Virus record (IMG/VR): IMGVR_UViG_3300044693_000272 | Reading direction: 5' to 3' (one strand) | Origin: a virus | Taxonomy: Duplodnaviria > Heunggongvirae > Uroviricota > Caudoviricetes | Length of the DNA: 64,000 nucleotides | Part shown: positions 1-64,000 of the stretch, piece after piece | Position numbering within the stretch: the first letter of the stretch is position 1 | Layout of the letters: every line of letters begins with the position of its first letter | Program-made: the position numbers and the translations under genes | The notes under the pieces: model-generated | Database searches by the model: none | What the model was told of the DNA's origin: nothing | The model's input: the letters and a program-made list of their open reading frames with translations, nothing else

Positions 1-171
1 AACCACATATTGTTTGTACACCATGGCGCGAGTGTCATCACTCTCATCAGTTCGTCCGTTGAACTGATTTACACGTTCCGCGAATGCTTCAGCCACTGCT
101 TCGTTATCAAACATGCCATAGCTACGGTCCAGACAATAGTCACGTTCAGCAACGTTGTACAGTGTTTTCAT
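1..171 (-). CDS. hypothetical protein, 5'-complete but 3'-truncated by window edge (MKTLYNVAERDYCLDRSYGMFDNEAV...)
   Basis: ATG at 169-171 with GGAGGG SD 7 nt upstream and a copy of the conserved promoter motif at 185-240; the open frame runs to position 1. Confidence 0.45.
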   Translation of the reverse strand, partial: MKTLYNVAERDYCLDRSYGMFDNEAVAEAFAERVNQFNGRTDESDDTRAMVYKQYVV

Positions 172-184
172 CTAATCGCCCTCC

Positions 185-240
185 ATGTAATCAGTAACCA
201 AATGATAAACTCACCTGAGTCGCGTGTCAAACAATTTCAC
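185..240 (-). promoter_or_regulatory. conserved phage promoter/operator element: -35 TTGACA (225-230), 17-nt spacer, -10 TATCAT (202-207)
   Basis: Matches the repeated consensus; precedes the gene 1-171. Confidence 0.5.
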
Positions 241-565
241 CCTTGAATCGCCACATCATATTGCAAGCATGCATTTCATCTTTGAAGAAGAAAGCAGGTG
301 ACAGCCGGTTTTGGTCTTTCTTTTCGATACCGTGAGCGTAACACCAAAAGTAATCTGTGAATCCACGCATCTTCATCCATTCGAAGACATCGTACAACCA
401 CAATTCAAGCACTGTGTTTTGATCATGTACGGTCGGAAAAACTACAGCATGCCAACCATGGCATACACGACGTTCAAACTTGATTGTCGGTTCATCCTTC
501 TTAGCATCAAGCATATTGTGCTTTTGTTGTTTGGGTTGCTTCTGCTTTTGATCCTGTTCTGCCAT
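227..565 (-). CDS. hypothetical protein (112 aa)
   Basis: ORF track; GAGGT upstream of ATG; same strand and packing as neighbours. Confidence 0.45.
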   Translation of the reverse strand: MAEQDQKQKQPKQQKHNMLDAKKDEPTIKFERRVCHGWHAVVFPTVHDQNTVLELWLYDVFEWMKMRGFTDYFWCYAHGIEKKDQNRLSPAFFFKDEMHACNMMWRFKGEIV

Positions 566-587
566 GGTTACCTCAAGAATGAATGAT

Positions 588-612
588 AGCCAGATGTTAC
601 AACCATCTGGCT
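588..612 (-). terminator. hairpin terminator after gene 631-933
   Basis: agccagatg-ttacaac-catctggct stem-loop with T-rich flanks. Confidence 0.4.
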
Positions 613-630
613 ATTTCATCAATGCTTATC

Positions 631-933
631 TTACTTTTCAACATTCACGCAGAAACCATATATCTGTGATAGTGATGTCCAACCATTTGTCCCGCCACGA
701 TTGTTACCTATCAGCACACGTTTACCATCAACGGCTTTGACGAGGTGTAGATACTGCGCTCCCATCACTTTACAAAGTACAATGTCCCCTTTCTCAGGTA
801 TTCGTGTACCTCTGGGCTCAACTGTAACAAGGTCTCCATCATTTACTAGCCCAGTCATTGAATGACCTCTAGGTCGAAACTGAATAGTCTCACCCTGAAG
901 CAATTTGCCAATGTAAATTGTTGCCCAACCCAT
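631..933 (-). CDS. S24 family peptidase domain protein (LexA/UmuD-like catalytic domain)
   Basis: Motif RGHSMTGLVNDGDLVTVEP ... GDIVL ... K resembles the GDSM...GD...K Ser-Lys dyad region of LexA/UmuD/signal peptidases. Confidence 0.5.
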   Translation of the reverse strand: MGWATIYIGKLLQGETIQFRPRGHSMTGLVNDGDLVTVEPRGTRIPEKGDIVLCKVMGAQYLHLVKAVDGKRVLIGNNRGGTNGWTSLSQIYGFCVNVEK

Positions 934-936
934 GTA

Positions 937-1095
937 TCAACCGTACTTCGAATATAGAAGCCCAATCACATAAGCGATCATACGAAACGGGCCGGTGATA
1001 ACATAATCGAGCCACTTCGGCAGTTGAAAGTTTGAAAGAATCCAAATGAAACCAACGAATAACCATACTACTAAAGCAATTCCAATGTAAATCAT
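937..1095 (-). CDS. small hydrophobic membrane protein (52 aa)
   Basis: Not in the ORF track (<60 aa); ATG at 1093-1095 preceded by AAGGTGA; hydrophobic MIYIGIALVVWLFVGFIWIL...; stop overlaps the start of the next gene. Confidence 0.35.
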   Translation of the reverse strand: MIYIGIALVVWLFVGFIWILSNFQLPKWLDYVITGPFRMIAYVIGLLYSKYG

Positions 1096-1107
1096 TATTT
1101 CACCTTG

Positions 1108-2016
1108 TTATGTGATAGCAGGTTTATCGAGACTTCCGAAGCCGTTCAATGTCGCTTGTTGAATGCGCTTGCCAAGTTCGCGATTACGCCAGCGCATTGC
1201 ACGAAGCGATCCGCGCCCAAACGAGAATAGATCATTGTCGGCAGCGAAACCGTCAACAATGTCATCACTAATCGCTCGCAGCACATCTTCGAGGCTCCAT
1301 TCGTAGTTACCATTTTCTGGGTGCCGTACTTCTGCTGAATGCCCGATATTAGTAAAGAACGATGCTTCATCCTTCAAGTCAACAAAAACCAAAGGCTGGT
1401 TGTTGAAGAATTTATACACATTGCCCCGTTCGACCACCTCCAACTCTGCTTCATTGACGTAAGTTGATCCGTGCCCAGTCTGGCGATATTCGTCGACTAG
1501 ATCAACATGATATGACACATCACGTTCCGAATCGCCGATATTATAATCAATGCGACGAATGCGACCGAATTTATAATGATCACGCCAACGATCAGGCATC
1601 CGATACCGAATATAGTCGAGCTCCCATCCCTTCGTGACAGGTAGATCACCAATTCTCTCGGCATTTTCGTATTTGTCGTCACATGCCGTATAGCCGATCA
1701 GTGCCGTTTCTTCGCGACGTTGTTGTGCTCGCCGTTCGAATTCTTTTCGATTGACCATCTCCAACTTATATGCATTTGGAGTCGTCACTGAGCCGTCATG
1801 ATCCCATTTAACTTGGCATGAACCATCCCTCACCCAGATACCAGGCTCTCTTGATACGAAGCCGTAACGTTCTTCGATTCTGGTCACTCGATTTTTGCCG
1901 ACGACAACACCTTTCGCACGATCCATCGGCGGATCACCTGGAGTCGGATAGTAATCTTGGCCACGCTTGAATATGACAGTGTCATCGATACGGAACAAAC
2001 TTTCGGTGAAAGACAT
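1108..2016 (-). CDS. hypothetical protein (302 aa)
   Basis: Long ORF; AAGGAGAG SD before the ATG. Confidence 0.6.
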   Translation of the reverse strand: MSFTESLFRIDDTVIFKRGQDYYPTPGDPPMDRAKGVVVGKNRVTRIEERYGFVSREPGIWVRDGSCQVKWDHDGSVTTPNAYKLEMVNRKEFERRAQQRREETALIGYTACDDKYENAERIGDLPVTKGWELDYIRYRMPDRWRDHYKFGRIRRIDYNIGDSERDVSYHVDLVDEYRQTGHGSTYVNEAELEVVERGNVYKFFNNQPLVFVDLKDEASFFTNIGHSAEVRHPENGNYEWSLEDVLRAISDDIVDGFAADNDLFSFGRGSLRAMRWRNRELGKRIQQATLNGFGSLDKPAIT

Positions 2017-2027
2017 TTATACTCTCC

Positions 2028-2219
2028 TTATGCAAGGTCGTAAAACGATGGTTCCGTATCGATTGCATGCAAACCTTTGAGACGTGCATCAATTTCAGCA
2101 CAAGCAACATCATATAACGGATGCATCTCGTTGGCCTCGATCTTTGCAAGCTCCAAGTCTGTCATCTTTGCAACCGTTTCGTAGTGCTTGCGGGCCGCCG
2201 TCGTGATCACTTTTGTCAT
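2028..2219 (-). CDS. hypothetical protein (63 aa)
   Basis: Promoter motif copy 2229-2281 immediately upstream; AAGGAG SD. Confidence 0.5.
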   Translation of the reverse strand: MTKVITTAARKHYETVAKMTDLELAKIEANEMHPLYDVACAEIDARLKGLHAIDTEPSFYDLA

Positions 2220-2228
2220 CTCCTTGTT

Positions 2229-2281
2229 TGTTTACCATGTTCAAATGATACGTTCACCTGAGTGAACGTTCAAGCACTTTT
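2229..2281 (-). promoter_or_regulatory. conserved promoter/operator element: -35 TTGAAC (2268-2273), 17 nt, -10 TATCAT (2245-2250)
   Basis: Spacer is a perfect palindrome GTTCAC-TCAG-GTGAAC; followed by TTGAACATGGTAAACA and AAGGAG. Confidence 0.55.
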
Positions 2282-2849
2282 AGTCGTAGAGGCTATAGCT
2301 GTGGATGCGCTTGTGGACGGGGCGCTTTTTCTTCGTTGCGCCCAAGCGCACCAGGAACGCTTCCACCTCGTCAAACGTCCAGCCCATCTCGCCAGTCCAG
2401 CCGTCCGTATTAAAGGAAACCCCAGAGCACCAGTTTCCCCCGTTACGTTCATTCGGTCGCCACGCAAGTTTTTTCGGAGTGCGCTGGTAATACGTGCCGC
2501 CCAGCAAGCCAGTCTGCGGGTCAAAGGTAAACCGCACAGTGCAAATGCTTTCCATCTCCTTCAGCAACTCACGTTCTTTTTCCGTAAGCGAAACTCGGAT
2601 CGCCATCTGCGCTTGATCGATGTACTGGTGATCAGTGAAGCCGAAGTGCTCTTTGAACTTCTTCTCCCACTGGCTGTGCGTGATACGCTCCAGCTTTTTG
2701 TAGTCCTTGTCATTCAGGTAATTCAGGACGGGGATCGACTCGCAGTCGAGATAATCGGCGAGATAGTCGATCAATTCATGCGAGTCTCGCACTTCGTCCA
2801 TCAGGTATTCCAAAACTGTTGCAACGCCTTGTTCGAAAGTGATCTGCAT
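2280..2849 (-). CDS. hypothetical protein (about 189 aa; start trimmed to MQITFEQ)
   Basis: The ORF-track N-terminus MNMVNNGG is read-through of the promoter motif at 2877-2927; ATG at 2849 follows GGCGGAG. Confidence 0.5.
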   Translation of the reverse strand: MQITFEQGVATVLEYLMDEVRDSHELIDYLADYLDCESIPVLNYLNDKDYKKLERITHSQWEKKFKEHFGFTDHQYIDQAQMAIRVSLTEKERELLKEMESICTVRFTFDPQTGLLGGTYYQRTPKKLAWRPNERNGGNWCSGVSFNTDGWTGEMGWTFDEVEAFLVRLGATKKKRPVHKRIHSYSLYD

Positions 2850-2876
2850 GTTTTGCACTCCGCCGTTGTTTACCAT

Positions 2877-2927
2877 GTTCAAATGATAAGTTCACTTGAA
2901 CGTAGCGTCAAGCGTTTTTACAGTTGG
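2877..2927 (-). promoter_or_regulatory. conserved promoter/operator element: -35 TTGACG (2915-2920), -10 TATCAT (2892-2897)
   Basis: Consensus copy upstream of 2280-2849. Confidence 0.5.
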
Positions 2928-3235
2928 GTTTTCATCTTGCGCAACATCTGGGCGATTGAATTGCAACCAGCTTCACGAGCGTTTCGTTCTTGCATACCAA
3001 GTTTGCCACCGCCTCGTTGGCCGCTTCTAAATTCGTGCCCACGCTCTTGAGCAAGCTTTGCTGCTTCTTCGAGCAATAGCTCACTAAACTTACGGAGCTC
3101 ATGTTGAATCATGATGCGTTCTTTCACGCCCTGTTCTTCACCGTTGGCGTCGATGACTTTGTCATTTTTGGATACATCAAAACCGGCTTGCTTCGCCAGT
3201 TCGAAAATATCGATAGATTCTTGTTTCTTAATCAT
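2918..3235 (-). CDS. hypothetical protein (about 105 aa; start MIKKQES)
   Basis: Trimmed promoter-motif artefact; ACGGAG SD upstream of the ATG at 3235. Confidence 0.5.
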   Translation of the reverse strand: MIKKQESIDIFELAKQAGFDVSKNDKVIDANGEEQGVKERIMIQHELRKFSELLLEEAAKLAQERGHEFRSGQRGGGKLGMQERNAREAGCNSIAQMLRKMKTQL

Positions 3236-3290
3236 AATCATCTCCGTAACATTTACCATAAAGATATGGTATGTTCATATGAACATGATG

Positions 3291-3602
3291 TCAAGGCTTC
3301 GGGGCGGGTGGATTAGGATGCGGTGGGGCAGAACTATTCGATGGCCATCGAATAACATATGGTTGATCAAGATCGTATGAGGAAAATATTGTTTCTCGAT
3401 AGCCTTGAGCCCAATCAACGAAACGGTACCACCATACCCAAAACAACGCAGCCAAAGCAAATTGAATGAAGGTGTTGATAGCAGGTTTCTGCAGTAAGTA
3501 CAGAAATGTAGGATATGCGATCAGAAATATAGCGACTGGAGCAAAGCACATCACGTAATATCGACGGCTTCCAATAGTCGGGCGTTGCAACCAAGACATC
3601 AA
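3291..3602 (-). CDS. hypothetical membrane protein with proline-rich C-terminus
   Basis: Hydrophobic segments; ORF track. Confidence 0.45.
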   Translation of the reverse strand: MMSWLQRPTIGSRRYYVMCFAPVAIFLIAYPTFLYLLQKPAINTFIQFALAALFWVWWYRFVDWAQGYRETIFSSYDLDQPYVIRWPSNSSAPPHPNPPAPKP

Positions 3603-3659
3603 TGCCTCTTAATGAATTTACCAAATGTATGGTAAATTCACTAGAAGTATTTGTCAACG

Positions 3660-4559
3660 TTATGGCAAAATTGCATCAAGAATAGCAACACAAGCTTTGG
3701 CAGTGCGAAGGTCGCCAGAATCACGCTCTGGATTATATTCGACCAATTCGAAGCCAATCAACTTGCGTTTGTTCATACTTTCAAATGTCCTTACTACATC
3801 AGATAGCCACAACCCACCATCTTCTGGTGAACCAACTCCTGGTGCATCAATAGGATCCAGACTATCAATGTCAAATGTGATGCCATAACCAACAGTTTCT
3901 TTTGAAACTATTTCAATAGCTTCGTCTAAGCAAACATCGAAACCACGGTCATGCACTTCTTCAATTCGCATAACGCGAACGCCAAGGCTTTCTAGTAGAT
4001 CTTCTTCACCCTTTTCACTGCTCCGTGCTCCGATCACCACTACATTTTGAGGACGTAGCTTTCGAACAACATCGTGTATGGTGGTGAGATTGCGGCTGCC
4101 ATACCCTAGAAGGCAGGCTAGAGGCATACCATGAGGAGCACCGCTTTCAGATGTTTGTGGAGTATGACTGTCAAGATGAGCATCAATCCAGATTAGACCA
4201 ATATCACCCATTGTTCGATAGAAATTAGCTATTGCACTCCAAGTGCCAATTGCACAGGAATGATCACCGCCAATTACGAGAGGGAAACGTTCTTTTGAGA
4301 GTGTAGAATGTACGGCATTGGCAAGTCTTGGCATATATTCTTCGACCACCGCCAATTTACCGTGTTCCAGCAAAGAAGCATCACTGGTTATAAAAGATCC
4401 CCATTGAAGGGGAATAGGAAGCTTTGAAATATGTTCTCGGAGTGCAAGAGGCCCTGATTTGCACTCCATGATCTGGGCGCCTTCGCCGATTGCTGCTAAA
4501 GTAATTTCGATATGTTGCACGACAATCTCCAGAAAATAATTGGCAAATGGCACAGACAT
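3660..4559 (-). CDS. arginase/agmatinase/formiminoglutamase-family ureohydrolase
   Basis: Binuclear-Mn signature motifs of the arginase fold: VIGGDHSCAIG, IWIDAHLDSHTP, SGAPHGMPLA. Confidence 0.7.
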   Translation of the reverse strand: MSVPFANYFLEIVVQHIEITLAAIGEGAQIMECKSGPLALREHISKLPIPLQWGSFITSDASLLEHGKLAVVEEYMPRLANAVHSTLSKERFPLVIGGDHSCAIGTWSAIANFYRTMGDIGLIWIDAHLDSHTPQTSESGAPHGMPLACLLGYGSRNLTTIHDVVRKLRPQNVVVIGARSSEKGEEDLLESLGVRVMRIEEVHDRGFDVCLDEAIEIVSKETVGYGITFDIDSLDPIDAPGVGSPEDGGLWLSDVVRTFESMNKRKLIGFELVEYNPERDSGDLRTAKACVAILDAILP

Positions 4560-4628
4560 CTATTATACAATGCCCGTGCCAATTTTGTTTTGAAATATTT
4601 ATTTCATCTGGGATTGCTTTAACAACGT

Positions 4629-4823
4629 CTAGATTTCCAAAATCATTTTCGCAATCAATGGTAGCCACAATGCGAAGAACCATCCAGACCACACAAGAAA
4701 CAGGAAATTCGTTGGAATCTTATCATAAGCTAGAGCAAGGCCATAAATCACGCACATGATAGGACACCAGATCAGAGTATATAGAATCGTGAATAATTTT
4801 TCTTTGTTCATTATTATAACCAC
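4629..4823 (-). CDS. small membrane protein (64 aa)
   Basis: Two predicted TM helices; ORF track. Confidence 0.35.
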   Translation of the reverse strand: MVIIMNKEKLFTILYTLIWCPIMCVIYGLALAYDKIPTNFLFLVWSGWFFALWLPLIAKMILEI

Positions 4824-4859
4824 ATGAGAGATTTCGTATTATAGCACAATGGTATGGCA

Positions 4860-4882
4860 GAAAGGGCTCATTTAGCCCTTTC
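4860..4882. terminator. hairpin terminator-like structure
   Basis: gaaagggct-cattt-agccctttc. Confidence 0.35.
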
Positions 4883-4902
4883 TATCATAGCTTGTAATCA
4901 GT

Positions 4903-5142
4903 TTAGACTGCGCTATCGATTTCGTTTGAAAGAATATCGAAATGGTACACAATATGTGGCAATTCATAGCGAATGAGAGAAATCAACTTACCTTCGCAAG
5001 CCGTACCGTAATTCTGGTCCGTTGCTTTCATCCATTCAAGCATCTCTGGCTTGTTCAACAACTTCACTGCATCGGTTAGTTTCTTATATGCATCAGCGAA
5101 ATCTTCTGTGAAGTCAATACTACTTTCATATTGAGCAGCCAT
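4903..5142 (-). CDS. hypothetical protein (79 aa)
   Basis: Promoter motif copy 5160-5215 upstream; terminator-like hairpin 4860-4882 downstream. Confidence 0.5.
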   Translation of the reverse strand: MAAQYESSIDFTEDFADAYKKLTDAVKLLNKPEMLEWMKATDQNYGTACEGKLISLIRYELPHIVYHFDILSNEIDSAV

Positions 5143-5242
5143 TTAAACCTCCGTTGTGTTGTTCACCATATATCAAATAATACATTCATTTGGTAACAAG
5201 TCAAGCAATATCATTCGTACTCTATCGTCAATCGTTGTCATA

Positions 5243-5692
5243 TTATTGCTCAATTGTGAAAGTTTCATAATCAACAATTAGATATGTCAGCCGATGATTA
5301 CGATGAAACATGAATAACACTTGTTTGGCGTTACAGTCAATCATGAAGTCGAATATTTCAACACTTGACAATTCACGCATTGATTGTTTGGTTTTTAGTT
5401 GGAAAACCATTCTCTTGTAACCAATTTCATGACAGTCATAGTAATGAAACGCATCTACTTTGAACTTTATCAAGTAATCATTAACAATCCGTCGTGACGA
5501 AAAATCCTTAACGATGGCATCGTGCAATGAAAAGTAATTACCGTTTGCCCCGCCCATAAACGCATCCGTGTCTTTACGTAGGTTGTAATATTGGGACAAG
5601 AATGCGATGTATTCTTCATCGTCTTCGAGACTAGAATCTGTATTCTGATGCCATTTAATGGTTTTGATAGCGTATCGTTCAAGCATATTCAC
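5243..5692 (-). CDS. hypothetical protein (149 aa)
   Basis: ORF track; GAGGTG before ATG. Confidence 0.5.
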   Translation of the reverse strand: MNMLERYAIKTIKWHQNTDSSLEDDEEYIAFLSQYYNLRKDTDAFMGGANGNYFSLHDAIVKDFSSRRIVNDYLIKFKVDAFHYYDCHEIGYKRMVFQLKTKQSMRELSSVEIFDFMIDCNAKQVLFMFHRNHRLTYLIVDYETFTIEQ

Positions 5693-5738
5693 CTCGGATT
5701 GATGATCATATAATCATATGATAGCATGACTGGTATGG

Positions 5739-5762
5739 CAAAAGCCCCTTTCGGGGCTTTTG
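5739..5762. terminator. GC-rich hairpin after the solute-binding protein gene
   Basis: caaaagcccc-tttc-ggggcttttg. Confidence 0.45.
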
Positions 5763-5782
5763 CGTTGTTGAAAACTAACGGT

Positions 5783-6700
5783 TTACTTGAAGTCGTAGTA
5801 TGTCCACAACCCCTTGTTGCCTGCTTCGACCACTTGCCACTTCGGGTGCGTTCCAACAGTGTCCTTCAGATCAGGTAGTGCTTGTACTTCGCACTGGCGG
5901 AATCGCTTCAGACCATCGAGCATCTGAGCCGAACTGTAAACCCGCGAGACCATCAAAGCTTCCGTAGCAACCGTCGGTACACCACGCTGCCCAAGGTTAC
6001 CATAGCTGACACGCGCCGGCTTGTAAACCTTAGCCAGAATACCTTGTTGCTGCGGCGTGATCATGAGCAGCTTGAAGCGTTGATCAAGATTTGCGACGGT
6101 CGAGAGCGGTGCTCCACCGACAGCAATGAACGCGTCGATATTACCAGCTTGTAGCGCTTTCGAGGCTTCGTCGTTTGACGAGAACTTGACGATGTTGTAA
6201 TTGATCTTGGTCAACGCTTTGATCACTTCAGCAGTTAATGCTGATCCGCCGACGGCGCCAACGTTGTGACCATTCAGGTCACCAATGTTGTTGAAGATCA
6301 CTTGCTTGCCACCGATCGAGAAACCACCAAGGCTCACCCCACCTTCATGCACACCATCTGCTCGAGCGACGAAGTGGACTTCTTCGGGATACAAAGTAAA
6401 CAGGGTTCGCACATTGTTCAGATCATCTTCCGATCGCGAACGCCAGAATAGAGCATCAGTTTGCACGATCGCGGCGTTCACTTTGTTCTGTTCGAGCATG
6501 TCGAGGTTTGCATTCGAGCCATTAGAATTCACCTCACGCAGTGAAACACTCTGGCATCGGCCCGATAGTTCCTTGAACATCGTCGAGTATGTTAGCTTAG
6601 GATCGCCCGTTGCAACCACCAGCGACTGCGCTTGTGCAACCGATGAAAAGATGATCAGTGCTGTCAGCGAGCCGACGAGACTAGCGATGAAACGTTTCAT
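5783..6700 (-). CDS. secreted periplasmic solute-binding protein (PhnD/TAXI-like fold)
   Basis: N-terminal signal peptide MKRFIASLVGSLTALIIFSSVAQA; size about 305 aa and alternating beta/alpha pattern typical of type II SBPs; AAGGAG SD. Confidence 0.55.
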   Translation of the reverse strand: MKRFIASLVGSLTALIIFSSVAQAQSLVVATGDPKLTYSTMFKELSGRCQSVSLREVNSNGSNANLDMLEQNKVNAAIVQTDALFWRSRSEDDLNNVRTLFTLYPEEVHFVARADGVHEGGVSLGGFSIGGKQVIFNNIGDLNGHNVGAVGGSALTAEVIKALTKINYNIVKFSSNDEASKALQAGNIDAFIAVGGAPLSTVANLDQRFKLLMITPQQQGILAKVYKPARVSYGNLGQRGVPTVATEALMVSRVYSSAQMLDGLKRFRQCEVQALPDLKDTVGTHPKWQVVEAGNKGLWTYYDFK

Positions 6701-6726
6701 GTAAATCTTCTCCTTGAAGTTGTAAA

Positions 6727-6921
6727 TCAGTTGCGGTTGTTGATCGAAAAATTGCTCATGCCATTATCTTGTGGCGCAGGCGTAGGGGTAGCTTGAGTTT
6801 CAGTCGATGTCTGTGATTGTGCAATCGGAGTCACCGAACTAGAGGAGAGACCGCCTTTCAGCATGAACATACCGACAGCCACGATAATGGCAAGTGCGCT
6901 AAAAATCAAACGAAATTTCAT
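6727..6921 (-). CDS. small membrane-anchored protein with Ser/Thr/Pro-rich tail
   Basis: N-terminal TM/signal segment; AAGGAGTGG SD. Confidence 0.4.
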   Translation of the reverse strand: MKFRLIFSALAIIVAVGMFMLKGGLSSSSVTPIAQSQTSTETQATPTPAPQDNGMSNFSINNRN

Positions 6922-6932
6922 CTCACCACTCC

Positions 6933-7703
6933 TTAAACGGTTGTGCGTTGAACGTTAATCTGGCCAAGCTGATTAAGAACTTGGCTCGGATTATCGGCAA
7001 GTGCCAACATTGTTGGCATATCTTCAACCGTAACGTCAATCGTCTTGTAATCCATCGCGATGGCCGTATCAAGCTGTGCGAATGACTGATTGACTGCATT
7101 TTGCACCGATTGCAATGCCGTTTGCTGCTTCATGAATTCGATTGGATCAAGTTGTTCGAATTCGGCCGTCGCTTCGTTTGCAGCAATAGCCGCTTGTGCC
7201 ATCTCCCACTTGTCGGCAGTGATGCTAATCAAATCACGCAGCGAATCAAGATCTTTTGCCCCCTGTCGCAAGCCCGCCAGCTGTTTGCCCAGCGCATATT
7301 TCATCTGGTTGAGCTGATTGGTGTACATTTGTGCATCTTCTGGGTACTTCTTGATATATCCAGCGACCTTGTCTGCAAAAGTACGAGTTGCCGTGTTGAA
7401 AAGTGTTACCTTTTCGGCGCGCGTTTGAAGCTGTTTATGCTTGTCGATCCACTGGTTTTGAAGGGTTTCGACCGGGTTCTTTTTTGCTTCATGCTTGATT
7501 GCCTTAAGTCCCAAGTTCCTGAACTTCATCTCAACCCACGGTGCGAAGTTCACAATGGCCAAGCCGCCGACAATCGCAACCCCCAGAGCAACCACGCCCT
7601 GAGCGGCGGTGACGAGAACCGGCTCAAACACAGCTACGGCACCGATTGCAAGACCATACTTGAGAGCAGTGGCGAGCTTTGTCGGTTTTGGTTCAGCTGA
7701 CAC
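6933..7703 (-). CDS. membrane-anchored coiled-coil protein (probable GTG start)
   Basis: AGGAGGCAAT precedes an in-frame GTG (VSAEPKPTKL...); TM segments then a long predicted coiled coil. Confidence 0.5.
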   Translation of the reverse strand: MSAEPKPTKLATALKYGLAIGAVAVFEPVLVTAAQGVVALGVAIVGGLAIVNFAPWVEMKFRNLGLKAIKHEAKKNPVETLQNQWIDKHKQLQTRAEKVTLFNTATRTFADKVAGYIKKYPEDAQMYTNQLNQMKYALGKQLAGLRQGAKDLDSLRDLISITADKWEMAQAAIAANEATAEFEQLDPIEFMKQQTALQSVQNAVNQSFAQLDTAIAMDYKTIDVTVEDMPTMLALADNPSQVLNQLGQINVQRTTV

Positions 7704-7813
7704 ATTGCCTCCTAAAAATGTTAACTTTGTAACGCCATGCATGATACACGATGCCAGCCAATTTCAAAGACTGGCAAACCACATACCTGTTGTTGGCACA
7801 CTACAATGAAACT

Positions 7814-8446
7814 TTATTTGATTAATGGCAGTAATGCCGTGAATGCCTTCTTAATCTTGCCATCAGGAATTGCTAACGATGTAAGCGTATCAAAGCATTG
7901 CGAAATTTCTACTGAATCAACCATGTTATATTGTTTCAAGATTGAGTCTTTCAAAATTTGATGTCGTTCGGCAATTTTTGCCGCTTTGCTTACTTTTCGT
8001 GCTTCTTCATTCGCTCTTTTAGATTCAGCAGAATTAAGCTCTTGAATGATATTCTTTTCAAATATCTCCAAGAATGGTGGGAAATCACCTAAATTCTTTA
8101 CTGTGAATCGACGCTGGAGGTTCCAATGAGAAAAGAAACGATCATATTCTGTATAATGGTAGCCACCACGATAACCAGCTCGCGTTGATTTGACTTCAAT
8201 CATACCATTAGCAAATACATTCACGCGTAGGACAACATCAATCGTATCGTCTTCGTGTTTGAATGTATAACGGACATAGCAATCAACACCACGATGTGAT
8301 GGAGACAATCTAAATGAAGCAGAATCACGAATCTTCGCAATTTCAGTTACCACCCATTTCTGATCTTCAGACATGGGTTTACCGGTATTCTTTAATATTG
8401 CAGTAAGCAAGCTCTTTTCAGCTTTTGTCGATTTAGTTGTTATCAT
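7814..8446 (-). CDS. tandem paralog family A, member 1 (210 aa)
   Basis: N-terminus MITTKSTKAEKSLLTAIL and C-terminus ...AFTALLPLIK are shared with the next four genes. Confidence 0.5.
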   Translation of the reverse strand: MITTKSTKAEKSLLTAILKNTGKPMSEDQKWVVTEIAKIRDSASFRLSPSHRGVDCYVRYTFKHEDDTIDVVLRVNVFANGMIEVKSTRAGYRGGYHYTEYDRFFSHWNLQRRFTVKNLGDFPPFLEIFEKNIIQELNSAESKRANEEARKVSKAAKIAERHQILKDSILKQYNMVDSVEISQCFDTLTSLAIPDGKIKKAFTALLPLIK

Positions 8447-8447
8447 C

Positions 8448-9176
8448 TTATTTTGATTCATCCGCTTTGTACGGATCACCTTTCAGCAATTTGGCATATG
8501 TTTCGAATTGCTGTTTAACCACTCGCTTACCATGCCAACCGTATGATCGAAAGATCATATCATATGCCCAGTTCACGATTTCATTTTCAACGAAACCATG
8601 ACTTGCTAGGATGTCTTCTTTCATCTTTCGCAAGCGTTCTTTCTCTTTTTCTTCTCGGATTTTTATATCAACTATTCTTTTTTCAGCATCCTTGATTTCT
8701 CTTGCAACATTGGTGGTTAGTTCTTTAAACAGAGCATCCAAATCGATTTCGTCACGCTTTTCTGATTTGAACGTGTATGACACACTGGTATGTCCGGCGT
8801 AATAACATGAATCTGAGCCTTCGTAGAAATGTTGGCCGTCTTTGAAACCAGCTCGAATTGCTACTATGATTAATTGGCGAAAGTTCGGATTTCTACCAGG
8901 GCCCCAATACGGTTTATTTGATACTCTTACATTTAGAGTAACATTGATTGGAACTTTCTCTTTCTTTTTGCGATCGTAATATGACAGCTTTGTTGTGAAC
9001 GTCAATACTTCACAAATATTATTATTCCAAGGCATGTCCTGATCGGGATTGATGAACTTGAATTTACCAGTATGTTTTTCCGCCAATTGTTGAGCAACAT
9101 ATTTCAAGTCAGCGTCGATTGTGAAAGAAGAAGTAAGTACGGCAGTGAGCAAATCACCTTCAGTTTTTGATGCCAT
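8448..9176 (-). CDS. tandem paralog family A, member 2 (242 aa)
   Basis: MASKTEGDLLTAVL N-terminus; same architecture as neighbours. Confidence 0.5.
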   Translation of the reverse strand: MASKTEGDLLTAVLTSSFTIDADLKYVAQQLAEKHTGKFKFINPDQDMPWNNNICEVLTFTTKLSYYDRKKKEKVPINVTLNVRVSNKPYWGPGRNPNFRQLIIVAIRAGFKDGQHFYEGSDSCYYAGHTSVSYTFKSEKRDEIDLDALFKELTTNVAREIKDAEKRIVDIKIREEKEKERLRKMKEDILASHGFVENEIVNWAYDMIFRSYGWHGKRVVKQQFETYAKLLKGDPYKADESK

Positions 9177-9184
9177 GGTTATTA

Positions 9185-9817
9185 TTAGATTGAGGCTTTT
9201 AGCAAGGTCACAAGCTTCTTAAAGAGCTTTTCCTGCGCGGTTTTTTGTCGTTCGTATTTGGTGGCTATGTCAAATGCTAATTTAAAATCTTCATTATCTT
9301 TCAGATTATATGCCTTAATCCAAGTTTGTTTGCGTTGGATTTCTTCAGCTTCAATCTTGAGAATATAATCAATAAAACGTTTTGTTTTATCCTCAAATTC
9401 ATCAATCATTCCAATATAATTGACATTGGCTATTTCTGAGGCTTCAAGCAAATCATCTAGACAGCCGTAAACTGATCTACTATAACGTACTGGTCGATAT
9501 GATTGTTTACCAATCTTTAGTACATCAAGTATCATTTCAACTTTAGCTTCGTATTCGTCGTAATTGATGGCATGCAATGAACCATTCAATGTGTACTTGG
9601 CATCATTATAATTGAATTGATACTTGAATTTCACTTCTTCAAACCCAGAATTCTGATCGAATCCGTGGAGCGGCGTTTCGTCCCCTTCGGGGGCTATACT
9701 GAATATGAAATCACGATGCTTGATTAGTTCTTTTAGAACTGGGAAGAGATATTGATTGCCTTTTTCGGCACCTGATAGAATCAGTGCCAGCAATGCTGTT
9801 TCATGTTTCTTTGCCAT
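9185..9817 (-). CDS. tandem paralog family A, member 3 (210 aa)
   Basis: MAKKHETALLALIL ... KLVTLLKASI. Confidence 0.5.
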   Translation of the reverse strand: MAKKHETALLALILSGAEKGNQYLFPVLKELIKHRDFIFSIAPEGDETPLHGFDQNSGFEEVKFKYQFNYNDAKYTLNGSLHAINYDEYEAKVEMILDVLKIGKQSYRPVRYSRSVYGCLDDLLEASEIANVNYIGMIDEFEDKTKRFIDYILKIEAEEIQRKQTWIKAYNLKDNEDFKLAFDIATKYERQKTAQEKLFKKLVTLLKASI

Positions 9818-9885
9818 TTTGTATTTTTAAGTTGTCAGGCGTTGTGCGGCAAGTATAACATTTGCTAACACAAAGAAACAGACTT

Positions 9886-10569
9886 CTACTTCAGAAGTGG
9901 TAAGATCTTGCCAAATGCTTCACTGATTTTGTCAAAGGTACCAAGCTTACTAACTGCTTCGTACAAGGTTTCAATATTGGCTGGGGGCCTAGTGATGTGA
10001 ATATTGTACTTCTCGAAGACTTGTTGCTTCAAATTTATTGACTTCAGTGTACGAGCGTTTTTGCGTTGCTCGGTCTTGATTTTACGTGCTTTAGCATTGC
10101 TGCTGGCTACTGCGATCACGTCTTCTATATCATGTTCTTCAGCTAATCGAATTTTATTAAGCATCGTGCTAATAAGCCCTTGATATTCACCCAAAGATGT
10201 ACCAGGAATTATTGATTCCCAAACGTGCAGATGAAAATCGTAATGTGGCAAGCATTCACGGAATGCTTGCCCATCAACATAACCATATCTCTTGATGCTG
10301 AATATTAGACTACCAGAAAATCCTGCTACTTCTGCGGTGATGCGCACTTGTTTACCACTAGGGGTATCAAACGTGTAAGTGAAAGAGAGTTGTGAATCAC
10401 CTTCTTCGACAACCTTTGAAATCGATTTACCACTTCCTTTGATTTTGTGTAATTTGAACGACCCTTGAGGATTACGGGACGCCAACGCTTTACAGAACGC
10501 CTTCTCAAGGTCGTTTAGGTTATAGGAAAGGATTACTTTGACAAGTGAGGCTTCAGCTTTGCTGGCCAT
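9886..10569 (-). CDS. tandem paralog family A, member 4 (227 aa)
   Basis: ATG at 10569 (MASKAEASLVKVIL) after GGGGGT; C-terminus FGKILPLLK. Confidence 0.5.
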   Translation of the reverse strand: MASKAEASLVKVILSYNLNDLEKAFCKALASRNPQGSFKLHKIKGSGKSISKVVEEGDSQLSFTYTFDTPSGKQVRITAEVAGFSGSLIFSIKRYGYVDGQAFRECLPHYDFHLHVWESIIPGTSLGEYQGLISTMLNKIRLAEEHDIEDVIAVASSNAKARKIKTEQRKNARTLKSINLKQQVFEKYNIHITRPPANIETLYEAVSKLGTFDKISEAFGKILPLLK

Positions 10570-11275
10570 TTTTACCCCCAATCAATGGCAATAGCTCACC
10601 GAATGCTTTGCTGATTGCTTTTTCATTATTCAGCCTACTCAACACCTTGAACAGTAGTTCTGTTTCTGGTGTTGATGTGACATTGTGATTCTGAAACACC
10701 AATTGTTTCTTTCGATCTCGTGCAGAACTTCGTTGAACCCGTAAATTAGCACGTTGTTCTTCAGCTTCAGCCTTTTGCTGATCAAGCTTTTCCAAATAAG
10801 CTGGGATTTCATTCTCTGCTTTTTCAAACTTGGTGAAAACCGTTCTTATCGTGTCACCAAGTTTTATGGCATACACGTCATCAGAGCATCCTTCAGCACA
10901 CCAAAACGCGTCAGCACACCAAAATCTAGTGTGTCCTTGACTAATGTTGGTAATTGAAGGTTTGTTGCTTTTGTTGAAGCCACAAAAACTAATGCCCATA
11001 TGTGTGTTGATGTTTTTGGTGCTTTGTGGTGTCGCTACGACAACAACTTCAGCTTTATAGCTTTGACCGTCACGTTCAAATTTATATTTGAAACCGCACC
11101 TTGTACTCATCCTCGAGTTATACTTCCATTGACGGTCAGTGCTCGGATCGTATTCGTAAAACTCACCATCAGGATAACGCCGTGCCAATTCACCAGCCAG
11201 CATCTTCTCCAGACAATTGATGTCGATCGTAAGAGCCAATTTCAATAGGCTCTCTTCAGCTGCGGTAAGAATCAT
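10553..11275 (-). CDS. tandem paralog family A, member 5 (240 aa)
   Basis: MILTAAEESLLKLALT ... FGELLPLIGGK; its ATG overlaps the stop of the upstream gene (ATGA). Confidence 0.5.
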   Translation of the reverse strand: MILTAAEESLLKLALTIDINCLEKMLAGELARRYPDGEFYEYDPSTDRQWKYNSRMSTRCGFKYKFERDGQSYKAEVVVVATPQSTKNINTHMGISFCGFNKSNKPSITNISQGHTRFWCADAFWCAEGCSDDVYAIKLGDTIRTVFTKFEKAENEIPAYLEKLDQQKAEAEEQRANLRVQRSSARDRKKQLVFQNHNVTSTPETELLFKVLSRLNNEKAISKAFGELLPLIGGKNGQQS

Positions 11276-11943
11276 GCTGCAATGCCTTGAGCGTTTACGC
11301 TACGATAAATTCGTAGCTGAGTTGTAAGGTTGAATTTAATGTTTTCGTAAACTGGTTCTTGTTCAGGGAAATTGCGCCGTGCAGCTTTCAAGAACGGGAA
11401 GAAATGTTCTTCCGTTTCATCGCAGTAACTGATTTGCTTTTCCAGCTTGAACACACCAGCCATCGTTCGCATATTATGCACGCGATCGCTGCCTTTCACA
11501 ACAGACACACAGAAATTACCGGCCAGTGGTTCGAAGTATTCATCCGTGGTTTTCTTTTCACCTCGGTATTCTTTTGCAAGCAGACGACAATCAGCTTCGA
11601 TCACTGTGTCTGTTTTCTCACCGATTTCTTCGAAGCTGATTTGGTGACCATAGTCTTCACCGAGATCATGTAGCAGAGCGTCAGCGATTGTGCGTGGAGC
11701 GTCAATCAACAGTTTCTCCATGGTCAGGAGATACAGCGCGATTTCGATCTGATGTTGGAATTCAGGCGTTTTGCCGTCTTTGCGGAAACCTGTGTGGTAC
11801 AAGAGGCCTAGATCGAGTGCCTTGATTGCCACGTACCAAGCAGGATCACGAGAAGCTCGTCCCATCAACTGATAACGAAGAGCCATCTTCAACTTTTCGT
11901 AATGAAGGACTTCAGGTGTTACGAGCTTCTGGTGGGTTGCCAT
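11272..11943 (-). CDS. RelA/SpoT-family HD-domain (p)ppGpp hydrolase (small alarmone hydrolase, Mesh1-like)
   Basis: ALLHDLGEDYG matches the SpoT HD motif ALLHDVIEDT; VKGSDRVHNMRTM matches KLADRLHNMRTL; no synthetase domain. Confidence 0.65.
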   Translation of the reverse strand: MATHQKLVTPEVLHYEKLKMALRYQLMGRASRDPAWYVAIKALDLGLLYHTGFRKDGKTPEFQHQIEIALYLLTMEKLLIDAPRTIADALLHDLGEDYGHQISFEEIGEKTDTVIEADCRLLAKEYRGEKKTTDEYFEPLAGNFCVSVVKGSDRVHNMRTMAGVFKLEKQISYCDETEEHFFPFLKAARRNFPEQEPVYENIKFNLTTQLRIYRSVNAQGIAA

Positions 11944-12021
11944 CGTTGGCTCCTCGAAATCATTCTAGATATGGCGAATGATAGCTTCAAGGTGGCCAAT
12001 TTGCAAGTGAATCTTGCCAGA

Positions 12022-12384
12022 TCAGTTGCGATAAAGTCGAAAACGTGTTGACTTGCTTGACTTGAGCGGTTTGTATTTGATAGTGAATGAATGATTATTA
12101 CCGAGTTTTCCCGTACTGTACATACGCACACTGTAAGGTTTTAATTCAATCGATTCGAACGTTTCCTGTACTTCTTCCAGAGCAGCATCAAGGCTTCTGT
12201 AAGTTGTTTTTAAGGTGTACCATCTATTCGTACGATTGTCACGAATTACGGCATCCCACCATCCGTAAAGATCAAGCCAAAGTTTTATCCGATAATGCTT
12301 ATGTCTACGAATCAGTGTTTTCATAATGAACTCATAATCATTTTCAACAATTATACTTTCATCATATGTCATACGCAAGCTCAT
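12022..12384 (-). CDS. hypothetical protein (120 aa)
   Basis: ORF track. Confidence 0.45.
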   Translation of the reverse strand: MSLRMTYDESIIVENDYEFIMKTLIRRHKHYRIKLWLDLYGWWDAVIRDNRTNRWYTLKTTYRSLDAALEEVQETFESIELKPYSVRMYSTGKLGNNHSFTIKYKPLKSSKSTRFRLYRN

Positions 12385-12412
12385 AAATACCAGACATTTA
12401 TAGTGAGGGTTT

Positions 12413-12931
12413 ATGAAACATCCATTACTTGGCTATTTGGAATACGAAGCAAAGGTAAAACCAGCAATTGCTGAATTAGTTGCCAAAGTAGATTCGATGA
12501 CTGATGAAGAGATTGATGCGGCTGATACCCCATTGCCATGGTTTAAGACTGCATTAAAGATGCTGAAATACGAAAATATCCGTAAGGCTCAAGGTGTTGA
12601 AATGCTTGGTGTAACAATGGGTCACACACCTGATTCAATGGGTCAAGCTGCAATGTGGACAGACGGTGATATCTTCATTCAAGCATCTAGCAAAATGGCG
12701 GTTGAATTGAAAACCAACACCTTGGTCTGGTTTCCGGAAACCGGTGGGGTCTGGATTGAAAGTACATTCTGCAGGACCGTGGATCATCGCCTAGCAGATT
12801 TACCAATTACTGATGTGATGACAAAGAGTCAGTATATGGTTGCGTATAAAGAAGCACTCGCCAAACGTCACGGTGTCGTTATCAAGCAAGAACCGGAATC
12901 ACCAATTAAAGGGGTTAGGATTTATCGTTGA
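12413..12931 (+). CDS. hypothetical protein (172 aa), one of few plus-strand genes
   Basis: GTGAGGG SD before ATG; divergent from the 12022-12384 gene. Confidence 0.5.
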   Translation: MKHPLLGYLEYEAKVKPAIAELVAKVDSMTDEEIDAADTPLPWFKTALKMLKYENIRKAQGVEMLGVTMGHTPDSMGQAAMWTDGDIFIQASSKMAVELKTNTLVWFPETGGVWIESTFCRTVDHRLADLPITDVMTKSQYMVAYKEALAKRHGVVIKQEPESPIKGVRIYR

Positions 12932-13086
12932 AAAAATCACTCAACGCTTGTTTGTATCCTTTTATTCGTCGTTGTACTTGATCCAGTTGAAAAATATCTT
13001 CTGGTGTCATGATTTCCTTATAATAAATCAAGGATCGCTGAAGCATTTGTTCCAGACGAATGGCACTTATTTCAAATACAGTCATT

Positions 13087-13440
13087 TTATGTGCGTTTGG
13101 CGTTCTTTGAATTCAAAAAGCGTTTGGATACTACCGCATTAAATTTGGTCATCCAAAATTGCTCTCGTACTTTCAATACCTCTTCATCAGCAACATATTC
13201 TAGTATAATGCGTTCAAATTGAGTGATGCCATAATGCTCGAATATCTGTTTGAATAATTTACCAGATCCACGATAGTCGTCAGTGACTTTACCTTTGTGG
13301 CTACCAATATAAAATTTGTCTTCAGGAATACATCGCCACATATAAACGAATCCAGCATATTCATCAGGTTTTACTGCGTCCAAATTTTGGATATTTTCTA
13401 GTAGTGGATTTTTATGAGTAATTGAAACAATGGTCTTCAT
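13087..13440 (-). CDS. GIY-YIG domain nuclease-like protein (117 aa)
   Basis: GFVYMW...FYIGSHKG...Y.GSG spacing fits the GIY-(10-11)-YIG motif. Confidence 0.5.
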   Translation of the reverse strand: MKTIVSITHKNPLLENIQNLDAVKPDEYAGFVYMWRCIPEDKFYIGSHKGKVTDDYRGSGKLFKQIFEHYGITQFERIILEYVADEEVLKVREQFWMTKFNAVVSKRFLNSKNAKRT

Positions 13441-13475
13441 TCAACCATGTTACAGTAGCCATGTTTTAGTAGTCA

Positions 13476-13504
13476 AAATGGTGGGCTACTTAGCCCACCA
13501 TTTT
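13476..13504. terminator. hairpin terminator
   Basis: aaatggtgggct-actt-agcccaccattt followed by TTATC. Confidence 0.45.
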
Positions 13505-13515
13505 ATCACTACACC

Positions 13516-13758
13516 TCATCTCGAATTTGATTGTTTGATAATCTTAGAACGCAGATACATCGTTCCCATACCAGTAAGAACGACAATCATGTATATCAAG
13601 CCGAGACCGCCGATGAGCCACCAACCAAAAAGGAAAATTGCAAGGTTCTCGCCATCTTGTAAATATGCGCTTCTACATACTACAGGCATACCACCTGTTG
13701 CGATGAACAGCACTAATGCGATGCTACCGGCAAGTATCCAAAGAATGATGAATAGCAT
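13516..13758 (-). CDS. small membrane protein (80 aa)
   Basis: Two hydrophobic helices; hairpin terminator 13476-13504 downstream. Confidence 0.45.
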   Translation of the reverse strand: MLFIILWILAGSIALVLFIATGGMPVVCRSAYLQDGENLAIFLFGWWLIGGLGLIYMIVVLTGMGTMYLRSKIIKQSNSR

Positions 13759-13791
13759 TACTGCACTCCAGTATATGCTACTAACCTTGGA

Positions 13792-13986
13792 TTATTCATC
13801 ACGTTCCTTTAGCTTGATGCGTTTTGGTGGAGCATCAGAGCTGAGTAGGTAAATGCGAACTTCGCCGTAATTTTTCAAATCACGAGCATAGTTTTGTGCT
13901 TGCTCTTCTTCTGGAAAGAGTCGCATAGGATCAATGTGTAATGCACTGCGCCAAATCGTTGTTACGAAATACATTTGAAATTCCAA
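13792..13986 (-). CDS. hypothetical protein (64 aa)
   Basis: ORF track. Confidence 0.35.
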   Translation of the reverse strand: MEFQMYFVTTIWRSALHIDPMRLFPEEEQAQNYARDLKNYGEVRIYLLSSDAPPKRIKLKERDE

Positions 13987-14040
13987 TAGCGTTGATGCCG
14001 TATGCTAACACATATGGCATCAACATAATCTAAAACTGGC

Positions 14041-14403
14041 TTACTTTTGGCGGCCGCAGAGGGGAACCGTTTCTTTACCCATCGCAATACGTTTCGCATT
14101 CTGTTCTTCAGCAATCTCAGCTAGTTGGCGCCAGTAATGCATGATTCGACCGCGCACCTTCTGCAGATGATAGTCATCAAGCCGACCATTGCGCAACGCA
14201 AACTTGGCAGCCATCGTCATGTACTTTGCATCGTTTGCGCGGAAGCCTACTTCGTTATGGTGCTTCGTTTCTTCGCTGCGTTGCTCATCAGCCGTTTGGC
14301 GCTCGTAAATACGAACGAGAGCACGGACAACAGCACGATCATCCTTTGCGAGCAACGACTGAATCTGCTCTTTCTTCAGCTTCTGCGCTTGCGTCTTGTT
14401 CAT
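14041..14403 (-). CDS. hypothetical protein (about 120 aa; start MNKTQAQ)
   Basis: Promoter-motif artefact MVDKQEST trimmed; CAGGAGAGC SD. Confidence 0.5.
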   Translation of the reverse strand: MNKTQAQKLKKEQIQSLLAKDDRAVVRALVRIYERQTADEQRSEETKHHNEVGFRANDAKYMTMAAKFALRNGRLDDYHLQKVRGRIMHYWRQLAEIAEEQNAKRIAMGKETVPLCGRQK

Positions 14404-14536
14404 TGTGCTCTCCTGTTTGTCTACCATGTTCGTATATTACGTTCATTTGGTATAACAGTCAAGCACTAACTGAACATGGTTACTTCTTGCGTACCGGCTC
14501 GTAAAGGTCCCAACTGATGGTAGCGATGCCATATGC

Positions 14537-14577
14537 TTTAATTGAATGATTGATGGCCTCCATTTGGAGGCCATCAA
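14537..14577. terminator. palindromic hairpin of the ATGATGGCC ... GGCCATCAT family
   Basis: tgaatgattgatggcctcc-attt-ggaggccatcaatcattta. Confidence 0.45.
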
Positions 14578-14590
14578 TCATTTATTACAT

Positions 14591-15103
14591 TCACTTCAAC
14601 AATGTTATTGCGCCCCATTCTGAATTTGAAAATTCAACACGTCGTCCGTTCGAAAATTCAATCACCACATCTTCGGCATCGCAATTGAGTTGATAGCTTT
14701 CTTCATTTTCGAAGACGCTCACTCCTTTCTTTTCACAAGCGGCGACACGAACATAACCAGCTACCGCAATATCACCGAAGATTACTTTTGCAGCTTGGGT
14801 CACAACGTCATTTGACAGAAATATTTGCTGATTCAAATCCTTACCATGTCGAAAACCACCACGTTCAGCAATTCTCTCATCCATTTCACGACTCCTTTCT
14901 GCTTCGAAATATTCAGAGCGTATACCGATAAGAAACCACAATTCCTCGAAACCATCTTCAGTATCGAAGTCACTTTCGATACCAAGATCAATTAGCATCA
15001 TCGATAATTCTTGAAGTTGTGTTTCATTATAAAACCAAACGTCATGCGCTACTTCATCGGCACGCTTACCGTTAAGCAGCATCTGCCCGTATTCAACTTT
15101 CAT
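14591..15103 (-). CDS. hypothetical protein (170 aa)
   Basis: ACAGGAGCG SD; palindromic hairpin 14537-14577 downstream. Confidence 0.55.
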   Translation of the reverse strand: MKVEYGQMLLNGKRADEVAHDVWFYNETQLQELSMMLIDLGIESDFDTEDGFEELWFLIGIRSEYFEAERSREMDERIAERGGFRHGKDLNQQIFLSNDVVTQAAKVIFGDIAVAGYVRVAACEKKGVSVFENEESYQLNCDAEDVVIEFSNGRRVEFSNSEWGAITLLK

Positions 15104-15173
15104 GTTCGCTCCTGTTATTTAACTTAGAACAATAGTAACTTCATATGAATGAAACAGCAAGCGTAGAATGAAC

Positions 15174-15206
15174 GATGGCTCCCAAATTGGGAGCCATCAT
15201 ATTTTC
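15174..15206. terminator. palindromic hairpin of the GATGGC ... GCCATC family
   Basis: gatggctccc-aaatt-gggagccatc then ATATTTTC. Confidence 0.45.
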
Positions 15207-15216
15207 AGATCAAGTA

Positions 15217-15657
15217 TTACTTGAATACAGCAAGTGATGCTTTAACATTCAAGCCAATGTTATTCACTGATCGAACTAGCTCATTGTTCTCAAAGTGAGC
15301 AACATTCAGAACTGTGTAAAAACCCTTTGACGCATGAGTCTGATCATGGAATGCTTCGTAAGTCTTGCCTACTTTGTCATCGCCTTCTTGACCTGAGGAA
15401 TATACAAACAATATGCGCTGGCGACCATTCTCGTCTTTAGCACAAATGTAGATTGTACCGTCACCCCACTCTGACACCGCTTCTTGCAGCGTCACCACAC
15501 GCTTGCCATACAATGCCATAGTAGCTGGAAGGATAATCCAGCCTCGAGACATACGATCCCAATTCGCTTCATCAAGTTCTTTTTCGTTGTCGTTTACGCT
15601 ATTTGGCTGGTATCCGATGTCTTCTTGCAGGATTTTATAAAATTCATCAAAACGCAT
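15217..15657 (-). CDS. hypothetical protein (146 aa)
   Basis: AAAGGAGAA SD; hairpin 15174-15206 downstream. Confidence 0.55.
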   Translation of the reverse strand: MRFDEFYKILQEDIGYQPNSVNDNEKELDEANWDRMSRGWIILPATMALYGKRVVTLQEAVSEWGDGTIYICAKDENGRQRILFVYSSGQEGDDKVGKTYEAFHDQTHASKGFYTVLNVAHFENNELVRSVNNIGLNVKASLAVFK

Positions 15658-15962
15658 TGGAATTCTCCTTTGCGTTTATTTATCCTGAGCTTTAAAACTA
15701 CCGATTCAACATCCCGATAGTTGGCTAATAACACTCGAAGCAATGATATTTCTTGCCACTCGTTTTAATTGATTTTCATATGTGGCACGCAGATTTGCGC
15801 ATTTTGCCGTTGACCAAAGGTGGATTAACTCTACTACATCTTCAGCAGCAAGTGACATCTACGGTCTCCATTAAGTCACGTACTAACAACAAAACGTAGA
15901 TTAAAACTGATTATGCTCCACCGCAAGCACTTTTTACAGAAATTTTTGTAACCAAGTAAATT

Positions 15963-16253
15963 TTACTTAATCGACGGTGTAATGTGGATGAGGATCCCCA
16001 TCACCACAAAAGCAGCAATGGTAAATCCAATAAAAGACCAACCCCATATCGCGCGTTTTTCAGCATCTTTTGGGAGAATCGACCGTTCAAGCTTGACGTC
16101 AATTTCCTCTTCCCATACACCGTCAACAATTCGATTTACAGTAGTGGTGATGATTGTAAATTCTTCCCGAATGTGATATCGGTAATACATAACGTAGCAA
16201 ATGATCATCAATCCAACCATCACATATTGAATAACGACAAGCAGGTTATGCAT
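15963..16253 (-). CDS. small membrane protein (about 96 aa; start MHNLLVV)
   Basis: GGAGG SD 9 nt before the internal ATG; hydrophobic helices. Confidence 0.45.
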   Translation of the reverse strand: MHNLLVVIQYVMVGLMIICYVMYYRYHIREEFTIITTTVNRIVDGVWEEEIDVKLERSILPKDAEKRAIWGWSFIGFTIAAFVVMGILIHITPSIK

Positions 16254-16440
16254 CACCAGCCTCCCTCTTGTATTTGGCAAGAACCTCACACATCTTCAAC
16301 CCAGAAAAGTCTGGATACTCGAAGTTAGGAAACAATACTGACAAGGCAGTCCGAAAGTCAGGATCCTCATCATAGATCTCCCAAACTTCCATGGCAGGGT
16401 GGTACGCATCAACATAATCATATGCTTGTTTGATGTTCAT
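16246..16440 (-). CDS. hypothetical protein (64 aa)
   Basis: AAAGGGGGTGGT SD. Confidence 0.5.
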   Translation of the reverse strand: MNIKQAYDYVDAYHPAMEVWEIYDEDPDFRTALSVLFPNFEYPDFSGLKMCEVLAKYKREAGDA

Positions 16441-16450
16441 ACCACCCCCT

Positions 16451-16711
16451 TTAGATAAGCTGAATGTTATTGCAAATGAACGTATCTACCTGACTAAAAC
16501 CATGTTCCCGTTCTGCTTGAGCAATAAGGTTCTCAACCTCCCTACCCCGCTCCCCCAAAAACATAGACAAACGATTGGCATCCAAAACCAGCTCGACAGC
16601 TTCATCGTTCGAATCACATTCGTCAACATCAGGAGCAATCATACCCCACACTGATTGGATAGGACTACGAATCTTACCCAAAAACTCAGCGTCTAGCTTA
16701 ATAGCCATCAT
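16451..16711 (-). CDS. hypothetical protein (about 86 aa)
   Basis: Trimmed promoter-motif artefact; AGGGAGGTG SD. Confidence 0.5.
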   Translation of the reverse strand: MMAIKLDAEFLGKIRSPIQSVWGMIAPDVDECDSNDEAVELVLDANRLSMFLGERGREVENLIAQAEREHGFSQVDTFICNNIQLI

Positions 16712-16771
16712 CACCTCCCTGGTGTCTACCATGTACCAAATGATACGTTCATTTAACCATAGTAGCAAACA

Positions 16772-17401
16772 CTATTTTGAAGTCACATTTCGTTCGGCAT
16801 CACGCTCAATCATGTTCCAAGCATAGTCGAACAAATAATTGTGCGCGTTACCCTTGAGATTGTAAATCTGTTTCGACAAAGACAACTTAACAAATGTCCG
16901 GTACCCCGCCACGGCTCTTGTGGAGGTTCTGTGAACGATCTTGTTATCAAGTCTTAGTAACGTCTTGGGTAGATAGGTGATAATGTTACCTTCATCAGCT
17001 TGCGCAGTCATGTCAACAATCGACTGATGCTCATCTTCTGAAATATCAAATGCCTGATCGCAGAACTCAGTACTGTTTTCAGGAGCACCATCAGACCAAA
17101 TATAATTGATATCATCCGTCCCAAAACCATCAATATGCCACCCAGGTCGATTACCCAAATTCTCAGGAGTAACATACAAATGCTTGGCTGTGATATAAAT
17201 GTAATACTCATCATTAAAAGAGAAATAAGTCTCCTCAGCATCACGAATGACTCGATCAATCAACGGCTTGAAACACATCAGGTTATCCGGAATACGAAGA
17301 CCACATCCAGGCATTTGAATAGGCATATATTGAATAAACATCATCTCAGACGCATCACATTCAATAACACCCAAATTATGAGGAAGACCTCCTACTATCA
17401 T
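16772..17401 (-). CDS. hypothetical protein, possibly 2OG-Fe(II)/PhyH-like oxygenase
   Basis: AAGGGGGTG SD; PGWHIDG resembles the PhyH W-H-x-D motif, later His residues present. Weak. Confidence 0.4.
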   Translation of the reverse strand: MIVGGLPHNLGVIECDASEMMFIQYMPIQMPGCGLRIPDNLMCFKPLIDRVIRDAEETYFSFNDEYYIYITAKHLYVTPENLGNRPGWHIDGFGTDDINYIWSDGAPENSTEFCDQAFDISEDEHQSIVDMTAQADEGNIITYLPKTLLRLDNKIVHRTSTRAVAGYRTFVKLSLSKQIYNLKGNAHNYLFDYAWNMIERDAERNVTSK

Positions 17402-17560
17402 CACACACCCCCTTGTGGTATACCATATCATTATTTTATGTTCATATGAACCATTCCGCAAACAGATTGTTCATGGACAATTCATGGAGGTTATTAACTT
17501 TAACTAAGGAACTCTGTGATCCTATTAATGAAAGCTATCAAACCCAGGCAGAACTCTGAT

Positions 17561-17594
17561 AATATGATGGCCTCCAACTGGAGGCCATCATATT
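17561..17594. terminator. palindromic hairpin of the ATGATGGCC family
   Basis: aatatgatggcctcc-aact-ggaggccatcatatt. Confidence 0.45.
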
Positions 17595-17606
17595 AAAGAA
17601 ATCTGG

Positions 17607-17963
17607 TTAAAACGACTGCAATACTTGATTGCGATAGTTGTTGATCATGCCATTTACTGCAACCGAGGTTCTGGCACAAGCCAACATCGCTTCTTCCTTC
17701 TGTTCGGAAGTAAGACCATCTTTGAATGGTAACGTACTGTAATAAGCTGCAATCTTACCTTCGAGAATGCATCCTTCCTGCGAAACGGTAATCAGCATTT
17801 CCTGATTGCCATGTTTGCGTGCTTGTAGATAGTTGAACAGATGTCGCCGAATTAGGATCTTTAGATCACAACAAGCATCAACAGATGTTACAACGTTTGT
17901 GGGTGTAAAGGCAAAACGCTCAATGATCAAGTCTGCGTACTTCTCAAAAAACGAGTCAATCAT
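17607..17963 (-). CDS. hypothetical protein (118 aa)
   Basis: AAGGAGGAATAATG start overlapping upstream stop (TAATG). Confidence 0.5.
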   Translation of the reverse strand: MIDSFFEKYADLIIERFAFTPTNVVTSVDACCDLKILIRRHLFNYLQARKHGNQEMLITVSQEGCILEGKIAAYYSTLPFKDGLTSEQKEEAMLACARTSVAVNGMINNYRNQVLQSF

Positions 17964-18139
17964 TATTCCTCCTTATATTGTTTCAACGCATTATAAGTTT
18001 CAGAACAGCAGAAAGAGCAACAGACTGGCGCACCACACAACAGACACCCCATTCGAGGGTATGAATACACTGTGTTGTTACCACAATGCTCGCACTCTTC
18101 GCCAGTGCCCTTCTTGTCATCGTTTGCTGAGTTGATCAT
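17963..18139 (-). CDS. small Cys-rich zinc-ribbon protein (58 aa)
   Basis: Not in ORF track; MINSANDDKKGTGEECEHCGNN...CLLCGAPVCCSFCC; ATG overlaps upstream stop (ATGA); stop overlaps downstream ATG. Confidence 0.45.
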   Translation of the reverse strand: MINSANDDKKGTGEECEHCGNNTVYSYPRMGCLLCGAPVCCSFCCSETYNALKQYKEE

Positions 18140-18330
18140 GCATATTCCTTGAATGTGTAGAAGATGCCAAATTCATTCAACTGTTCGATATACGAACGAG
18201 CATCAAGCGTTGATACTTTGCCCTTGTTTTTCATGATGTGATCGTAAACACGAATATTGTCAGCATCTACCTTGAATTTCGACATTTGCTTCATGTTCAC
18301 CGATAGCAGACCAAACATTTTCACCTCCAC
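18136..18330 (-). CDS. hypothetical protein (64 aa)
   Basis: GGAGGTGAAA SD; promoter motif 18337-18385 upstream. Confidence 0.5.
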   Translation of the reverse strand: MEVKMFGLLSVNMKQMSKFKVDADNIRVYDHIMKNKGKVSTLDARSYIEQLNEFGIFYTFKEYA

Positions 18331-18336
18331 ATTTGC

Positions 18337-18385
18337 TTACCATGTTCAAATGATACATTCATCTGAACATGGTTGCAAGTGTTTT
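18337..18385 (-). promoter_or_regulatory. conserved promoter/operator element: -35 TTGCAA (18373-18378), -10 TATCAT (18350-18355)
   Basis: Near-consensus copy with CATGTTCA/TGAACATG inverted repeat. Confidence 0.55.
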
Positions 18386-18641
18386 ATTCGTCCTCGTCTT
18401 CTTCTTCGCCCTCGTCTCCATCTTCATCGTTTTCGTCACGAACGAGAGCGTTAAGGACGCATTCGTCACCATCGTAGTCAGGTGCTTCAACGCTCACTTC
18501 GAGCAGCGTTCCGTAGATGCCCGAGTCGTCACCCACTCCCGACCGACCTTTCACTTCCATATCCGGTGGAAGCGTCTTGAGGATGGCAAGCGCAGCTTCC
18601 AGTTGAGCGATCAGATCTTTGTTCAGCATTTGCTTTGCCAT
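18384..18641 (-). CDS. hypothetical acidic protein (about 85 aa) with poly-Asp/Glu C-terminus
   Basis: ACAGGAGAAC SD; promoter motif 18655-18706. Confidence 0.5.
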   Translation of the reverse strand: MAKQMLNKDLIAQLEAALAILKTLPPDMEVKGRSGVGDDSGIYGTLLEVSVEAPDYDGDECVLNALVRDENDEDGDEGEEEDEDE

Positions 18642-18654
18642 TGTGTTCTCCTGT

Positions 18655-18706
18655 TGTTTACCAATAGCCAAATGATACATTCACCTGAACATGGTTGCAA
18701 CACTTA
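18655..18706 (-). promoter_or_regulatory. conserved promoter/operator element: -35 TTGCAA (18695-18700), -10 TATCAT (18672-18677)
   Basis: Consensus copy. Confidence 0.5.
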
Positions 18707-19321
18707 TTTGAAGCGATCAGTTACTTCAATTAGACGTCCGTCTTTAATGGTGAATACTTTGAGGTTGTCGACTACCCGAGCAAAACCCCAATCGTATTCA
18801 ACGGGATAACCTAGCACATGTTCGGTCAGCAATTCATAGTAAGCGTTGCCGCGCGATTCCTCATTCATGTTTTGCTCAGGCGTCAGAGCCCACAGTGTCT
18901 TGGTATCAGGCGACAGCTTCTCCAAGTGACGATCAAAGAGATTGCGCATTACTTTTTCATATGCTTTGAAGTCATGCTCTTCGTTACCCATGCCAGGATC
19001 TTGGTGTGAATTTGCGCTGGTGAATATGCTAGTAAGCTCGATATAAAAGTCGAGATCATTCTCGGTGAGATTCCTGAGCACTTTCGTTCTGTAGTGATCA
19101 GCGTCATTTTCCCACGTTTCGATACACAGTTCGAACGTATCAGCCACATCTATGGTACTAAGCGGTGGAATATCACGACAAAAGCTGTCATTACCAGTTC
19201 GATCTCGTACCATCTTAATGATTTGTTCGGCAATATCACCATCCGGATAGCAACCTTCACGCCCTGCAACTTCATTCAGAATAGCTTGAACGATAAGGAA
19301 TTGTTCTTTAATTTCCATCAC
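18704..19321 (-). CDS. hypothetical protein (205 aa)
   Basis: GGGGAG SD. Confidence 0.55.
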   Translation of the reverse strand: MMEIKEQFLIVQAILNEVAGREGCYPDGDIAEQIIKMVRDRTGNDSFCRDIPPLSTIDVADTFELCIETWENDADHYRTKVLRNLTENDLDFYIELTSIFTSANSHQDPGMGNEEHDFKAYEKVMRNLFDRHLEKLSPDTKTLWALTPEQNMNEESRGNAYYELLTEHVLGYPVEYDWGFARVVDNLKVFTIKDGRLIEVTDRFK

Positions 19322-19386
19322 ACACTCCCCAAAAAGAAAACGCCATTTTAACTGAATGGCGTGGTTATGTATGACATAAATGAAAA

Positions 19387-19629
19387 TTATTTGCTATACA
19401 TGATTTCGGTTGCGCGCTTGCTGGATAAATTCTTGATGACCTTATCGAGACGTTCCTTCGCCTCACAGTACTCTTTCCATGCCGGGACCAATGTTATGAT
19501 GTCCGGGTCTGGGTGATTGTCGAATATCGACCAATCGACTGGAGGAACATACAAAACTTGCACTTGCGCATGCAATTTGAGCAAACGAGGAATCGAGACT
19601 TTCATTGATTCTTTAGCATTGCTTGTCAT
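19387..19629 (-). CDS. hypothetical protein (about 80 aa)
   Basis: AAGGGGAAAGTG SD before ATG at 19629. Confidence 0.5.
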   Translation of the reverse strand: MTSNAKESMKVSIPRLLKLHAQVQVLYVPPVDWSIFDNHPDPDIITLVPAWKEYCEAKERLDKVIKNLSSKRATEIMYSK

Positions 19630-19698
19630 CACTTTCCCCTTATTCATTTCATGAGTTTCACAAGTAGATGGTATATTCAGATGATGAATGAAGCAAGC

Positions 19699-19733
19699 GA
19701 AAAAAGAGCCACTAGGCGAGGGTCCTAGTGGCT
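19699..19733 (-). terminator. strong rho-independent terminator (minus orientation)
   Basis: Minus strand: gagccactagg-accctcg-cctagtggctc followed by TTTTTTCGC. Confidence 0.6.
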
Positions 19734-19822
19734 CTAAACGGGGAATTGTGCGAGAGACCAGTCAACGCACAGCCGCCAATACTATAGGATCACCTTTTAT
19801 ACGTCAAGACTTGATTCAAAAT

Positions 19823-19858
19823 GAAAAAAGAGGCCACGACCTGTAAGTCGTGGCCTCT
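19823..19858 (-). terminator. strong rho-independent terminator (minus orientation)
   Basis: Minus strand: agaggccacgac-ttacag-gtcgtggcctct followed by TTTTTTCAT. Confidence 0.6.
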
Positions 19859-19951
19859 AACTAGGGTCTTATGCCGTGTGCCCCGCCAAGACGGAAGCAC
19901 ACATCTATCATCATATTACAAACCGCACCGCATAGCAAGCGCTGGGAGACG

Positions 19952-20434
19952 TTACTCAAATTCCCCTTCAATTTCAATTACTATTTTTTCACCACACGCA
20001 TTTTCGATCCACAATGCAATCATTTTTACTTGAAGTTCGATTTCATATGGGAGGTGATTACAATCCTGCTTCACCTGCTCTAGGTACTCTAATTGAGAGC
20101 CAAGAACCCTGTCCTTGGCTTCTAACCAATTTTCAGGTGTGGCCGCAATTGAATTGCCAGGATGACGCTTATTCCAAGCAATCCGACGGGTCTCTGTATA
20201 TTCCTGTTCAATATAACTGTTCTGTTGCTTGTTCCAAGCTTCTAAAATGCAATCAACTAATGATCTTTCAGATATCGAACTATGCATATGGCCGTCATCA
20301 TACTTTTGCCATACTTCTTCATCATTCACAAATATGGTTGTTCTTTCAGAACTATGACTGCCACAATATTCGCACTCATGCATCGCACCAGTGAAGTTTA
20401 CAATTTTGATTGTTGTCGTCATTATCATTCCCAT
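19952..20434 (-). CDS. hypothetical protein with CxxC pair (160 aa)
   Basis: ORF track; two strong minus-oriented terminators follow at 19699-19858. Confidence 0.5.
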   Translation of the reverse strand: MGMIMTTTIKIVNFTGAMHECEYCGSHSSERTTIFVNDEEVWQKYDDGHMHSSISERSLVDCILEAWNKQQNSYIEQEYTETRRIAWNKRHPGNSIAATPENWLEAKDRVLGSQLEYLEQVKQDCNHLPYEIELQVKMIALWIENACGEKIVIEIEGEFE

Positions 20435-20470
20435 AAAAACAAAATGGCCTCAGTTAAAACTGAGGCCATT
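20435..20470 (-). terminator. rho-independent terminator (minus orientation) between the tRNA cluster and the next gene
   Basis: aatggcctcag-ttttaa-ctgaggccatt then TTTGTTTTTATGG on the minus strand. Confidence 0.5.
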
Positions 20471-20501
20471 ATCTGAAAGCACATAGCTAACAGGATGAAT
20501 T

Positions 20502-20579
20502 TGGTCTCCAGTGCAAGATTCGAACTTGCGTCCCATGGTCCCAAACCACGTATACTAACCAGACTATACTAACCGGAGA
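20502..20579 (-). tRNA. tRNA-Pro (anticodon UGG)
   Basis: Hand-folded cloverleaf on the minus strand: acceptor tctccgg/ctggaga, anticodon stem cgtgg/ccatg, loop tTTGGga, T-arm gcaag-ttcgaat-cttgc, 3' CCA encoded. Confidence 0.6.
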
Positions 20580-20619
20580 ACGGGGGCCAGCTTTCGCCAG
20601 CTGAGCTAATTCCCCAAAA
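20580..20619 (-). pseudogene. tRNA-like 5' fragment (acceptor plus D-arm only)
   Basis: Minus strand reads ggggaattagctcagctggcgaaagctgg..., a canonical tRNA 5' half with no matching 3' half before the next tRNA begins. Confidence 0.25.
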
Positions 20620-20694
20620 TGGTGCGTCTGGAGAGGGTTGAACTCCCGACCTTGGCCTTGTAAGGGCCCTGCTCTTCCACTGAGCTACAGACGC
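20620..20694 (-). tRNA. tRNA-Val (anticodon UAC)
   Basis: Hand-folded: acceptor gcgtctg/cagacgc, D-stem gctc/gagc, anticodon loop cTTACaa, T-arm gggag-ttcaacc-ctctc, CCA encoded. Confidence 0.65.
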
Positions 20695-20796
20695 AAATTC
20701 TTTCCACAACAACGTTTGCTGCTGTTCCGTAAGTGTTTCACATTCTATTTAGTACGGTGCCAATAGTCAACAATAATTTCTACTGGAATAACCACT

Positions 20797-21660
20797 TTAA
20801 AAGTGGATAAGCTTGCCCATACATTGTGTTAGCATGCCATGCACGATCATGTTCAGATCACGCTCAAGGTATGCAAGCTCTTCGCTAAGTTGGCGAGCAG
20901 TATAACGTTCTTGTGACTTCATGTAAAGATTATCAATTACTTGATAATGACTACGCACTAAATGCTGGCGATCCTTAACTGCATTCATGATATCGATGCG
21001 CTGGTCCCAACCTTCGACTGGTAGCAATGAAATCTTGCCAGTTATCACATATTGTGCCAGTAGTTCACCCAAAAAATCCAAATCACTGCTGATATTACAC
21101 ATACGAGCAGACCGCATTGTCATGAGAAGCATCAACAATGCTTCTAGATCCCGACCAAAGCCTTGGATTCGCCCTGATAACACTTTTGCCTTATCACCAG
21201 TCAATCGCTCATAGGCTTCAGCAAGCGTATCGATCAAAGACTGCTCGGATACGTAACCACGTGCTTGGTTGGCATGTGCCATGCGATGCACCATAATCCA
21301 AGCATTCATGGGGATATAGTTGCTGTTAGTAGTAACATTCGTCGTATGACAAACATTTATGGCAGTTGGATCAACCAATTGTTCGCTAGGAATGATTTTG
21401 TTTAATTTGTCAGAGTCAAAAACGGCATGCTTTTGCATGAGGATATTGATGTTGAAATCGAACGTCGTTTTGTCGAACGAGCGATAGATCTTTGCCAAAC
21501 CCTTTTCCGATTTGAGCAAGTCAACATCTTGTTGTTGCCATGAACCAGAACCTTGCTCCAGGCAAGCCATATCACAGTGAATACCAAGATTGCGCAAGCT
21601 CATCTTTTCCTCCGCTCTTGACCATAAACCAAGTTTACGTTCATTTGGTGAAGGAGTCAA
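20797..21660 (-). CDS. hypothetical protein (287 aa)
   Basis: AGCGGAGGAAAAG SD. Confidence 0.55.
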   Translation of the reverse strand: MTPSPNERKLGLWSRAEEKMSLRNLGIHCDMACLEQGSGSWQQQDVDLLKSEKGLAKIYRSFDKTTFDFNINILMQKHAVFDSDKLNKIIPSEQLVDPTAINVCHTTNVTTNSNYIPMNAWIMVHRMAHANQARGYVSEQSLIDTLAEAYERLTGDKAKVLSGRIQGFGRDLEALLMLLMTMRSARMCNISSDLDFLGELLAQYVITGKISLLPVEGWDQRIDIMNAVKDRQHLVRSHYQVIDNLYMKSQERYTARQLSEELAYLERDLNMIVHGMLTQCMGKLIHF

Positions 21661-21672
21661 CAGATGAATACC

Positions 21673-22269
21673 TCAAGGCATCATTTTGGCTAAGAAGTCA
21701 TGGTAGGAAAGTGTTTGATCGCAAGGACTCAATGTGAATATGATACGATCACCTTCGATGCCAGTAACACTATGAATGTCGGTTGCGTCCAATGCCCCCC
21801 AGGCCCCAAGTGGTGTGTCAAAAGTTGCTCTTATGGGAGCGTTGATTTCGTTGAAAAATGTATTGGCAACAGAAGCGGCAGGCTCATGAAAATGTAGTTT
21901 TACATTTTCACCACCACTTTGAAGAAGATAGTTAAGTGCAACACCACGTTTTCTATCAGTATGTGCTGGAAAGATAGCTTTTCTATTTGGCCGAATATTC
22001 CGCATAATAAACAATTGATAGGTGGCCTCAATTGGTAAAGCCGGTTCCATTATTGCTTTCAATTCACACAAATCAATATAGTCACCAATATTGAAACTGA
22101 TGCGTTCGACAATATTGTAATGATCAAGAATTTCAGTAGAGAATGGATATGGACGAGTGGTTATCCACTGACGTTGTAATTCTTCGTCATAAAATAGATC
22201 TTTAGCCAATTTAATTAACTTATCAGTCAACTCTGGTGAAAGCGTAGGTAAAGGAACTACTTGAAACAT
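21673..22269 (-). CDS. cupin/2OG-oxygenase-like protein, paralog 1 (retains HxD...H)
   Basis: PAHTDRKRG ... KLHFHE gives a candidate His-x-Asp...His facial triad; paralogous to 23348-23959. Confidence 0.45.
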   Translation of the reverse strand: MFQVVPLPTLSPELTDKLIKLAKDLFYDEELQRQWITTRPYPFSTEILDHYNIVERISFNIGDYIDLCELKAIMEPALPIEATYQLFIMRNIRPNRKAIFPAHTDRKRGVALNYLLQSGGENVKLHFHEPAASVANTFFNEINAPIRATFDTPLGAWGALDATDIHSVTGIEGDRIIFTLSPCDQTLSYHDFLAKMMP

Positions 22270-22347
22270 ATAATATCCTTGAACGTATTTGCAGGTATTT
22301 AGTTATGAAAATATAGTTAAATACCACTTTAAACCTTATAGAATATC

Positions 22348-23316
22348 ATGAATTCAGGTACACACAACGACCATTATCATTGGGGTTGGGACGACGGTTG
22401 GTATAATTTGCCAACGTCAACCGAGTCAACTTACAAAGTCCAATTTACAAGTGCTGGCACACACGATTCCTTTCATGTAGAAACAATTCGAGCAGCCACA
22501 TTAATGGCAAATGAATGGAAGAAACCATTTATAGTTGGGTTGTCTGCTGGATTAGATTCACAGATCGTTTGTTTGGCATTGAAAGAAATAAAGAAGGACT
22601 TCGAAGCCGTAACTATGGCTTGGTTAGATAACGACGGTAATATCATTAATGCCGATGACGTCAACTATGCAATTGAATTCTGCAAACTTCATAATATCAA
22701 ACATACCTGTGTCAAGTATTCGGTAGAAGCGTTTTTAGCTGGGCGCGGTACATATCTTGCACAAAAATATTGCATACACTTTTATCGTAAAATCGTGCAA
22801 GCTCATTTATTGGATCTTTACAAAGATACTCACACAATTTTAATAGGAGCCGGTAACCCAGTATTTGATATGGTCGGTGGTAAACTTATGATTGAAATCT
22901 CAGCCACTTACCTACAACGTTGTTATGTCAATGAAGGGGTAGAAGGCACATCAATCTTTTTTAAATACACACCCGAGCTCTATATGTCACAAATTGATAA
23001 TGTATTTTGTGATGCATTTTTGGCTGGTGCGTATAAGAGTATGTTTGATGCTTTTAAGGAAGATAGTAAAAATCCATATTGGACATGGCGCATGTTCACT
23101 TCATATTTCAAGCCACTTGTTTGTCAAGCGAATTGGGACGGTTTACTCCATAGAAGTAAACAGCATGGGTTTGAAACATATTCCAAAGATGATTATTGGA
23201 AAAAACAGATAGAATTACAACGTGCCGGTAGGAAGAATATTCTGTATGCGGATGCATTTGAGTTTACTGAATTTTTGAAACAGCCAAAAGGAACTCAACG
23301 ATTGTGGACAATCTAA
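22348..23316 (+). CDS. PP-loop (N-type) ATP pyrophosphatase superfamily protein
   Basis: FIVGLSAGLDSQIVCLA is the SGGxDS PP-loop signature (QueC/TilS/TtcA/asparagine synthetase-like); plus strand between two minus-strand paralogs. Confidence 0.55.
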   Translation: MNSGTHNDHYHWGWDDGWYNLPTSTESTYKVQFTSAGTHDSFHVETIRAATLMANEWKKPFIVGLSAGLDSQIVCLALKEIKKDFEAVTMAWLDNDGNIINADDVNYAIEFCKLHNIKHTCVKYSVEAFLAGRGTYLAQKYCIHFYRKIVQAHLLDLYKDTHTILIGAGNPVFDMVGGKLMIEISATYLQRCYVNEGVEGTSIFFKYTPELYMSQIDNVFCDAFLAGAYKSMFDAFKEDSKNPYWTWRMFTSYFKPLVCQANWDGLLHRSKQHGFETYSKDDYWKKQIELQRAGRKNILYADAFEFTEFLKQPKGTQRLWTI

Positions 23317-23349
23317 AAGGAAAACCCTGCATTTGCAGGGTTTTCCTTT
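23317..23349. terminator. bidirectional terminator between convergent genes (PP-loop ATPase and cupin-like paralog 2)
   Basis: aaaggaaaaccctgc-attt-gcagggttttccttt, a perfect 15-bp stem. Confidence 0.55.
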
Positions 23350-23959
23350 ATGCGTTTGGTGTATATGACGGTCCAAACAAACTAGGATGTTGTTGTAGTA
23401 AATCTGGGAATGTAATTGATGTATCAGTTGGAGCCAAACTGACTACAATACAAGTATCAGTAATCCCAGAAATTGAGCGTACCATGGTAGCATCAAATGC
23501 ATACCAAGAGCCAGCGGTCATAGTATATGACGACGTTGGTGTTAATGTTGGATCATATACGGTATTTGCTTGATTGACGGCTTCGTTAAAGAAGAAATTA
23601 TATAAGGTGCTGCCGCCAAGTTGAAGGTAATAATTGATTGCAACTGAACCAGCCAATCCACGGCTTGGTGGCATAAGGGCAGGAGTACTAGCTGTGGTGT
23701 TCTTCATAATAAAGAATTCATAATCCACAGCAAATGGTAGTGAAGACGAAATAGCTGCTGCCAAATCAGTGGGATCTGGAATCATACACCCCATACGTTC
23801 AACAATATTAGAAGCGGTCATTTGCGCACTTGTATATGGCCAAGGATGACGACTATTGAAGCTTGTAATATTATCAGCTGTGAACATATTTGTTGCTTGA
23901 GTTATCAAGCTTGATGTGAGTGTATCTGACAGCTTTGGCAGAGTTAAATTGTAAATCAT
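23348..23959 (-). CDS. cupin-like protein, paralog 2 (candidate metal ligands lost)
   Basis: Colinear with 21673-22269 (FIMKN..., INYYLQLGGS) but PPSRG and FFFNE replace the His/Asp positions. Confidence 0.45.
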   Translation of the reverse strand: MIYNLTLPKLSDTLTSSLITQATNMFTADNITSFNSRHPWPYTSAQMTASNIVERMGCMIPDPTDLAAAISSSLPFAVDYEFFIMKNTTASTPALMPPSRGLAGSVAINYYLQLGGSTLYNFFFNEAVNQANTVYDPTLTPTSSYTMTAGSWYAFDATMVRSISGITDTCIVVSLAPTDTSITFPDLLQQHPSLFGPSYTPNA

Positions 23960-23963
23960 ATGT

Positions 23964-24173
23964 TTACCGTTGTGGTGTGATCGATAGTTTTATGAGAATA
24001 GCATTCTGTCGCGCATTCTCTAATTCATAGATATCAGACTTGAAATTAAGTTCTGGTGTAGCTTCGCGCATCAAAAATTCGATGCATTCATCAACAAACT
24101 GGTCGATATCCTCAAATGTTACTGATTGGTCGTATGCCATATCACGGATACGATCTAGAATTTTATGCTGCAT
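23964..24173 (-). CDS. hypothetical protein (69 aa)
   Basis: ORF track; overlaps upstream stop. Confidence 0.4.
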   Translation of the reverse strand: MQHKILDRIRDMAYDQSVTFEDIDQFVDECIEFLMREATPELNFKSDIYELENARQNAILIKLSITPQR

Positions 24174-24648
24174 TTGTGAAGTTTTTCAGCTTTGTGGCTA
24201 ATTTAATGTTCGTAACCGTCAAGCCAAATGCTTGCGCAGATTTCGAAAGTTCCCCATATTTATAGCCTGCGAATCTAGTCAAAAGCGTGATCATGACGTG
24301 AACAAAGATACCACCGTGTTCACCACTATCAGTTTCATCTATGAAATTTGTCAAAGTATGAGCTAATTCATGCAAAACAATAATATTGTTTCTTGACCAT
24401 TTGGGGAGGTGAATTTCTTTACAATCACTACGAGCATAAATGCTGCCACGACCATCAATCACTTTTGGTGCTGGACCTTTCATATTGAGTTCCTTCCAGA
24501 CTTCTTTAATCAACTGCTGACATTGTTTCAGAGATAGAATGGTTTCGTTGCGACAGGTGAATCGTGAGAGTTCCCAGCCATAACAGAGTTGAGTTTGACC
24601 AGCAAAAAGACCAGCACTTAGGGAATTTTCGGCGCGCGGATTGCTCAT
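24163..24648 (-). CDS. HExxH zinc metallopeptidase (SprT/WLM/DUF45-like)
   Basis: IIVLHELAHTL motif with a downstream Glu/His region; ACAGGAGCC SD. Confidence 0.5.
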   Translation of the reverse strand: MSNPRAENSLSAGLFAGQTQLCYGWELSRFTCRNETILSLKQCQQLIKEVWKELNMKGPAPKVIDGRGSIYARSDCKEIHLPKWSRNNIIVLHELAHTLTNFIDETDSGEHGGIFVHVMITLLTRFAGYKYGELSKSAQAFGLTVTNIKLATKLKNFTNAA

Positions 24649-24729
24649 ATCACTGGCTCCTGTTATAATTTGGCATGCACCACAAAGTTATTTAGTGGTG
24701 TGTCAAACTAATTAACAGCGCACAAAGAA

Positions 24730-25059
24730 ATGAGCGATAAGAAACCTACGTCAATGTGGGACGCTGTGACTCATGCTATGGCGGCAAAAGATGATCCGCA
24801 CGGATCGAACATGCTACGTCGGTATGGTCCAGTCCAACCAGGAAGTGAAGAATTTGATAGTTTGCTGAAACGAACGGCGCATGCTATGCACAAAGTTGGC
24901 GATGCTGCGTATGGACTTCAGGGAATATATCGCCGAGACCTCACCAACACGCCAGAAGACGTTCTGGCGGCCATCCAGAGTTTAAAAGAAGCCCACAAGC
25001 TTCTTTTGGGCGCAGAGGCTGTATTGCGCTCTGCGCATGTCCGGGCTAAGAAAAAGTGA
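24730..25059 (+). CDS. hypothetical protein (109 aa), plus strand
   Basis: Divergent from the metallopeptidase gene; ORF track. Confidence 0.4.
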   Translation: MSDKKPTSMWDAVTHAMAAKDDPHGSNMLRRYGPVQPGSEEFDSLLKRTAHAMHKVGDAAYGLQGIYRRDLTNTPEDVLAAIQSLKEAHKLLLGAEAVLRSAHVRAKKK

Positions 25060-25174
25060 AAGTTTGGTTAAAGAAATTAGCCCCACAAAAGGCAAGAGAT
25101 TACTTTGGACTGATTGCAGGATGTTTTGCTATTCCTGCAATCTTGCTATTGATTTATGCTGAATTATTTTTGAA

Positions 25175-25399
25175 ATGAAATCTAGAATTGATATTCGTGT
25201 TAGTGGTCCTGGATCAACTATCCATTGCGAGATAGCAGTGATTCACAAAGCATTGAAAGAAGCAGGCTTTAACGTTTGTGTGGTCGATAGTCATCCCTGT
25301 CCGGATGACTATAATCCACTAAACGAAAAAGCGATGGAATTGGCTCGTGAGAATAAGGTGATCTGTATTATCGCAGACCACCAACCATGGGGTGGTTAA
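25175..25399 (+). CDS. hypothetical protein (74 aa), plus strand
   Basis: ORF track. Confidence 0.35.
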   Translation: MKSRIDIRVSGPGSTIHCEIAVIHKALKEAGFNVCVVDSHPCPDDYNPLNEKAMELARENKVICIIADHQPWGG

Positions 25400-25684
25400 T
25401 TACTTAATGGGGAAAGGCATGATGCCGTTGGGCTCACCATCATCAACAACTCCTCCCAAATATTCGGGATATAGAACTTTCATTTCGACCAGTTGTTGGC
25501 CGAGTTGATCATTGGTTAGCCTATGTAATCCTACGCTCTTAGGGTCAGAATGCAATTGCTTACCCAAGAGTGATAGTGCTACTTCCCTTGCGAATACCCA
25601 TTTGTAACCAGCTGGGATACTCATAGGAATAGAGTCAGGATATACTGGTTCGTTTAAAAAATCGGCTCGTCTTTCAACATTCAT
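25400..25684 (-). CDS. small protein, tandem paralog pair B member 1
   Basis: AGYKWVFAREVALSLLG ... GGVVDDGEPNG is paralogous to the next gene. Confidence 0.5.
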   Translation of the reverse strand: MNVERRADFLNEPVYPDSIPMSIPAGYKWVFAREVALSLLGKQLHSDPKSVGLHRLTNDQLGQQLVEMKVLYPEYLGGVVDDGEPNGIMPFPIK

Positions 25685-25692
25685 AGTATCAC

Positions 25693-25965
25693 CTATGTTA
25701 TTTGAACTGCTTGAATGAAACCGTTTGGAGCACCATCAACGACAACTCCACCGAATACACTATCATGTATGGCTCCTGCCGCAAGGAGACATTCACCTAG
25801 TTCTACGTTATCCATTGTGGTGTATTCAAGTTGCTCATCTTCGTCTACATCTTCCTGCAACATATTCAATACAAAGATAGCAACGCTTCGGGCAAACACA
25901 AATCGCCCACCTTTATGCACTTTCACTGGTATTGCGGCTGGATACACTAATTCATAGCTGTCCAA
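25693..25965 (-). CDS. small protein, tandem paralog pair B member 2
   Basis: KGGRFVFARSVAIFVLN ... GGVVVDGAPNG. Confidence 0.5.
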   Translation of the reverse strand: MDSYELVYPAAIPVKVHKGGRFVFARSVAIFVLNMLQEDVDEDEQLEYTTMDNVELGECLLAAGAIHDSVFGGVVVDGAPNGFIQAVQIT

Positions 25966-25985
25966 CTCACCACCTCAATGAAACA

Positions 25986-26014
25986 AAGGCTAACCCCTTT
26001 AAGGGGTTAGCCTT
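25986..26014 (-). terminator. rho-independent terminator after the H1-like protein gene
   Basis: aaggctaacccc-ttta-aggggttagcctt then TTTGTTTCATTG on the minus strand. Confidence 0.55.
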
Positions 26015-26034
26015 GATTATTGCGTAACATTAAC

Positions 26035-26865
26035 TTACGCTTGCGCTTCCTTCTTGTCTTGGCCCTTCTTGGAAGTCGACGCTTTCTTCACGGCAGCGGT
26101 TGTATTTTTTGCTTCGGCTGCCGCAGCGGGTGTCTGGCCTTCGACTTGTGCATCACCAGCCGGTGCATTCGTCGTTTCGCCTGTTGCTTGCTCGCCGTTG
26201 CTTTCAGCGCCGAAGTGCTGCATCAGTGCCTCTGCCGAGCTCGTGTCTTGTGCTTCACCAGCCGTCGCACTGGGTTGCTCTGTCGTTACACCACCCGTCG
26301 CCCCAGCGTTCGTTTCGGGTTGAGCGTTGGTTGGCTCAGTCGGCGCTTCGGGCTGTGCTTCAACTTGCTTCGACTTGCCCTTGCGTTCAGCTTTCGGCTT
26401 GTCAGCTTTTGCTGCCTTGGGTAATTTGTCGGGCTTGGGCAGTTTGTCGGCCTTGGCTTGCTTCGGTTCTTTTGCCGGTTCTTCAGCCTTTGCATCGGAC
26501 AGGGTCGCTGTCTTCATCAACGCGCTGTCCGCAACGATCAAAGTGGGGGTCGATTCGGCTGCATCGTCCGGAAGATCACGCAAGGTGAACCATCCGTAGC
26601 CGTCGTTGTGGAACAGGAATGATGTGCCGAGCTCGGGGCGAGGATACTTGAGGTCTTTGATGAAACTTGCGGGAATTTCAACCAGCGTTGCTCCGCTTTC
26701 AGCTTTTGCCGTGCGCGCTTGCATGTTTTTACCCGAAACGCGGTAGCTGGGGCGCAGGGCCAGGTATTCAACGCCCCCACGCTTCATCGTCTTGACACGA
26801 AGACGGGTGATACCATGGAGCAGCTCGACCGCCGCCCCGTTGAATTGCAGAACCAACGAAGACAT
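26035..26865 (-). CDS. protein with globular N-domain and long Ala/Lys/Pro/Glu-rich, histone H1-like low-complexity C-terminal tail
   Basis: AAAGGAGAA SD; tail PKPDKLPKAAKADKPKAERKGKS...; hairpin terminator 25986-26014 downstream. Confidence 0.55.
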   Translation of the reverse strand: MSSLVLQFNGAAVELLHGITRLRVKTMKRGGVEYLALRPSYRVSGKNMQARTAKAESGATLVEIPASFIKDLKYPRPELGTSFLFHNDGYGWFTLRDLPDDAAESTPTLIVADSALMKTATLSDAKAEEPAKEPKQAKADKLPKPDKLPKAAKADKPKAERKGKSKQVEAQPEAPTEPTNAQPETNAGATGGVTTEQPSATAGEAQDTSSAEALMQHFGAESNGEQATGETTNAPAGDAQVEGQTPAAAAEAKNTTAAVKKASTSKKGQDKKEAQA

Positions 26866-27022
26866 ATGAAATTCTCCTTTACTTCAAGTGAGTTTTTGAT
26901 CTAATCTTTCCACAAAACTGCTTGTGTAAATGAACTCTAACATCACCTGCTCACCTATACAAGCATTTTATGCTTATTCATCTTAAAAGAATACCACGTT
27001 TCATTTAAATCTGGTTTACGCC

Positions 27023-27700
27023 TTATTCTACAATGAACCGCATTTTTGCTTCATTAATCCCGAGAACCTCAATGCCTTCACGGGTCTTGGGAATATTGAA
27101 AATGCCAATTGCGGAGAAGGGGTTTGTATTATCAACTTCTTGCTCAGCATTTTCATCAAAAAGCCACCGCATAGCAAATCGATAATTATGTCCAACTATC
27201 CTGTAATTCATTACCGTAATAGACGGATCATAACCAGACCAAACCATTCTTGCAAACTGTTTGGGTTCAACTAGAGCCACTCTCGTGAATGCTTGTGGCG
27301 ATATTACCCCGCGATATCCGCAAGTGCCCAACACTTTTAGGCTTCCTTCCCAAGAGTATTGATCAGCACGTTCGCGATAAAACATGGTTCGCTTATGCAT
27401 ATCCCAAGCTTTCGGCAGTTTGTCCTGGCCGCGAGTTGCTTGCTCAATCGCGTCTTCATCAGCGACAAACTTATACTGATTCATCTTACTAGTGTCGATT
27501 TCTAGAACGACAAGCTGCTCATCAACTTTGCTTGCTTGAGCTGCAAAGTATAGAGCATACGCATCAGTCAGGTATACTGTTTGAGCATTGCTGGGGATAC
27601 TATGATCCCAGTTACTCATCTCGTTTTGATTGCGCGGCGTCAGACCATCAGCCAGAATTGAAGGTAGGTGCCGACTCGTGGTGCCATGAAAGAGCTTCAT
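27023..27700 (-). CDS. ADP-ribosyltransferase-fold protein with PARP-like catalytic signature
   Basis: MKLFHGTTSRHLPSILADGL parallels the PARP beta1-alpha motif LWHGSR..N...ILSQGL (H-Y-E class). Confidence 0.5.
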   Translation of the reverse strand: MKLFHGTTSRHLPSILADGLTPRNQNEMSNWDHSIPSNAQTVYLTDAYALYFAAQASKVDEQLVVLEIDTSKMNQYKFVADEDAIEQATRGQDKLPKAWDMHKRTMFYRERADQYSWEGSLKVLGTCGYRGVISPQAFTRVALVEPKQFARMVWSGYDPSITVMNYRIVGHNYRFAMRWLFDENAEQEVDNTNPFSAIGIFNIPKTREGIEVLGINEAKMRFIVE

Positions 27701-28035
27701 GCTGCTTGCCTCTTCTCGAATAGTTCAAGAGCCTTAACATCAAGCACGCAGAGATCGCCTTCTGGGAAATCCTGGTTCGCTCGGTTAAGCATCCTCGAGC
27801 AATCGTAGCAGTAATACGCATACGAACCACGGTTCCACCAAACTGCACCAGGTTCCTGGCAGGCGGTACGATTGCAACTTCCCGCCATCTTGCCCTTATC
27901 TGCCTTCAGCACGGGTTCTGTCTGACCACCGTATAGCGTTACCGCCACAGGCGAAGATTCGAAGGGATGGCCCATACGACGAGCACGTCGCTTCATCAAT
28001 ATTCGTTGTTCGATGCTCCCCGGGCGGGCCATCAC
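27697..28035 (-). CDS. Cys-rich zinc-finger protein (112 aa)
   Basis: ACAGGAGAA SD; CNRTAC ... CYDC. Confidence 0.5.
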   Translation of the reverse strand: MMARPGSIEQRILMKRRARRMGHPFESSPVAVTLYGGQTEPVLKADKGKMAGSCNRTACQEPGAVWWNRGSYAYYCYDCSRMLNRANQDFPEGDLCVLDVKALELFEKRQAA

Positions 28036-28103
28036 CTGATTCTCCTGTTCGTTTACCTATCGCAGATAGTATGTTCGCATGAATTTGATGTAAAGCGATG
28101 TTT

Positions 28104-28478
28104 TCACGCGCTTTGTGCCAAGATGATCGCGTACAATTTTGGGCTCACCATACGAAGCTGGTCAGCATCAACCTTCAAGCGGGCAAGAGCACTGACAATA
28201 TTGTTACTCTCCATATCACGAGCCGCCATCACCACAACCGTGTAGTCTTGTAGATCTTCACGATCAAGTTCATCAAGCAAATCGTAATATTGCGTTGACG
28301 TTAGCTTGTAACCTTGCTTCTGAATACGATACAGACACCAGAAATGGTGTCTGTTGATGTCACCGTTGATCTGTGGATCCGAAAGTTTACAAGACGAGCA
28401 GCAATAATAAGGATTATCACCTCCGATCGGTTCATTCGGATAATCGCTATCGTAAACCATATTTCCTCCACTGTTCAT
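28104..28478 (-). CDS. hypothetical protein with CCSSC motif (124 aa)
   Basis: GTGGAGGAAAT SD. Confidence 0.5.
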   Translation of the reverse strand: MNSGGNMVYDSDYPNEPIGGDNPYYCCSSCKLSDPQINGDINRHHFWCLYRIQKQGYKLTSTQYYDLLDELDREDLQDYTVVVMAARDMESNNIVSALARLKVDADQLRMVSPKLYAIILAQSA

Positions 28479-28599
28479 TTAATGCTGGCCCCCAACCAAT
28501 GCCTCTACATGGGATGATACTCAAATGCCCAAACGCACTTCTTACATGGATTCGCCAGTACTAACTGAACTGTTTGAGGGGCTGTCGCCCCTCACCCGC

Positions 28600-28971
28600 T
28601 TACTTCTTCGTCTTGTAGGTCTTGACTTTCTTGCGGCGCGCCGCGATACGAGGACGCTTGACCTTCACGTCGCGAACATCGAACGACAACTTGATCTTCG
28701 CAGCGTCTTCTTCGCTCGACAAGTACACTTTGTCGACGTAGATGATCTGGTTTTCGAATTCCTTCGGCCGACCCTTGACGCGCGTGGAATCCTTGTGCGT
28801 GTAGCACACCACCTTGTAGTAGCCCTTTGCATTTTCACGCAGCCACGTCAACACATCTTCCGGTGTGAGCTGGCTGTTGCCAAACCAGAAACGCACAGGA
28901 AATGCGTAGTAGTGGCTGATGTCACCGAAACGTTCGCTGTGGCGACCGAAATCTTTGATCGTTGTGGACAT
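28600..28971 (-). CDS. hypothetical protein with basic C-terminal tail (123 aa)
   Basis: GAGGAGGGAAAC SD; promoter motif 28993-29040. Confidence 0.5.
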   Translation of the reverse strand: MSTTIKDFGRHSERFGDISHYYAFPVRFWFGNSQLTPEDVLTWLRENAKGYYKVVCYTHKDSTRVKGRPKEFENQIIYVDKVYLSSEEDAAKIKLSFDVRDVKVKRPRIAARRKKVKTYKTKK

Positions 28972-28992
28972 CTCGTTTCCCTCCTCACGTTG

Positions 28993-29040
28993 TTTACCGT
29001 ACGTCAGATGATAAGTTCACCTGAATGTGGCGTCAATTGA
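28993..29040 (-). promoter_or_regulatory. conserved promoter/operator element: -35 TTGACG (29031-29036), -10 TATCAT (29008-29013)
   Basis: Consensus copy. Confidence 0.5.
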
Positions 29041-29043
29041 ATT

Positions 29044-29592
29044 TCATTCCACAAGCTTCAGATACTTTGCATCTACGGCATCAACCAGCCACACATCATT
29101 TGCTGACTTGTAGAAATCAACTTTATCAGCCAGCATAGCTTTAGAGTCAACTTCAATTACTACAGTTTTTCGAAACCGTTTCCGAGCCAGTTCAATGTCA
29201 GCAGTGAGATGAACGTGAGTACGTGTCATCTTATTGAGACCTTTCTTCTTGATGATCTCCCAAGCTTCGCTTGAAGTGCCGTGATACAAGATCACTGGCG
29301 GCACTGCTTTTTGCAACCCAGGATCAACATTAATGGAATGTCCTTGGTTTGCCCGAATTTTGGTGAAGTCTTCATTGAATGAATAACGGCCCTTCTGATC
29401 GTTAGCAACAATTCCTTTCAGGATTTCAAGATCAAATTCATAACCTGCTTTCTTGCCCGCCGCTATCACATCGTCTACTAGGATGAATGCTTGTTTGTCA
29501 ATTTTGACTTTTTGTTCTTTCGCACCATGTCGCAGCAAGTACGACAACCAAATACTATGCTTTTTGTACTTTTTATTGAAGTCTTCATTCAT
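29044..29592 (-). CDS. kptA: RNA 2'-phosphotransferase Tpt1/KptA
   Basis: Start at internal ATG (MNEDF), TAATG-coupled; motifs LSYLLRH, IRANQGHS, LYHGTSS, THVHL match the Tpt1 Arg-His-Arg-Arg and HGT signatures. Confidence 0.8.
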   Translation of the reverse strand: MNEDFNKKYKKHSIWLSYLLRHGAKEQKVKIDKQAFILVDDVIAAGKKAGYEFDLEILKGIVANDQKGRYSFNEDFTKIRANQGHSINVDPGLQKAVPPVILYHGTSSEAWEIIKKKGLNKMTRTHVHLTADIELARKRFRKTVVIEVDSKAMLADKVDFYKSANDVWLVDAVDAKYLKLVE

Positions 29593-29825
29593 TATTTTGG
29601 TATCCCATCTGTATATCCGAACACACCATAGCCACGCACACTCACCAAGTAAGTATCCCAACCAATGCGTTCATCTTTTCCTTGATGAAGGAATGCAATG
29701 TCGTCATGGCAAAAATGTGTCCCCATGCGTTCGTTAATTTCCGTCAACAAGTCTTCCTTCGTTTCGAAATTGAAGACCGTAGCCAGTGATTCGGCCAATC
29801 CACCACGATGTTCACGTGCTCGCAT
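29592..29825 (-). CDS. hypothetical protein (77 aa)
   Basis: GAGGGATATC SD; stop overlaps the Tpt1 start. Confidence 0.45.
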   Translation of the reverse strand: MRAREHRGGLAESLATVFNFETKEDLLTEINERMGTHFCHDDIAFLHQGKDERIGWDTYLVSVRGYGVFGYTDGIPK

Positions 29826-29829
29826 ATTC

Positions 29830-30990
29830 AGATATCCCTCTTGTTCGTTTTCATTGCGCGCTCAACTTCACGCTTGCCCTCACGTTCTTTTTCCGCTGTT
29901 CGCTTGTCATGTTGTTTCTTTCCCTTCGCCTCGCTGGAGCGTTATGCGCTCGTCGTCTTCGTTTCGCCGAACGCGATCGAACGTGCGCTCGGCGCAGTCC
30001 CCGGTTTCGCTTGGCCAGACTCCGTGCCGATCGGCGTGGTCGGGCCGGGCAGCGTGGCCGAACTGGCGCGGCAATGCCGTGCCGCGCCGAGGCATCAGGT
30101 CATCGCGCCCGCGGGGGCCGACGTGGGGAATGCGGCGCATCCTTTGCCGTTGCGTCGACTGGCTGCGCTTCATGAGCGGGCTTCAACGCGGGCTGATGGA
30201 CTGGCATCTCGCTCGCTTCTGGCAAAGCGATTTCGTCATCGACCCGGTGCCGGGAAACCGGAGTAGCCGTCCAGCGAGCAAGCCGATCAGGAAGTATTCC
30301 GCCGCGCGGCGCCGAGAGCGCCAGCGGATCGTATTGCTCCGTCCACCACAGGCCATCGATGTCGGGACAATGACGCTCGACGAAAATCATCAGGGCCATA
30401 TCCGTGCTCTCGGTCTGATTCAAACCGACTCGACCGACGGCCGATTCGAGGGCGGGCGTGCCAACCCATTGGCAGATCGGTTCGATGTACGGTTTCCCGT
30501 CGGGCCCAGGCGCATCGTCGGGCGAATCGAATTCGCCGGTATCGATCTCGCTCCATGCGGCTTCGCGCGAGTCGGCGACGAAGTAGTGCCATTCATCGCT
30601 ATCGGTGTCGAGATACCAGGCGCGGTATTGTTGCTCCGGTCGGAGCAGACCTTCGGACTGCGCCCACGAGCGTAATGCGGCTGTCCGGGTTTCGTCGGCC
30701 AGCAGTGCCAGGACGTCGACGAAGTTCGCATCGTGGTTCGTCAGCTCAAACCACGGCCGACCGCCGATGGTGGCGATCTCCTCCCATGCGTGGGGTGTCG
30801 TGGAGACCGACAGCGCATGTCCTTCGAGGCTTTGCCCGGTACTGTCGCGCGCGGCGGGGTTCATCTCGCCGATGTGAGTGACGCGTTCAATCGCGACGAC
30901 GGGGAGGTATGTAGGGCCGTGAGGCGCGATCGCCGGGCCGTCATCGCGCAGCGCGGGAGGACGCTGCTCAACAAAATGGAATTGTGCGTC
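29830..30990. other. compositional island at about 65% GC, against roughly 45% for the rest of the window
   Basis: By eye the segment is dominated by GC-rich runs (gcgcgccgaggcatcaggtcatcgcgcccgcgggggccgacgtgggg) and produces long open frames on both strands, which is typical of high-GC DNA. Confidence 0.6.
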
Positions 30991-31197
30991 GAGCTCCAGA
31001 AGGCGTGCCGCATAAGCACGACCACGATTGTTGACGACAGGCTCAAGCTTGCCAGTGATTTCGTTAATGTTGGCAACAGGAACATCGCCAAAAGTCTTGA
31101 TAAACGAGAAACGACGGCGAGACTTGGCGCCAGTAAGCGCACGAATGTGAACCTGTTTTTCGATGATGGGAACAGCAATATCCTTCCAAATAACCAT
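30100..31197 (-). CDS. chimeric hypothetical protein: phage-like N-terminus fused to a GC-rich (about 65% GC) body
   Basis: Start trimmed to MVIWKD (AGGAGATAAAAATG) after promoter motif 31214-31262; from about codon 70 the composition switches to high GC. Confidence 0.4.
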   Translation of the reverse strand: MVIWKDIAVPIIEKQVHIRALTGAKSRRRFSFIKTFGDVPVANINEITGKLEPVVNNRGRAYAARLLELDAQFHFVEQRPPALRDDGPAIAPHGPTYLPVVAIERVTHIGEMNPAARDSTGQSLEGHALSVSTTPHAWEEIATIGGRPWFELTNHDANFVDVLALLADETRTAALRSWAQSEGLLRPEQQYRAWYLDTDSDEWHYFVADSREAAWSEIDTGEFDSPDDAPGPDGKPYIEPICQWVGTPALESAVGRVGLNQTESTDMALMIFVERHCPDIDGLWWTEQYDPLALSAPRGGILPDRLARWTATPVSRHRVDDEIALPEASEMPVHQPALKPAHEAQPVDATAKDAPHSPRRPPRAR

Positions 31198-31213
31198 TTT
31201 TATCTCCTGTTCT

Positions 31214-31262
31214 TTACCATGTTCAAATGATACATTCACCTGAACATGGTGTCAACTGTTTT
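31214..31262 (-). promoter_or_regulatory. conserved promoter/operator element: -35 TTGACA (31250-31255), -10 TATCAT (31227-31232)
   Basis: Consensus copy preceding the chimeric GC-rich gene. Confidence 0.55.
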
Positions 31263-31464
31263 ATGGTGTTGCCGGATCCAAGTCACATGCTGCAACTTCG
31301 ATCACATCGATAAAAGGCACTCTACCAATGCGAACTTGGTAATAATCAACACCGTTCTTACGCATGCATTTCATCTTGATAGTACCCGTCCGACCAAGCA
31401 TCAAACCATAGTCTTTCTTCGTGTCTCGAGCAATTTTTACAACAGCATTGTCTGTGAATTGCAT
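31261..31464 (-). CDS. hypothetical protein (67 aa)
   Basis: ACAGGAGAATAG SD. Confidence 0.5.
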   Translation of the reverse strand: MQFTDNAVVKIARDTKKDYGLMLGRTGTIKMKCMRKNGVDYYQVRIGRVPFIDVIEVAACDLDPATP

Positions 31465-31583
31465 GAACTATTCTCCTGTTGTGTCTACCATGTATCGTAT
31501 TCTGCATTCATATGAATGAATTGTCAACGACCAAATGAATGGTTGGGCCTAGGAATCCTAGGCCCAACCACAGGAGAGCAGCG

Positions 31584-32414
31584 TTATTGCTTGGTGCTCA
31601 CATCGACTACTTTTGTGACACCACCAATATTTTCAGCTTGTGTTTGAGCTGCGTTGGCATTGCGCCAAGCGATCACTTCTTCAGGTGTAAGGTGAGCAGC
31701 ATCAGCTGCTGCTCTCAGAGCCTCTGCATCGATCGTAGCTTTCTTGCTTGCAAGTTCTTTGCGTTGCGCAATCAGCGCCAGCTCGGCCTTGTTGCGTTCT
31801 GCCTCGGCATTAAATGCCGCAACTGCGTTCACTTGTTGTTGAATCGAATCGGGCAACTTGAAATGCAACGTGAGGACCGATACCGACTCGAACGCGTTCG
31901 GGTATCGCGCATCAAGCACACGTTTGAATTCAGCGGAAGCTTTTTCGTCATACGCTTTCGTATTCTTCGCAATGGCTACCGGATCATCAGTTTCTGTTGC
32001 GGTTTGCATCACACCAGGGGCCAATTGCTTGATTGCTTCGAGCCCGATCGTGGTGTATTCACGCCCACTGCCGTCTTTGTATGTATCAAGTTCATGCGTG
32101 CTGGTGTAGAACTGTGCCACATACGTGGCGTTGAGCTTGTATGTGACAACGATATCCAAGTCATTTACAGGAACACCGTTGGCATCTTTGGGCGTGAGGT
32201 TGTTCACGGCCACTCTCGTCGGTGTCGTATCCACCTCTGCGAGCAGAGAATCAAAGACCATAGGGTGAAAGCCAGGATCTGCAACTTCAGGGTCAACTTT
32301 GCCGCCCCAGTGCTTGACAATGCCGACATTGCCAGATTCAATGCGCGTGCATCCGCTCATCGTCATCATTGCACCGATAGCCAATGCAACAATAAAGCCA
32401 ATCGTACGTTTCAT
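31584..32414 (-). CDS. SPFH/band-7 domain lipoprotein
   Basis: Signal peptide with lipobox (MMTMSGC); IESGNVGIVKHWGGKV...PGFH matches the SPFH N-terminal core; ACGGAGGGT SD. Confidence 0.6.
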   Translation of the reverse strand: MKRTIGFIVALAIGAMMTMSGCTRIESGNVGIVKHWGGKVDPEVADPGFHPMVFDSLLAEVDTTPTRVAVNNLTPKDANGVPVNDLDIVVTYKLNATYVAQFYTSTHELDTYKDGSGREYTTIGLEAIKQLAPGVMQTATETDDPVAIAKNTKAYDEKASAEFKRVLDARYPNAFESVSVLTLHFKLPDSIQQQVNAVAAFNAEAERNKAELALIAQRKELASKKATIDAEALRAAADAAHLTPEEVIAWRNANAAQTQAENIGGVTKVVDVSTKQ

Positions 32415-32454
32415 TTACCCTCCGTAGGTTGTTTGGTGCGCCAATTATACTATG

Positions 32455-32487
32455 GCAAAAAGAAAGCGGGAGTAAATTCTCCCGCTT
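32455..32487 (-). terminator. rho-independent terminator
   Basis: aagcgggag-aattta-ctcccgctt then TTCTTTTTGCC on the minus strand. Confidence 0.55.
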
Positions 32488-32503
32488 CGTAGCCAGATAT
32501 TAC

Positions 32504-33151
32504 TTACCAGCCAAAGCGATCACGCAGTTCCTTCTTGCGAGCTCGCGTTTCAGCACGCTTTGCACCAACATCCGCAGCTTCGGCCTTGTGCGCGTTGTAG
32601 CAAGCATCCAGCGACACATCGAACGCGTTCTTTTGCTTCAGCTTGACGGTAACGTCAGGATGCTTGTAGTTTGCCCATCCCATGCGAGAACCAACGCGCG
32701 TATACGAGGTTTCGACGTTAAAGCCCTTCAAGCGACCCTTAGCGAAATCGATCTCGCATACTTTAAAGTCGTAGTTTTTATTGGGGGTAGTGATCGTAAC
32801 AATATCACCAGGTTGGATGTTTTGCGTGATAATCACGTCCTTGTATGCAGCATAGTCACGCTCGTTTAGATCGCGTTGCTTGTCGGCGGCTTTTTTCGTC
32901 GTTTCTGCTGTGGCCTTTTTTGCAACGCTGGCATACGTCGCAAGTCGATTGCAAGCGCCATCCAGGTAATCACGGAACTTCCAGTGCCACGTTTTGCCAG
33001 TTGCGACGGATTCGAAGTGGAACGTGGTGTTTGCGCTGCGAGGAGCACGTTCAATGTTGATGATACGTGAACGACCAAATTTCTTTGCTTGACTAGCATC
33101 TTTAAGATCGATTTCCGCACCAACGACGAACAGTTCTACATTCTTCGACAT
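32504..33151 (-). CDS. hypothetical protein (about 215 aa; start MSKNVELF)
   Basis: ACAGGAGAGCAACAAATG; promoter motif upstream; terminator 32455-32487 downstream. Confidence 0.5.
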   Translation of the reverse strand: MSKNVELFVVGAEIDLKDASQAKKFGRSRIINIERAPRSANTTFHFESVATGKTWHWKFRDYLDGACNRLATYASVAKKATAETTKKAADKQRDLNERDYAAYKDVIITQNIQPGDIVTITTPNKNYDFKVCEIDFAKGRLKGFNVETSYTRVGSRMGWANYKHPDVTVKLKQKNAFDVSLDACYNAHKAEAADVGAKRAETRARKKELRDRFGW

Positions 33152-33225
33152 TTGTTGCTCTCCTGTGTTGTCTACCATATTCCTATTCTGCATTCATTTG
33201 GTTAGGAACGCAAGCGCTAAATGAA

Positions 33226-33411
33226 CTAACGCTTCAAAACCAGGTCCTGTCGCTCTGCTATATCGTTACGCCAACCACCACGATCAAGTTCGTGGCCATT
33301 AGCATCGAGAAGAACCCAGTCACCCTCTTCCGGTTTGCGCTCCAGAATGTAGCCATCAGCGGATTCATAACGTTCGTCACGCTTGACTACTTCCATTACC
33401 TTCTTGTTCAT
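33226..33411 (-). CDS. hypothetical protein (about 61 aa)
   Basis: Trimmed motif artefact; ACAGGAGACAGC SD. Confidence 0.45.
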   Translation of the reverse strand: MNKKVMEVVKRDERYESADGYILERKPEEGDWVLLDANGHELDRGGWRNDIAERQDLVLKR

Positions 33412-33528
33412 TGCTGTCTCCTGTTTGTCCACCACGTTCTTATAATAAGTTCATTTGAAAATAATATCAAGCGTTAAATGAACGAAGACCTCACAATTGT
33501 GAGGTCTTCAGTTTACTGCTTTTGTCGC

Positions 33529-33927
33529 TTATTTCAGCAGATCAGCAAGATCGTCGAAATAGTTCGCTACTTCTTGGAATCCAGAGCTATGGCCGTAATC
33601 CCAAGCAAGTTGAAATGCGCGTTCTGCTTTGGGGTGGCCTGTCACTCCATGCTGATCGAACAGATCACGCTTGAATTCAGCTTCGAGCGCAAAACGTGCT
33701 TCATGGTATTTGCGCATTTCAGTATGGTGCGCGTTTTTATCGATGTCTTCTTCGATAGTGTAACCCTTGGTTTGGTAATCGCGCATGTCTTCGTCACTGA
33801 TTTGACTGCGTAGAACACCATTCACGATCGTTTTGCCTTTGCTGTATACAAAGACTTTCTTGAAGTCATTCCGCGCTGGATACGGAACCGAAACAGTCTT
33901 GTAGTAATCGAATGCTTTGAGACCCAT
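33529..33927 (-). CDS. hypothetical protein (132 aa)
   Basis: ACGGAGAG SD. Confidence 0.5.
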   Translation of the reverse strand: MGLKAFDYYKTVSVPYPARNDFKKVFVYSKGKTIVNGVLRSQISDEDMRDYQTKGYTIEEDIDKNAHHTEMRKYHEARFALEAEFKRDLFDQHGVTGHPKAERAFQLAWDYGHSSGFQEVANYFDDLADLLK

Positions 33928-33995
33928 TTAAACTCTCCGTGTGTTTGCTTACCATGCTCAGATGGTAAGTTCACTTGGTAGATGAGTCAACACTT

Positions 33996-34304
33996 TTACA
34001 TGTGATCAAGACGTTCATCTCGTGTTTGGTATTTGTTTGCTTCAGGGTTCCAGCTTGCACCAAGAGCAGTAGCCATCACCCAGCCAAACAGTGTTCGATC
34101 ATCAGTGATCATTTCGATGTCACGTGAAAAACCAAGCACATTGAATGCTGCTTGAATAGCCTCCTGGCATTCAGGCAGAGGAAGTTGATTTAATTCATTT
34201 GCAAACCTTTTGTTGAATTTACCAGATGTTTTGGCATTGTAGTAAAGCACCAATACCTTCTCATGAGGTGCCCACTTCTGTTCTTGAATGTCGCTCATAT
34301 TCAA
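33996..34304 (-). CDS. hypothetical protein (102 aa)
   Basis: GAGGATTGAAT SD. Confidence 0.5.
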   Translation of the reverse strand: MNMSDIQEQKWAPHEKVLVLYYNAKTSGKFNKRFANELNQLPLPECQEAIQAAFNVLGFSRDIEMITDDRTLFGWVMATALGASWNPEANKYQTRDERLDHM

Positions 34305-34537
34305 TCCTCAATAGGAAAATCACGTTGATCTTTGAATTCCGTAGCTGACCAAAACTTTGCGGAACTACCACCGTTGGCATCTCGCTTGCGTTTGTTGATC
34401 AGTTTGCTTGGACGGTTTCGAATAGTCTGAGGATGCGTTACCTTACCAACCCATTCGGTAGGAATCTCAACCAGCTTCCCGCGACGTTTGCGATAAAACT
34501 TACCGTAAATTTCAATCCGTTTGCTCATTATTCTCAC
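34301..34537 (-). CDS. small basic protein (78 aa)
   Basis: ORF track; ATGA-coupled. Confidence 0.45.
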   Translation of the reverse strand: MRIMSKRIEIYGKFYRKRRGKLVEIPTEWVGKVTHPQTIRNRPSKLINKRKRDANGGSSAKFWSATEFKDQRDFPIED

Positions 34538-34964
34538 TCAGTTTTTCTACTAGTTTTTGTTCTTCTAGACCTTTTCTCCAATTACATGGACCACAGCTAG
34601 TTACTGCATTCTCCAAGTCATTTGGAGCCCCACCAAGAGCACGGGCTAGAACATGATCATGCGTGAATAGAACCTCTTCGCCATCAGGACCAATACCCCA
34701 TAGGTTGATATGGTAGGGTCGGCCTTTTTCTTCATCTGCAAGACTGCGCTCAACTGCAAAATATTGGGCTGGCAATTTGCAATACTCACAGATTGTACCT
34801 TTGTTTGCGAAACAACGTAGACGCAAACTAGAAAGCTTGACCATTACACCGCCTAGTTCGACACGCGAATTAGAACGAACTCCTTCCTGCTCTTTAATAG
34901 CAAGAATCACCAAATCAATCGGAAGAGTCGTCAATCGAGCATACTTAGGTGATTTAAAGTTCAT
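34512..34964 (-). CDS. HNH endonuclease
   Basis: FTHDHVLARALGG ... N ... CGPCNWRKG, the His-Asn-His with CxxC zinc knuckle. Confidence 0.6.
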   Translation of the reverse strand: MNFKSPKYARLTTLPIDLVILAIKEQEGVRSNSRVELGGVMVKLSSLRLRCFANKGTICEYCKLPAQYFAVERSLADEEKGRPYHINLWGIGPDGEEVLFTHDHVLARALGGAPNDLENAVTSCGPCNWRKGLEEQKLVEKLSENNEQTD

Positions 34965-35019
34965 TGTCTTCTTATTTCGTTTATAGAAAATGCTATGATG
35001 CGCTCATTTGAATTCACAG

Positions 35020-35292
35020 TCAACTGCTGACTATGTCGGTGAATGTTAGCCTAAACTGCATTGCTACAACATCATCTTTGAAGTGAACGGTTGATGCCAA
35101 CCACACATATTCATCGCTGGTGGCATTGTTCAGCAACCAATCTGTAGCTTCAGCTATGAGCTGCTTTTGCTCAGTTGTATTGCGCATGAGTTTGAACTTG
35201 AACGGAAACAATCGTTTGAGCATCACTTCACTACTATCGGTTGATTTCCTGTCCAACGATTGCAGTAATTCAACCCATTCAATGGCATTCAT
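35020..35292 (-). CDS. C-terminal FKLTWG-motif family member (90 aa)
   Basis: Ends VVAMQFRLTFTDIVSS. Confidence 0.45.
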   Translation of the reverse strand: MNAIEWVELLQSLDRKSTDSSEVMLKRLFPFKFKLMRNTTEQKQLIAEATDWLLNNATSDEYVWLASTVHFKDDVVAMQFRLTFTDIVSS

Positions 35293-35567
35293 CAGTGTTC
35301 ATATCCATACGTTAGTTTGAACTGCAATGCTTCCATCTCATTTTCGAAAAAGTAATACAAACCCGGTGGCACTGGCTGTTCTTCCCACGTATAGGGAGAA
35401 TCTACATTTTCATCCAACCAAGTATATCGCTCGAATACTTCACCAGCCGTTTTGGGCGGACGGCACTGTACTACGAAGTTGATGGGCCATTTGAAATCTT
35501 TAAAATGAAAATGCCAGACCATCCGATCAACATCCGACATTTCAGCAAGCCATGTACTGTATTTCAT
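35292..35567 (-). CDS. C-terminal FKLTWG-motif family member (91 aa)
   Basis: Ends EMEALQFKLTYGYEH. Confidence 0.5.
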   Translation of the reverse strand: MKYSTWLAEMSDVDRMVWHFHFKDFKWPINFVVQCRPPKTAGEVFERYTWLDENVDSPYTWEEQPVPPGLYYFFENEMEALQFKLTYGYEH

Positions 35568-35884
35568 TATTCAACACCGTACATGAGCTTGAACATTGCT
35601 GCATCACCAAGGTCCTCGAAACACCAGATTGCATTTATGCCAGGTGCTGAAGTGACAATAGCACCAAACTGCCCGCTAGTATTATTATCAAGCCATTCAT
35701 CCAAGTCTTTTGTTTTGTAGCCTTTCGAGCGGAAGTTGTCTCGATGAATGTTGGTAAGCACCACGTAGCCATCAGGAACAAACTCGAGATCGTCAACGCC
35801 TCGAATGATTCCTGGCCAAAAGGCGTTCGGGATTTTCGCGTTTTCGAGCACTGCTTCAAGCTTTTGCACTTGACTACGCTTCAT
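35567..35884 (-). CDS. C-terminal FKLTWG-motif family member (105 aa)
   Basis: Ends GDAAMFKLMYGVE. Confidence 0.5.
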   Translation of the reverse strand: MKRSQVQKLEAVLENAKIPNAFWPGIIRGVDDLEFVPDGYVVLTNIHRDNFRSKGYKTKDLDEWLDNNTSGQFGAIVTSAPGINAIWCFEDLGDAAMFKLMYGVE

Positions 35885-35940
35885 GTTAATCTCCTGCTAT
35901 CATCTATCTAACCAAATGATAGCTTCATATGAAGGCAAAA

Positions 35941-36282
35941 TCAAGCACACCAGGTGAGTCTGAAGCCAATAGCGTCGGTTTCTCGTTCAAATCCCCAAAG
36001 GCGACACTTTAAACCGAATAGGATATCAGGATTTGCCACTTCAACGATAGCACCGTAATCATCGGACCAGCGAACGATATCGTGTTTCGAAAAATAGCGT
36101 AAGCCATTTGCCTGGTCAGTTTTCAATTCGTCTGTCATCCGATCATACGCTTCATAGCTTTGAATAACAAAATATTCAACATTTGGTCCCTCAAATGAGT
36201 GAGCAGTTGAATGCTCAACTCTAGTTTTAGTTTCATTGATCGCCCGATCAATTGCCATTTTCATCAATTCATCATATTTCAT
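35941..36282 (-). CDS. C-terminal FKLTWG-motif family member (113 aa)
   Basis: Ends TDAIGFRLTWCA. Confidence 0.5.
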   Translation of the reverse strand: MKYDELMKMAIDRAINETKTRVEHSTAHSFEGPNVEYFVIQSYEAYDRMTDELKTDQANGLRYFSKHDIVRWSDDYGAIVEVANPDILFGLKCRLWGFERETDAIGFRLTWCA

Positions 36283-36283
36283 A

Positions 36284-36634
36284 TCAGCACCAAGTTAGTT
36301 TGAATAAAACAGCATCATGTTCATTCTGGAAACACAGCAACCTTGAAATACCAGAGCCAATCCGTTCTGTTGCTTGCTCGATTCTTAATACTGAAAACCG
36401 ACCACTCATGTTTTGATGAAGCCAATTCATAATTGAGCCATCGAATTTTTTACGTTCAGACATGATTTTTTCAAGATGTTTGAAATTAAAAATAAAAAAT
36501 GCTGTTGGATTATAATCAAACATATTCACTTTTGTTTCAAACAACTTGATAATATGGTCTCGATCGGCTTCTTTCTTTTGGACATCATCCCTAGCATTAT
36601 AATGCTCACTAATAACGTCGTGAAGTGTTTTCAT
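36284..36634 (-). CDS. C-terminal FKLTWG-motif family member (116 aa)
   Basis: Ends HDAVLFKLTWC. Confidence 0.5.
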   Translation of the reverse strand: MKTLHDVISEHYNARDDVQKKEADRDHIIKLFETKVNMFDYNPTAFFIFNFKHLEKIMSERKKFDGSIMNWLHQNMSGRFSVLRIEQATERIGSGISRLLCFQNEHDAVLFKLTWC

Positions 36635-36894
36635 TTTTCTAGCGCCAATTTACAAGCAATTGCATCTGCCATAGATTCAAAATAAATGGCATTACAAAAT
36701 ATTGGTTTAAAATATGCGCCAGCCGTATTTTTAATGAACCACTCTAGGTTCTCGCGCACTAGGGCAGAAGCCGCCACTCCTTTGGTACGCAGCACACAAG
36801 CTGGTGTGAATTTGAGTTTGTTGTAGACGCGACGCCGAACTTCCTGATTTTGCTCAGTAATGAAGTCGTGAACGGTCATGATGATCAATTGCAT
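36631..36894 (-). CDS. divergent C-terminal-motif family member (87 aa)
   Basis: Ends MADAIACKLALEK. Confidence 0.4.
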   Translation of the reverse strand: MQLIIMTVHDFITEQNQEVRRRVYNKLKFTPACVLRTKGVAASALVRENLEWFIKNTAGAYFKPIFCNAIYFESMADAIACKLALEK

Positions 36895-36960
36895 ATGAAA
36901 TAAGGGGAACGCTGTTCCCCTTATTGTAGCACCGTTTGGTGAGTTAGTGCCAATTCTGGC

Positions 36961-37320
36961 TTAGTGATTCGTATTAACCTTGCCCTTTGCAAGATCGCTA
37001 TAGAAGTGCTTCGTGACATCTTGTACGAGACGCGGACACAGCGTCATTTGCATCGTTGCCGAGAGAATCGGCGTGTATACGTCACCACCATCCGTGCGGC
37101 CACCAATCTTTTCGGCCCACTTTTCCATGACCTTACCCATCTCGCTGAGATAACGCGTCTTGAACTTCAGCTTGCCGTTGCGGCGACCCCAGAAGTTGAC
37201 CAACTTACCGTCGATCTTAGCAATTCCCCAGATTTTATCGTTGCTTGCTGCACCGCCTGCGTTGCCACGTGCGCCTTCGTTGTAGAAGTGACCAAACTTG
37301 ATGATTTCGACGTTTGCCAT
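36961..37320 (-). CDS. WGR-domain protein (about 119 aa)
   Basis: Start trimmed to MANVEIIKFGH; KLVNFWGRRNGKLKFKT plus downstream A...F...K..KG pattern fit the WGR domain. Confidence 0.55.
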   Translation of the reverse strand: MANVEIIKFGHFYNEGARGNAGGAASNDKIWGIAKIDGKLVNFWGRRNGKLKFKTRYLSEMGKVMEKWAEKIGGRTDGGDVYTPILSATMQMTLCPRLVQDVTKHFYSDLAKGKVNTNH

Positions 37321-37541
37321 TTCGATCTCCTGTAAAGTTTGTTGCGTTGTCTTCACTGCTTACCATGTATCACATTCTAGGTTCATCTAAAGATGGCGTC
37401 AAGCAAATTTAAGGAGATTTTTAGATAAACTCGATCACGTCGATAGTTACAGTGCAAGCTGAATTGTGTGCCTCAAAGTGATTTATGTAGCCTAATGAAA
37501 GGTGGTGCAAGCAAAACTCGCACCACCTGGTTGCAAGGTTT

Positions 37542-37835
37542 TTAGTAAGGGCCGCTCAAGTCACCAATATCTTCTAGTTCAGTTGAACTAAGATGCTCGA
37601 TACGATCATTGAAAGCCCACAGGGTGGCGCCGTAACGCACGCCTTCGTTGCTAATAGCAGACAAATACAAAGTTTCATGCCTACCTTGCTGCTGCATTCT
37701 GAAATCGTTTCCGAGCCAGTCAATAAGCAGTTTTCGCACATCTTTAGGGTCGATGCTGCTCACTGTACCCACAAAGTCATGAGCGCCGCCAGGGCCCACT
37801 TGCCCGTCCGAAACCTTAATGAATACTAGCACCAT
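37542..37835 (-). CDS. hypothetical protein (97 aa)
   Basis: AGGGAGTTCGT SD. Confidence 0.5.
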   Translation of the reverse strand: MVLVFIKVSDGQVGPGGAHDFVGTVSSIDPKDVRKLLIDWLGNDFRMQQQGRHETLYLSAISNEGVRYGATLWAFNDRIEHLSSTELEDIGDLSGPY

Positions 37836-37899
37836 ACGAACTCCCTATTCATTTACCATATTCTTATGGTAAATTCAAATGAGCAAGAAGTAAAGCGTT

Positions 37900-38028
37900 T
37901 TCAACGGCCGTAAAATTCATGTTCTCTTGAGGCAGGAAACTCATATTTCATGTTTTTCACCATCAAGGGAATTAGCATAAAAACAACAAAACCGATACCG
38001 AACAGTAACCCAATCAACAAATCGTACA
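37900..38028 (-). CDS. very small hydrophobic protein (42 aa)
   Basis: Not in ORF track; GGGGG SD then ATG; MYDLLIGLLFGIGFVVFMLIPLMV. Confidence 0.3.
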
Positions 38029-38080
38029 TATAAACCCCCTATCATTCTATGTACGATTATTTTAAATATGGATCAAATCT

Positions 38081-38398
38081 TCAGCACCATGTTAGTTTGA
38101 ATATGGCTGCGTCTGCTTCATCTTGAAAGCACCACAGCTCATAAATTGGAGACTTGACTTCCGATGTCAAAAACGCAGCAAACGCACCACGCACATTATT
38201 GCCACACCATTCATGTATGCTCTGAACGTAGTCGGAGCGGCGCTTGCGATGTGTCTCGGAAAACACGACGAATGCTTTTGGCTTGAAGGGAAGGTTCTTG
38301 ATGTCTTTGCAGAAATTTTCCTCTTCGTAGTCACGGCTGCTCCACTGTGTAGGTTTGCAGCCATAAAATTCGTTTAATGTTTCACTAAGCGTCTTCAT
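38081..38398 (-). CDS. C-terminal FKLTWG-motif family member (about 105 aa)
   Basis: Start at internal MKTLSETL; ends ADAAIFKLTWC. Confidence 0.45.
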   Translation of the reverse strand: MKTLSETLNEFYGCKPTQWSSRDYEEENFCKDIKNLPFKPKAFVVFSETHRKRRSDYVQSIHEWCGNNVRGAFAAFLTSEVKSPIYELWCFQDEADAAIFKLTWC

Positions 38399-38777
38399 GA
38401 GAAAGCATGCTGCCACCAAACAGATAATGGTAAAAGGCCGCACCACAATCGAGGTTGACATAGTCTGGGCCTTGCATACCCATTTCGGAATAGCTAATCG
38501 CCGCAGCACCGTCAGCCGGAACATAACATTGAGCAATGAGTGCCCGCCGAAATGTTGCTAACCACGTGTCATCAGTGTAGATGCGGCCGTCGTCAATATC
38601 CCAGGTGTTAGGATCAAAGTAAGCGTTCACCGACGCAAACTTGGACTCGTGATCCACATAAGCTACTTCAAGTCGAACGATGTTGACATCACGTGCAACC
38701 TTGGACCAAAGACCTTTCCCATCGGTCTTGGTGTTCATAGGAAAACCGTGTGGGGGTCGAATAGCTAAATTATTCAT
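38385..38777 (-). CDS. hypothetical protein (130 aa)
   Basis: ORF track. Confidence 0.45.
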   Translation of the reverse strand: MNNLAIRPPHGFPMNTKTDGKGLWSKVARDVNIVRLEVAYVDHESKFASVNAYFDPNTWDIDDGRIYTDDTWLATFRRALIAQCYVPADGAAAISYSEMGMQGPDYVNLDCGAAFYHYLFGGSMLSHEDA

Positions 38778-38887
38778 ATTTGCTTCATGATTACAGCACT
38801 TTCGCAGCCATCATTTCGTCAACATGACTTCATGAATGTCGAAACCGACCACATCAATGCGATCAAAACGGCTGATAGTAGGCTTAT

Positions 38888-39097
38888 TCATTCTATCACA
38901 GTCGCATATTTGCAGAACAGTGATTGAAAGACGAGCTTCTCACCACCTTGACTATCCCGCATTAGAACATGCGGTTTGTCATATGCAGTTCCATTCTCAC
39001 GGTGAGTTCTCACTCCCACGAAAGTGACGCGTTTATATGCGCCATATGAAACGGGAGTACCATCCGGAAGTGCTTTTAGTTGTTCTACAGTGATCAT
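38888..39097 (-). CDS. hypothetical protein (69 aa)
   Basis: ACAGGAGCG SD. Confidence 0.5.
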   Translation of the reverse strand: MITVEQLKALPDGTPVSYGAYKRVTFVGVRTHRENGTAYDKPHVLMRDSQGGEKLVFQSLFCKYATVIE

Positions 39098-39166
39098 TTT
39101 CGCTCCTGTCGAATGCCATACTCATATAGTATATTCATATTAGTACGGCATCAACAGGTAAATGAA

Positions 39167-39379
39167 TCAGTCAAGTACTTCGATTGTTACTCGCACACGC
39201 TTACCAATCAAGTTGTCAAAATCCGGATGTTCTCCTTCTTCTGACCAGCTCTGCACTCGAACGAACATACCTTCCTCTGCTCCTGTACCGTCATCATCTA
39301 TGTCAAGAATCTTTGCACAGCCACCGTCTTCCTCTGAAACGTCTCTTGCGGACACCGTTTGTTCAAATACTTTTTTCAT
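39167..39379 (-). CDS. hypothetical acidic protein (70 aa)
   Basis: AAAGAGGTCAC SD. Confidence 0.5.
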   Translation of the reverse strand: MKKVFEQTVSARDVSEEDGGCAKILDIDDDGTGAEEGMFVRVQSWSEEGEHPDFDNLIGKRVRVTIEVLD

Positions 39380-39410
39380 AGTGACCTCTTTGTTGAAACC
39401 GCTAGTTTAA

Positions 39411-39442
39411 AGCAAAAAGGTACCTGTTTGTAGGTACCTTTT
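39411..39442 (-). terminator. rho-independent terminator
   Basis: aaaggtacct-acaaac-aggtaccttt then TTTGCTTTAAA on the minus strand. Confidence 0.5.
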
Positions 39443-39558
39443 ACACGACTAGTCTGTTTATTACTCAGCTGTAAGCTTTGTTACCAGGATTACAGTGCCA
39501 TATTTTAAGAGCGTGACTTTGCTAGAGCACGTTGTTTCCAGTGTTACTGCGTTACTGC

Positions 39559-39960
39559 TTACGCTTCAACTGCCTTCGCCAGTTCCACTTTGAAGTGGGC
39601 TAGTTTCGCTTCATGATCCTTCACACGGAGGCGCGCATATCCAAGTTCACGTTCTTCATTTGCGATCTTCTCGTTCAAGCCCCAGACTGTCGCAGCTTTG
39701 ATGGGGTCTGCTGCGTCGAGCAAGTTTACCGGAAACACATAGTCGCTCGTGTTTTCGCAGCCACGGACCGACCAACTCGTTTCGATACGCACGTTCTCTC
39801 CGTAAAAATCGATCGATTCGACTGTGTCATGCGCAATGCTGCCCAAGCCAGCCGCTTCTATAATCTTATTAAGTCGGTTCTTGGCTTCGTCAATGTTTGG
39901 GTGTTTGTACATCGAAAGGTCCGACGCGGCTTGCGCAACGAGTTCCCGAAGTGTAGACAT
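39559..39960 (-). CDS. hypothetical protein (133 aa)
   Basis: ACAAGGAGAAC SD; promoter motif upstream. Confidence 0.55.
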   Translation of the reverse strand: MSTLRELVAQAASDLSMYKHPNIDEAKNRLNKIIEAAGLGSIAHDTVESIDFYGENVRIETSWSVRGCENTSDYVFPVNLLDAADPIKAATVWGLNEKIANEERELGYARLRVKDHEAKLAHFKVELAKAVEA

Positions 39961-40067
39961 TTTGTTCTCCTTGTTTGTTTACCATGTTCCTATGGAAAGT
40001 TCATTTGAATATGATTACGACAGAAGAATGAAGAGGCCATAAAAGCCTCTTAAATATTCAAAATTGA

Positions 40068-40307
40068 TTAAAAATCAGCTGGATGGATGACTTGGGTACC
40101 CTTACCATCAGCCTGCACATCTTTTTCACACAGAACAACACTAACCATGTGCTGTTTACTTTTGGGCACTTTGAACAATGCAATGGCTTGCTTCTTTGCA
40201 TCAACTAGACTATCAGCATAGATGTCAGATTGCTTACCATTGTAAAATCCTTTATAACCATGCATTATTTTCTCCTTTTCATTACTATATTCGTATATTA
40301 TGTTCAA
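40068..40307 (-). CDS. hypothetical protein (79 aa)
   Basis: AAAAGGAGAAAAT SD. Confidence 0.5.
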   Translation of the reverse strand: MNIIYEYSNEKEKIMHGYKGFYNGKQSDIYADSLVDAKKQAIALFKVPKSKQHMVSVVLCEKDVQADGKGTQVIHPADF

Positions 40308-40377
40308 ATGGATATAAAATCAAGCATCAAATGAATGATGACCGCTTTTGGGCGGTCATCATGTTGTGTGTTATTGC

Positions 40378-40923
40378 TTACGCTTGCACTTCACGACGTG
40401 CTGCAAGCTGCCATGCGTTGCTTGCGTTCACTAGGATCAGGATTGCAAGGCCGCCAAGGCTCAGTGCTTCATGATGCGCAAAAACAAGCGTACCTTCAAG
40501 CAACACTGTGAAGCCCCATGCCTTGATTTGATGACCGCACCATTTATTTGCCCAGCTTGCCACCGACGGGGCCGAGAACATAAGCGCGGCAGCTACCAAA
40601 ATCCAGAGAAGCGGTTGGGATGCGGCTTCTTGATGAGCAATCACAAAGCTTGCAATCGGGAGAAAACCGCTTGCGATTGCAGCAACAAACTGGCCGATCG
40701 TTCGCTTCTGGGCAGCCGACACCTTGATCGGAGCAGCCGTCGGGAGTGCCCGCGGCTTTGCTGCCTTCTTTGCTACCTTCGCTTCGCCTACTTGCGGCGT
40801 TGTCTTTGCATCCTTCAATGCTTGCGTAGCAGCACGACGAGCACGACTACGAACAGCACTGGGTGACATCGAGAGTTGTTTTTCAGACTTTACGATCTCA
40901 ACCACGTTCGTTGCGTTTGCCAT
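40378..40923 (-). CDS. membrane protein with basic N-terminal region and 3-4 TM helices (about 181 aa)
   Basis: Start trimmed to MANATNVV (AAGGAGTTAACAAC ATG). Confidence 0.5.
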   Translation of the reverse strand: MANATNVVEIVKSEKQLSMSPSAVRSRARRAATQALKDAKTTPQVGEAKVAKKAAKPRALPTAAPIKVSAAQKRTIGQFVAAIASGFLPIASFVIAHQEAASQPLLWILVAAALMFSAPSVASWANKWCGHQIKAWGFTVLLEGTLVFAHHEALSLGGLAILILVNASNAWQLAARREVQA

Positions 40924-40942
40924 GTTGTTAACTCCTTTGTTG

Positions 40943-40990
40943 TTTACCATGTATCAAATTATGCATTCATTTGATCTTGGTTGCAAGCGT
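40943..40990 (-). promoter_or_regulatory. conserved promoter/operator element: -35 TTGCAA, -10 CATAAT variant
   Basis: Consensus-like copy upstream of 40378-40923. Confidence 0.45.
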
Positions 40991-41069
40991 TATATGAACA
41001 TTTTATGATTCAACTTCAAAAGAAATGGCCACCTTGGTGGCCATTTTCACTCTTGCTTATTGCCCTTGT

Positions 41070-41441
41070 TTAGTACGCAAGGACAATATCAAAATGCCGT
41101 TTGTGTTGTTCGACTGACTTCACAATCGCCTTCGGAAACTTGAACACACGCACCGTCCATTCGGTGTCACGAACTTTCGTGCTTTTGGTACGAGACTGAA
41201 GGCCGATACCACCATGACGATTGACAATGGTTTTCTTCTGCGCGAATTTTGCTCGTTTCTTTTCGATGTGATATACGAAGATGTGATCATGGTCTCGGCC
41301 TTCGCTCAGGTATGAACCTTTGTTCCCCATCGTATGGGCGAGAACGCCACGATAAGCGTCGTTATAACTGATCTGATGATTGCGTGTCATGCTTGCAACA
41401 CGAAAATCATTCATCTTTGGCTTACGAGAAATGATAGCCAT
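41070..41441 (-). CDS. hypothetical basic protein (about 124 aa; start MAIISRKP)
   Basis: Trimmed MSISFEHGKQ artefact; ACAAGGAGAATAAAG ATG. Confidence 0.5.
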   Translation of the reverse strand: MAIISRKPKMNDFRVASMTRNHQISYNDAYRGVLAHTMGNKGSYLSEGRDHDHIFVYHIEKKRAKFAQKKTIVNRHGGIGLQSRTKSTKVRDTEWTVRVFKFPKAIVKSVEQHKRHFDIVLAY

Positions 41442-41460
41442 CTTTATTCTCCTTGTTTGT

Positions 41461-41510
41461 TTACCATGTTCAAATGATATGCTCATCTGAACATGATTGC
41501 AAGCACTTTT
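41461..41510 (-). promoter_or_regulatory. conserved promoter/operator element: -35 TTGCAA (41497-41502), -10 TATCAT (41474-41479)
   Basis: Consensus copy. Confidence 0.55.
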
Positions 41511-41697
41511 ATTCTTCAAATCGATCAAGGAACGAATCCAAGTTTTCGATGTCAATTGCTTGTACACTGTAATCGTCACTAATATTTTCGACGTGTTTAC
41601 GAACAGTTTCAAGATCTGCGCACTCTCCATCAATCACAGCAAGCAGGGCTTCACTCGGCACGGCGGAAAAATCAGTCACTACATAAACAGTTGTCAT
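41509..41697 (-). CDS. hypothetical acidic protein (about 63 aa; start MTTVYVV)
   Basis: Trimmed MNLSFEHGKQ artefact. Confidence 0.45.
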   Translation of the reverse strand: MTTVYVVTDFSAVPSEALLAVIDGECADLETVRKHVENISDDYSVQAIDIENLDSFLDRFEE

Positions 41698-41716
41698 CTT
41701 TATTCTCCTTGTTTGT

Positions 41717-41765
41717 TTACCATGTTCAAATGATAAATTCACCTAACCACCTTCGCAAGCACTTT
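41717..41765 (-). promoter_or_regulatory. conserved promoter/operator element: -35 TTGCGA (41753-41758), -10 TATCAT (41730-41735)
   Basis: Consensus copy. Confidence 0.5.
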
Positions 41766-41786
41766 TTGAATGTGGTTATCATTCTT

Positions 41787-42506
41787 TTACATGACAAGCA
41801 ACATCTTCTTTATGATCGTAATCAGCTGCTTTTCCGTATAGTCATCGATCTTGTAGAGATGCTTAGATGCGTGCCGAATATTGCATGCAATTTCAAAGAT
41901 CATCTCACGCTTGCGGTGTCGCGTCAGGCCAGTCTTCTCGAAAATGCGCTGTTTGACTTGTTCATTGAAAGCCACGCGTTCTCGGTTTTGCTGTTCTTTT
42001 TCCTGCTTTGCCTTTTCAGCTCGTTCTTCGTCAGTGCCATGTTCAGCAATAAACTTTGTTCGAGCATTTTCATTGTTGATAACAACTCGAGTAGCATATG
42101 TTTCCCAATCCGCAAGGCGCTCGATTAGCTTTGTTTCGAACGTATTCCATTCGCTTTCACCAATGGCGAGTTTGAAACGCTTGGGGTTGTGTGATGGCGA
42201 GATCATGTTTTGACTAATCGAGTCGGGATCAACACCATTAAATCCAACCAACTCAATGCGAAAGATGTTTTCAGCAGCCCGAAGCCCGCCCCCATAAACC
42301 TTGTAATATACTTTCAGGTTGATCTTACGGCCCTTGTTTTCAAATTCATAATTCGCCCTAGTGTACGGTACATAAATCGACTTATCAATTTCAAACATTG
42401 CTCCTTTCGCAAGCAATATATTGGCAGCAGTTGTTTCAACGCTAGAATACGTATAACCAAGTTCAATCAAGCGTGCCATAATCTCTGCGGTCGTTTGCAA
42501 GATCAT
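41787..42506 (-). CDS. hypothetical protein (about 239 aa)
   Basis: AAGGAG ATG ATC start. Confidence 0.5.
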   Translation of the reverse strand: MILQTTAEIMARLIELGYTYSSVETTAANILLAKGAMFEIDKSIYVPYTRANYEFENKGRKINLKVYYKVYGGGLRAAENIFRIELVGFNGVDPDSISQNMISPSHNPKRFKLAIGESEWNTFETKLIERLADWETYATRVVINNENARTKFIAEHGTDEERAEKAKQEKEQQNRERVAFNEQVKQRIFEKTGLTRHRKREMIFEIACNIRHASKHLYKIDDYTEKQLITIIKKMLLVM

Positions 42507-42640
42507 CTCCTTGTCATTTACCATATATCAAATTATACATTCATTTGGCTACAGTGCAAGCATTATTTGATATGGTTATTCCTTCCTCCATAAACAAAAA
42601 GCCACCTCCACGTGGCTTTTTGTTTATTTGCGTTTTTGCT

Positions 42641-42916
42641 TTAGCTCAAATAAAAAGTGTACATGTTGCCAGTCATTTCATCGAAGCAATATGCATGATC
42701 ACCATCAATACTAACTGTCACTTCATCTTCTTCAAGCTCATCGGCTAGTTCGTGCTCAGCAAGATCAACTTCCAGCACTTCGATCATGAACTTCACGATC
42801 ATGTCAAAGCACTCTTCTTCCTGCATCGTATCGCAGTCGGGACCAACAACGTGTTTGATTTTACCGTCAAAGCGGTGATTGACATCGCGAATAACAGCAA
42901 TCATGTTCAATTTCAT
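42641..42916 (-). CDS. hypothetical protein (about 92 aa; start MKLNMIAV)
   Basis: ACGGAGAGAACA ATG. Confidence 0.45.
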   Translation of the reverse strand: MKLNMIAVIRDVNHRFDGKIKHVVGPDCDTMQEEECFDMIVKFMIEVLEVDLAEHELADELEEDEVTVSIDGDHAYCFDEMTGNMYTFYLS

Positions 42917-42932
42917 TGTTCTCTCCGTTTGT

Positions 42933-43184
42933 TTACAAAAGGTTGTTGACGTTGATCCCGCTTTGAACCATTTGCTCATTCAATATCGAGTTAAATCGCT
43001 CGCTTGCATCGATAAAGAGCTTCCATTCAGTTAGGAATTTCACCACTTCGGGATCGTTCATATCGAAGTGCTCTGCAATGTATTGATCCCAGTTCTGGGC
43101 ATCGCTTGCACCAGGATAACTACCATTAAGAACGCCGCCGATGATGTGAGCACGGAGCAATTGTTGCATCGTAGTCTTTGCCAT
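42933..43184 (-). CDS. hypothetical protein (about 83 aa; start MAKTTMQQ)
   Basis: ACAAGGAGTTGAAA ATG. Confidence 0.5.
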   Translation of the reverse strand: MAKTTMQQLLRAHIIGGVLNGSYPGASDAQNWDQYIAEHFDMNDPEVVKFLTEWKLFIDASERFNSILNEQMVQSGINVNNLL

Positions 43185-43275
43185 TTTCAACTCCTTGTGT
43201 TTGTTTACCATGTATCAAATAATACATTCATTTGGTTAAAGTATCAAATGAATAATGATTTTTTCATGAAGTGGA

Positions 43276-43315
43276 AATGATGATGGCCAGGGCAGATGCC
43301 CTGGCCATCATCATT
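43276..43315. terminator. perfect extended palindrome of the ATGATGGCC family after the WGR gene 43324-43875
   Basis: aaatgatgatggccagggc-agat-gccctggccatcatcatt. Confidence 0.5.
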
Positions 43316-43323
43316 GAGAGTTA

Positions 43324-43875
43324 TTACTCTTGTGTGCTGGAGGGAATAGTGGTCGTTGGGTACGGCCAGCTAAAAGGAGCCGTGTTGGTTGGCGCAGTCT
43401 GAGCCGGTGGCGTTTCGGGAGCCTTTGATTCGGCCTTGGGTTTTCCCTTAGCTTTACCAGCTGCTTTCGGATCCTCAGCCTTCGGCTCCGCAACTTCGCC
43501 ATCAGCTTCGTCATCGACCTTCGCAATGCGGTAGTCGATCTTGCCTTCAGCAAGCGCTGCTTCATACTTTTCGCAAAGCTCTTGCGAGAAGTTGGTCCCA
43601 AGCAGCTCAGCCTGCTTGTCGGCATCGAGATCATCGTGCTTCAGCTTCTTTGCATCAGTGCCATCTAGCTTCTGCTGGTACAGCTTGAGCGCTGCTTCGA
43701 GCTCGCTGATCGGTTCTTGTTTGAACCTAATCGATCCGCCGCGCCGCCCGAAGAACTTGATGACTGCCTCATCAGTGCGCATCAGCCCCCAGAGAGAATC
43801 CTTTTTCGGCTTGTCGTTAGCAAACTTACCCTTGATGAAGGCATGACCAACTTTAAGAATGACCAAGTTACTCAA
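43324..43875 (-). CDS. WGR-domain protein with Lys/Ala/Pro-rich H1-like tail (183 aa)
   Basis: MSNLVILKVGHAFIKGK ... VIKFFGRRGGSIRFKQE ... then AEPKAEDPKAAGKAKGKPKAESK tail. Confidence 0.55.
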   Translation of the reverse strand: MSNLVILKVGHAFIKGKFANDKPKKDSLWGLMRTDEAVIKFFGRRGGSIRFKQEPISELEAALKLYQQKLDGTDAKKLKHDDLDADKQAELLGTNFSQELCEKYEAALAEGKIDYRIAKVDDEADGEVAEPKAEDPKAAGKAKGKPKAESKAPETPPAQTAPTNTAPFSWPYPTTTIPSSTQE

Positions 43876-43941
43876 TTCCGTTCTCCTGTTGTTGTTTACC
43901 GTATGCTTATTGTGTGCTCATCTGAATTTGGTGTCAAGACC

Positions 43942-44106
43942 AATCAGTTACTATTTGAACCTAGCGATCATGTATTCAATCAAGCAGCTATGATCGTCGT
44001 GCCCTGCATCAAACGCTTGCAAAATCGTGTGCTTACCAAGCACACGACGCCCACAACCCCATGGACCGTTGAGATACATTGTCTTGTAGCAGAGCCGCCG
44101 AACTCG
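43942..44106 (-). CDS. small Cys-containing protein (54 aa)
   Basis: Not in ORF track; ATG overlaps the upstream stop (ATGA). Confidence 0.3.
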
Positions 44107-44111
44107 AACCT

Positions 44112-44426
44112 TCATTGCGAATCCATCAACTTTAACGCTTCAAGCGTACCGTCAGCCTTACGACGTCGAACTTCACTCTTGGAGATGCCATACTTCGCAG
44201 CAATTTCAGCAACAGTTCCCATCTCGTGAGGTTGTTGATTCTTGCGCATCTGATTCAGCATTTCTTGGTGCCGAGTCTGATCTGCTTGTCGATCTGCTTC
44301 ATCAGCCGTGCGAAATATTTCTTGTACAACACCACGGAAGTGATTTTTGATTCGCTCGAGCCCTGCAAGTACCTCAGGAGTTTCGAGATCAGCTTCAGTT
44401 GCAGGTGATTGAAATTTGTCTTTCAT
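44112..44426 (-). CDS. small HTH DNA-binding protein (104 aa)
   Basis: MGTVAEIAAKYGISKSEVRRRKADGTL is a helix-turn-helix (sigma region 4 / excisionase-like). Confidence 0.5.
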   Translation of the reverse strand: MKDKFQSPATEADLETPEVLAGLERIKNHFRGVVQEIFRTADEADRQADQTRHQEMLNQMRKNQQPHEMGTVAEIAAKYGISKSEVRRRKADGTLEALKLMDSQ

Positions 44427-44605
44427 GCCAAAGACTGCACATTTGATCTGGAGATCAAAATGACCGGCAACGATAAGTGCAACAGTTTGAATGGTCTGTC
44501 GCGCCGATCACCGACAAACCAGTCAATGCTTTGCTTGCATAACCTTCCATCCTGTCCTCTCAAGTAGTTGCCATATTCATATTGTATCTTCAAATGAATA
44601 TGGAG

Positions 44606-44821
44606 TCAACCAAAAAGCATCACAAAAAACATAATGACGAGAACAACAGCGGAAATCATTGCAATAATTACAATCACCCAAGCACAAATATCAACGCCAT
44701 TAATGCTATGACCCTCAGCAGAGGCATGGCCACCGCCACCATGACCTCCACCTCCGCCACCCCCTCGTGCGAAGGCAACAGTAGCAAACAGCTTCAAAAG
44801 CACAGCAAGAAATCGTTTCAT
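44606..44821 (-). CDS. small Gly/His-rich membrane protein with signal peptide (71 aa)
   Basis: N-terminal signal peptide, GGGGGGGHGGGGH tract, C-terminal TM helix. Confidence 0.45.
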   Translation of the reverse strand: MKRFLAVLLKLFATVAFARGGGGGGGHGGGGHASAEGHSINGVDICAWVIVIIAMISAVVLVIMFFVMLFG

Positions 44822-44882
44822 GAATATTCTTTAAAAAGATCGAAAAGCCATATGGTACGGCTTTTTCTTCACAACCACAAGG

Positions 44883-45173
44883 TTATTTGGTTACTTCGTT
44901 TAAAATCACGTCGAGTGCTTTGAGAAATTCGTCCGAAAGCATTTGATCAGAGCCACGCATCAGTTTCACTGTGATGATGGCATCTTCGAGAGGAGAGTTT
45001 TTGTATTCGACACCGTTCCAATTTGCAGCAGCACCAATCTGAGTTTCGTGAGGAGCCGCTTGATGCCCGCAATAATGGCACTTGGCAAAGAATTTGCCAA
45101 TTTGATGTATATGAATCGTTTGGGTATTCTTGCAGTTGGGGCAAGCATTGAGATTGAGGGACACGTTTTTCAC
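44883..45173 (-). CDS. zinc-ribbon protein (96 aa), apparent GTG start
   Basis: CPNCKN ... CHYCGH. Confidence 0.4.
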   Translation of the reverse strand: MKNVSLNLNACPNCKNTQTIHIHQIGKFFAKCHYCGHQAAPHETQIGAAANWNGVEYKNSPLEDAIITVKLMRGSDQMLSDEFLKALDVILNEVTK

Positions 45174-45285
45174 CTAAGGAATTGCCATGTCCCTCATAAT
45201 AGTACTTGCCAATTTTGGCATCAAGTGTTACTTGATGTATTTGGCAATAAGTTGCATCAACTTTTCACGTGCTCATTGCTTCTCC

Positions 45286-45498
45286 TTATGCAGTTATACG
45301 ATTGTAGGCGTCACGTGCTTCTGCTTCAGTCTTGAAAACTCCGTAATCGTCACCCTTCTTGTTGCTCACCCTGAACCACATTACTAGGCTAGTATTGGTG
45401 TAAGGAGTGCATGAACGCAGTAGATAAGCCTTATCACATTCTTCAAGAATAGCAGTTGTGTCTTCGGTCACAATTTCATAACCATCTATTGTCTTCAT
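45286..45498 (-). CDS. hypothetical protein (about 70 aa; start MKTIDGY)
   Basis: GAAGGGAGATTGTG ATG. Confidence 0.5.
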   Translation of the reverse strand: MKTIDGYEIVTEDTTAILEECDKAYLLRSCTPYTNTSLVMWFRVSNKKGDDYGVFKTEAEARDAYNRITA

Positions 45499-45610
45499 CA
45501 CAATCTCCCTTCGTTTGTCATGTTCATATGGTATACTCAAATACATCAACAGTAAAGGACCAAATGAGCAACGGCCACCTTTCGGTGGCCGTGTACGTTC
45601 CGTTAAATGC

Positions 45611-45943
45611 TCACTTAAAGACCCAGACGGGTGCTTTAGAGCTAAGGTACAGATGATTTTCTTTGTTGATTACCTGGCCGTTTTCTACGTCGATGATGTT
45701 GACGATCTCGTAATAACCATAGCTGGCACCAGTTTGATCATGCTGAATACGGTGATTTGTGCCAACCTTGAATTTATTACTAAGGCGCCCAGAGCTTACG
45801 AAAAACACAACCTTGTCTTGATCGTTCCGGCCAACGTATACGGTGTTCTTGTACCACACTTCATTGAGGCGAGACAGCGGAATCTTGTTTGCATTGAACA
45901 GGCAGCTCGTAGCGGGAAGCAGAGCAACACCATTGCGACTCAT
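45611..45943 (-). CDS. hypothetical protein (about 110 aa; start MSRNGVAL)
   Basis: ACAAGGAGATAAAG ATG. Confidence 0.5.
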   Translation of the reverse strand: MSRNGVALLPATSCLFNANKIPLSRLNEVWYKNTVYVGRNDQDKVVFFVSSGRLSNKFKVGTNHRIQHDQTGASYGYYEIVNIIDVENGQVINKENHLYLSSKAPVWVFK

Positions 45944-46009
45944 CTTTATCTCCTTGTGGTTGTTTACCATGTTAAAATGAATGTATCAGTTGAACATGAT
46001 TGCGAGAGT

Positions 46010-46495
46010 TTATTTACTGCGTGAAGTGCGCGCATTCGAACTGCGAGCGCACATACCTTCCCACTTGTAAAGCTGGGCAACAACTTCACTTTCCAAATTG
46101 GTGTCACCAAATTGAGTAACAATGTGTTCCCGACATTCATACGGCTTTTTCTGGAAGGATTGCTGATGGCCGACTTTACCGTATTCTTTCAATTCAAGTG
46201 AGATACCTGCATTTTGGCTGTAACGGGGCGACCATGATTCATGAAAAAATCGAAATTCTATTATCATCCAGTATTTGGTAGCATTGTAAATGTACTCATA
46301 TCGATAATGAAAGATAGGTGCAGCCTCATAACTTCCGCCGTAAACGTTGTCAGAACGTTTACCAGCAGTAACCGTGAATTCTCCTCTCTTAGGTAACAAT
46401 AAAGAAATCACTTTCAGCTCTTCTTTGTTGGCCGGAAGCCCAAGCGTTGCCAATTGTTCTAGAACAGATCTACTCACAACGTTCTCCTTTGTCAT
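46010..46495 (-). CDS. hypothetical protein (about 155-161 aa; true start may be GTG at 46477)
   Basis: AAGGAG lies inside the annotated N-terminus followed by GTG 6 nt later. Confidence 0.45.
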   Translation of the reverse strand: MTKENVVSRSVLEQLATLGLPANKEELKVISLLLPKRGEFTVTAGKRSDNVYGGSYEAAPIFHYRYEYIYNATKYWMIIEFRFFHESWSPRYSQNAGISLELKEYGKVGHQQSFQKKPYECREHIVTQFGDTNLESEVVAQLYKWEGMCARSSNARTSRSK

Positions 46496-46545
46496 TTACC
46501 ATATTCAAATATTATATTCATTTGAATATAGCCGCAAGCTTTTTA
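46494..46545 (-). promoter_or_regulatory. conserved promoter/operator element: -35 TTGCGG (46532-46537), -10 TAATAT (46509-46514)
   Basis: Consensus-like copy. Confidence 0.45.
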
Positions 46546-46773
46546 GATCGTTTTGAGCTTACGTGTGAGGTCGATGCCAACTTTGGTATGATGTAAGGTG
46601 ATACTGGCGGAGAATGCCTTGCTCATACGCCGAGCCATGACTTTTTGTTTGTGGGAACCATGGCGCAATATGCTGTTGAGCTTTCGCAATGCCAACGCTT
46701 CACGCGGTTTGATAACATTTTCCTCTTCCCACGATATTTCTTCAGGTAGCAGGAATTGTTCTGCAGTCATCAA
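46543..46773 (-). CDS. hypothetical protein (76 aa)
   Basis: TAGGAGCGATTG ATG. Confidence 0.5.
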   Translation of the reverse strand: MMTAEQFLLPEEISWEEENVIKPREALALRKLNSILRHGSHKQKVMARRMSKAFSASITLHHTKVGIDLTRKLKTI

Positions 46774-46831
46774 TCGCTCCTAATGTTTACCATGTCCTTA
46801 TGGTAAATTCACTTGAATAGAACGTCAAGAC

Positions 46832-47941
46832 TCATTCACTTGGAGTGACTATCAAACTTTTCTGATTGAACTTTGAATCAACCCAAGAATTGATTCGTTT
46901 ACGTATTGGTGTCTCTACTCGCATATTGAGAATATGTGCTGAGACAATTGATAATGTAATATACAACACAGCAGCAATTACACGTTCAATAGTACCTGTT
47001 GTTATGGCAATAAACGTCGCAAAAGCCATAACTATGGCGGCATGGCTCAAATATAATGAATAAGAAATTCTACCCAAATATTGAGCAAAGCGACTATTGA
47101 GTAAAAGTGTCACTGGTCCGTTATTCATAGTTAGTGTCGCTATGAATAATGCAAACAATAATGGCGCAACACATGCTAAGCCTGGAATGCTATCAGCGAT
47201 TAGAATAAAGAGTAATGTACCGGTAAATATCGCTAATTGTATATTTGGTTTACAAAGACTGATCACAAATCGATGATTGCGATATTCGGCAAGCAGAGCA
47301 CCAATGAAGAAGCCAACTAGACCGCGTCCCCATCCAAAGTAATAGGTTTGTTCAAAACATCCGCCCTTAGTCAAACATGAACTAACAATTATCGACTGCC
47401 ATAAAGCAATCGAATAACCAAAAAGAGCAAATGCGATAAACGCAGCCGTTCTAATTTTTCCATGTAGGGAAATACAGAGTAGTGCGAATATACAGTAGAT
47501 CCAAAATTCAACACTGGCACTCCAACTTACTGCAATACCAATTACATTCGTGATAGCCAAACCTTGAAGAAACGTCGCAACACCTAATAGTTGAATAATG
47601 CTTGGTAATCGATATTCATGAAAGCTTGCGAGATATTGTAAGAAAAAATAAATGAAATTCGCAATCATGAATGCTGGCCACAATCTCCCAATTCGACGCA
47701 ATATAAAAGCACCAAAATCAGAATTATTTCTCAGCTTCGCTTTATATGAATCATATATTACGAAACCACTCAATACGAAGAACAAATCAACAGCCAAATA
47801 ACCGTTCTTTGAAAAAGAAAAGAAACTTGCGGCAGCACGAGAATTCGGTACAGCTTGCAATGACATATAAACATGAAGGAAGACAACAATTAAAGCGGCA
47901 AACCCGCGCAAGCCTTCAAGGCTATGAAGTCGGCCGCCCAT
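46832..47941 (-). CDS. acyltransferase family 3 integral membrane protein (OafA/YrhL-like)
   Basis: LEGLRGFAALIVVFLHV ... FFVLSGFVI plus about 10 TM helices; GAGGAGATGACAT ATG. Confidence 0.65.
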   Translation of the reverse strand: MGGRLHSLEGLRGFAALIVVFLHVYMSLQAVPNSRAAASFFSFSKNGYLAVDLFFVLSGFVIYDSYKAKLRNNSDFGAFILRRIGRLWPAFMIANFIYFFLQYLASFHEYRLPSIIQLLGVATFLQGLAITNVIGIAVSWSASVEFWIYCIFALLCISLHGKIRTAAFIAFALFGYSIALWQSIIVSSCLTKGGCFEQTYYFGWGRGLVGFFIGALLAEYRNHRFVISLCKPNIQLAIFTGTLLFILIADSIPGLACVAPLLFALFIATLTMNNGPVTLLLNSRFAQYLGRISYSLYLSHAAIVMAFATFIAITTGTIERVIAAVLYITLSIVSAHILNMRVETPIRKRINSWVDSKFNQKSLIVTPSE

Positions 47942-47944
47942 ATG

Positions 47945-48199
47945 TCATCTCCTCAAGATTTGTAGATGGTTGAACGCTGCTCGATCGAATGATCGATCAT
48001 CAGCCTTGCATTGTTTGGCATGATTGAATCTAACGAGTAAGCATACATACTCGATCTCTTTTGCCGTCAGCTTGAGGCGCGATCCATCGTATGCCAACCC
48101 TGCTATTCTTAGCAGTCGGAGCAGTTCATCATCGGTGAATGTATGGTTGGTCCTGATGTTACGTACTTCGATCGAACCAACGAATTGGTAATCGTTCAT
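47945..48199 (-). CDS. hypothetical protein (84 aa)
   Basis: ORF track. Confidence 0.45.
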   Translation of the reverse strand: MNDYQFVGSIEVRNIRTNHTFTDDELLRLLRIAGLAYDGSRLKLTAKEIEYVCLLVRFNHAKQCKADDRSFDRAAFNHLQILRR

Positions 48200-48411
48200 T
48201 TCCGATTGTGACGCATTAACGCATTACGGAATGCGTCACCCATGTTGGTAACTGCAAATCGATCACCACGGCGCTCGATTTCGCGTCTGGAGCGTTCTCG
48301 TTCTGCTGCATCGGCTTTATAAGCCTCGATTTCGTCATCCATGGCACGAAAATCATCCTCATCTAGTTGATGATCGTTGAACATGTATAGTGTGGGATCT
48401 TCGTAGAACAT
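48196..48411 (-). CDS. hypothetical protein (71 aa)
   Basis: AAGGAGAGGAAATG start. Confidence 0.45.
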   Translation of the reverse strand: MFYEDPTLYMFNDHQLDEDDFRAMDDEIEAYKADAAERERSRREIERRGDRFAVTNMGDAFRNALMRHNRK

Positions 48412-48527
48412 TTCCTCTCCTTGTTGTCTTCACATTCATATTGTTCGTTCGTATGAACTTGAAGTCAAGCAGCCATTCAGCAAAAGAGCGGGGGATCGCT
48501 CACCCCGCCTTTTGCGCCAATCATGGC

Positions 48528-48923
48528 TTATGCTTCAGCTTCAGCAGCCTTGCGGGCGCCCTTCGTCGAACGCGTGTTCACCTTGCCTTCACGCACAGCC
48601 GCGTAGTAGCCCTTGCTTACATCTTCGACGATCGACGGGCACGTTTCCTTGATCCCCTTCGCGCTCGACACGTCGACGTACTTGATGCCCTTCACGTCCT
48701 TGCCGGCCAGCTTTTCTTCGAACAGTGCCAGCGCTTCGTCGAGTGCGGCCTTCTTTTCCGTCTTGAAGCGCAGCTTGCCACCACGACGGCCGTAGAACTT
48801 GACGAGTGCGTTGCCGACGTATGCGATACCCCAGACGCTGTCCTTCGACGGCTTGCCACCCTTTTCGCCGCGTTCGCCTTCGATCAGTGCGTGACCCAGC
48901 TTGATGATTTCGACCTTTGCCAT
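48528..48923 (-). CDS. WGR-domain protein (131 aa)
   Basis: MAKVEIIKLGH ... LVKFYGRRGGKLRFKTEKKAALDEALALFEEKLAGKDVKGIKY reproduces the WGR core and C-terminal KGY. Confidence 0.6.
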   Translation of the reverse strand: MAKVEIIKLGHALIEGERGEKGGKPSKDSVWGIAYVGNALVKFYGRRGGKLRFKTEKKAALDEALALFEEKLAGKDVKGIKYVDVSSAKGIKETCPSIVEDVSKGYYAAVREGKVNTRSTKGARKAAEAEA

Positions 48924-49073
48924 GTGTTTCTCCTTGAAAAGTTACTACGTTGCGTTGTCTGTCAGTTACTGCTCACCACATGTCAAATGATAGGATCACT
49001 TAAATGTGGCGTCAACAGTTTTTCTAACTTTTTGAACGTGAGTAGCTAGGAATCAGAACTGGTGAAGGTATGG

Positions 49074-49334
49074 TTAATTGTACGTAAAGTCGAACAGGAG
49101 AGCATCTCGCACCTCTTCAAAAACCACAACTAACATATTGTCAGTAGGAATGTGATGAGTCCAAAACTTACCTACACACTGCTCAACTAGATTGGCTCTG
49201 AGCTCTTCAATAGTCTGATTGCCCATCAAGACCATAAAATTGCATTCATCTAACGACAAGTTACCAATTGTTGTGGCCATATAGGCTGCACGTTTTGCTA
49301 TTTTGTCTGTTGTATTTTTGCAACTGTATATCAT
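49074..49334 (-). CDS. C-terminal-motif family member (86 aa)
   Basis: Ends VRDALLFDFTYN. Confidence 0.45.
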   Translation of the reverse strand: MIYSCKNTTDKIAKRAAYMATTIGNLSLDECNFMVLMGNQTIEELRANLVEQCVGKFWTHHIPTDNMLVVVFEEVRDALLFDFTYN

Positions 49335-49335
49335 T

Positions 49336-49635
49336 TTATTGGCCGAATGTTAGATAGAACGCCAAAGCATCGTTGTATTTTTCATACATAGTGACAACGA
49401 CCATACCGAACTGTCGCCAGTTCAATTTGATTTTTTGTTCCTTGTGCCAAAGCCTTACAGCCTGATCTCGCTCAGACTTAACGAGACCGTCAGACATGAC
49501 TATATACCCTGACGGTAGTTTGTTAACTTCTTCGAAGTCCGCCCTTAATGACTGGCGAATCACATATTCGACAGCACTGTGCAATTCATCATCTTTCATG
49601 GCGAACCATCTTTCCATTTCACGAATAATAGCCAT
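49336..49635 (-). CDS. C-terminal-motif family member (99 aa)
   Basis: Ends NDALAFYLTFGQ. Confidence 0.5.
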   Translation of the reverse strand: MAIIREMERWFAMKDDELHSAVEYVIRQSLRADFEEVNKLPSGYIVMSDGLVKSERDQAVRLWHKEQKIKLNWRQFGMVVVTMYEKYNDALAFYLTFGQ

Positions 49636-49638
49636 CCC

Positions 49639-49929
49639 TTAACCCCAAGTCAGGAAATAGTTCAGCGCGTCTTGGTAGTTCGAGAATAAACCAAGTACGG
49701 TTGTTTTGAGCAGTATTATTGAATAATCATACTCAATATTGAGCTTTGCCCAACGGCGAGATGCCATTATATTACTATTGGTAATGGCAATGTCTACAGC
49801 ATATAGATACATATGGAATTCAATGGCTTCGCGATCATCAACTATGCGTTGACGAAACAGTTCATGTGAGCCACTTATATGCTCCTCACTGCCATTCTTG
49901 ATCCAATCTTGAACTGTTCGAAGTGGCAT
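49639..49929 (-). CDS. C-terminal-motif family member (about 96 aa)
   Basis: Start at internal MPLRTV; ends QDALNYFLTWG. Confidence 0.45.
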   Translation of the reverse strand: MPLRTVQDWIKNGSEEHISGSHELFRQRIVDDREAIEFHMYLYAVDIAITNSNIMASRRWAKLNIEYDYSIILLKTTVLGLFSNYQDALNYFLTWG

Positions 49930-49930
49930 A

Positions 49931-50203
49931 TCAGCACCACGTAAGGTAGAATGCCAAAGCATTTTTGTAGTCAGTGAAGAAACACATCATCACATTTAGC
50001 TTGCCATCGAGCGTGAAACAACCGTCATATTCATTTTTGACGGTATCGATTATATGTGTAAAGCTGTTTGGCAAATCAAATGTAACAACATATGGATGGT
50101 TCTTCTTTGAAGAGCGATAGTGTTCTATTAATAGATTGGCACGCTTGCCCTGTTCGGGCCCTTCAATATCCAACCATTCTTTTGTTGTTTGTAATTTAGC
50201 CAT
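49931..50203 (-). CDS. C-terminal-motif family member (90 aa)
   Basis: Ends KNALAFYLTWC. Confidence 0.5.
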   Translation of the reverse strand: MAKLQTTKEWLDIEGPEQGKRANLLIEHYRSSKKNHPYVVTFDLPNSFTHIIDTVKNEYDGCFTLDGKLNVMMCFFTDYKNALAFYLTWC

Positions 50204-50213
50204 GCTGACACCA

Positions 50214-50537
50214 TCACACTTTGTCGCCGTGTGTCATGTAAAACTTGATTGCGTCAATTTCGCGTTCGAAAAACACGGCCATAACGCCGCTACCGTTCTT
50301 CGTACGCATTATTGGAAGTTGGTCTCCCTCGCACTCGGATTCAAGCCATTCGCATAGCTCGATCCATGTCCAACGACGTTTGGAATCGAACATGATGATC
50401 ATTGCACACGCGATGTGAAATTCAGCTGATTCGATACCATTCTTGAACCAGCTACCGGCCTCGTGTAAGTCACCGTATAGCTTATCGAGCTTACTCAGCT
50501 CGTTGAAGACGTGTGGTTTGAATATTTGTGCATTCAT
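50214..50537 (-). CDS. C-terminal-motif family member (107 aa)
   Basis: Ends IDAIKFYMTHGDKV. Confidence 0.5.
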   Translation of the reverse strand: MNAQIFKPHVFNELSKLDKLYGDLHEAGSWFKNGIESAEFHIACAMIIMFDSKRRWTWIELCEWLESECEGDQLPIMRTKNGSGVMAVFFEREIDAIKFYMTHGDKV

Positions 50538-50731
50538 TTTGCTGGATATGGGCTAAACCATAACCCCTCATGTTGTTTGTTTAACTTACCAGCCCTGTAC
50601 AATGCTCCCTGTTCGCTATATCCGATGAATGCTTCCTCCGAATTTGGGCTGAGCCATTTTTCACCTGCCTTACCTGTGTAATACAGAGTTTCGCCCTTCT
50701 GATTCTGGACCATAATGCCATGCGTGCTCAT
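50534..50731 (-). CDS. hypothetical protein (65 aa)
   Basis: ATGA-coupled to downstream gene. Confidence 0.45.
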   Translation of the reverse strand: MSTHGIMVQNQKGETLYYTGKAGEKWLSPNSEEAFIGYSEQGALYRAGKLNKQHEGLWFSPYPAK

Positions 50732-50790
50732 GTGATTCTCCGACTTTCGTAGTACAAGAACTCACATGATACGTTCATATGAACCGTAAG

Positions 50791-51066
50791 TCAACCCCAA
50801 GCCAGCAACCAGGCAACCGCATCAGTTTCATGCTGAAAATAAATTGCTGGTGGTATGAAATCTACTGCTGGGTTGAAACCGATCTTCCCCTTCACATTTT
50901 CAGTGCGCCAATCAGGATCCACTTCATAGAAGTGATCGTGTTTATCAGATAGTAATACTGAGCCAGGAAGGAAACGAACATTTCCCATTGTTCGAGACAT
51001 CCAGTTTCGAACTCGATCTTCGCCATATCTGGCTTGGAAGGCTGCGAATGAGAGTAACTGCATCAA
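50791..51066 (-). CDS. C-terminal-motif family member (91 aa)
   Basis: Ends TDAVAWLLAWG. Confidence 0.45.
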   Translation of the reverse strand: MMQLLSFAAFQARYGEDRVRNWMSRTMGNVRFLPGSVLLSDKHDHFYEVDPDWRTENVKGKIGFNPAVDFIPPAIYFQHETDAVAWLLAWG

Positions 51067-51305
51067 TCACCTTTCTTACCAAGTCGTATGACAAAGCGAT
51101 CACCAAACTTTTCAATCTCGAAAGTTTCTCCCTGAAAATAACTTATGTAGTCGGCGGGAACTTCAAGCTTCATTTCGGTTTCATAGACCGAGGTGTACGG
51201 TTGATAACCGTACCGATCATTTTCGGCTGTTGTAATTACTTCGATCTGGGTGTCTTCAGGAAATTGATCCAACCAGCGTTGCAATTCGACTCGAGTAGTC
51301 ATCAT
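51063..51305 (-). CDS. hypothetical protein (80 aa)
   Basis: ATGA-coupled. Confidence 0.45.
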   Translation of the reverse strand: MMTTRVELQRWLDQFPEDTQIEVITTAENDRYGYQPYTSVYETEMKLEVPADYISYFQGETFEIEKFGDRFVIRLGKKGD

Positions 51306-51362
51306 AATCTCCTGAAGTAATCATGCTCATATGGTACGTTCATATGAGCATGATATCAAGAG

Positions 51363-51641
51363 CTATGCGACCAAATGAACCGTAAGATAATCTATAAAGC
51401 TTTTGAAATACACTTGATATGGTCTTCTATCATTAGATCGCTCACAGATCACATCGCCGCGCAATCCTCGATATAAAAGGTGAAAAGCATGGTTATCGAA
51501 CCTAAAACCTTCGCTGAAAGTCAAACGAACAATGACTTCAGGTTTGAAACCATGCTCTAGTTCAAAGTCATGAATCTTCTGTTGACGACCCAGAAAGGCA
51601 AGTGTGGGATCGAGATATTCTTCAAGAGTCCAAGCAATCAT
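51363..51641 (-). CDS. divergent C-terminal-motif family member (92 aa)
   Basis: Ends FIDYLTVHLVA. Confidence 0.4.
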   Translation of the reverse strand: MIAWTLEEYLDPTLAFLGRQQKIHDFELEHGFKPEVIVRLTFSEGFRFDNHAFHLLYRGLRGDVICERSNDRRPYQVYFKSFIDYLTVHLVA

Positions 51642-52150
51642 ACATTCGCCCGATCTGCTAACGCCTGAAGAACAAATGGGTGAATGTATTTTGCCACTTT
51701 TTCTTCCCAGTTGTTAATTCCGACAAACCCTCGCACAGCTGATGAGCTGATACGCGTGATATCTTCGGGAGGAATTACAAAGACATGGTCGATGCTATTT
51801 TCAATATCTGCGTTGAAACCCTGAATATCTTTCTCGTAACCAAAGTCAACAGCATTGCGAATGCCACGCATGATGGTGGTAACACCTAGATGCTTCGCCA
51901 CGCTGACCGTGAATTCATTTTCAATCACTACAAACTTCAACTTTTCGAACAGCTCAGATGTGAGTGAGTCAGCCAACACTCGCCGTGCCAGTTCCTCACG
52001 TTCGATCGAATTGAACATTCCCTTCTTTGCTGGATTGTAAGCAATCGCAAAGTAGACTTCATCGAATGTGCGACAAGCACGCTCGACCATCCATTCATGC
52101 CCTCGTGTGATTGGATCGAACGACCCAGTAACCATACCGATCGTATACAT
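51638..52150 (-). CDS. CoaD-like nucleotidyltransferase (phosphopantetheine adenylyltransferase family)
   Basis: GSFDPITRGHEWMV matches the (H/T)xGH motif GTFDPITNGH; RGIRNAVDFGYE matches RGLRAVADFEYE; start chosen at the ATG that TAATG-overlaps the upstream stop. Confidence 0.6.
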   Translation of the reverse strand: MYTIGMVTGSFDPITRGHEWMVERACRTFDEVYFAIAYNPAKKGMFNSIEREELARRVLADSLTSELFEKLKFVVIENEFTVSVAKHLGVTTIMRGIRNAVDFGYEKDIQGFNADIENSIDHVFVIPPEDITRISSSAVRGFVGINNWEEKVAKYIHPFVLQALADRANV

Positions 52151-53385
52151 TAGACCCAACGCTCCCATTTCTTGATAAGTGTGTCCAAGTTTGCACGTGC
52201 ATTATCTTCGAGATGTGCAAAGTGCGATGATTGAAAAACTTTTGGTCGACGCAAAAATGTCTTCAATACAGAAACCCGGCCTCTAGCAAATGTTCGAATT
52301 TCATACTCATTTTTGAACTCCTGATATACTGCGTCATCAAATGCTTCAGCCTCCTCGGGAGTTCCACCCAACATCATCAAGTCCACATCAAGAAACAATT
52401 CACAATCGTTTTTCAACTTAGGATTGGCTTTCAAGAAATGCGAAGAAGCCGAATGCGTTTTCGTACTCATGATGTATTCAGCAGCAACTGCGAGTGATGG
52501 GATACCATCTTCAATTTCAAATCGCAATGCTTCTGGCATAATTGCTTTGAATTGATCAATCATGAACTTAACGCTTTGAGATTCATTATGTGGATACAGA
52601 GTCTTATACGTACTGTATACCACATCATGATAGATAATCGCAATACCGGCAATGCTAGGATAGTTGAATTTGTCAAGATTCGACATAAACCATCGATACA
52701 TAGCAAGTGGGTGATCTGCATTATGCCAGTGCCGATCAAAACCGTGATATTGTTTCATCGCATTGTCGAACAATTCACCAGCTTCCTTTTCTTTTTTGTA
52801 AAAAGCGCTTTGGAAGAATAAACGTAGATCTTTTCGAGCAATGTTACCAGCAATGCGTTTAGCTTCAGTTTCAAGCTCTTCAAGCGAAACATTAGTGTCA
52901 ATTGTTTCATCCGACATTGCCGACTTCACAATAGTACTGAGTTGCGCACCACGAATCTTTGCGATTTTTTCGGCAGTGAAGCCATCACGTGCAATCACAC
53001 GTTTTTCTTGCGTCTCATCGTCGCACATACACGTGATGATGAAATCGTATTTGTCATTATTGCACATTTCAAACAACAGAGGAAATTCAACTACGATGTG
53101 ATTCTGACTGTCGATTTTTATCATTCGCAACCGCATGTGCGTTTTCACCAAATCTTCAAGCCATTTACGTTGCTCTGGGTCGTTGAATACGATATCCGAT
53201 ATTTGCTTGCGATCATCCGTTCCGAATTGTTCCTTCAGTTCTTTAGCAAATTCGGTGTTCTTATAAAGCTCGTGAACCATCTCATCGATGCTTGCTTGAG
53301 TGTAATTTGGTGTAAGATGTTTCACCAATAGTTTCGTGAATGTGGATTTTCCACAGCCAATGTTACCGGTAATCGCGATCCGCAT
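52150..53385 (-). CDS. two-domain protein: N-terminal CoaE-like P-loop kinase and C-terminal HD-domain phosphohydrolase
   Basis: MRIAITGNIGCGKSTF is a Walker A as in dephospho-CoA kinase (LTGGIGSGKST); C-terminal RHWHNADH ... IIYHDVVYS ... DVDLMMLG carries the HD-domain His/Asp pattern. Confidence 0.55.
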   Translation of the reverse strand: MRIAITGNIGCGKSTFTKLLVKHLTPNYTQASIDEMVHELYKNTEFAKELKEQFGTDDRKQISDIVFNDPEQRKWLEDLVKTHMRLRMIKIDSQNHIVVEFPLLFEMCNNDKYDFIITCMCDDETQEKRVIARDGFTAEKIAKIRGAQLSTIVKSAMSDETIDTNVSLEELETEAKRIAGNIARKDLRLFFQSAFYKKEKEAGELFDNAMKQYHGFDRHWHNADHPLAMYRWFMSNLDKFNYPSIAGIAIIYHDVVYSTYKTLYPHNESQSVKFMIDQFKAIMPEALRFEIEDGIPSLAVAAEYIMSTKTHSASSHFLKANPKLKNDCELFLDVDLMMLGGTPEEAEAFDDAVYQEFKNEYEIRTFARGRVSVLKTFLRRPKVFQSSHFAHLEDNARANLDTLIKKWERWV

Positions 53386-53483
53386 TGATGCTCCTTTATT
53401 CGTTTTTGATGATCAAGCTACCATAAGCCATTCATTTATTCATTGTATGACAAATCATACCAAATGTAAAGCCGCCAAATGGC

Positions 53484-53510
53484 AGATGGCCCCATATGGG
53501 GCCATCTTTT
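53484..53510. terminator. hairpin of the GATGGCC family after the ligase-like gene
   Basis: agatggcccc-atat-ggggccatct then TTTTAC. Confidence 0.45.
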
Positions 53511-53515
53511 ACAGC

Positions 53516-54085
53516 TTAGTACGGAAAGTCAGCTTTCTTGATTTTCACAAGGCGACCATCTTCGTGATGCCAAACAATGCCTTCGATAGGCTTGTCTCGC
53601 AACCATTCTTTGATGCCATCAAACGTGCGCGGGCAATCTTCTAAGATATCCTTACCGTGAGGAACAAGAATGTGTTCGGTCAAACCTTCAGGATTAGCAC
53701 CGTGACGTGTCCCAATTTTGGGACCACACGCTTCATATGTGCCATCAGGGATTCCACCGGCAAACTTGTTCTTCTGCGCCCATTCGACAGCTTCTCGAAT
53801 GTACTTCGATTCCGGGCCTTCAGCGGGAACCCAACCAGGCCAGTGCCCGCTTTTCGGATCAGGGTTAGGTTGGGCAGGAATGAAGTCAACGGGAGGTGTT
53901 CTCCCAGTCTTAGCGTCGTAACGCTTAAAGACTTGACCATCCTTTACCAACACAGCCACGCCATCCCATTTACGAGTAGCGTAACCTTCACCCTGAACAA
54001 CCCATTCAGCACCCGGAGTAACTTCGTCACGAACCTTACGATCCCCTTCGTAGTTACGTTGAAACAACGACATGATTTTCTTCAT
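53516..54085 (-). CDS. minimal covalent nucleotidyltransferase (ATP-dependent RNA/DNA ligase-like)
   Basis: Start trimmed to MKKIMSLFQ (AAGGAGCAGTTC ATG); ATRKWDGVAVLVKDG is motif I (KxDG), EGIVWHHEDGRLVKIKK resembles motifs IV/V. Confidence 0.55.
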   Translation of the reverse strand: MKKIMSLFQRNYEGDRKVRDEVTPGAEWVVQGEGYATRKWDGVAVLVKDGQVFKRYDAKTGRTPPVDFIPAQPNPDPKSGHWPGWVPAEGPESKYIREAVEWAQKNKFAGGIPDGTYEACGPKIGTRHGANPEGLTEHILVPHGKDILEDCPRTFDGIKEWLRDKPIEGIVWHHEDGRLVKIKKADFPY

Positions 54086-54136
54086 GAACTGCTCCTTAAA
54101 AGTGATGAGATAGTTTTCGAGTCCCATCAACGCCAC

Positions 54137-54200
54137 CTTAAGGTTTACTGCAACTACTAAGCCATATTGTATTGCAAGTACACTATGGCGTCAAACACTT
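54137..54200 (-). promoter_or_regulatory. sigma70-like promoter variant: -35 TTGACG, 17 nt, -10 TACAAT, upstream of the ligase-like gene
   Basis: Reverse complement of 54140-54185 reads TTGACGccatagtgtacttgcaaTACAAT. Confidence 0.4.
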
Positions 54201-54206
54201 TTGCGC

Positions 54207-54524
54207 TTATTCTCCTGCCTTCTTAACAGACCAGAGGTTCTTCGAATTTCCCCTTACCCACATACGGTTACCATCTGTGCAATCGATCACCACTTCATAC
54301 GCGTAATCATGCGTATGGTGAGCCCTGACAAAAGCAACCACCCCTTCTTTGACGACCTTATTGGAAGCCTTATATCGCACTGTGCAGCCAGCAGAATAAC
54401 CGGAAAGCTCGGCGTGTCCTTGGGCGTAAGCTTCACGCAGTTCACCGCGCCGTTGCTCCAGATCTCGGATCTGTTGGTTAACTGCATTCAGTTCATCATC
54501 AATTGCGCCAAGTTCTTGCCGGTT
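54207..54524 (-). CDS. hypothetical protein (about 105 aa; start MNRQELG)
   Basis: Promoter-motif artefact trimmed; probable coiled coil. Confidence 0.5.
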   Translation of the reverse strand, partial: NRQELGAIDDELNAVNQQIRDLEQRRGELREAYAQGHAELSGYSAGCTVRYKASNKVVKEGVVAFVRAHHTHDYAYEVVIDCTDGNRMWVRGNSKNLWSVKKAGE

Positions 54525-54546
54525 CATACTAGACTCCGTGTTTGTT

Positions 54547-54598
54547 TTACCATGTTCAGATGGTACATTCACCTGAACATGGTTACAAGCACTTTTTA
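54547..54598 (-). promoter_or_regulatory. conserved promoter/operator element: -35 TTGTAA (54583-54588), -10 TACCAT (54560-54565)
   Basis: 10-bp inverted repeat CCATGTTCAG ... CTGAACATGG brackets the -10 hexamer. Confidence 0.5.
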
Positions 54599-55066
54599 GC
54601 ACTTGACCTCGAATGATGCACCGTACTGCACAACCACAAACGTGACACGAACAGAAGTGCGCGTTTCTGCCTCCTTCTCCGTTTCCGCATCGCCGATGAA
54701 GTCGATAGCAACGTTCACACCAATTCCCGCGAGACGTTTGATTGCCGAGAAATTGATGTCGAAATCATCGAAGCCATGCACTTGCGATTGTGGCACGATG
54801 TATTGGCGCATACGCAGCAGAAGTTCGTCGATTTCTTCTTTGCTGTAGAGCTTTCCGAACGCCTTTTCGGAATCCAGGAAAACATGGTTGAACATCGAAC
54901 AAAAAGGAGCGTCAGGCAAGACTTCCTTGTATGCTTGGCAAAGCTGGCGAATGAGCTCGTCGTTCTCGGACAAATAGCTGAGCACCGTGCAGAGATTATC
55001 GAAAGTCTCGATACCCAGTGCGGCTTCGAACTGATCTTTGGTTGCGTTGATGTCGGCGATACGCAT
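54596..55066 (-). CDS. hypothetical protein (about 156 aa; start MRIADINA)
   Basis: CAGGAGCAAACAA ATG. Confidence 0.5.
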   Translation of the reverse strand: MRIADINATKDQFEAALGIETFDNLCTVLSYLSENDELIRQLCQAYKEVLPDAPFCSMFNHVFLDSEKAFGKLYSKEEIDELLLRMRQYIVPQSQVHGFDDFDINFSAIKRLAGIGVNVAIDFIGDAETEKEAETRTSVRVTFVVVQYGASFEVKC

Positions 55067-55181
55067 TTGTTTGCTCCTGTTGTTAACCATAATCATATGG
55101 TAAGTTCAAATGAACAAAACATCAACACCAGAAATGACGATGGCTAGGGTAAAACCTAGCCATTGTATTACGCGTTACTGC

Positions 55182-55679
55182 TTACGCAGCAGCCTTATCG
55201 GCCTTTGCCGCCTTCTTGGCTGCCTTTTCGGCTGCCGCAGCGGCAGCCGCCACCGAAGCTTGCGTCGGGAACGCGAACACCTTCTTCGGGTTCGGTGCCT
55301 TGTACTTCGGAGCTTGCGGCTTCGTCGAACGCGTGTTCAGCTTGCCGTTGCCCATCGCCTTGTAGAACATCTTGCCGAGGTTTGCTTCAAAATCGGCACC
55401 GAGCGTTTCGACCTGAGCCGCAGCATCGAGATCCTTATACGCAAAACCCTTGTCCTTGCCCGTCAGCTTTTTCGCGTAAAATGCGAGTACGCTTTCGAGT
55501 GCATCTTTCTTGTATGTCTTGAAACGCAGCATGCCACCACGGCGGCCACCGAACGTCACGAGGTTGCCTTGTACCTTTGCCACACCGAACACGCTGTCCT
55601 TCGACGGAGCACCACCGTTATCACCACGCTTGCCAGCGATCAGTGCATGACCAACACGCAGAATTTCGACCTTTGCCAT
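55182..55679 (-). CDS. WGR-domain protein with Ala/Lys-rich tail (165 aa)
   Basis: MAKVEILRVGH ... LVTFGGRRGGMLRFKTYKKDALESVLAFYAKKLTGKDKGFAY; tail AAAAAAEKAAKKAAKADKAAA; AGAGGAGATTACAA ATG. Confidence 0.6.
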   Translation of the reverse strand: MAKVEILRVGHALIAGKRGDNGGAPSKDSVFGVAKVQGNLVTFGGRRGGMLRFKTYKKDALESVLAFYAKKLTGKDKGFAYKDLDAAAQVETLGADFEANLGKMFYKAMGNGKLNTRSTKPQAPKYKAPNPKKVFAFPTQASVAAAAAAAEKAAKKAAKADKAAA

Positions 55680-55896
55680 TTGTAATCTCCTTTAAAGTTT
55701 TTACCATTTTGCAGTGCTTTCTTTGCACTGCGCGTCTACCATGTATCACATTCTGTGTTCATTTGATACTTGAGTCAACAGCTAAATGAACAAATTTTTC
55801 AACTTTTTGATTCGTTGCTTTGATGCAACATGGCGGAAAACCACTTTGACAAGAGATTGTCAGTGTAAAATGGCAACCTATTATGTGAGGATCGAT

Positions 55897-56163
55897 ATGA
55901 TCGGATTTTTGATTTTGTTTCTTGTGATTACGCTTGCGGCCGTATGCGTCGCATACTTACCGATTTGGCTCGGTGTGCTTATCGTTGTGCTGTACGTATT
56001 TGGTATTGGTGCAACGTTTGGAGTGTTCCGACACTTAGTGACTGGGGATGGTACTCTCAGCGGGGATGATGAGCTTGATTTTTGCTTGATTATGTTGTGG
56101 CCGTTGACCTTGTTTGTTACGATTGCCTATCGATGTGGTTTACTGATAGCCAAGCTGTTTTAA
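55897..56163 (+). CDS. small membrane protein (about 88 aa), plus strand
   Basis: GAGGA SD before the internal ATG; three hydrophobic helices. The ORF-track start at 55786 is less likely. Confidence 0.35.
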   Translation: MIGFLILFLVITLAAVCVAYLPIWLGVLIVVLYVFGIGATFGVFRHLVTGDGTLSGDDELDFCLIMLWPLTLFVTIAYRCGLLIAKLF

Positions 56164-56165
56164 TT

Positions 56166-56492
56166 CTATTCATATTCGTTACCAAACCTGAAGTAGAATG
56201 CAAGTGCGTCTGAATGATGTTTGAAGAAGTAATAGCCCATAGCACTCACCGCAGTATATCCTAAGCGTGCATGGGGATATTGCTTTACCACTTTATGCTG
56301 AACATTGTCTAGCAGCCACTCGAACATGGTATAAACCGCAGCGTTCTTTGTCACATCGTTGCCCGTGATAGACACCAGATAAAAGGGGACTTCGTCAAGG
56401 GTATTGATGCGCTGGCGTACTGCTTTCTTGATGTCTTTGTCGAACTGGTTCAAAAACGCTTCGACATCAGTTATTTCGACAATGCTAGACAA
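56166..56492 (-). CDS. C-terminal-motif family member (108 aa)
   Basis: Ends SDALAFYFRFGNEYE. Confidence 0.5.
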   Translation of the reverse strand: MSSIVEITDVEAFLNQFDKDIKKAVRQRINTLDEVPFYLVSITGNDVTKNAAVYTMFEWLLDNVQHKVVKQYPHARLGYTAVSAMGYYFFKHHSDALAFYFRFGNEYE

Positions 56493-56775
56493 AGCGATCT
56501 CCCCACGTTAGGTAAAACTGCATAGCATCGACGTGGCTTTGAAAGAAAAACATGCCAACGGCAATGTCGGAAACATAGTCGTCCTTTGTATTTTCTTTCA
56601 ACCAAGATATTACTTCATCTTGATTGCTTGTCGTCCAATTTCTTATATCCAGATCAACAAGATATATTGGTTTCTTAAACGAACGCAAGCTTGCTTTGAT
56701 GACTCCCCTTTCAACATAAAATGTTGAAAGGAATGTATTTAGCGAACCTTCGTCGAGCTCTTCAATAACACTCAT
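56485..56775 (-). CDS. C-terminal-motif family member (96 aa)
   Basis: Ends VDAMQFYLTWGDRFV. Confidence 0.5.
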   Translation of the reverse strand: MSVIEELDEGSLNTFLSTFYVERGVIKASLRSFKKPIYLVDLDIRNWTTSNQDEVISWLKENTKDDYVSDIAVGMFFFQSHVDAMQFYLTWGDRFV

Positions 56776-56990
56776 GAGATTGCTTTTTGTAAGGCCACGA
56801 TCATCATCTGAACGCGTTCTTTAGATTGGTAACGTGCAAGAAGAGCAGCAGCTTGTTCCATGTGAATCTTTGCCGTTTGCTCACTGGTTTCGAAGATCTC
56901 GAAACCATATTCTTGAAATTCAAGGAGAGCACGTTCAGTTTCAACACGACGTTCTTGTTGACGTGCCTTGTAACGTTCTGCGCTGTTCAT
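56772..56990 (-). CDS. hypothetical coiled-coil protein (about 72 aa; start MNSAERY)
   Basis: Promoter-motif artefact trimmed; GGAGAAGGAG ATG. Confidence 0.45.
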   Translation of the reverse strand: MNSAERYKARQQERRVETERALLEFQEYGFEIFETSEQTAKIHMEQAAALLARYQSKERVQMMIVALQKAIS

Positions 56991-57007
56991 CTCCTTCTCC
57001 TGTCTGT

Positions 57008-57055
57008 CTACCATGTTTCGCATGATATGTTCAGATGAACATGGTATCAAGTGTT
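57008..57055 (-). promoter_or_regulatory. conserved promoter/operator element: -35 TTGATA, -10 TATCAT (57023-57028)
   Basis: Consensus-like copy with GAACATGG repeat. Confidence 0.45.
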
Positions 57056-57151
57056 TTTCACTCGACGTAGTATTCTTTCCACACGTCATTGTCCCACTTC
57101 GCGCTCGTTGGCATCGAGCAATTCAATCTTGATGACTTTCACGTGAACACC

Positions 57152-57451
57152 TTAGGAGCAGTCGGTTGCCTTCAGAATGTCTTCTTCGAAGGACACGCCC
57201 ATACGACGCAGCATGACCGGCAAAGCATTGTAGACAGAATATGCATCTTCTTCGCTGATCTCCCACGAGATGAAGCCACCTTCACCGTCGCGGTCACGAT
57301 CGGACTTGTCTGCGCCACCCCAGCAGCACACCAGATCCAGGAACTTCTTGAAGGTCTGGAAACGATCGTACAGCTTTTCCAGTTCAACGTCGCGGGCGCG
57401 AACATAAATGCGTTGTGTCCTATATGCCGTCTTCGTCATGCCGATGTACAT
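57152..57451 (-). CDS. hypothetical protein (99 aa)
   Basis: AAGGAGTTCACG ATG. Confidence 0.5.
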   Translation of the reverse strand: MYIGMTKTAYRTQRIYVRARDVELEKLYDRFQTFKKFLDLVCCWGGADKSDRDRDGEGGFISWEISEEDAYSVYNALPVMLRRMGVSFEEDILKATDCS

Positions 57452-57520
57452 CGTGAACTCCTTGCAGTTGTTTAACCATGTTCAGATGGTAAGTTCATAT
57501 GAAACATGAATCAAGAGATT

Positions 57521-57751
57521 CTAGTCACAATCGCTGAAATCGACGTCAGCGACACTGAAGCCCAGCGCCTTACGGACAGCCTTCTCGGGCACTTCATCGA
57601 CCCGAATCGCAAAGCCATACCCACAGTGCCGCCCATTCTCGCCTTCCATCACAAGTGCTTGCTTGATGAGCTGCATGAGGTTGTGAAATTCGCGCGAATC
57701 GTCGCACCACACTTCCATTTCCAGCTTGATCTTCTTGACAATAGCAGTCAT
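57521..57751 (-). CDS. hypothetical protein (76 aa)
   Basis: ACGGGAGCAGAAC ATG. Confidence 0.5.
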   Translation of the reverse strand: MTAIVKKIKLEMEVWCDDSREFHNLMQLIKQALVMEGENGRHCGYGFAIRVDEVPEKAVRKALGFSVADVDFSDCD

Positions 57752-57767
57752 GTTCTGCTCCCGTTAA

Positions 57768-57974
57768 TTAAAGCTGTTGCATCTGCTTGACAACACCGTG
57801 CAGCACATTCAGCGTGTTGTGTGCCTTTTCGACATCTTCGAACGTAACAAAGCGCTGTTCCGTTTGCAGCGGATGGAAATTGCGCTGCGGGTTCATGTGC
57901 GGATAGCCTTTGTGGTCTACCACTTCACCTTCAGTGTTGACAACTTTAATTTCAACGACCACCGTGTAGCTCAT
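57768..57974 (-). CDS. hypothetical protein (68 aa)
   Basis: AAAGGAGATTCAA ATG. Confidence 0.5.
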   Translation of the reverse strand: MSYTVVVEIKVVNTEGEVVDHKGYPHMNPQRNFHPLQTEQRFVTFEDVEKAHNTLNVLHGVVKQMQQL

Positions 57975-58030
57975 TTGAATCTCCTTTGCTGTTCACCATA
58001 CAAAGATGATACGTTCATATGAACCAAGTA

Positions 58031-58447
58031 TCAAGCGTTTTTGTCTTTTGCTGCTCTACGTTTGGCTGCGCGTTCAGTTGCTTCATGGGAAGTTTTGGCA
58101 GTATGACATGGTTCGCATAGCGTCTGCAAGTTTGGTAGTCGCCAGTAGTCCAAGTTTCCTTGAGCTTCCACGAGTGGTTTGATGTGATCCATGTGCCAAG
58201 GATTCTGGTAACGGTCGCACTTGGCACCACATTGATTACACTTTGCTCGATCGCGTTTGTACACTGCGCGACGGGTAGTGGCGGGCCAGAACAACAGTTT
58301 GTATTCAGCTAGACAGGCAGGATGCCAGCGTGATTTGCTTTGCTTGCCCTTAGGCGTTAGACCAACTTCTTGATTGCACCAACGACAAGTGCCTTCTGGC
58401 ACTGTATCGAAATATGGTGGCTTTGGAGGTGTACGGTGAGCACCCAT
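58031..58447 (-). CDS. HNH endonuclease
   Basis: CRWC ... HMDHIKP ... NLQTLCEPCHTAKT. Confidence 0.6.
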   Translation of the reverse strand: MGAHRTPPKPPYFDTVPEGTCRWCNQEVGLTPKGKQSKSRWHPACLAEYKLLFWPATTRRAVYKRDRAKCNQCGAKCDRYQNPWHMDHIKPLVEAQGNLDYWRLPNLQTLCEPCHTAKTSHEATERAAKRRAAKDKNA

Positions 58448-58494
58448 GAAAAATCCCCTAACTAGTAGGGGATATTTATTGTGGCGGCGAAGAA

Positions 58495-58863
58495 TTAGCC
58501 TGCGTGACGTGTAACGAAATTAATTCGAGTACGTTGTGGAGCAAAATACTTGTTAACCATGTCGATCACTGTTTGCTGATCATATTCTCGACAGGAAAAT
58601 ACGTCGAAGTAAGCAGTGCCATCGAGGTCCATAAAATGCCCGCAAATGTTGGAGGTCGTGATGAGCTGCATCAGGCTATAGCCCTGCTTTGGATCGCCTG
58701 GCAACAGATATTCGATGATAGGCTCGCCGTGCGCTTCCATATCGATAGCGACGACTAGTTCCTTGATGAAGTTGTAGATTGCTTCCTTGCTACCAATGCC
58801 ACCGTCAACTTTACAACCTGCACAGTCCAGCATGAGGTGATAACCCCAGAATTTGTTATCCAT
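58495..58863 (-). CDS. S-adenosylmethionine decarboxylase-like protein (SpeH/SpeD class 1 fold)
   Basis: WGYHLMLDCAGC ... EAHGEPII ... LITTSNICGHFMD ... YFDVFSC parallels bacterial AdoMetDC (G.HL..ELYGC ... LLAESHITIHTWPE ... IDIFTCG); the Glu-Ser cleavage pair is Thr-Ser here. Confidence 0.5.
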   Translation of the reverse strand: MDNKFWGYHLMLDCAGCKVDGGIGSKEAIYNFIKELVVAIDMEAHGEPIIEYLLPGDPKQGYSLMQLITTSNICGHFMDLDGTAYFDVFSCREYDQQTVIDMVNKYFAPQRTRINFVTRHAG

Positions 58864-58916
58864 AATAATCCCGTCCGAGTTAAGGAATGTGTTAATACCG
58901 TTCGGAACTATTTATG

Positions 58917-58950
58917 AAAAGATTAAGGGGCCATTTAGCCCCTTAATCTT
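58917..58950. terminator. hairpin terminator
   Basis: aaaagattaagggg-ccattta-gccccttaatcttt. Confidence 0.45.
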
Positions 58951-59198
58951 TAGTCGAGTTCTGGGGACCAATCGTAGCGCTTCACTTCAACTTTTACATC
59001 ACGGAAGCTTGCACCATTTTCACGTGCTTTGCGTTTAAGATAATTCAATTTTTCAGGTTTCGCTTCACCAATCCATATGATGTGATCGTAAGTGTGAGTA
59101 CCAATAATCGGGCGAGGTTCGGTTACAATAACTCGATAAAACTCACGCACTACTTCTTCACCCAGAACTTCGATGTTATGCTCAAGTTTTGTGGCCAT
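58950..59198 (-). CDS. hypothetical protein (about 82 aa; start MATKLEHN)
   Basis: ACGGAGCGTTCGAAA ATG. Confidence 0.5.
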   Translation of the reverse strand: MATKLEHNIEVLGEEVVREFYRVIVTEPRPIIGTHTYDHIIWIGEAKPEKLNYLKRKARENGASFRDVKVEVKRYDWSPELD

Positions 59199-59256
59199 TT
59201 TCGAACGCTCCGTGTTGTTCATCATATTCAAATGATAGTTTCACTTGAACATGATG

Positions 59257-59448
59257 TCAACACCTATTTGCTTTGACGTGCGTAGCAAGAGTGTCCGCGA
59301 TTGATTGCAAATCACTAACACGAATCAACTTAGTGTTTGCAACAATTTGTCGCATGATTTGCTCAAGATGAGATTCGCATTCAAAATGAATGTCTTTGAA
59401 TTCAGGCGCACGGTCATTCGGAAAGAGATAAATTTTTGTCGTTACCAT
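59257..59448 (-). CDS. hypothetical protein (about 63 aa)
   Basis: AAGGAGTAGCGATATG start. Confidence 0.45.
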   Translation of the reverse strand: MVTTKIYLFPNDRAPEFKDIHFECESHLEQIMRQIVANTKLIRVSDLQSIADTLATHVKANRC

Positions 59449-59506
59449 ATCGCTACTCCTTATGCTGTTTTCATGTTTCAAATGATACGGCCAGTTGAAC
59501 GAGGAG

Positions 59507-60271
59507 TCAATGCTGGCGATACGTAAGGTTATTGTAAATCTCGTTATCGCAGATGTCTTCGCCTACATTGCGAAACACATAGACATTTCTACCCGAAAAG
59601 AACATTTCCATAGCTATGTCATCTACACGTGGATGTACGATAGCACCGTTAGGCGTGAGGAATGGGTTAAGAATGAAGTCCCAATCATTATGTCCCCAAT
59701 GCTTAAGGTGGGTAATATCGCCAGGAGTATCATTCAATCCTTCACGCAATACATAGTTGATTCTAATTTTGGAGAACGATGCGTAATGCATGGATACGGA
59801 TTCCAAAATCCGATAAATCGGATCAGATTTTGGAATCATCTTATCACGAATCGACTGATTAAAAGTGTGCATCGACACCTGTAACTCAGCAGGGAAAGTG
59901 GTAGTATCAAGAAAACGTATCCGGCGGGATGCAACCCCACTTATCGAATAACGAACTGATGTGATCGGTATGCTAAGAGTGTAGAGGGTTGATAAAGCAT
60001 TGCTCACATTCTCGGTGTTAAAGAGAACATCACCCTCGCCAGTAAATGAAAGAACAAATGGGTGATTTGGTGCATTTTTGACCACCAAATCAACAATCTC
60101 ATCAGCAGTGAGATTACGAACAAATTTATTGGTAGTTGATACGCAAAATGAACAACCGACCGGACAACCAATCTGCGTTGGAACACTTAGGACATTTTTA
60201 TTACCAGCACTGACATTCAGTACTGGCACGCTGATGTCTTTGATTGGTATGTGCCGAAGATAAACGCTCAC
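59507..60271 (-). CDS. radical SAM domain protein (254 aa), GTG start
   Basis: GCPVGCSFC is the CxxxCxxC cluster motif; SFTGEGDVLF is a glycine-rich SAM-binding segment; the start is GTG 3 nt after the upstream stop. Confidence 0.55.
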   Translation of the reverse strand: MSVYLRHIPIKDISVPVLNVSAGNKNVLSVPTQIGCPVGCSFCVSTTNKFVRNLTADEIVDLVVKNAPNHPFVLSFTGEGDVLFNTENVSNALSTLYTLSIPITSVRYSISGVASRRIRFLDTTTFPAELQVSMHTFNQSIRDKMIPKSDPIYRILESVSMHYASFSKIRINYVLREGLNDTPGDITHLKHWGHNDWDFILNPFLTPNGAIVHPRVDDIAMEMFFSGRNVYVFRNVGEDICDNEIYNNLTYRQH

Positions 60272-60274
60272 TTA

Positions 60275-60448
60275 TTACGGTTTCCCATCGATTTTTGCTA
60301 GAGCATCTTCTTGATTGTGAACACCAAGATGCTTGTAAATGGCATGAAGGTTACGGTGATTGCTACCAAACCACTTGTCGAATTTCATACCAACGTAGAT
60401 ACCGAGAGCCAGAATTGCGATACCGCCTAGATCGAGAAGGAAAAACAT
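60275..60448 (-). CDS. small membrane protein (57 aa)
   Basis: Not in ORF track; MFFLLDLGGIAILALGIYVGMKF...; fills the gap between 60451-60855 and the radical SAM gene. Confidence 0.4.
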   Translation of the reverse strand: MFFLLDLGGIAILALGIYVGMKFDKWFGSNHRNLHAIYKHLGVHNQEDALAKIDGKP

Positions 60449-60450
60449 AA

Positions 60451-60855
60451 TCAGACCTTTTTGTTGAGTTGGTTTTGTAGTTGATCAAATGATTCTAGGT
60501 CAAGACGCACATTACGCTCGTCAAGATCAGTATCAAGCATCTGATCTAGTTCAATAGCCGTTCTAATTGCACCAGCACCATAGAATGCGTCAAATGCAAT
60601 ATCACCATTATCGTGTTCTAGATAGTAACGTATCAATTGATACCGTTGTGAATTTTCCAAATGTGGTTGCATGGCATTACGCAATGCCAAATCGGCTTTA
60701 TTACGTTCAGTTACTGCGTCAGCCAATTTATCCAGCTCAGGCTCGATTTCATCTTGAGCGTAGTCGTATCCGACTTGACGACCAACCACATATCCAAAAA
60801 TCATCCCAAGAATTGTAAGCGCTATTATAATGCTGGCAATCAAATAGAAATCCAT
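60451..60855 (-). CDS. membrane-anchored protein (134 aa)
   Basis: N-terminal TM helix. Confidence 0.5.
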   Translation of the reverse strand: MDFYLIASIIIALTILGMIFGYVVGRQVGYDYAQDEIEPELDKLADAVTERNKADLALRNAMQPHLENSQRYQLIRYYLEHDNGDIAFDAFYGAGAIRTAIELDQMLDTDLDERNVRLDLESFDQLQNQLNKKV

Positions 60856-60866
60856 GTTTATTCTTC

Positions 60867-61235
60867 TTATTCAAAAAGTAAAATCGTCTGAGTTGCCACC
60901 AACATAGCAGCAAGTAATGGGTGGTGCGCGCAAAACAACATCAAATATGTTTCCACTAATGTGAAAGCTAAATGGAATAAAAAATCAATTGGTGTGGCCG
61001 GAGCAAAAGAAATATCAGGCTGTTCACCATTACTTGCTGCCCAACGCAAATAGTAATTACGAGCAATGACACCAATAATCGTAATGCCCAGCATAGTTAT
61101 TACCAGCCAAACCCATACTACCTCGGCCCAGGCGATATCCAAGCCCAACCACATAATTGGAAGTGCAATGTGCGCAGTCCATATGATCCTGGTCAATGCG
61201 GTAGTTTTTTCGTTGATTTCAGACATTGAATACAT
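60867..61235 (-). CDS. integral membrane protein (122 aa)
   Basis: Four hydrophobic helices. Confidence 0.5.
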   Translation of the reverse strand: MYSMSEINEKTTALTRIIWTAHIALPIMWLGLDIAWAEVVWVWLVITMLGITIIGVIARNYYLRWAASNGEQPDISFAPATPIDFLFHLAFTLVETYLMLFCAHHPLLAAMLVATQTILLFE

Positions 61236-61662
61236 ACTCCATTTTACCAGGTCGGTATAAACCTTTTTCCACCTTACTCAAGATGAAGTCGAAATGATTA
61301 ATGAATGCTCGACTATACATATGAAACATTTCTTCGGCAACAGTACAACTTGGTTTGTCATTATCAAGTAGCTTCAACATCCGCTCAATCAAATGCAATC
61401 CTGTTCCTTTATTTTGATATTCAGGTAAAACTCGAACACACCGCAGCTTTGTTTCTTCAGCTGTCTGCTTGCCTAGAGCAACACCAATCACCCTACCATT
61501 ATCCTTTGATAACAACATAATGTCATTGCCTGTAACCAGGCCTGGCATCATCTGGTTGATATACCAGTATTCAAAGTCAGGGTAAAGTTGATCCAATCCT
61601 TTCAACAACGGAAGCACACTAAATGCTTCAACAAAGGACTTTGAATTGTGATACTCAATCAT
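61219..61662 (-). CDS. GNAT family N-acetyltransferase
   Basis: VRVLPEYQNKGTGLHLIERM matches GNAT motif A (V.P.YQ.KGIG..L). Confidence 0.5.
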   Translation of the reverse strand: MIEYHNSKSFVEAFSVLPLLKGLDQLYPDFEYWYINQMMPGLVTGNDIMLLSKDNGRVIGVALGKQTAEETKLRCVRVLPEYQNKGTGLHLIERMLKLLDNDKPSCTVAEEMFHMYSRAFINHFDFILSKVEKGLYRPGKMEYVFNV

Positions 61663-61963
61663 TTTCGGCAGGGTTGATTTCGATCGGTCGGTTTGGTTGA
61701 CGCGTTGTCAAGAAGTCGACTATATTTGTCGCATCACTTGGTTGCATGACAAAGGGTACTATTTCCCATTCATCACCAATAACGTATACAGCATGAACGT
61801 TGTTACCAACCACTCGCTGTTCAGTATACAGTGCTAGATGTGACATGAGAGCAGCCATTGAGGTGAACATTTTTCCGTTCTTTGACCATTTTGTATGACT
61901 CGTAGCGAGCTTATACAGTCCTGTTCGCTTGTTCCGGATTTTGTAGTGAACGCACTCAGCCAT
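61655..61963 (-). CDS. hypothetical protein (about 103 aa; start MAECVHYK). The ORF-track GTG start at 61999 lies inside a terminator hairpin
   Basis: Hairpin 61978-62004 overlaps the annotated start; the first in-frame ATG is at 61963. Confidence 0.4.
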   Translation of the reverse strand: MAECVHYKIRNKRTGLYKLATSHTKWSKNGKMFTSMAALMSHLALYTEQRVVGNNVHAVYVIGDEWEIVPFVMQPSDATNIVDFLTTRQPNRPIEINPAEND

Positions 61964-61977
61964 GATGGGCTCAAAAT

Positions 61978-62004
61978 AAAAGGTGCCATATTGTGGCACC
62001 TTTT
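61978..62004. terminator. hairpin terminator after 62024-62212
   Basis: aaaaggtgcca-tatt-gtggcacctttt. Confidence 0.45.
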
Positions 62005-62023
62005 ATTACTGGCAACAAGTTCG

Positions 62024-62212
62024 CTATGCCACGTTCCGCAGCTTGATGGGTTCGCGCACTTCAGTTTGAGCAATTGATACTGCTTCCGAAGTCAACTGTT
62101 GTACTGCGATTTCACGGAAGAATCCTTCCAGGTCTTGGCGGCGCATCGCCTCGTAGTATTTGTTACGAATCTCTTTGATTCGAGCAAGAACTGCGGTGTG
62201 ACTGACGGTCAT
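62024..62212 (-). CDS. hypothetical protein (62 aa)
   Basis: ORF track; GGGGAAATAAC ATG. Confidence 0.45.
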   Translation of the reverse strand: MTVSHTAVLARIKEIRNKYYEAMRRQDLEGFFREIAVQQLTSEAVSIAQTEVREPIKLRNVA

Positions 62213-62321
62213 GTTATTTCCCCTTGGAAAGTTGACACAACCCTATTATACAATCACATGAAAGCCCCTCGTTCATATGTGCCAAATAGCAACAAAACGA
62301 GGGGCTAAAGAAAGCAATCTA

Positions 62322-62528
62322 TTACGTCAACGATCGTTTTTGGAAAGATTGGTGGTCTTCTAGTTTACAGAGCTTACCAAATTGGACCTGTTGGTCCGGC
62401 AAACCCTCAGTTATCTGTCGAACGCGACATTTGATATACATCATGCAGGTAGTCCAACCTGCTTCACCGACTTCCTCAACCGCCTGACGAAAAGCAATAA
62501 GCTCTGTTCGTTCATCCTTAGTCAACAT
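62322..62528 (-). CDS. hypothetical protein (68 aa)
   Basis: AGAGGGAGACGACCTG ATG. Confidence 0.45.
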   Translation of the reverse strand: MLTKDERTELIAFRQAVEEVGEAGWTTCMMYIKCRVRQITEGLPDQQVQFGKLCKLEDHQSFQKRSLT

Positions 62529-62915
62529 CAGGTCGTCTCCCTCTTGTGAGACCGCGCTTGCGGCAGTTACGAGTGTAAATGTAAACCATTACAAGTGCTT
62601 GATTCATCAAAAATATATTTGCTTCCAGCAACAATTTGTTTCGTCAGGATGTCCTCATATGCTAATTGCTAATACCACCACGTTCAGCCGTGATGAACCA
62701 TTCATCCCTGGTTCGGGATAACACTAATAGTGGACAGTCAGATTAGATGCTCGGGTATATTTCCGAGCTTTGGATAGAATTGGTAGTCAATTCAAATTTG
62801 AGGACTTCTGCCTGGGTTTGATGTCGTCCATGAAGGGCTAAAGCCCTGACACGATTCTTCATCCCCATGAATTGTCCGTGAACAATGATCATTACGAGCT
62901 CTCAGTTAGGTGGTG

Positions 62916-63167
62916 TTATTCTTTAGTTGAAAGACTTGTGAAGATATTGCTAATTGTTTCTAGTATGTCTGGTGTGAAGGACGAATCTATTATTGTTAGT
63001 GGTTTAAACTGTGTATTGTAAGTTAATGTTTTAAGGGTATGAGTTTTTATATCGATGGTTAAAAAGTTGCGTGAATCCCACAATGCTACGGACGCCCATA
63101 TGCCTTGTGTGTTTGAGCCTTCTCCGTAGTACCACGCATTCTTTTTAAGGTCATCGAGTTTAATCAT
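62916..63167 (-). CDS. hypothetical protein (83 aa) in AT-rich segment
   Basis: ORF track; ATGA-coupled. Confidence 0.4.
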   Translation of the reverse strand: MIKLDDLKKNAWYYGEGSNTQGIWASVALWDSRNFLTIDIKTHTLKTLTYNTQFKPLTIIDSSFTPDILETISNIFTSLSTKE

Positions 63168-63625
63168 GCTGTATTCGTGATTCGTTGTTTGTTCATTTCA
63201 GTATCTAACCAGTGTTTGAATTTCACTATATCGAATTCTTTTGGATCGCCGAATTCGAGTTTCACTACTGCGAGCGCTTGTAGATCCAGGTAACCGCCAT
63301 TTCGTTTCAGGAAGTGTTGAAGTAGGAAAGTAAGGCGATTGTGATCTTGGAGGCATTCTTTTGCGAATAGTTCTTGAGCAGCGTGTTGAGCTTCTGCTGT
63401 TCTAATTCGTTCCAGAGTGATCCGTTGATCGAGATCTTCTGCGTCCCATCCTTCATACCACATTTCCTTTGCGAAATCAGCATAGGATTTCTTGCTGTAC
63501 TTAGTGTAAAACAGGCGCTGGATGAATGTGAGCTTTATTCCTGTTTTGTAAGGGTTGGTGTTACGGTTTTGATCTTTCTTGCGAGCCTCAATGCCTTCGG
63601 TGAAGAATTTGTTCACTACTATCAT
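63164..63625 (-). CDS. hypothetical protein (153 aa)
   Basis: ORF track. Confidence 0.45.
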   Translation of the reverse strand: MIVVNKFFTEGIEARKKDQNRNTNPYKTGIKLTFIQRLFYTKYSKKSYADFAKEMWYEGWDAEDLDQRITLERIRTAEAQHAAQELFAKECLQDHNRLTFLLQHFLKRNGGYLDLQALAVVKLEFGDPKEFDIVKFKHWLDTEMNKQRITNTA

Positions 63626-63629
63626 TTTG

Positions 63630-63956
63630 TTATCCTTGTGTGTAGCCTCTGGAGATTAACCATTCTTCAACTTGATGACGATGGAAGATCGGTCCTGATC
63701 TAAGGTCAGCCACGGGTTTCGGGAACTTCAAGTCTCTCGCTCTCCAGTTGCTTACCGCTTGTCGTGAGGTATTACAAAAATCAGCTATCTCTGCAATTCC
63801 CACGAGATTCAACTGACCGATTTCGTCGTCTAAGCGTTCTTCAAGTTTTCGATATTCCGTATACTCGACATAGTCACCTAGTCGGCTTTCATCCATTTCA
63901 AATGGGCGGTACATTGATGGAGCGTAGCGTTTAACCATACTTCCCCTTAGCGTCAT
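63630..63956 (-). CDS. HTH DNA-binding protein (108 aa)
   Basis: GIAEIADFCNTSRQAVSNWRAR is a helix-turn-helix (AlpA/excisionase/MerR-like). Confidence 0.5.
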   Translation of the reverse strand: MTLRGSMVKRYAPSMYRPFEMDESRLGDYVEYTEYRKLEERLDDEIGQLNLVGIAEIADFCNTSRQAVSNWRARDLKFPKPVADLRSGPIFHRHQVEEWLISRGYTQG

Positions 63957-64000
63957 TATATGACGGCGTGGTGCTTACCATAAGCGACCAGACATTCCGT

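What the first reader, a model, noticed from the sequence alone, without database searches (positions are those of the whole stretch)
21673..23959. Opposite-strand cassette: PP-loop ATPase flanked by two cupin-like paralogs
This is the only sizeable plus-strand gene in the window. It encodes a 322-aa PP-loop ATP pyrophosphatase (SAGLDS). It lies between two minus-strand paralogs: one keeps a candidate His-x-Asp...His metal triad (AHTD ... HFHE), the other has lost it. The cassette lacks the ubiquitous promoter element, has its own AT-rich divergent control region (22270-22347), and ends in a perfect bidirectional terminator (23317-23349). An adenylating enzyme plus an oxygenase-like pair is the typical toolkit for nucleobase, tRNA or peptide modification, so this could be a DNA or tRNA hypermodification module or a small RiPP-like locus.
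Basis: partly seen in the sequence, partly recalled or inferred. Interest (0 to 1): 0.65.

Follow-up and report, generated by a model that had tools for sequence, protein, structure and literature searches.

The report
Phage PP-loop enzyme between dioxygenase-like paralogs
In a roughly 524-kb uncultured phage, a gene for an ATP-using "PP-loop" enzyme from a large, unstudied, phage-only family sits between two copies of a small iron/2-oxoglutarate oxygenase-like protein (one intact, one catalytically dead), and this enzyme family turns up next to oxygenase genes in many unrelated phages, which suggests an undescribed two-step modification pathway with an unknown target.

Summary

The PP-loop protein is not NadE, GuaA, QueC, TilS, MnmA or AsnB. 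It belongs to an unnamed clade (885 cluster representatives) found in viral contigs, absent from 50,697 deposited phages and nearly absent from cellular genomes. In 36 of 46 contigs a member lies within 3 kb of an oxygenase gene from one of three families, in 19 gene orders.

The trio itself occurs in only two of five close lineages, and the copy that stays linked to the PP-loop gene is the dead one.

Best reading (about 0.4): hydroxylase plus adenylating ligase acting on one unknown, probably amino-acid-like, substrate, with the dead paralog as an auxiliary subunit. DNA, tRNA and RiPP readings are unsupported but not excluded. I rate it a new variant of known kinds, of moderate interest.

The parts
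21673..22269 (-). parA: 198-aa small 2OG-Fe(II) dioxygenase-fold protein, predicted to be catalytically competent (H103, D105, H166, R175). It is the first gene of a minus-strand unit that continues into the 287-aa gene and two tRNA genes.
22270..22347 (.). 78-bp AT-rich divergent spacer between the parA and PP-loop start codons. It presumably holds both promoters.
   Evidence: 24% GC. There is a weak sigma70-like match, TTTGCA-18-TATAGT, at 22288-22317(+). It lacks the window's recurrent minus-strand motif. No function has been shown.
22348..23316 (+). 322-aa PP-loop ATP pyrophosphatase of an unnamed, phage-restricted clade. It forms a stand-alone plus-strand transcription unit.
   Evidence: Motif SAGLDS at residues 66-71. 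The family has 885 representatives. The family-wide conserved residues E45, N101, D104, G169, F204, P209, E210, K255, K271, G274 and E276 are all present. Only sub-threshold, N-terminal-only similarity to NadE, MnmA, TilS, QueC and AsnB.
23316..23349 (.). Perfect 15-bp palindromic hairpin between the convergent stop codons of the PP-loop gene and parB. It is a probable bidirectional terminator.
   Evidence: Sequence. RNA fold -25.1 kcal/mol, z = -4.5, with 0 of 200 shuffles folding as well. A comparable hairpin follows the homolog in L007.
23348..23959 (-). parB: 203-aa paralog of parA with all four catalytic positions lost (S, G, R, C). It is a predicted non-catalytic pseudoenzyme and the last gene of the SprT-like / 69-aa / parB operon.
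   Evidence: 32% identity to parA, E 9e-32. Catalytic positions. It groups with the two dead copies that flank the PP-loop gene in L002. There is a 4-nt gap to the upstream gene.
23964..24173 (-). 69-aa acidic protein gene immediately upstream of parB. It is the best-conserved gene of the module and stays linked to the dead paralog in L002. Function unknown.
   Evidence: 67.6% identity to L002 12856-13059. Position is conserved upstream of the dead paralog. No PDB or PADLOC hit.
24163..24648 (-). 161-aa protein with an HELAH zincin motif and weak SprT-like similarity. It is the first gene of the operon that ends in parB. This is context; its membership of the module is uncertain.
   Evidence: Pfam SprT-like E 0.0068, below the cut-off. 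Its end overlaps the start of the 69-aa gene. Not found in L002.
20797..21660 (-). 287-aa gene of unknown function, 12 nt downstream of parA on the same strand. This is context.
   Evidence: ORF. No Pfam, PHROG, PADLOC or PDB hit. Present only in this lineage.
20502..20694 (-). tRNA-Pro(UGG) and tRNA-Val(UAC) genes downstream of the parA unit. In L002, tRNA-Val(UAC) and tRNA-Ala(UGC) lie directly downstream of the catalytically intact paralog. This is context for the tRNA rival hypothesis.
   Evidence: ARAGORN. Rfam tRNA at 64.6 and 55.6 bits.

Best explanation
The cassette is an accessory module of a huge (about 524 kb) uncultured phage.

Shown:
- The middle gene encodes a member of a large, unnamed, essentially phage-restricted clade of PP-loop (N-type) ATP pyrophosphatases.
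- The two flanking genes are paralogs with the double-stranded beta-helix fold of 2OG-Fe(II) dioxygenases.
- parA keeps the Fe ligands (H103, D105, H166) and the 2OG-binding R175. parB has lost all of them.
- Members of this PP-loop clade lie within 3 kb of catalytically intact 2OG oxygenases of three different families in many unrelated phages.

Inferred:
- parA hydroxylates, or otherwise oxidises, a substrate using Fe(II), 2OG and O2.
- The PP-loop enzyme uses ATP to adenylate a carboxylate or carbonyl oxygen of the same substrate or of its precursor or product. AMP is then displaced by a nitrogen nucleophile, as in all amidating PP-loop enzymes, so the pair installs a hydroxyl plus an amide or amidine.
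- parB, together with the conserved 69-aa protein, acts as a non-catalytic auxiliary subunit for substrate binding or stabilisation. The precedent is the TlxI/TlxJ dioxygenase heterodimers.
- The substrate is unknown. An amino-acid-like, peptidyl or other small carboxylate substrate is the most likely. parA's best structural matches are free-amino-acid hydroxylases. The partners elsewhere are PhyH- and AspH-type enzymes, accompanied by a GNAT and a putative His/Cys amidase.
- The PP-loop gene is its own transcription unit, with a divergent AT-rich promoter region and a bidirectional hairpin terminator, and it has moved about the genome during evolution.
For: - ORFs and paralogy.
- Catalytic residues lie on the expected strands.
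- PP-loop clade: 885 representatives at E<=1e-3, mostly 290-340 aa and matching over the full length; conserved motifs.
- No conserved Cys set, which argues for amidating or ligating chemistry rather than sulfur transfer.
- Phage restriction: 45 loci returned by two IMG/VR scans, which overlap by about ten contigs; only 2 MAG scaffolds in 185,579 species' genomes.
- Linkage: 36 of 46 contigs have an oxygenase-like gene within 3 kb of the PP-loop gene. There are 62 HMM hits within 3 kb against 2 at 3-10 kb, in 19 gene orders that include divergent ones.
- Partner identities: PhyH at E 3.7e-24 and Asp_Arg_Hydrox at 2.3e-5, all with HxD...H...R intact.
- The cassette (dead paralog, PP-loop gene, 69-aa gene) kept its linkage while occupying different backbone positions in the window and in L002.
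- Precedent for a catalytic plus dysfunctional-paralog dioxygenase heterodimer: PMC12141560.
Against: - The three-gene arrangement is found in only two of five close lineages. L001, L007 and L026 carry the PP-loop gene without any paralog nearby. The tree suggests one origin and one loss, so independent support within this lineage is thin.
- In L002 both flanking copies are dead and the intact copy is 7 kb away.
- parB, the PP-loop gene and parA belong to three separate transcription units.
- Small 2OG oxygenases are generally abundant in large aquatic phages (PMC3037559). The oxygenase HMMs were built from PP-loop neighbours, and many loci are related, so the enrichment is not a clean statistic.
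- The window protein has Ala at a Gly that is 98% conserved in the PP-loop motif.
- No biochemical data exist, the PP-loop structure model is unusable (pLDDT 45), and the substrate is a guess.
Confidence: 0.4

Rival explanations
1. There is no shared pathway. The PP-loop gene is an independently mobile, self-contained accessory gene (moron-like) that landed between two tandem copies of an abundant phage oxygenase-like family, and adjacency here is historical accident.
For: - The PP-loop gene occupies three different backbone positions in related phages, always antisense to its neighbours.
- It has its own AT-rich upstream region and a hairpin terminator.
- Its GC content is lower than the locus in every lineage checked.
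- L001, L007, L026 and L047 lack any nearby oxygenase.
- 2OG oxygenases are multicopy in large phages.
Against: - The dead paralog, the 69-aa gene and the PP-loop gene moved together between the window and L002.
- Across 46 contigs, oxygenases of three unrelated families cluster within 3 kb of the PP-loop gene, in 19 gene orders, and almost never in the 3-10 kb flanks.
Confidence: 0.25
2. It is a tRNA modification module. The intact dioxygenase hydroxylates a base, for example C5 of wobble U34, in phage or host tRNAs, and the PP-loop enzyme adenylates a tRNA base for further derivatisation, as TilS and MnmA do.
For: - In both huge-phage lineages the catalytically intact paralog lies just upstream of tRNA genes with U34 family-box anticodons: Pro-UGG and Val-UAC here, Val-UAC and Ala-UGC in L002.
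- From my own knowledge, these are the tRNAs that carry (m)cmo5U34 in Proteobacteria, a modification that starts with U34 hydroxylation.
- The neighbourhood holds a Tpt1-type RNA 2'-phosphotransferase, and SmpB in L002.
- The best PP-loop sequence matches include MnmA, TilS and TtuA.
Against: - The tRNA adjacency is shared synteny between two related phages, so it is not independent evidence.
- The PP-loop matches cover only the generic nucleotide-binding part and equal those to NadE, QueC and AsnB.
- No conserved Cys set for thiolation.
- No RNA-binding domain was detected.
- Partners in other phages (PhyH, AspH-like, GNAT, putative amidase, SDR) look like small-molecule or peptide chemistry.
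Confidence: 0.12
3. It is a DNA hypermodification module. The oxygenase oxidises a DNA base and the PP-loop enzyme activates it for further decoration, to evade restriction.
For: Phages use 2OG dioxygenases (TET/JBP-like 5mYOX) for DNA hypermodification (PMC8256090 and PMC13229309, listed). Some PP-loop enzymes (QueC, DndC) act in DNA modification pathways (my own knowledge). A distant clade member, L052, sits beside GTP cyclohydrolase I.
Against: - No TET/JBP signature or Pfam hit.
- No methyltransferase, hydroxymethylase, kinase, glycosyltransferase or DpdA/TGT gene in the cassette.
- QueC's Zn-binding cysteines are absent.
- The literature searches found no PP-loop partner in the known hypermodification pathways.
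Confidence: 0.08
4. It is an NAD+ synthetase-like enzyme or other nucleotide-cofactor amidotransferase, used to restore a cofactor during infection. The oxygenase-like neighbours would be unrelated.
For: The best profile matches of the family are to NH3-dependent NAD+ synthetases (3fiu at E 6.8e-7; TIGR00552 hit by 34 of 82 members). The motif 'IGAGN' aligns with NadE 'IGTDN'.
Against: - The matches cover only about 65-115 residues and are far below curated cut-offs.
- The family has a conserved N-terminal NNHYKWGWGD motif and a roughly 150-residue C-terminal region that match no solved structure by sequence.
- This reading does not explain the tight linkage to oxygenases.
Confidence: 0.05
5. 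It is a small RiPP-like locus. The PP-loop enzyme would act as an Asn-synthetase-like macrolactam cyclase on a ribosomal peptide that the oxygenase hydroxylates.
For: Weak Asn_synthase Pfam hit (E 0.0012). Six of 82 family members weakly hit an albusnodin/ikarugamycin-type macrolactam cyclase model. A conserved 69-aa ORF is linked to the module. L002 has a second PP-loop protein with a roughly 165-aa N-terminal extension.
Against: - The window protein has only 58 residues before the PP-loop motif, so it lacks the N-terminal domain of AsnB-like cyclases.
- No RRE, leader peptidase or transporter is present.
- The 69-aa protein is a conserved acidic protein rather than a leader-plus-core peptide, and it belongs to a different operon.
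Confidence: 0.05

Closest known systems
N-type ATP pyrophosphatases of the PP-loop superfamily (NadE, MnmA, TilS, TtuA, QueC, AsnB synthetase domain)
   Same: It has the SGGxD[ST] pyrophosphate-binding loop after the first strand of a Rossmann-like domain. The family profile matches NadE, MnmA and TtuA at E of about 1e-6 over the nucleotide-binding region. It presumably shares the chemistry of ATP to AMP plus PPi via an adenylated substrate.
   Different: - No member reaches any curated family cut-off.
- A conserved N-terminal NNHYKWGWGD motif and a roughly 150-residue C-terminal half (FFxYTPEL, KP, KxxGFE) match no solved structure by sequence.
- No Cys cluster.
- No glutaminase-like N-domain.
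- Found almost only in phages.
Free L-proline hydroxylases and other PhyH/clavaminate-synthase-like 2OG oxygenases (PDB 1e5r, 4p7x, 7u6i)
   Different: Sequence identity is only 10-14%. parA is much smaller (198 aa against 246-286 aa). No Pfam model recognises it. Its substrate is unknown.
Multicopy small 2OG-Fe(II) oxygenases and PhyH-domain proteins of T4-like cyanophages (Sullivan et al. 2010, PMC3037559)
   Same: They are oxygenase paralogs of similar size (about 180-255 aa, from gene lengths of 537-768 bp), present in several copies per large aquatic phage genome, with unknown function. BFVD structural matches include such proteins.
   Different: The family here is tiny, with 8 known members. 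It is not detectable by sequence models and includes conserved catalytically dead copies. Linkage to a PP-loop enzyme was not noted in that work.
TlxI/TlxJ and TlxA/TlxC heterodimeric alpha-KG oxygenases (PDB 7vbq; PMC12141560)
   Different: That system is a fungal meroterpenoid pathway. Heterodimerisation of parA with parB is untested. In L002 two dead copies flank the PP-loop gene while the intact copy is distant.
Beta-lactam synthetase + clavaminate synthase, and CarA + CarC (my own knowledge, not tested here)
   Same: They are pathways in which a PP-loop adenylating amide-forming enzyme and a 2OG oxygenase act in succession on one small amino-acid-derived substrate. This is the nearest mechanistic analogy for the pairing.
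   Different: Those PP-loop enzymes are AsnB-like proteins of about 500 aa with an N-terminal domain. There is no specific sequence similarity, the host range differs (actinomycetes and Pectobacterium), and there is no evidence of a beta-lactam product here.
Cyanophage secondary-metabolite-like cluster with 2OG dioxygenase and cupin hydroxylases (Iyer et al. 2021, PMC7824862)
   Same: It is a predicted phage-encoded small-molecule or polysaccharide-decorating pathway that uses several DSBH hydroxylases.
   Different: That cluster has carbamoyltransferases, a halogenase and methylases, with no PP-loop enzyme. The term 'PP-loop' does not occur in that survey.

Membership tests
PP-loop ATP pyrophosphatase superfamily (middle gene) | SGGxD[ST] PP-loop motif following the first beta-strand of the nucleotide-binding domain | tested here: met
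   LSAGLDSQ at residues 65-72. It is canonical SGGxDS in 98% of 82 family members. The window protein and P0004 carry Ala at the first Gly.
PP-loop ATP pyrophosphatase superfamily (middle gene) | Significant profile similarity to known PP-loop domains | tested here: met
   The single sequence is only sub-threshold. The 82-sequence family profile hits NadE, MnmA and TtuA in the PDB at E 7e-7 to 4e-6 over query residues ~53-166.
PP-loop ATP pyrophosphatase superfamily (middle gene) | Rossmann-like alpha/beta/alpha fold | tested here: inconclusive
Housekeeping NAD+ synthetase (NadE) or GMP synthetase (GuaA) | Full-length match above the curated family cut-off | tested here: not met
   Pfam NAD_synthase at 13.8 bits against a cut-off of 21. 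The window protein does not hit nadE TIGR00552 at all; the best member reaches E 1.9e-7. GMP synthase is hit by 1 of 82 members. Alignments cover only the N-terminal ~110 residues.
QueC (7-cyano-7-deazaguanine synthase) | Family-level match and a conserved Zn-binding cysteine cluster | tested here: not met
   The QueC Pfam model is hit weakly by 20 of 82 members (best 2e-9) and not by the window protein. Only one column is mostly Cys (82%), and 1 of 82 sequences has a CxxC.
tRNA sulfurtransferases MnmA / TtcA / TtuA / ThiI / LarE-type | Conserved catalytic or Fe-S-binding cysteines | tested here: not met
   No conserved Cys set. MnmA NF001138 scores 20.1 bits against a cut-off of 284.
TilS (tRNA lysidine synthetase) | TilS N-domain above cut-off plus tRNA-binding C-terminal domains | tested here: not met
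   TIGR02432 scores 19.8 bits against a cut-off of 93.6. The C-terminal half matches no TilS structure by sequence. A fold comparison of the C-terminal half was not possible.
Asparagine synthetase B-like enzymes (AsnB, beta-lactam synthetase, lasso or macrolactam cyclases) | N-terminal Ntn-type (glutaminase-like) domain of about 200 aa preceding the PP-loop domain, and an Asn_synthase match above cut-off | tested here: not met
   Only 58 residues precede the motif. Asn_synthase scores 19.0 bits against a cut-off of 21, over residues 59-131 only.
2OG-Fe(II) dioxygenase superfamily (parA) | Double-stranded beta-helix fold | tested here: met
2OG-Fe(II) dioxygenase superfamily (parA) | HxD/E...H iron-binding facial triad on the conserved strands | tested here: met
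   H103 lies at the end of strand 98-103, D105 in the following loop, and H166 at the start of strand 166-171. These are conserved in all five intact family members.
2OG-Fe(II) dioxygenase superfamily (parA) | Basic residue binding the 2OG C5 carboxylate about 10 residues after the distal His | tested here: met
   R175 (GDR-IIF), nine residues after H166, at the start of strand 174-182. It is conserved in the intact members.
2OG-Fe(II) dioxygenase superfamily (parA) | 2OG-dependent oxidative activity | not testable with these tools
   This needs purified protein and a succinate- or CO2-release assay.
2OG-Fe(II) dioxygenase superfamily (parB) | Iron triad and 2OG-binding Arg | tested here: not met
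   The equivalent positions are S, G, R and C. The fold is inferred from 32% identity to parA. parB is a homolog of the superfamily but not a candidate enzyme.
TET/JBP or AlkB nucleic-acid dioxygenases (parA) | Specific family match or closest structural neighbours among nucleic-acid oxygenases | tested here: not met
RiPP biosynthetic locus | Precursor peptide gene plus a recognition element, protease or transporter next to the modifying enzymes | tested here: not met
   None found by Pfam, PHROG or PADLOC in the cassette. The only small conserved ORF (69 aa) is in another operon and has no known RiPP features.

The most novel reading that the evidence does not exclude
The PP-loop clade and its oxygenase partners form a widespread, phage-specific two-enzyme pathway that makes a chemically new modification. 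This could be a hydroxylated and amidated small metabolite or peptide conjugate. More provocatively, it could be a new wobble-base modification of phage-encoded U34 tRNAs, or a new DNA base. In that pathway the conserved catalytically dead dioxygenase paralog (with the 69-aa protein) would serve as a dedicated substrate-presenting subunit for the PP-loop enzyme.
Probability: 0.2. Interest if true: 0.8.

Novelty: new variant of a known kind. Interest (0 to 1): 0.5.

Why it matters
Large phages carry many small 2OG-Fe(II) oxygenase genes whose purpose has been unknown since they were first catalogued in cyanophages. This analysis links them to a specific partner: an unnamed PP-loop enzyme clade with hundreds of sequence clusters, seen almost only in phages and in no deposited phage genome that was tested.

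That partner gives the oxygenases a testable biochemical context, namely an oxidation step coupled to an ATP-dependent adenylation or amidation step. It also supplies compact operons that can be expressed to look for the product, for example GNAT, PhyH, putative amidase and two PP-loop genes in group A.

If the product turns out to be a nucleic-acid or tRNA modification, it would add a new chemistry to phage counter-defence or translation takeover. If it is a metabolite, it would be a new class of phage auxiliary metabolism. The conserved dead paralogs are also a natural case of pseudoenzyme retention in a viral genome.

Tried and rejected
- **Searches of deposited phages.** A DNA megablast and protein tblastn of the cassette against 50,697 phage records found nothing. 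tblastn with four other clade members also found nothing. A positive control with a gp46-like neighbour returned 3,350 records, so the absence is real.
- **Family libraries.** Pfam, PHROG and PADLOC gave no hit for the paralogs, the 287-aa protein or the 69-aa protein. PDB sequence searches for the paralog profile, the 69-aa, SprT-like and 287-aa proteins were empty or spurious.
- **Locus searches.** The first genome scan found nothing. The metagenome scan gave no new close relative.
- **RNA families.** Rfam found only the two tRNAs.
- **Rejected ideas.**
  - 'HFHE' as metal ligands, because it is not conserved in the intact member L002:2413-3030.
  - Sulfurtransferase chemistry, because there is no conserved Cys set.
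  - Housekeeping NadE or GuaA identity.
  - Cassette-specific absence of the promoter motif, because a 12.9-kb stretch lacks it.
  - Homologs of the group A/B partner genes in the window: none found.
- **Left tentative.** The PPPDE/DeSI-type identity of the group A 174-aa protein rests only on Pfam E 0.002 plus an invariant GGxHS...NNCNTF pattern. There is no PDB sequence support.


Full report
**Observation**

parA and parB are real paralogs, with 60/189 residues identical and E 9e-32. The middle protein carries LSAGLDSQ at residues 65-72, and two close homologs have the canonical SGGIDS.

The 78-bp spacer between the divergent start codons is 24% GC, against 44% for the window. Between the convergent stop codons lies a perfect 15-bp-stem hairpin at 23316-23349 (-25.1 kcal/mol, z = -4.5). 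The PP-loop ORF is by far the largest plus-strand ORF not shadowed by a minus-strand ORF, and the next largest is 172 aa.

A recurrent motif, TGAACATGGTAAACA, occurs 28 times against 3.2 expected, with 25 copies on the minus strand. It is absent from the cassette. It is also absent from the whole stretch 18349-31210, so its absence is not a property of the cassette.

**Genome context**

The window is at least 99% identical at protein level to a 523,572-bp JGI metagenome contig (3300045049, Ga0466959_0000001) and to two Logan contigs. It is densely packed with short, same-strand genes of unknown function. It also carries:
- tRNA-Pro(UGG) and tRNA-Val(UAC);
- a Tpt1-type RNA 2'-phosphotransferase, a Band_7 gene and an HD_4 gene;
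- a CoaE-like kinase/phosphohydrolase fusion and an acyltransferase.

One gene has its only cultured homologs in jumbo phages of Ralstonia and Achromobacter. This is a huge phage, possibly of a betaproteobacterium.

**The flanking paralogs**

In parA, H103 and D105 sit at the end of strand 98-103. H166 opens strand 166-171 and R175 opens strand 174-182, which is the textbook layout of iron triad plus 2OG-binding arginine. These four residues are conserved in parA, P0006, P0007, L002:2413-3030 and P0010.

parB has S, G, R and C at the four positions and cannot bind iron or 2OG in the canonical way. The family is tiny, with eight members found in 5.8 billion clustered proteins.

**The PP-loop protein**

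Word-indexed search found only four relatives. An exhaustive profile search of 1.84 billion cluster representatives found 885 at E<=1e-3 and 302 at E<=1e-10. Most are 290-340 aa and match over the full length.

The family has its own signature:
- an N-terminal NNHYKWGWGD motif;
- E45;
- SGGxDS;
- N101-x-H-D104;
- a GGD/GAGN turn at G169;
- FFxYTPEL;
- K255-P;
- R269-x-K271-x-x-G274-F-E276.

The window protein keeps all of these except the first Gly of the loop, which is 98% conserved. Ala occurs there only in the window protein and in P0004.

Members hit Asn_synthase, QueC, NAD_synthase, MnmA and TilS models about equally. The hits are weak and cover only the nucleotide-binding ~110 residues. 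None reaches a curated cut-off. There is no conserved cysteine set, which argues against Fe-S or persulfide sulfur transfer and leaves adenylation followed by attack of a nitrogen nucleophile as the default chemistry.

The clade is absent from 50,697 deposited phage genomes, tested with five members plus a positive control. It is present in IMG/VR viral contigs: two overlapping scans returned 45 loci. In 185,579 species' genomes it was found only on two MAG scaffolds.

**Is the trio conserved?**

Only partly. The five close lineages relate as (window, (L002, (L001, L007))) with L026 as outgroup.

- **L002/L003 (47% identity).** The arrangement is dead paralog(-) | PP-loop(+) | a second PP-loop protein of 388 aa with AFSGGIDT(+) | dead paralog(-) | homolog of the 69-aa gene(-). 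A third, catalytically intact paralog lies 7 kb away, directly beside tRNA-Val(UAC) and tRNA-Ala(UGC).
- **L001, L007 and L026.** The PP-loop gene is alone, still antisense to its neighbours.

Backbone synteny shows the PP-loop gene at three different positions. In L002 only the intact paralog occupies the position that corresponds to the window's cassette.

In a neighbour-joining tree the dead copies (parB and both L002 flanking copies) form one clade, and the intact ones form two others. So the partner that stays with the PP-loop gene through relocation is the dead paralog plus the 69-aa gene. That 69-aa gene is 67.6% identical between lineages and is the best-conserved gene of the module.

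In transcription terms there are three units:
- parB is the last gene of an SprT-like / 69-aa / parB operon, with overlapping or 4-nt junctions.
- The PP-loop gene stands alone.
- parA starts a unit that runs into the 287-aa gene and the tRNAs.

The cassette genes are slightly AT-richer than most of their neighbours (GC3 0.29-0.33), and the PP-loop gene is below its locus GC in every lineage checked.

**The wider clade gives the strongest functional clue**

Across 46 contigs carrying a clade member, 36 have an oxygenase-like gene within 3 kb. HMM hits number 62 within 3 kb against 2 in the 3-10 kb flanks, spread over 19 gene orders. One order (L056) is divergent like the window's.

- **Group A.** These contigs look T4-like, with baseplate, SegE and gp46-like genes nearby. 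The neighbours of the PP-loop gene are a PhyH-family oxygenase (E 3.7e-24), a GNAT, a 174-aa protein, and a second, divergent PP-loop protein. The 174-aa protein has an invariant GGxHS...NNCNTF pattern and is tentatively a PPPDE-type His/Cys amidase.
- **Group B.** The neighbours are two AspH-like oxygenases and an SDR.

All these partner oxygenases keep HxD...H...R.

Three caveats apply. Many loci are related to each other. The oxygenase HMMs were built from PP-loop neighbours. Small 2OG oxygenases are known to be multicopy in large aquatic phages (PMC3037559). Even so, three unrelated oxygenase families recur next to one PP-loop clade, in rearranged orders, and this is hard to ascribe to chance.

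**Mechanism**

What is shown is the fold and ligand status of the paralogs, PP-loop superfamily membership, clade distinctness, phage restriction and the gene linkage. What follows is inferred.

- The intact oxygenase hydroxylates a substrate.
- The PP-loop enzyme adenylates a carboxylate or carbonyl of the same substrate or a neighbouring intermediate, for amidation or ligation.
- parB acts as an auxiliary, non-catalytic subunit. TlxI does this for TlxJ: a paralog lacking the 2OG-binding Arg raises kcat/Km about 80-fold (PMC12141560).

I favour an amino-acid-like, peptidyl or other small carboxylate substrate. parA's closest structures are free-amino-acid hydroxylases. The partner set elsewhere (PhyH, AspH-like, GNAT, putative amidase, SDR) looks like small-molecule or peptide chemistry.

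From my own knowledge, the nearest mechanistic analogy is beta-lactam synthetase with clavaminate synthase, or CarA with CarC. I give this overall reading about 0.4.

**Rivals**

| Reading | Confidence | Main basis |
|---|---|---|
| No coupling; PP-loop gene is a mobile moron-like gene | 0.25 | Three backbone positions, and three close lineages without paralogs |
| tRNA modification | 0.12 | The intact paralog lies beside U34 family-box tRNA genes in both huge phages, but that is shared synteny |
| DNA hypermodification | 0.08 | None of the known pathway genes are present |
| NadE-like cofactor amidation | 0.05 | Best but weak sequence similarity |
| RiPP-like locus | 0.05 | No precursor or recognition element |

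**Comparison and novelty**

Both superfamilies are well known, and multicopy oxygenases in big phages are a known puzzle. Four things appear to be new:
- the PP-loop clade itself, which is unnamed, uncharacterised and phage-restricted;
- its systematic pairing with 2OG oxygenases;
- the small sequence-orphan oxygenase family with conserved dead members;
- the persistence of the dead copy next to the PP-loop gene.

Full-text searches found no description of such a pairing. The jumbo-phage survey PMC7824862 discusses phage dioxygenases without any PP-loop partner. I therefore rate it a new variant of known kinds, with interest 0.5. It is a concrete, testable lead on an old question, but the substrate and any phenotype are unknown, and support within the window's own lineage is thin.

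**Limits**

- Model coordinates could not be inspected, so the triad geometry is inferred from strand positions.
- Only 6-10 kb flanks were available, so no whole-genome background could be computed.
- The PPPDE assignment is tentative.

Noticed in passing
window 24163-24648 (-): A 161-aa protein with an HELAH zincin motif and a weak SprT-like Pfam hit (E 0.0068). It is the first gene of the operon that ends in parB, and its end overlaps the start of the 69-aa gene.
   Followed up: partly
window 23964-24173 (-); L002 12856-13059: A 69-aa acidic protein that is 67.6% identical between the two huge-phage lineages, far better conserved than its neighbours. It is always immediately upstream of the dead paralog and has no recognisable family.
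   Followed up: partly
window-wide, e.g. 2229-2243, 2867-2881, 41458-41472, 41714-41728 (-): The motif TGAACATGGTAAACA occurs 28 times (3.2 expected), 25 of them on the minus strand. The palindrome GTTCATATGAAC occurs 9 times (0.2 expected). Both also lie upstream of minus-strand neighbours in L001 and L007. They are likely phage promoter or operator elements.
   Followed up: partly
window 20502-20694 (-); L002 2174-2326 (-): The tRNA genes next to the catalytically intact paralog all have U34 family-box anticodons: Pro-UGG and Val-UAC here, Ala-UGC and Val-UAC in L002. From my own knowledge, this is the set that carries cmo5U34 in Proteobacteria.
   Followed up: partly
L002 11003-12169 (+): A 388-aa protein co-oriented with the PP-loop gene and immediately downstream of it carries AFSGGIDT at about residue 172. 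It is a second, unrelated-looking PP-loop enzyme with a roughly 165-aa N-terminal extension. Group A phages likewise have a second divergent PP-loop gene (356 aa) downstream.
   Followed up: partly
L012 9469-9993 (+) and homologs in at least 20 loci: A 174-aa protein with an invariant GGxHS...NNCNTF pattern, possibly a PPPDE/DeSI-type His/Cys amidase, is almost always found between the PhyH oxygenase and the PP-loop gene. Pfam support is weak (E 0.002) and no PDB sequence hit was found.
   Followed up: partly
L008 2700-11101: One viral contig carries four copies of the PP-loop clade gene plus two copies of the second PP-loop type, a PhyH gene, the 174-aa gene and an AspH-like gene, all within about 11 kb. 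This is an expanded version of the module.
   Followed up: no
L052 2050-8965 (+): Two distant PP-loop clade members sit beside GTP cyclohydrolase I, a GDP-mannose-dehydratase-like epimerase and a FAD-dependent (DAO) oxidoreductase. This context is reminiscent of deazapurine or sugar-nucleotide pathways.
   Followed up: no
window 29044-29592 (-); L002 8711-9157 (-): The phage encodes a Tpt1/KptA-type RNA 2'-phosphotransferase (PF01885). The related phage L002 encodes an SmpB homolog, the tmRNA-binding protein.
   Followed up: no
window 52150-53385 (-): A 411-aa fusion of a dephospho-CoA-kinase-like P-loop kinase (PF01121, E 4.6e-24) with a phosphohydrolase domain (phrog_19425).
   Followed up: no
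window 26035-26865 (-): A 276-aa protein whose C-terminal half is K/A/E/P/T-rich low-complexity sequence. The gene is 57% GC, well above the window mean of 44%. The N-terminal part is conserved in L001 and L002.
   Followed up: no
window 5783-6700 (-): A 305-aa protein (phrog_6856) whose only cultured homologs (40-44% identity) are in jumbo phages of Ralstonia (RP12, RP31, phiRSL1) and Achromobacter (Motura). Some of those records annotate it as TRAP-transporter solute-receptor-like. This is a hint to the host range.
   Followed up: partly
window 33532-33927 (-), and 36964-37359, 43327-43917, 48531-48941, 55185-55691 (-): Several small-protein families are multicopy within the window and in L001 and L002 (for example w33532-like and w36964-like), showing extensive paralog expansion in this phage lineage.
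   Followed up: no

Follow-up and report, generated by a model that had tools for sequence, protein, structure and literature searches.

Two genes for proteins of the NAD-binding ADP-ribosyltransferase (ART) fold lie 1.3 kb apart in a virus of the Caudoviricetes (IMG/VR record IMGVR_UViG_3300044693_000272). A central theme of phage-host conflict is now the ADP-ribosylation of defence proteins and of nucleic acids, both DNA and RNA, represented by DarT, CmdT, AcrIF11, T4 Alt/Mod, and Tpt1. The questions at this locus are whether the two proteins work together or are merely neighbors, and what each of them does. The analysis covered 64,000 nucleotides of this virus, referred to here as the window.

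Layout of the locus

Both enzyme genes are found where a preliminary description of the sequence had placed them, and they and all other annotated features of the region are on the minus strand. One encodes an RNA 2'-phosphotransferase of the Tpt1/KptA family. The other encodes a protein named here ART225, whose N-terminus reads MKLFHGTTSRHLPSILADGL. The region contains the following features.

26035-26865, minus strand: backbone gene downstream of ART225, 276 aa
27023-27700, minus strand: ART225, stand-alone ART-fold protein of a phage family, 225 aa
27697-28035, minus strand: Zn112, C4 zinc-ribbon protein by its Cys pattern, 112 aa
28066-28094, minus strand: promoter-like TTTACA-17-TACTAT from a consensus scan, upstream of the Zn112-ART225 pair
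28104-28478, minus strand: CxxC...HxxxC protein, backbone gene found in relatives by tblastn, 124 aa
28600-28971, minus strand: backbone gene between Tpt1 and the Cys-rich genes, not Cys-rich, 123 aa
29008-29036, minus strand: promoter-like TTGACG-17-TATCAT from a consensus scan, immediately past the Tpt1 stop codon
29044-29592, minus strand: Tpt1/KptA RNA 2'-phosphotransferase with two lobes, 182 aa (PF01885, phrog_5470, PDB 7kw8)
29592-29825, minus strand: phrog_8785 gene immediately upstream of Tpt1, 77 aa

The start codon of Tpt1 overlaps the stop codon of the upstream 77-aa gene (TAATG), and the stop codon of Zn112 overlaps the start of ART225 (ATGA). The promoter-like site at 29008-29036 would part the Tpt1 unit from the downstream genes. 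Both promoter-like sites are only suggestive because the number found by the consensus scan is not above the shuffled expectation. The enzymes had been described as separated by two Cys-rich zinc proteins, whose Cys patterns are indeed conserved, but the third intervening gene (28600-28971) had been missed.

The source phage, of about 524 kb, appears to carry both enzyme genes at a variable place within a series of small genes that is otherwise conserved. Neither megablast of positions 26000-31300 nor tblastn of ART225 returned a match among GenBank phages, and by these sequence comparisons the phage is without a close cultured relative. The genes around the two enzymes recur in relatives that share the backbone. 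The 77-aa protein matches phrog_8785 (E 6.2e-22) and is 78-81% identical in L001 and L004, both of which are without Tpt1. The 123-aa and 124-aa genes are kept at 73-96% and 71-74% identity (the latter by tblastn), respectively, in L001, L004, L012, and L013, and neither product has a Pfam or PHROG match. The 124-aa gene is present regardless of Tpt1 or ART225, and its C-x2-C...H-x3-C pattern is retained in relatives. In the 276-aa protein, also encoded in L001, L004, L012, and L013, about 120 N-terminal residues form a conserved domain, which is followed by an Ala/Lys/Pro/Glu-rich tail.

The Tpt1/KptA enzyme

The earlier assignment of 29044-29592 as an unambiguous Tpt1/KptA holds. The protein matches Pfam PF01885 (E 4.6e-43; 147.7 bits, cut-off 26), with residues 11-171 covering profile positions 5-176 of 177, as well as phrog_5470 (E 6.4e-51) and PDB 7kw8 (E 2e-40 across residues 11-179). 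Its length, counted from an internal ATG, agrees with the homologues P0169-P0171, and it carries the motifs LLRHG, KIRANQGHS, LYHGTS, and THVHLT. [quoted passage not shown] R21, H22, and R124 are invariant among 40 Tpt1 homologues, and R80 is at least 90% conserved. The score against the NCBIfam equivalog NF002014 is 178.3 bits, below the cut-off of 239. Judged from its sequence, the protein belongs to the family but has diverged too far to be named under NCBI's strict equivalog rule.

The enzyme is canonical and probably active, and it would strip 2'-phosphates from RNA using NAD+. Tpt1 family members may also ADP-ribosylate 5'-phosphate ends. The most likely role of the phage enzyme is repair of phage RNA (tRNA), as previously proposed for the KptA of jumbo phages (PMC9503650; PMC7824862). 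The RNA-repair context inside the window is thin. Rfam detects two tRNA genes and nothing else, an RLIG1-like ORF (53516-54136) lies 24 kb off and matches over just 61 residues, and no 2H, kinase-phosphatase, or Macro gene is found among window ORFs of at least 90 aa (E<=1e-4). Jumbo-phage KptA is already documented, with a role in RNA repair assigned to it, so nothing new comes from the Tpt1 gene.

Fold and relatives of ART225

ART225 also has the ART fold that had been proposed for both proteins. Its AF2 model is of high confidence, and all 50 PDB matches listed by Foldseek are ARTs, each with a TM-score <0.5. The model shows the split six-stranded fold of the superfamily with the NAD-site His on strand 1 (core strands 2-8, 41-45, 63-69, 78-80, 126-130, and 138-144). 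A 45-aa insert (81-124), opened by D81-E82-D83, occupies the ARTT-loop position, and a C-terminal extension spans residues 146-225.

The preliminary description had called ART225 PARP-like, a label that the comparisons do not bear out. ART225 is without a PARP Pfam match, and its closest relatives are the NAD lobe of Tpt1 and DarT, to which its core is homologous. The ART225 family aligns with Tpt1 by hhalign (96.9%), with H5 corresponding to H104, T7 to T106, and Y43 to H128. This alignment joins residues 1-73 to Tpt1 residues 99-153 only. The Tpt1 residues aligned with His5, Thr7, and Ile15 are a His, a Thr, and an Ile that contact NAD, and the HGT motif, earlier read as a donor-site signature, is a genuine NAD-site motif. 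The profile also matches DarT1 at E 2e-4 across strands 1-3. On every measure, matches to PARP-type proteins rank behind those to Tpt1 and DarT. The H-Y-E ARTs of the PARP/diphtheria-toxin type (PF00644) share the strand-1 His (H5) and strand-2 Tyr (Y43), but ART225 has no PF00644 match at E<=0.1, and the three of 97 family members that do match are weak (E 0.0024 or worse).

ART225 nonetheless differs from each known system. Unlike Tpt1 (PF01885; PDB 7kw8, 6e3a, 9ld3), it has no N-terminal winged-helix RNA lobe, and its sequence opens directly with strand 1 (MKLFHGT) of the NAD lobe. It therefore lacks three of the four tetrad residues. Where the H-H-h pattern of Tpt1 has its second His ('VHL', H128), ART225 has Y43, which is invariant in 97 members. 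The loop ahead of strand 2 is longer by 17 residues, strands 4 and 5 are separated by the 45-residue insert, and the 80-residue C-terminal extension follows the core. ART225 scores 14 bits against PF01885, below the cut-off of 26. Against the DarT ssDNA ADP-ribosyltransferases (PF14487; PDB 8baq, 7omv), the score is 15.4 bits, below the Pfam cut-off of 22.5, and the PADLOC DarT model gives E 0.028, short of its threshold. In the comparison with DarT, no strand-5 Glu is evident in ART225. DarT is a toxin-antitoxin component of host defence, whereas ART225 is phage-encoded, and the six Pfam-annotated ART225 contexts contain no Macro or NADAR partner of the DarG type and no ARH.

The best structural matches in BFVD are jumbo-phage ARTs, namely Bacillus phage G gp53 with its paralogues and a protein of Vibrio phage nt-1, at identities <30% and TM-scores <0.5. 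Residues 14-158 of gp53 match the ART225 profile (44.7 bits; E 6e-16 in a single-sequence search) and include LMHGTS, VYLTD, an acidic triad DDD, and CAHYG on strand 5. The 377-aa gp53, whose C-terminal half is unrelated, is a distant member of the family. These jumbo-phage ARTs add no mechanism, since none has a known function.

An origin of ART225 by local duplication of Tpt1 was considered and rejected. Identity between the pair is just 30% over 71 residues (E 0.039). Archaeal or bacterial Tpt1s are at least as close to ART225, and the ART225 family is widespread without Tpt1.

Conserved residues and predicted activity of ART225

An alignment of 97 diverse family members, spanning 34-58% identity, shows that Y43, Y48, D81, E82, D83, and G125 are invariant and that H5, G6, T7, R23, E67, Q87, R109, and R140 are at least 90% conserved. 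An H-Y-E triad had been the expectation for ART225. His5 and Tyr43 are conserved, but the strand-5 Glu is apparently Cys127. Strand 5 (126-130) reads G125-T-C127-x-Y, and position 127 is Cys in 81%, Val in 10%, and Ala in 5% of the 97 members. C127 pairs with Tpt1 V167 by a low-confidence alignment, made with the insert deleted beforehand, and by topology. The strand-5 and strand-6 equivalences are inferred only, because hhalign does not carry across the 45-residue insert and deleting it gave a low-confidence extension. On this mapping, Cys or Val appears to stand where the canonical Glu of strand 5 would be. The conserved acids, E67 and D81-E82-D83, lie away from strand 5. A protein that has lost this Glu could be an NADase, could follow another chemistry, or could be catalytically inactive.

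In the reading favored here, ART225 would bind NAD+ through a pocket that keeps His5, Thr7, Ile15, Tyr43, and Tyr48 and, without the Tpt1 RNA lobe and probably without the strand-5 Glu, would act alone in transferring ADP-ribose to a target of host or phage origin. By fold topology, the invariant Asp-Glu-Asp at the end of strand 4 would sit beside the usual catalytic site, accompanied by the conserved arginines R23, R90, R104, R109, and R140. As a rough division, the target may be a nucleic acid or a phosphorylated substrate, with a protein a slightly less likely choice and water or a small molecule less likely again. Charge gives no hint to the target, because the family pI is neutral (median 7.1, versus 8.95 for Tpt1).

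A further-reaching but doubtful interpretation is that ART225 founds an unclassified, virus-specific clade of hundreds to thousands of clusters between Tpt1 (H-H-h) and DarT/PARP (H-Y-E). The catalytic acid would have moved from strand 5 to the Asp-Glu-Asp at the end of strand 4, and the RNA lobe of Tpt1 would have given way to an Arg-rich insert. If true, the acceptor of ADP-ribose would consequently be of a new kind, for instance a base, a signalling nucleotide, or a nucleic-acid end that bears a phosphate, and the enzyme would serve phages as a widespread weapon that needs no partner.

It is rather unlikely that ART225 is instead an NAD+ glycohydrolase or phosphorylase, or an enzyme of soluble ADP-ribose derivatives, that for example depletes host NAD+ or destroys or creates a signal. 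Members of the H-H-h (KptA) clade, to which ART225 has sequence affinity, act chiefly in RNA repair and on small molecules and soluble derivatives of ADPr (PMC9503650). The absence of the strand-5 Glu, on its low-confidence mapping, and the stand-alone nature of ART225, which has no conserved partner, are also consistent with this activity. A catalytically dead pseudo-ART that serves as a sponge or decoy, only binding NAD, ADP-ribose, or some factor of the host, has little chance of being correct. The near-invariance of H5, G6, T7, Y43, Y48, and the Asp-Glu-Asp across the 97 members is typical of an active site, and Tpt1 is an active enzyme although its strand 5 carries no such acid (PMC6333775).

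Linkage of ART225, Tpt1, and Zn112

The preliminary description had united ART225, Tpt1, and the intervening zinc proteins in one candidate module, for modifying the ends of nucleic acids or for counter-defence by NAD consumption. The setting invites such a proposal. Both enzymes have the ART fold and lie close together on one strand, both have nucleic-acid-acting relatives (Tpt1, DarT), and in a close relative a NAMPT gene lies 3 kb upstream of Tpt1 and hints at a link to NAD. However, the synteny of relatives on the same backbone largely refutes a two-enzyme module, as genomes with both genes, with ART225 only, and with Tpt1 only are all present. L001-L003 and L004/L005 keep ART225 and the backbone genes without Tpt1, whereas L012/L013 keep Tpt1 (86-90% identity) and the backbone without ART225 and Zn112. 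Tpt1 is found within 10 kb of an ART225 homologue in none of 80 IMG/VR loci. The promoter-like sites, if real, would also part the units, and jumbo phages commonly encode several ARTs that are unrelated to one another (phage G has at least 10). ART225 and Tpt1 therefore come and go independently and are no working pair, and the module is very unlikely. Opportunistic interplay within this single phage is conceivable because the genes are only 1.3 kb apart.

No other gene recurs beside ART225. In an all-against-all comparison of 2373 neighboring ORFs, the commonest cluster occurs in just 9 of the 80 loci. This bears on Zn112, for which the least probable of the proposals would apply, a toxin-antitoxin-like or regulator-enzyme pair in which the zinc ribbon inhibits or targets the ART. 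The pattern C54-x4-C59...C76-x2-C79 of Zn112 has all four Cys invariant in five homologues; its AF2 model is of low confidence (pLDDT 49.8). A pair would fit the ATGA overlap, the recurrence of Zn112 beside an ART225 homologue in L004 and L094, and the unrelated small ORFs that overlap the start of several other ART225 homologues by four bases. Yet the pairing is absent from L001 and L095, the Zn112 homologue of L095 is not beside an ART, and four-base overlaps are common throughout these phage loci. A conserved small partner of ART225 is rejected because the upstream small ORFs of six homologues are unrelated in sequence. The Zn112-ART225 pairing is thus lineage-restricted and not obligate.

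The two enzymes are probably independently acquired accessory genes, a canonical Tpt1 and a stand-alone, NAD-using ART225 without a dedicated partner. The locus also serves as a caution that adjacency in hypervariable accessory regions of huge phages is a poor guide to functional modules.

Distribution and significance of the ART225 family

That jumbo phages encode KptA and more than one ART is already on record, and the value of the locus lies in the orphan ART225 family alone. The family comprises 2153 clusters at 50% identity (E<=1e-3), and at least 800 at E<=1e-30, and IMG/VR contains 114 relatives. The family is almost absent from cells: a scan of 185,579 species genomes with one search pattern, which possibly under-counts cellular homologues, gave two loci, each of them on a MAG contig. 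No Pfam or NCBIfam model describes the family, and its sole PHROG, phrog_13493, is without an assigned function and is matched by 66 of the 97 aligned members. The family is therefore large and virus-restricted and, as judged from Pfam, NCBIfam, and PHROG, unnamed. Among viral ARTs, N4-like, p0068-like, and ORF28 families have been named (PMC9503650). A tblastn search of 50,697 phage records with the family consensus gave five matches, to PVA23, two uncultured huge phages, and two Bacillus phage G records, none of them an N4-like phage or enterophage.

The predicted NAD pocket of ART225 is clear, yet its set of invariant residues is unusual. Finding the target of so common a family would add a new arm to the picture of phage-host ADP-ribosylation, for which gp53 of Bacillus phage G offers a cultured handle.

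Gene order and source phage

All genes of the region are on the minus strand.

Genes of the region in the direction of transcription (coordinates, strand, description)
30100-31239, -, 379-aa ORF, GC-rich
29592-29825, -, 77-aa gene, phrog_8785
29044-29592, -, Tpt1
28600-28971, -, 123-aa gene
28104-28478, -, 124-aa gene, CxxC...HxxxC
27697-28035, -, 112-aa gene, C4 zinc ribbon
27023-27700, -, ART225, 225 aa, ADP-ribosyltransferase (ART) fold
26035-26865, -, 276-aa gene

The stop of the 77-aa gene overlaps the Tpt1 start (TAATG), and the stop of the zinc-ribbon gene overlaps the ART225 start (ATGA). Promoter-like sites, one after Tpt1 and one before the zinc-ribbon gene, are no more frequent than in shuffled sequence. 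Every motif string quoted in the preliminary description was found in the sequence. A 523,572-bp contig on record encodes a protein identical to ART225 and 523.8-kb contigs carry close relatives, so the phage is about 524 kb long. No near relative was found among GenBank phages.

The 379-aa ORF (30100-31239, -) has a GC content of 59.8%, against 44% for the window. Its first ~58 residues alone match a short gene of the related locus L004 (83% identity), and it is otherwise without a family match apart from a weak one to DUF6630. It appears to be a fusion or an insertion of foreign DNA. The corresponding stretch in the relatives L001 and L004 holds a gene for SmpB (PF01668; L001 2404-2856, L004 3653-4108), a few genes upstream of the ART225 locus. 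SmpB is the partner of tmRNA in trans-translation. Neither SmpB, among window ORFs of at least 90 aa, nor a tmRNA (ARAGORN) was found in the window. The 276-aa gene (26035-26865, -; 57% GC) encodes a conserved N-terminal domain of ~120 aa and then a long low-complexity tail, rich in Ala, Lys, Pro, and Glu, resembling histone H1 or AlgP. This gene is kept in all relatives and is cut to 184 aa in L012.

Fold and nearest relatives of ART225

ART225 has only sub-threshold matches to Pfam (DarT, E 0.016; Tpt1, E 0.052) and to PHROG (phrog_13493, which has no assigned function). Its AlphaFold2 model, built from 20 homologues, is confident (pLDDT 88.4, pTM 0.87). The 50 PDB matches listed by Foldseek are all ARTs, with TM <0.5; no solved structure is close overall. 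When profiles of 97 family members and of 40 Tpt1 sequences were compared, the probability was 96.9% (E 1.3e-10), with H5 and T7 falling on the His and Thr of the Tpt1 HGT motif and Y43 on the second His of "VHL". The family profile also aligns with DarT1 (E 2e-4) over strands 1-3 and through the long loop that precedes strand 2. [quoted passage not shown] The proposal that both proteins have the ART fold stands, whereas the "PARP-like" label for ART225 does not. Unlike Tpt1, ART225 begins at strand 1 and so lacks the entire RNA lobe and three of the four residues of the Tpt1 Arg-His-Arg-Arg tetrad.

Active site of ART225

Conservation was assessed in 97 members, which share 34-58% identity with the window protein. 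Y43, Y48, D81, E82, D83, and G125 are invariant, and H5, G6, T7, R23, N30, W31, E67, Q87, T105, R109, S120, R140, D158, I161, N165, and Y173 are at least 90% conserved. In CthTpt1, ADP-ribose is contacted by a His, a Thr, and an Ile to which H5, T7, and I15 correspond, so ART225 retains the NAD pocket. The catalytic position is Glu in H-Y-E enzymes, Val in Tpt1, and apparently C127 in ART225 (81% Cys and 10% Val in the family), although direct alignment support for this placement is weak. A complete H-Y-E triad is not supported.

The invariant Asp81-Glu82-Asp83 (DED) directly follows strand 4. Strands 4 and 5 of the ART sheet are adjacent and joined as a hairpin (Tpt1 order beta7-beta8-beta5-beta4-beta6-beta9). 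From this topology, DED should lie beside the canonical catalytic position. DED also opens a 45-residue insert at the position of the ARTT loop, in which Q87, R90, R104, and R109 are conserved.

Distribution of the ART225 family

When 1.84 billion cluster representatives were searched in full with the family profile, 2153 clusters matched at E<=1e-3, of which 800 reached E<=1e-30. Nearly all of the best 150 proteins listed are stand-alone and 200-260 aa long. None of the 97 members reaches membership of a Pfam family; the best matches, all weak, are to Tpt1 (4/97), PARP (3/97), and DarT (1/97). Phrog_13493, whose function is unassigned, is matched by 66. At least 114 relatives occur in IMG/VR, on contigs of 8 kb to 608 kb, and the structural neighbours in BFVD are likewise unannotated jumbo-phage proteins. 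One search pattern matched only two MAG contigs among 185,579 species genomes. The new element is the orphan ART family, which lies within a known superfamily and may already have a name in the Aravind classification.

Among 50,697 GenBank phage records, a family-consensus query matched only five: Vibrio phage PVA23, two uncultured huge phages, and two records of Bacillus phage G (gp53). The family profile matches gp53 over residues 14-158, in which LMHGTS, VYLTD, an acidic triad (DDD), and the CAHYG of strand 5 are retained. Gp53 (AEO93324.1; L098 2962-4095) is the one entry point to the family found in a cultured phage. Its N-terminal 145 residues form a distant family member, and its C-terminal ~220 residues are unrelated and carry no annotation.

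Tpt1 and its possible partners

The gene at 29044-29592 encodes a full-length Tpt1/KptA of 182 aa, as first proposed (PF01885, E 4.6e-43; phrog_5470, 6.4e-51), and its best solved relative, 7kw8, aligns end to end (2e-40). GenBank has 98 phage records that encode Tpt1, most of them from Erwinia, Klebsiella, Dickeya, and Serratia jumbo phages and large Clostridioides phages. Jumbo-phage KptA has been described and assigned to the repair of cleaved tRNA (PMC9503650, PMC7824862). The Tpt1 part of the preliminary description is right and was known before.

The only candidate repair partners in the window are an RLIG1-like ORF and two tRNA genes. In the 206-aa ORF (53516-54136, -), residues 141-201 (61 residues) partially match Pfam RLIG1 (RNA ligase 1; E 1.4e-10), making it a possible RNA-ligase partner of Tpt1, 24 kb apart. 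The adjacent tRNA-Pro(TGG) and tRNA-Val(TAC) genes (20502-20694, -) were both confirmed by ARAGORN and Rfam. L012 and L013, the relatives whose Tpt1 is closest (86-90% identity), encode a NAMPT-type nicotinamide phosphoribosyltransferase 3 kb upstream of Tpt1 (L012 3380-4903, L013 3277-4803), which hints at phage NAD+ salvage in that lineage. No NAMPT was found in the 64-kb window.

Tpt1 and ART225 in related loci

The preliminary description joined the two enzymes, with zinc-finger proteins between them, into one NAD-using module. A tblastn presence/absence matrix of window genes against related loci places the backbone genes (123 aa, 124 aa, 276 aa, 90/94 aa, and 161 aa) in all relatives. 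ART225 occurs without Tpt1 in L001-L003 and L004/L005 (523.8-kb contig); in L004, a 78-aa gene is directly followed by a 122-aa gene. Conversely, L012/L013 carry Tpt1 (86-90% identity) and lack both ART225 and the zinc-ribbon gene; in L012, the homologues of the 124-aa and 276-aa genes are ~250 bp apart.

A Tpt1 profile was run on 80 IMG/VR loci that encode an ART225 homologue, with flanks of up to 10 kb per side. It detected no Tpt1 gene and matched only the ART225 homologues themselves, weakly (17-20 bits). Separate occurrence in relatives and this absence from all 80 loci leave the two-enzyme module unsupported. When the 2373 neighbouring ORFs were clustered, no partner family was present in more than nine of the 80 loci, and Macro, NADAR, and ARH genes were absent from all six Pfam-annotated contexts. 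Pairing of the zinc-ribbon gene with ART225 is confined to the window's own lineage (L004, L094), and L095 has the zinc-ribbon gene without an ART. Over 40% of jumbo phages have ARTs, and phage G has at least 10 (PMC9503650); two ART-fold genes in one accessory region are therefore unremarkable.

Proposed activities

Tpt1 most likely acts in NAD+-dependent RNA-end clean-up, given its family membership, its intact tetrad, and the role assigned in the literature. ART225 has the ART fold and conserved NAD-site residues. It most likely binds NAD+ and transfers ADP-ribose without a partner, transfer being suggested by the invariant residues and DED. Its acceptor could be a nucleic acid or phosphorylated molecule, to which the evidence tilts slightly because its kin Tpt1 and DarT act on nucleic acids and arginines are conserved. 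Modification of a host protein and plain NAD+ hydrolysis are both serious alternatives.

Other genes of the window

At 51638-53385 (-), a cytidylyltransferase-like gene (176 aa, possibly PPAT-like) overlaps a gene for a protein of 411 aa that starts with a dephospho-CoA kinase domain, which suggests phage-encoded late steps of CoA synthesis. An arginase-family gene (3660-4559, -; E 2e-56), AdoMet decarboxylase, GNAT acetyltransferases, an S24 peptidase, a sigma-70 region-4 protein, a radical-SAM protein (59507-60271), and an acyltransferase-3 (46832-47941) were also detected. This rich auxiliary metabolic set is possibly polyamine-related. Six head-to-tail ORFs of 210-242 aa occupy 7814-11943 (-), and at least three of them are weakly paralogous (26-28% identity, E 1e-9 and 2e-4). 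The array may consist of diverging paralogues; its last ORF (11272-11943) encodes an HD_4 domain.
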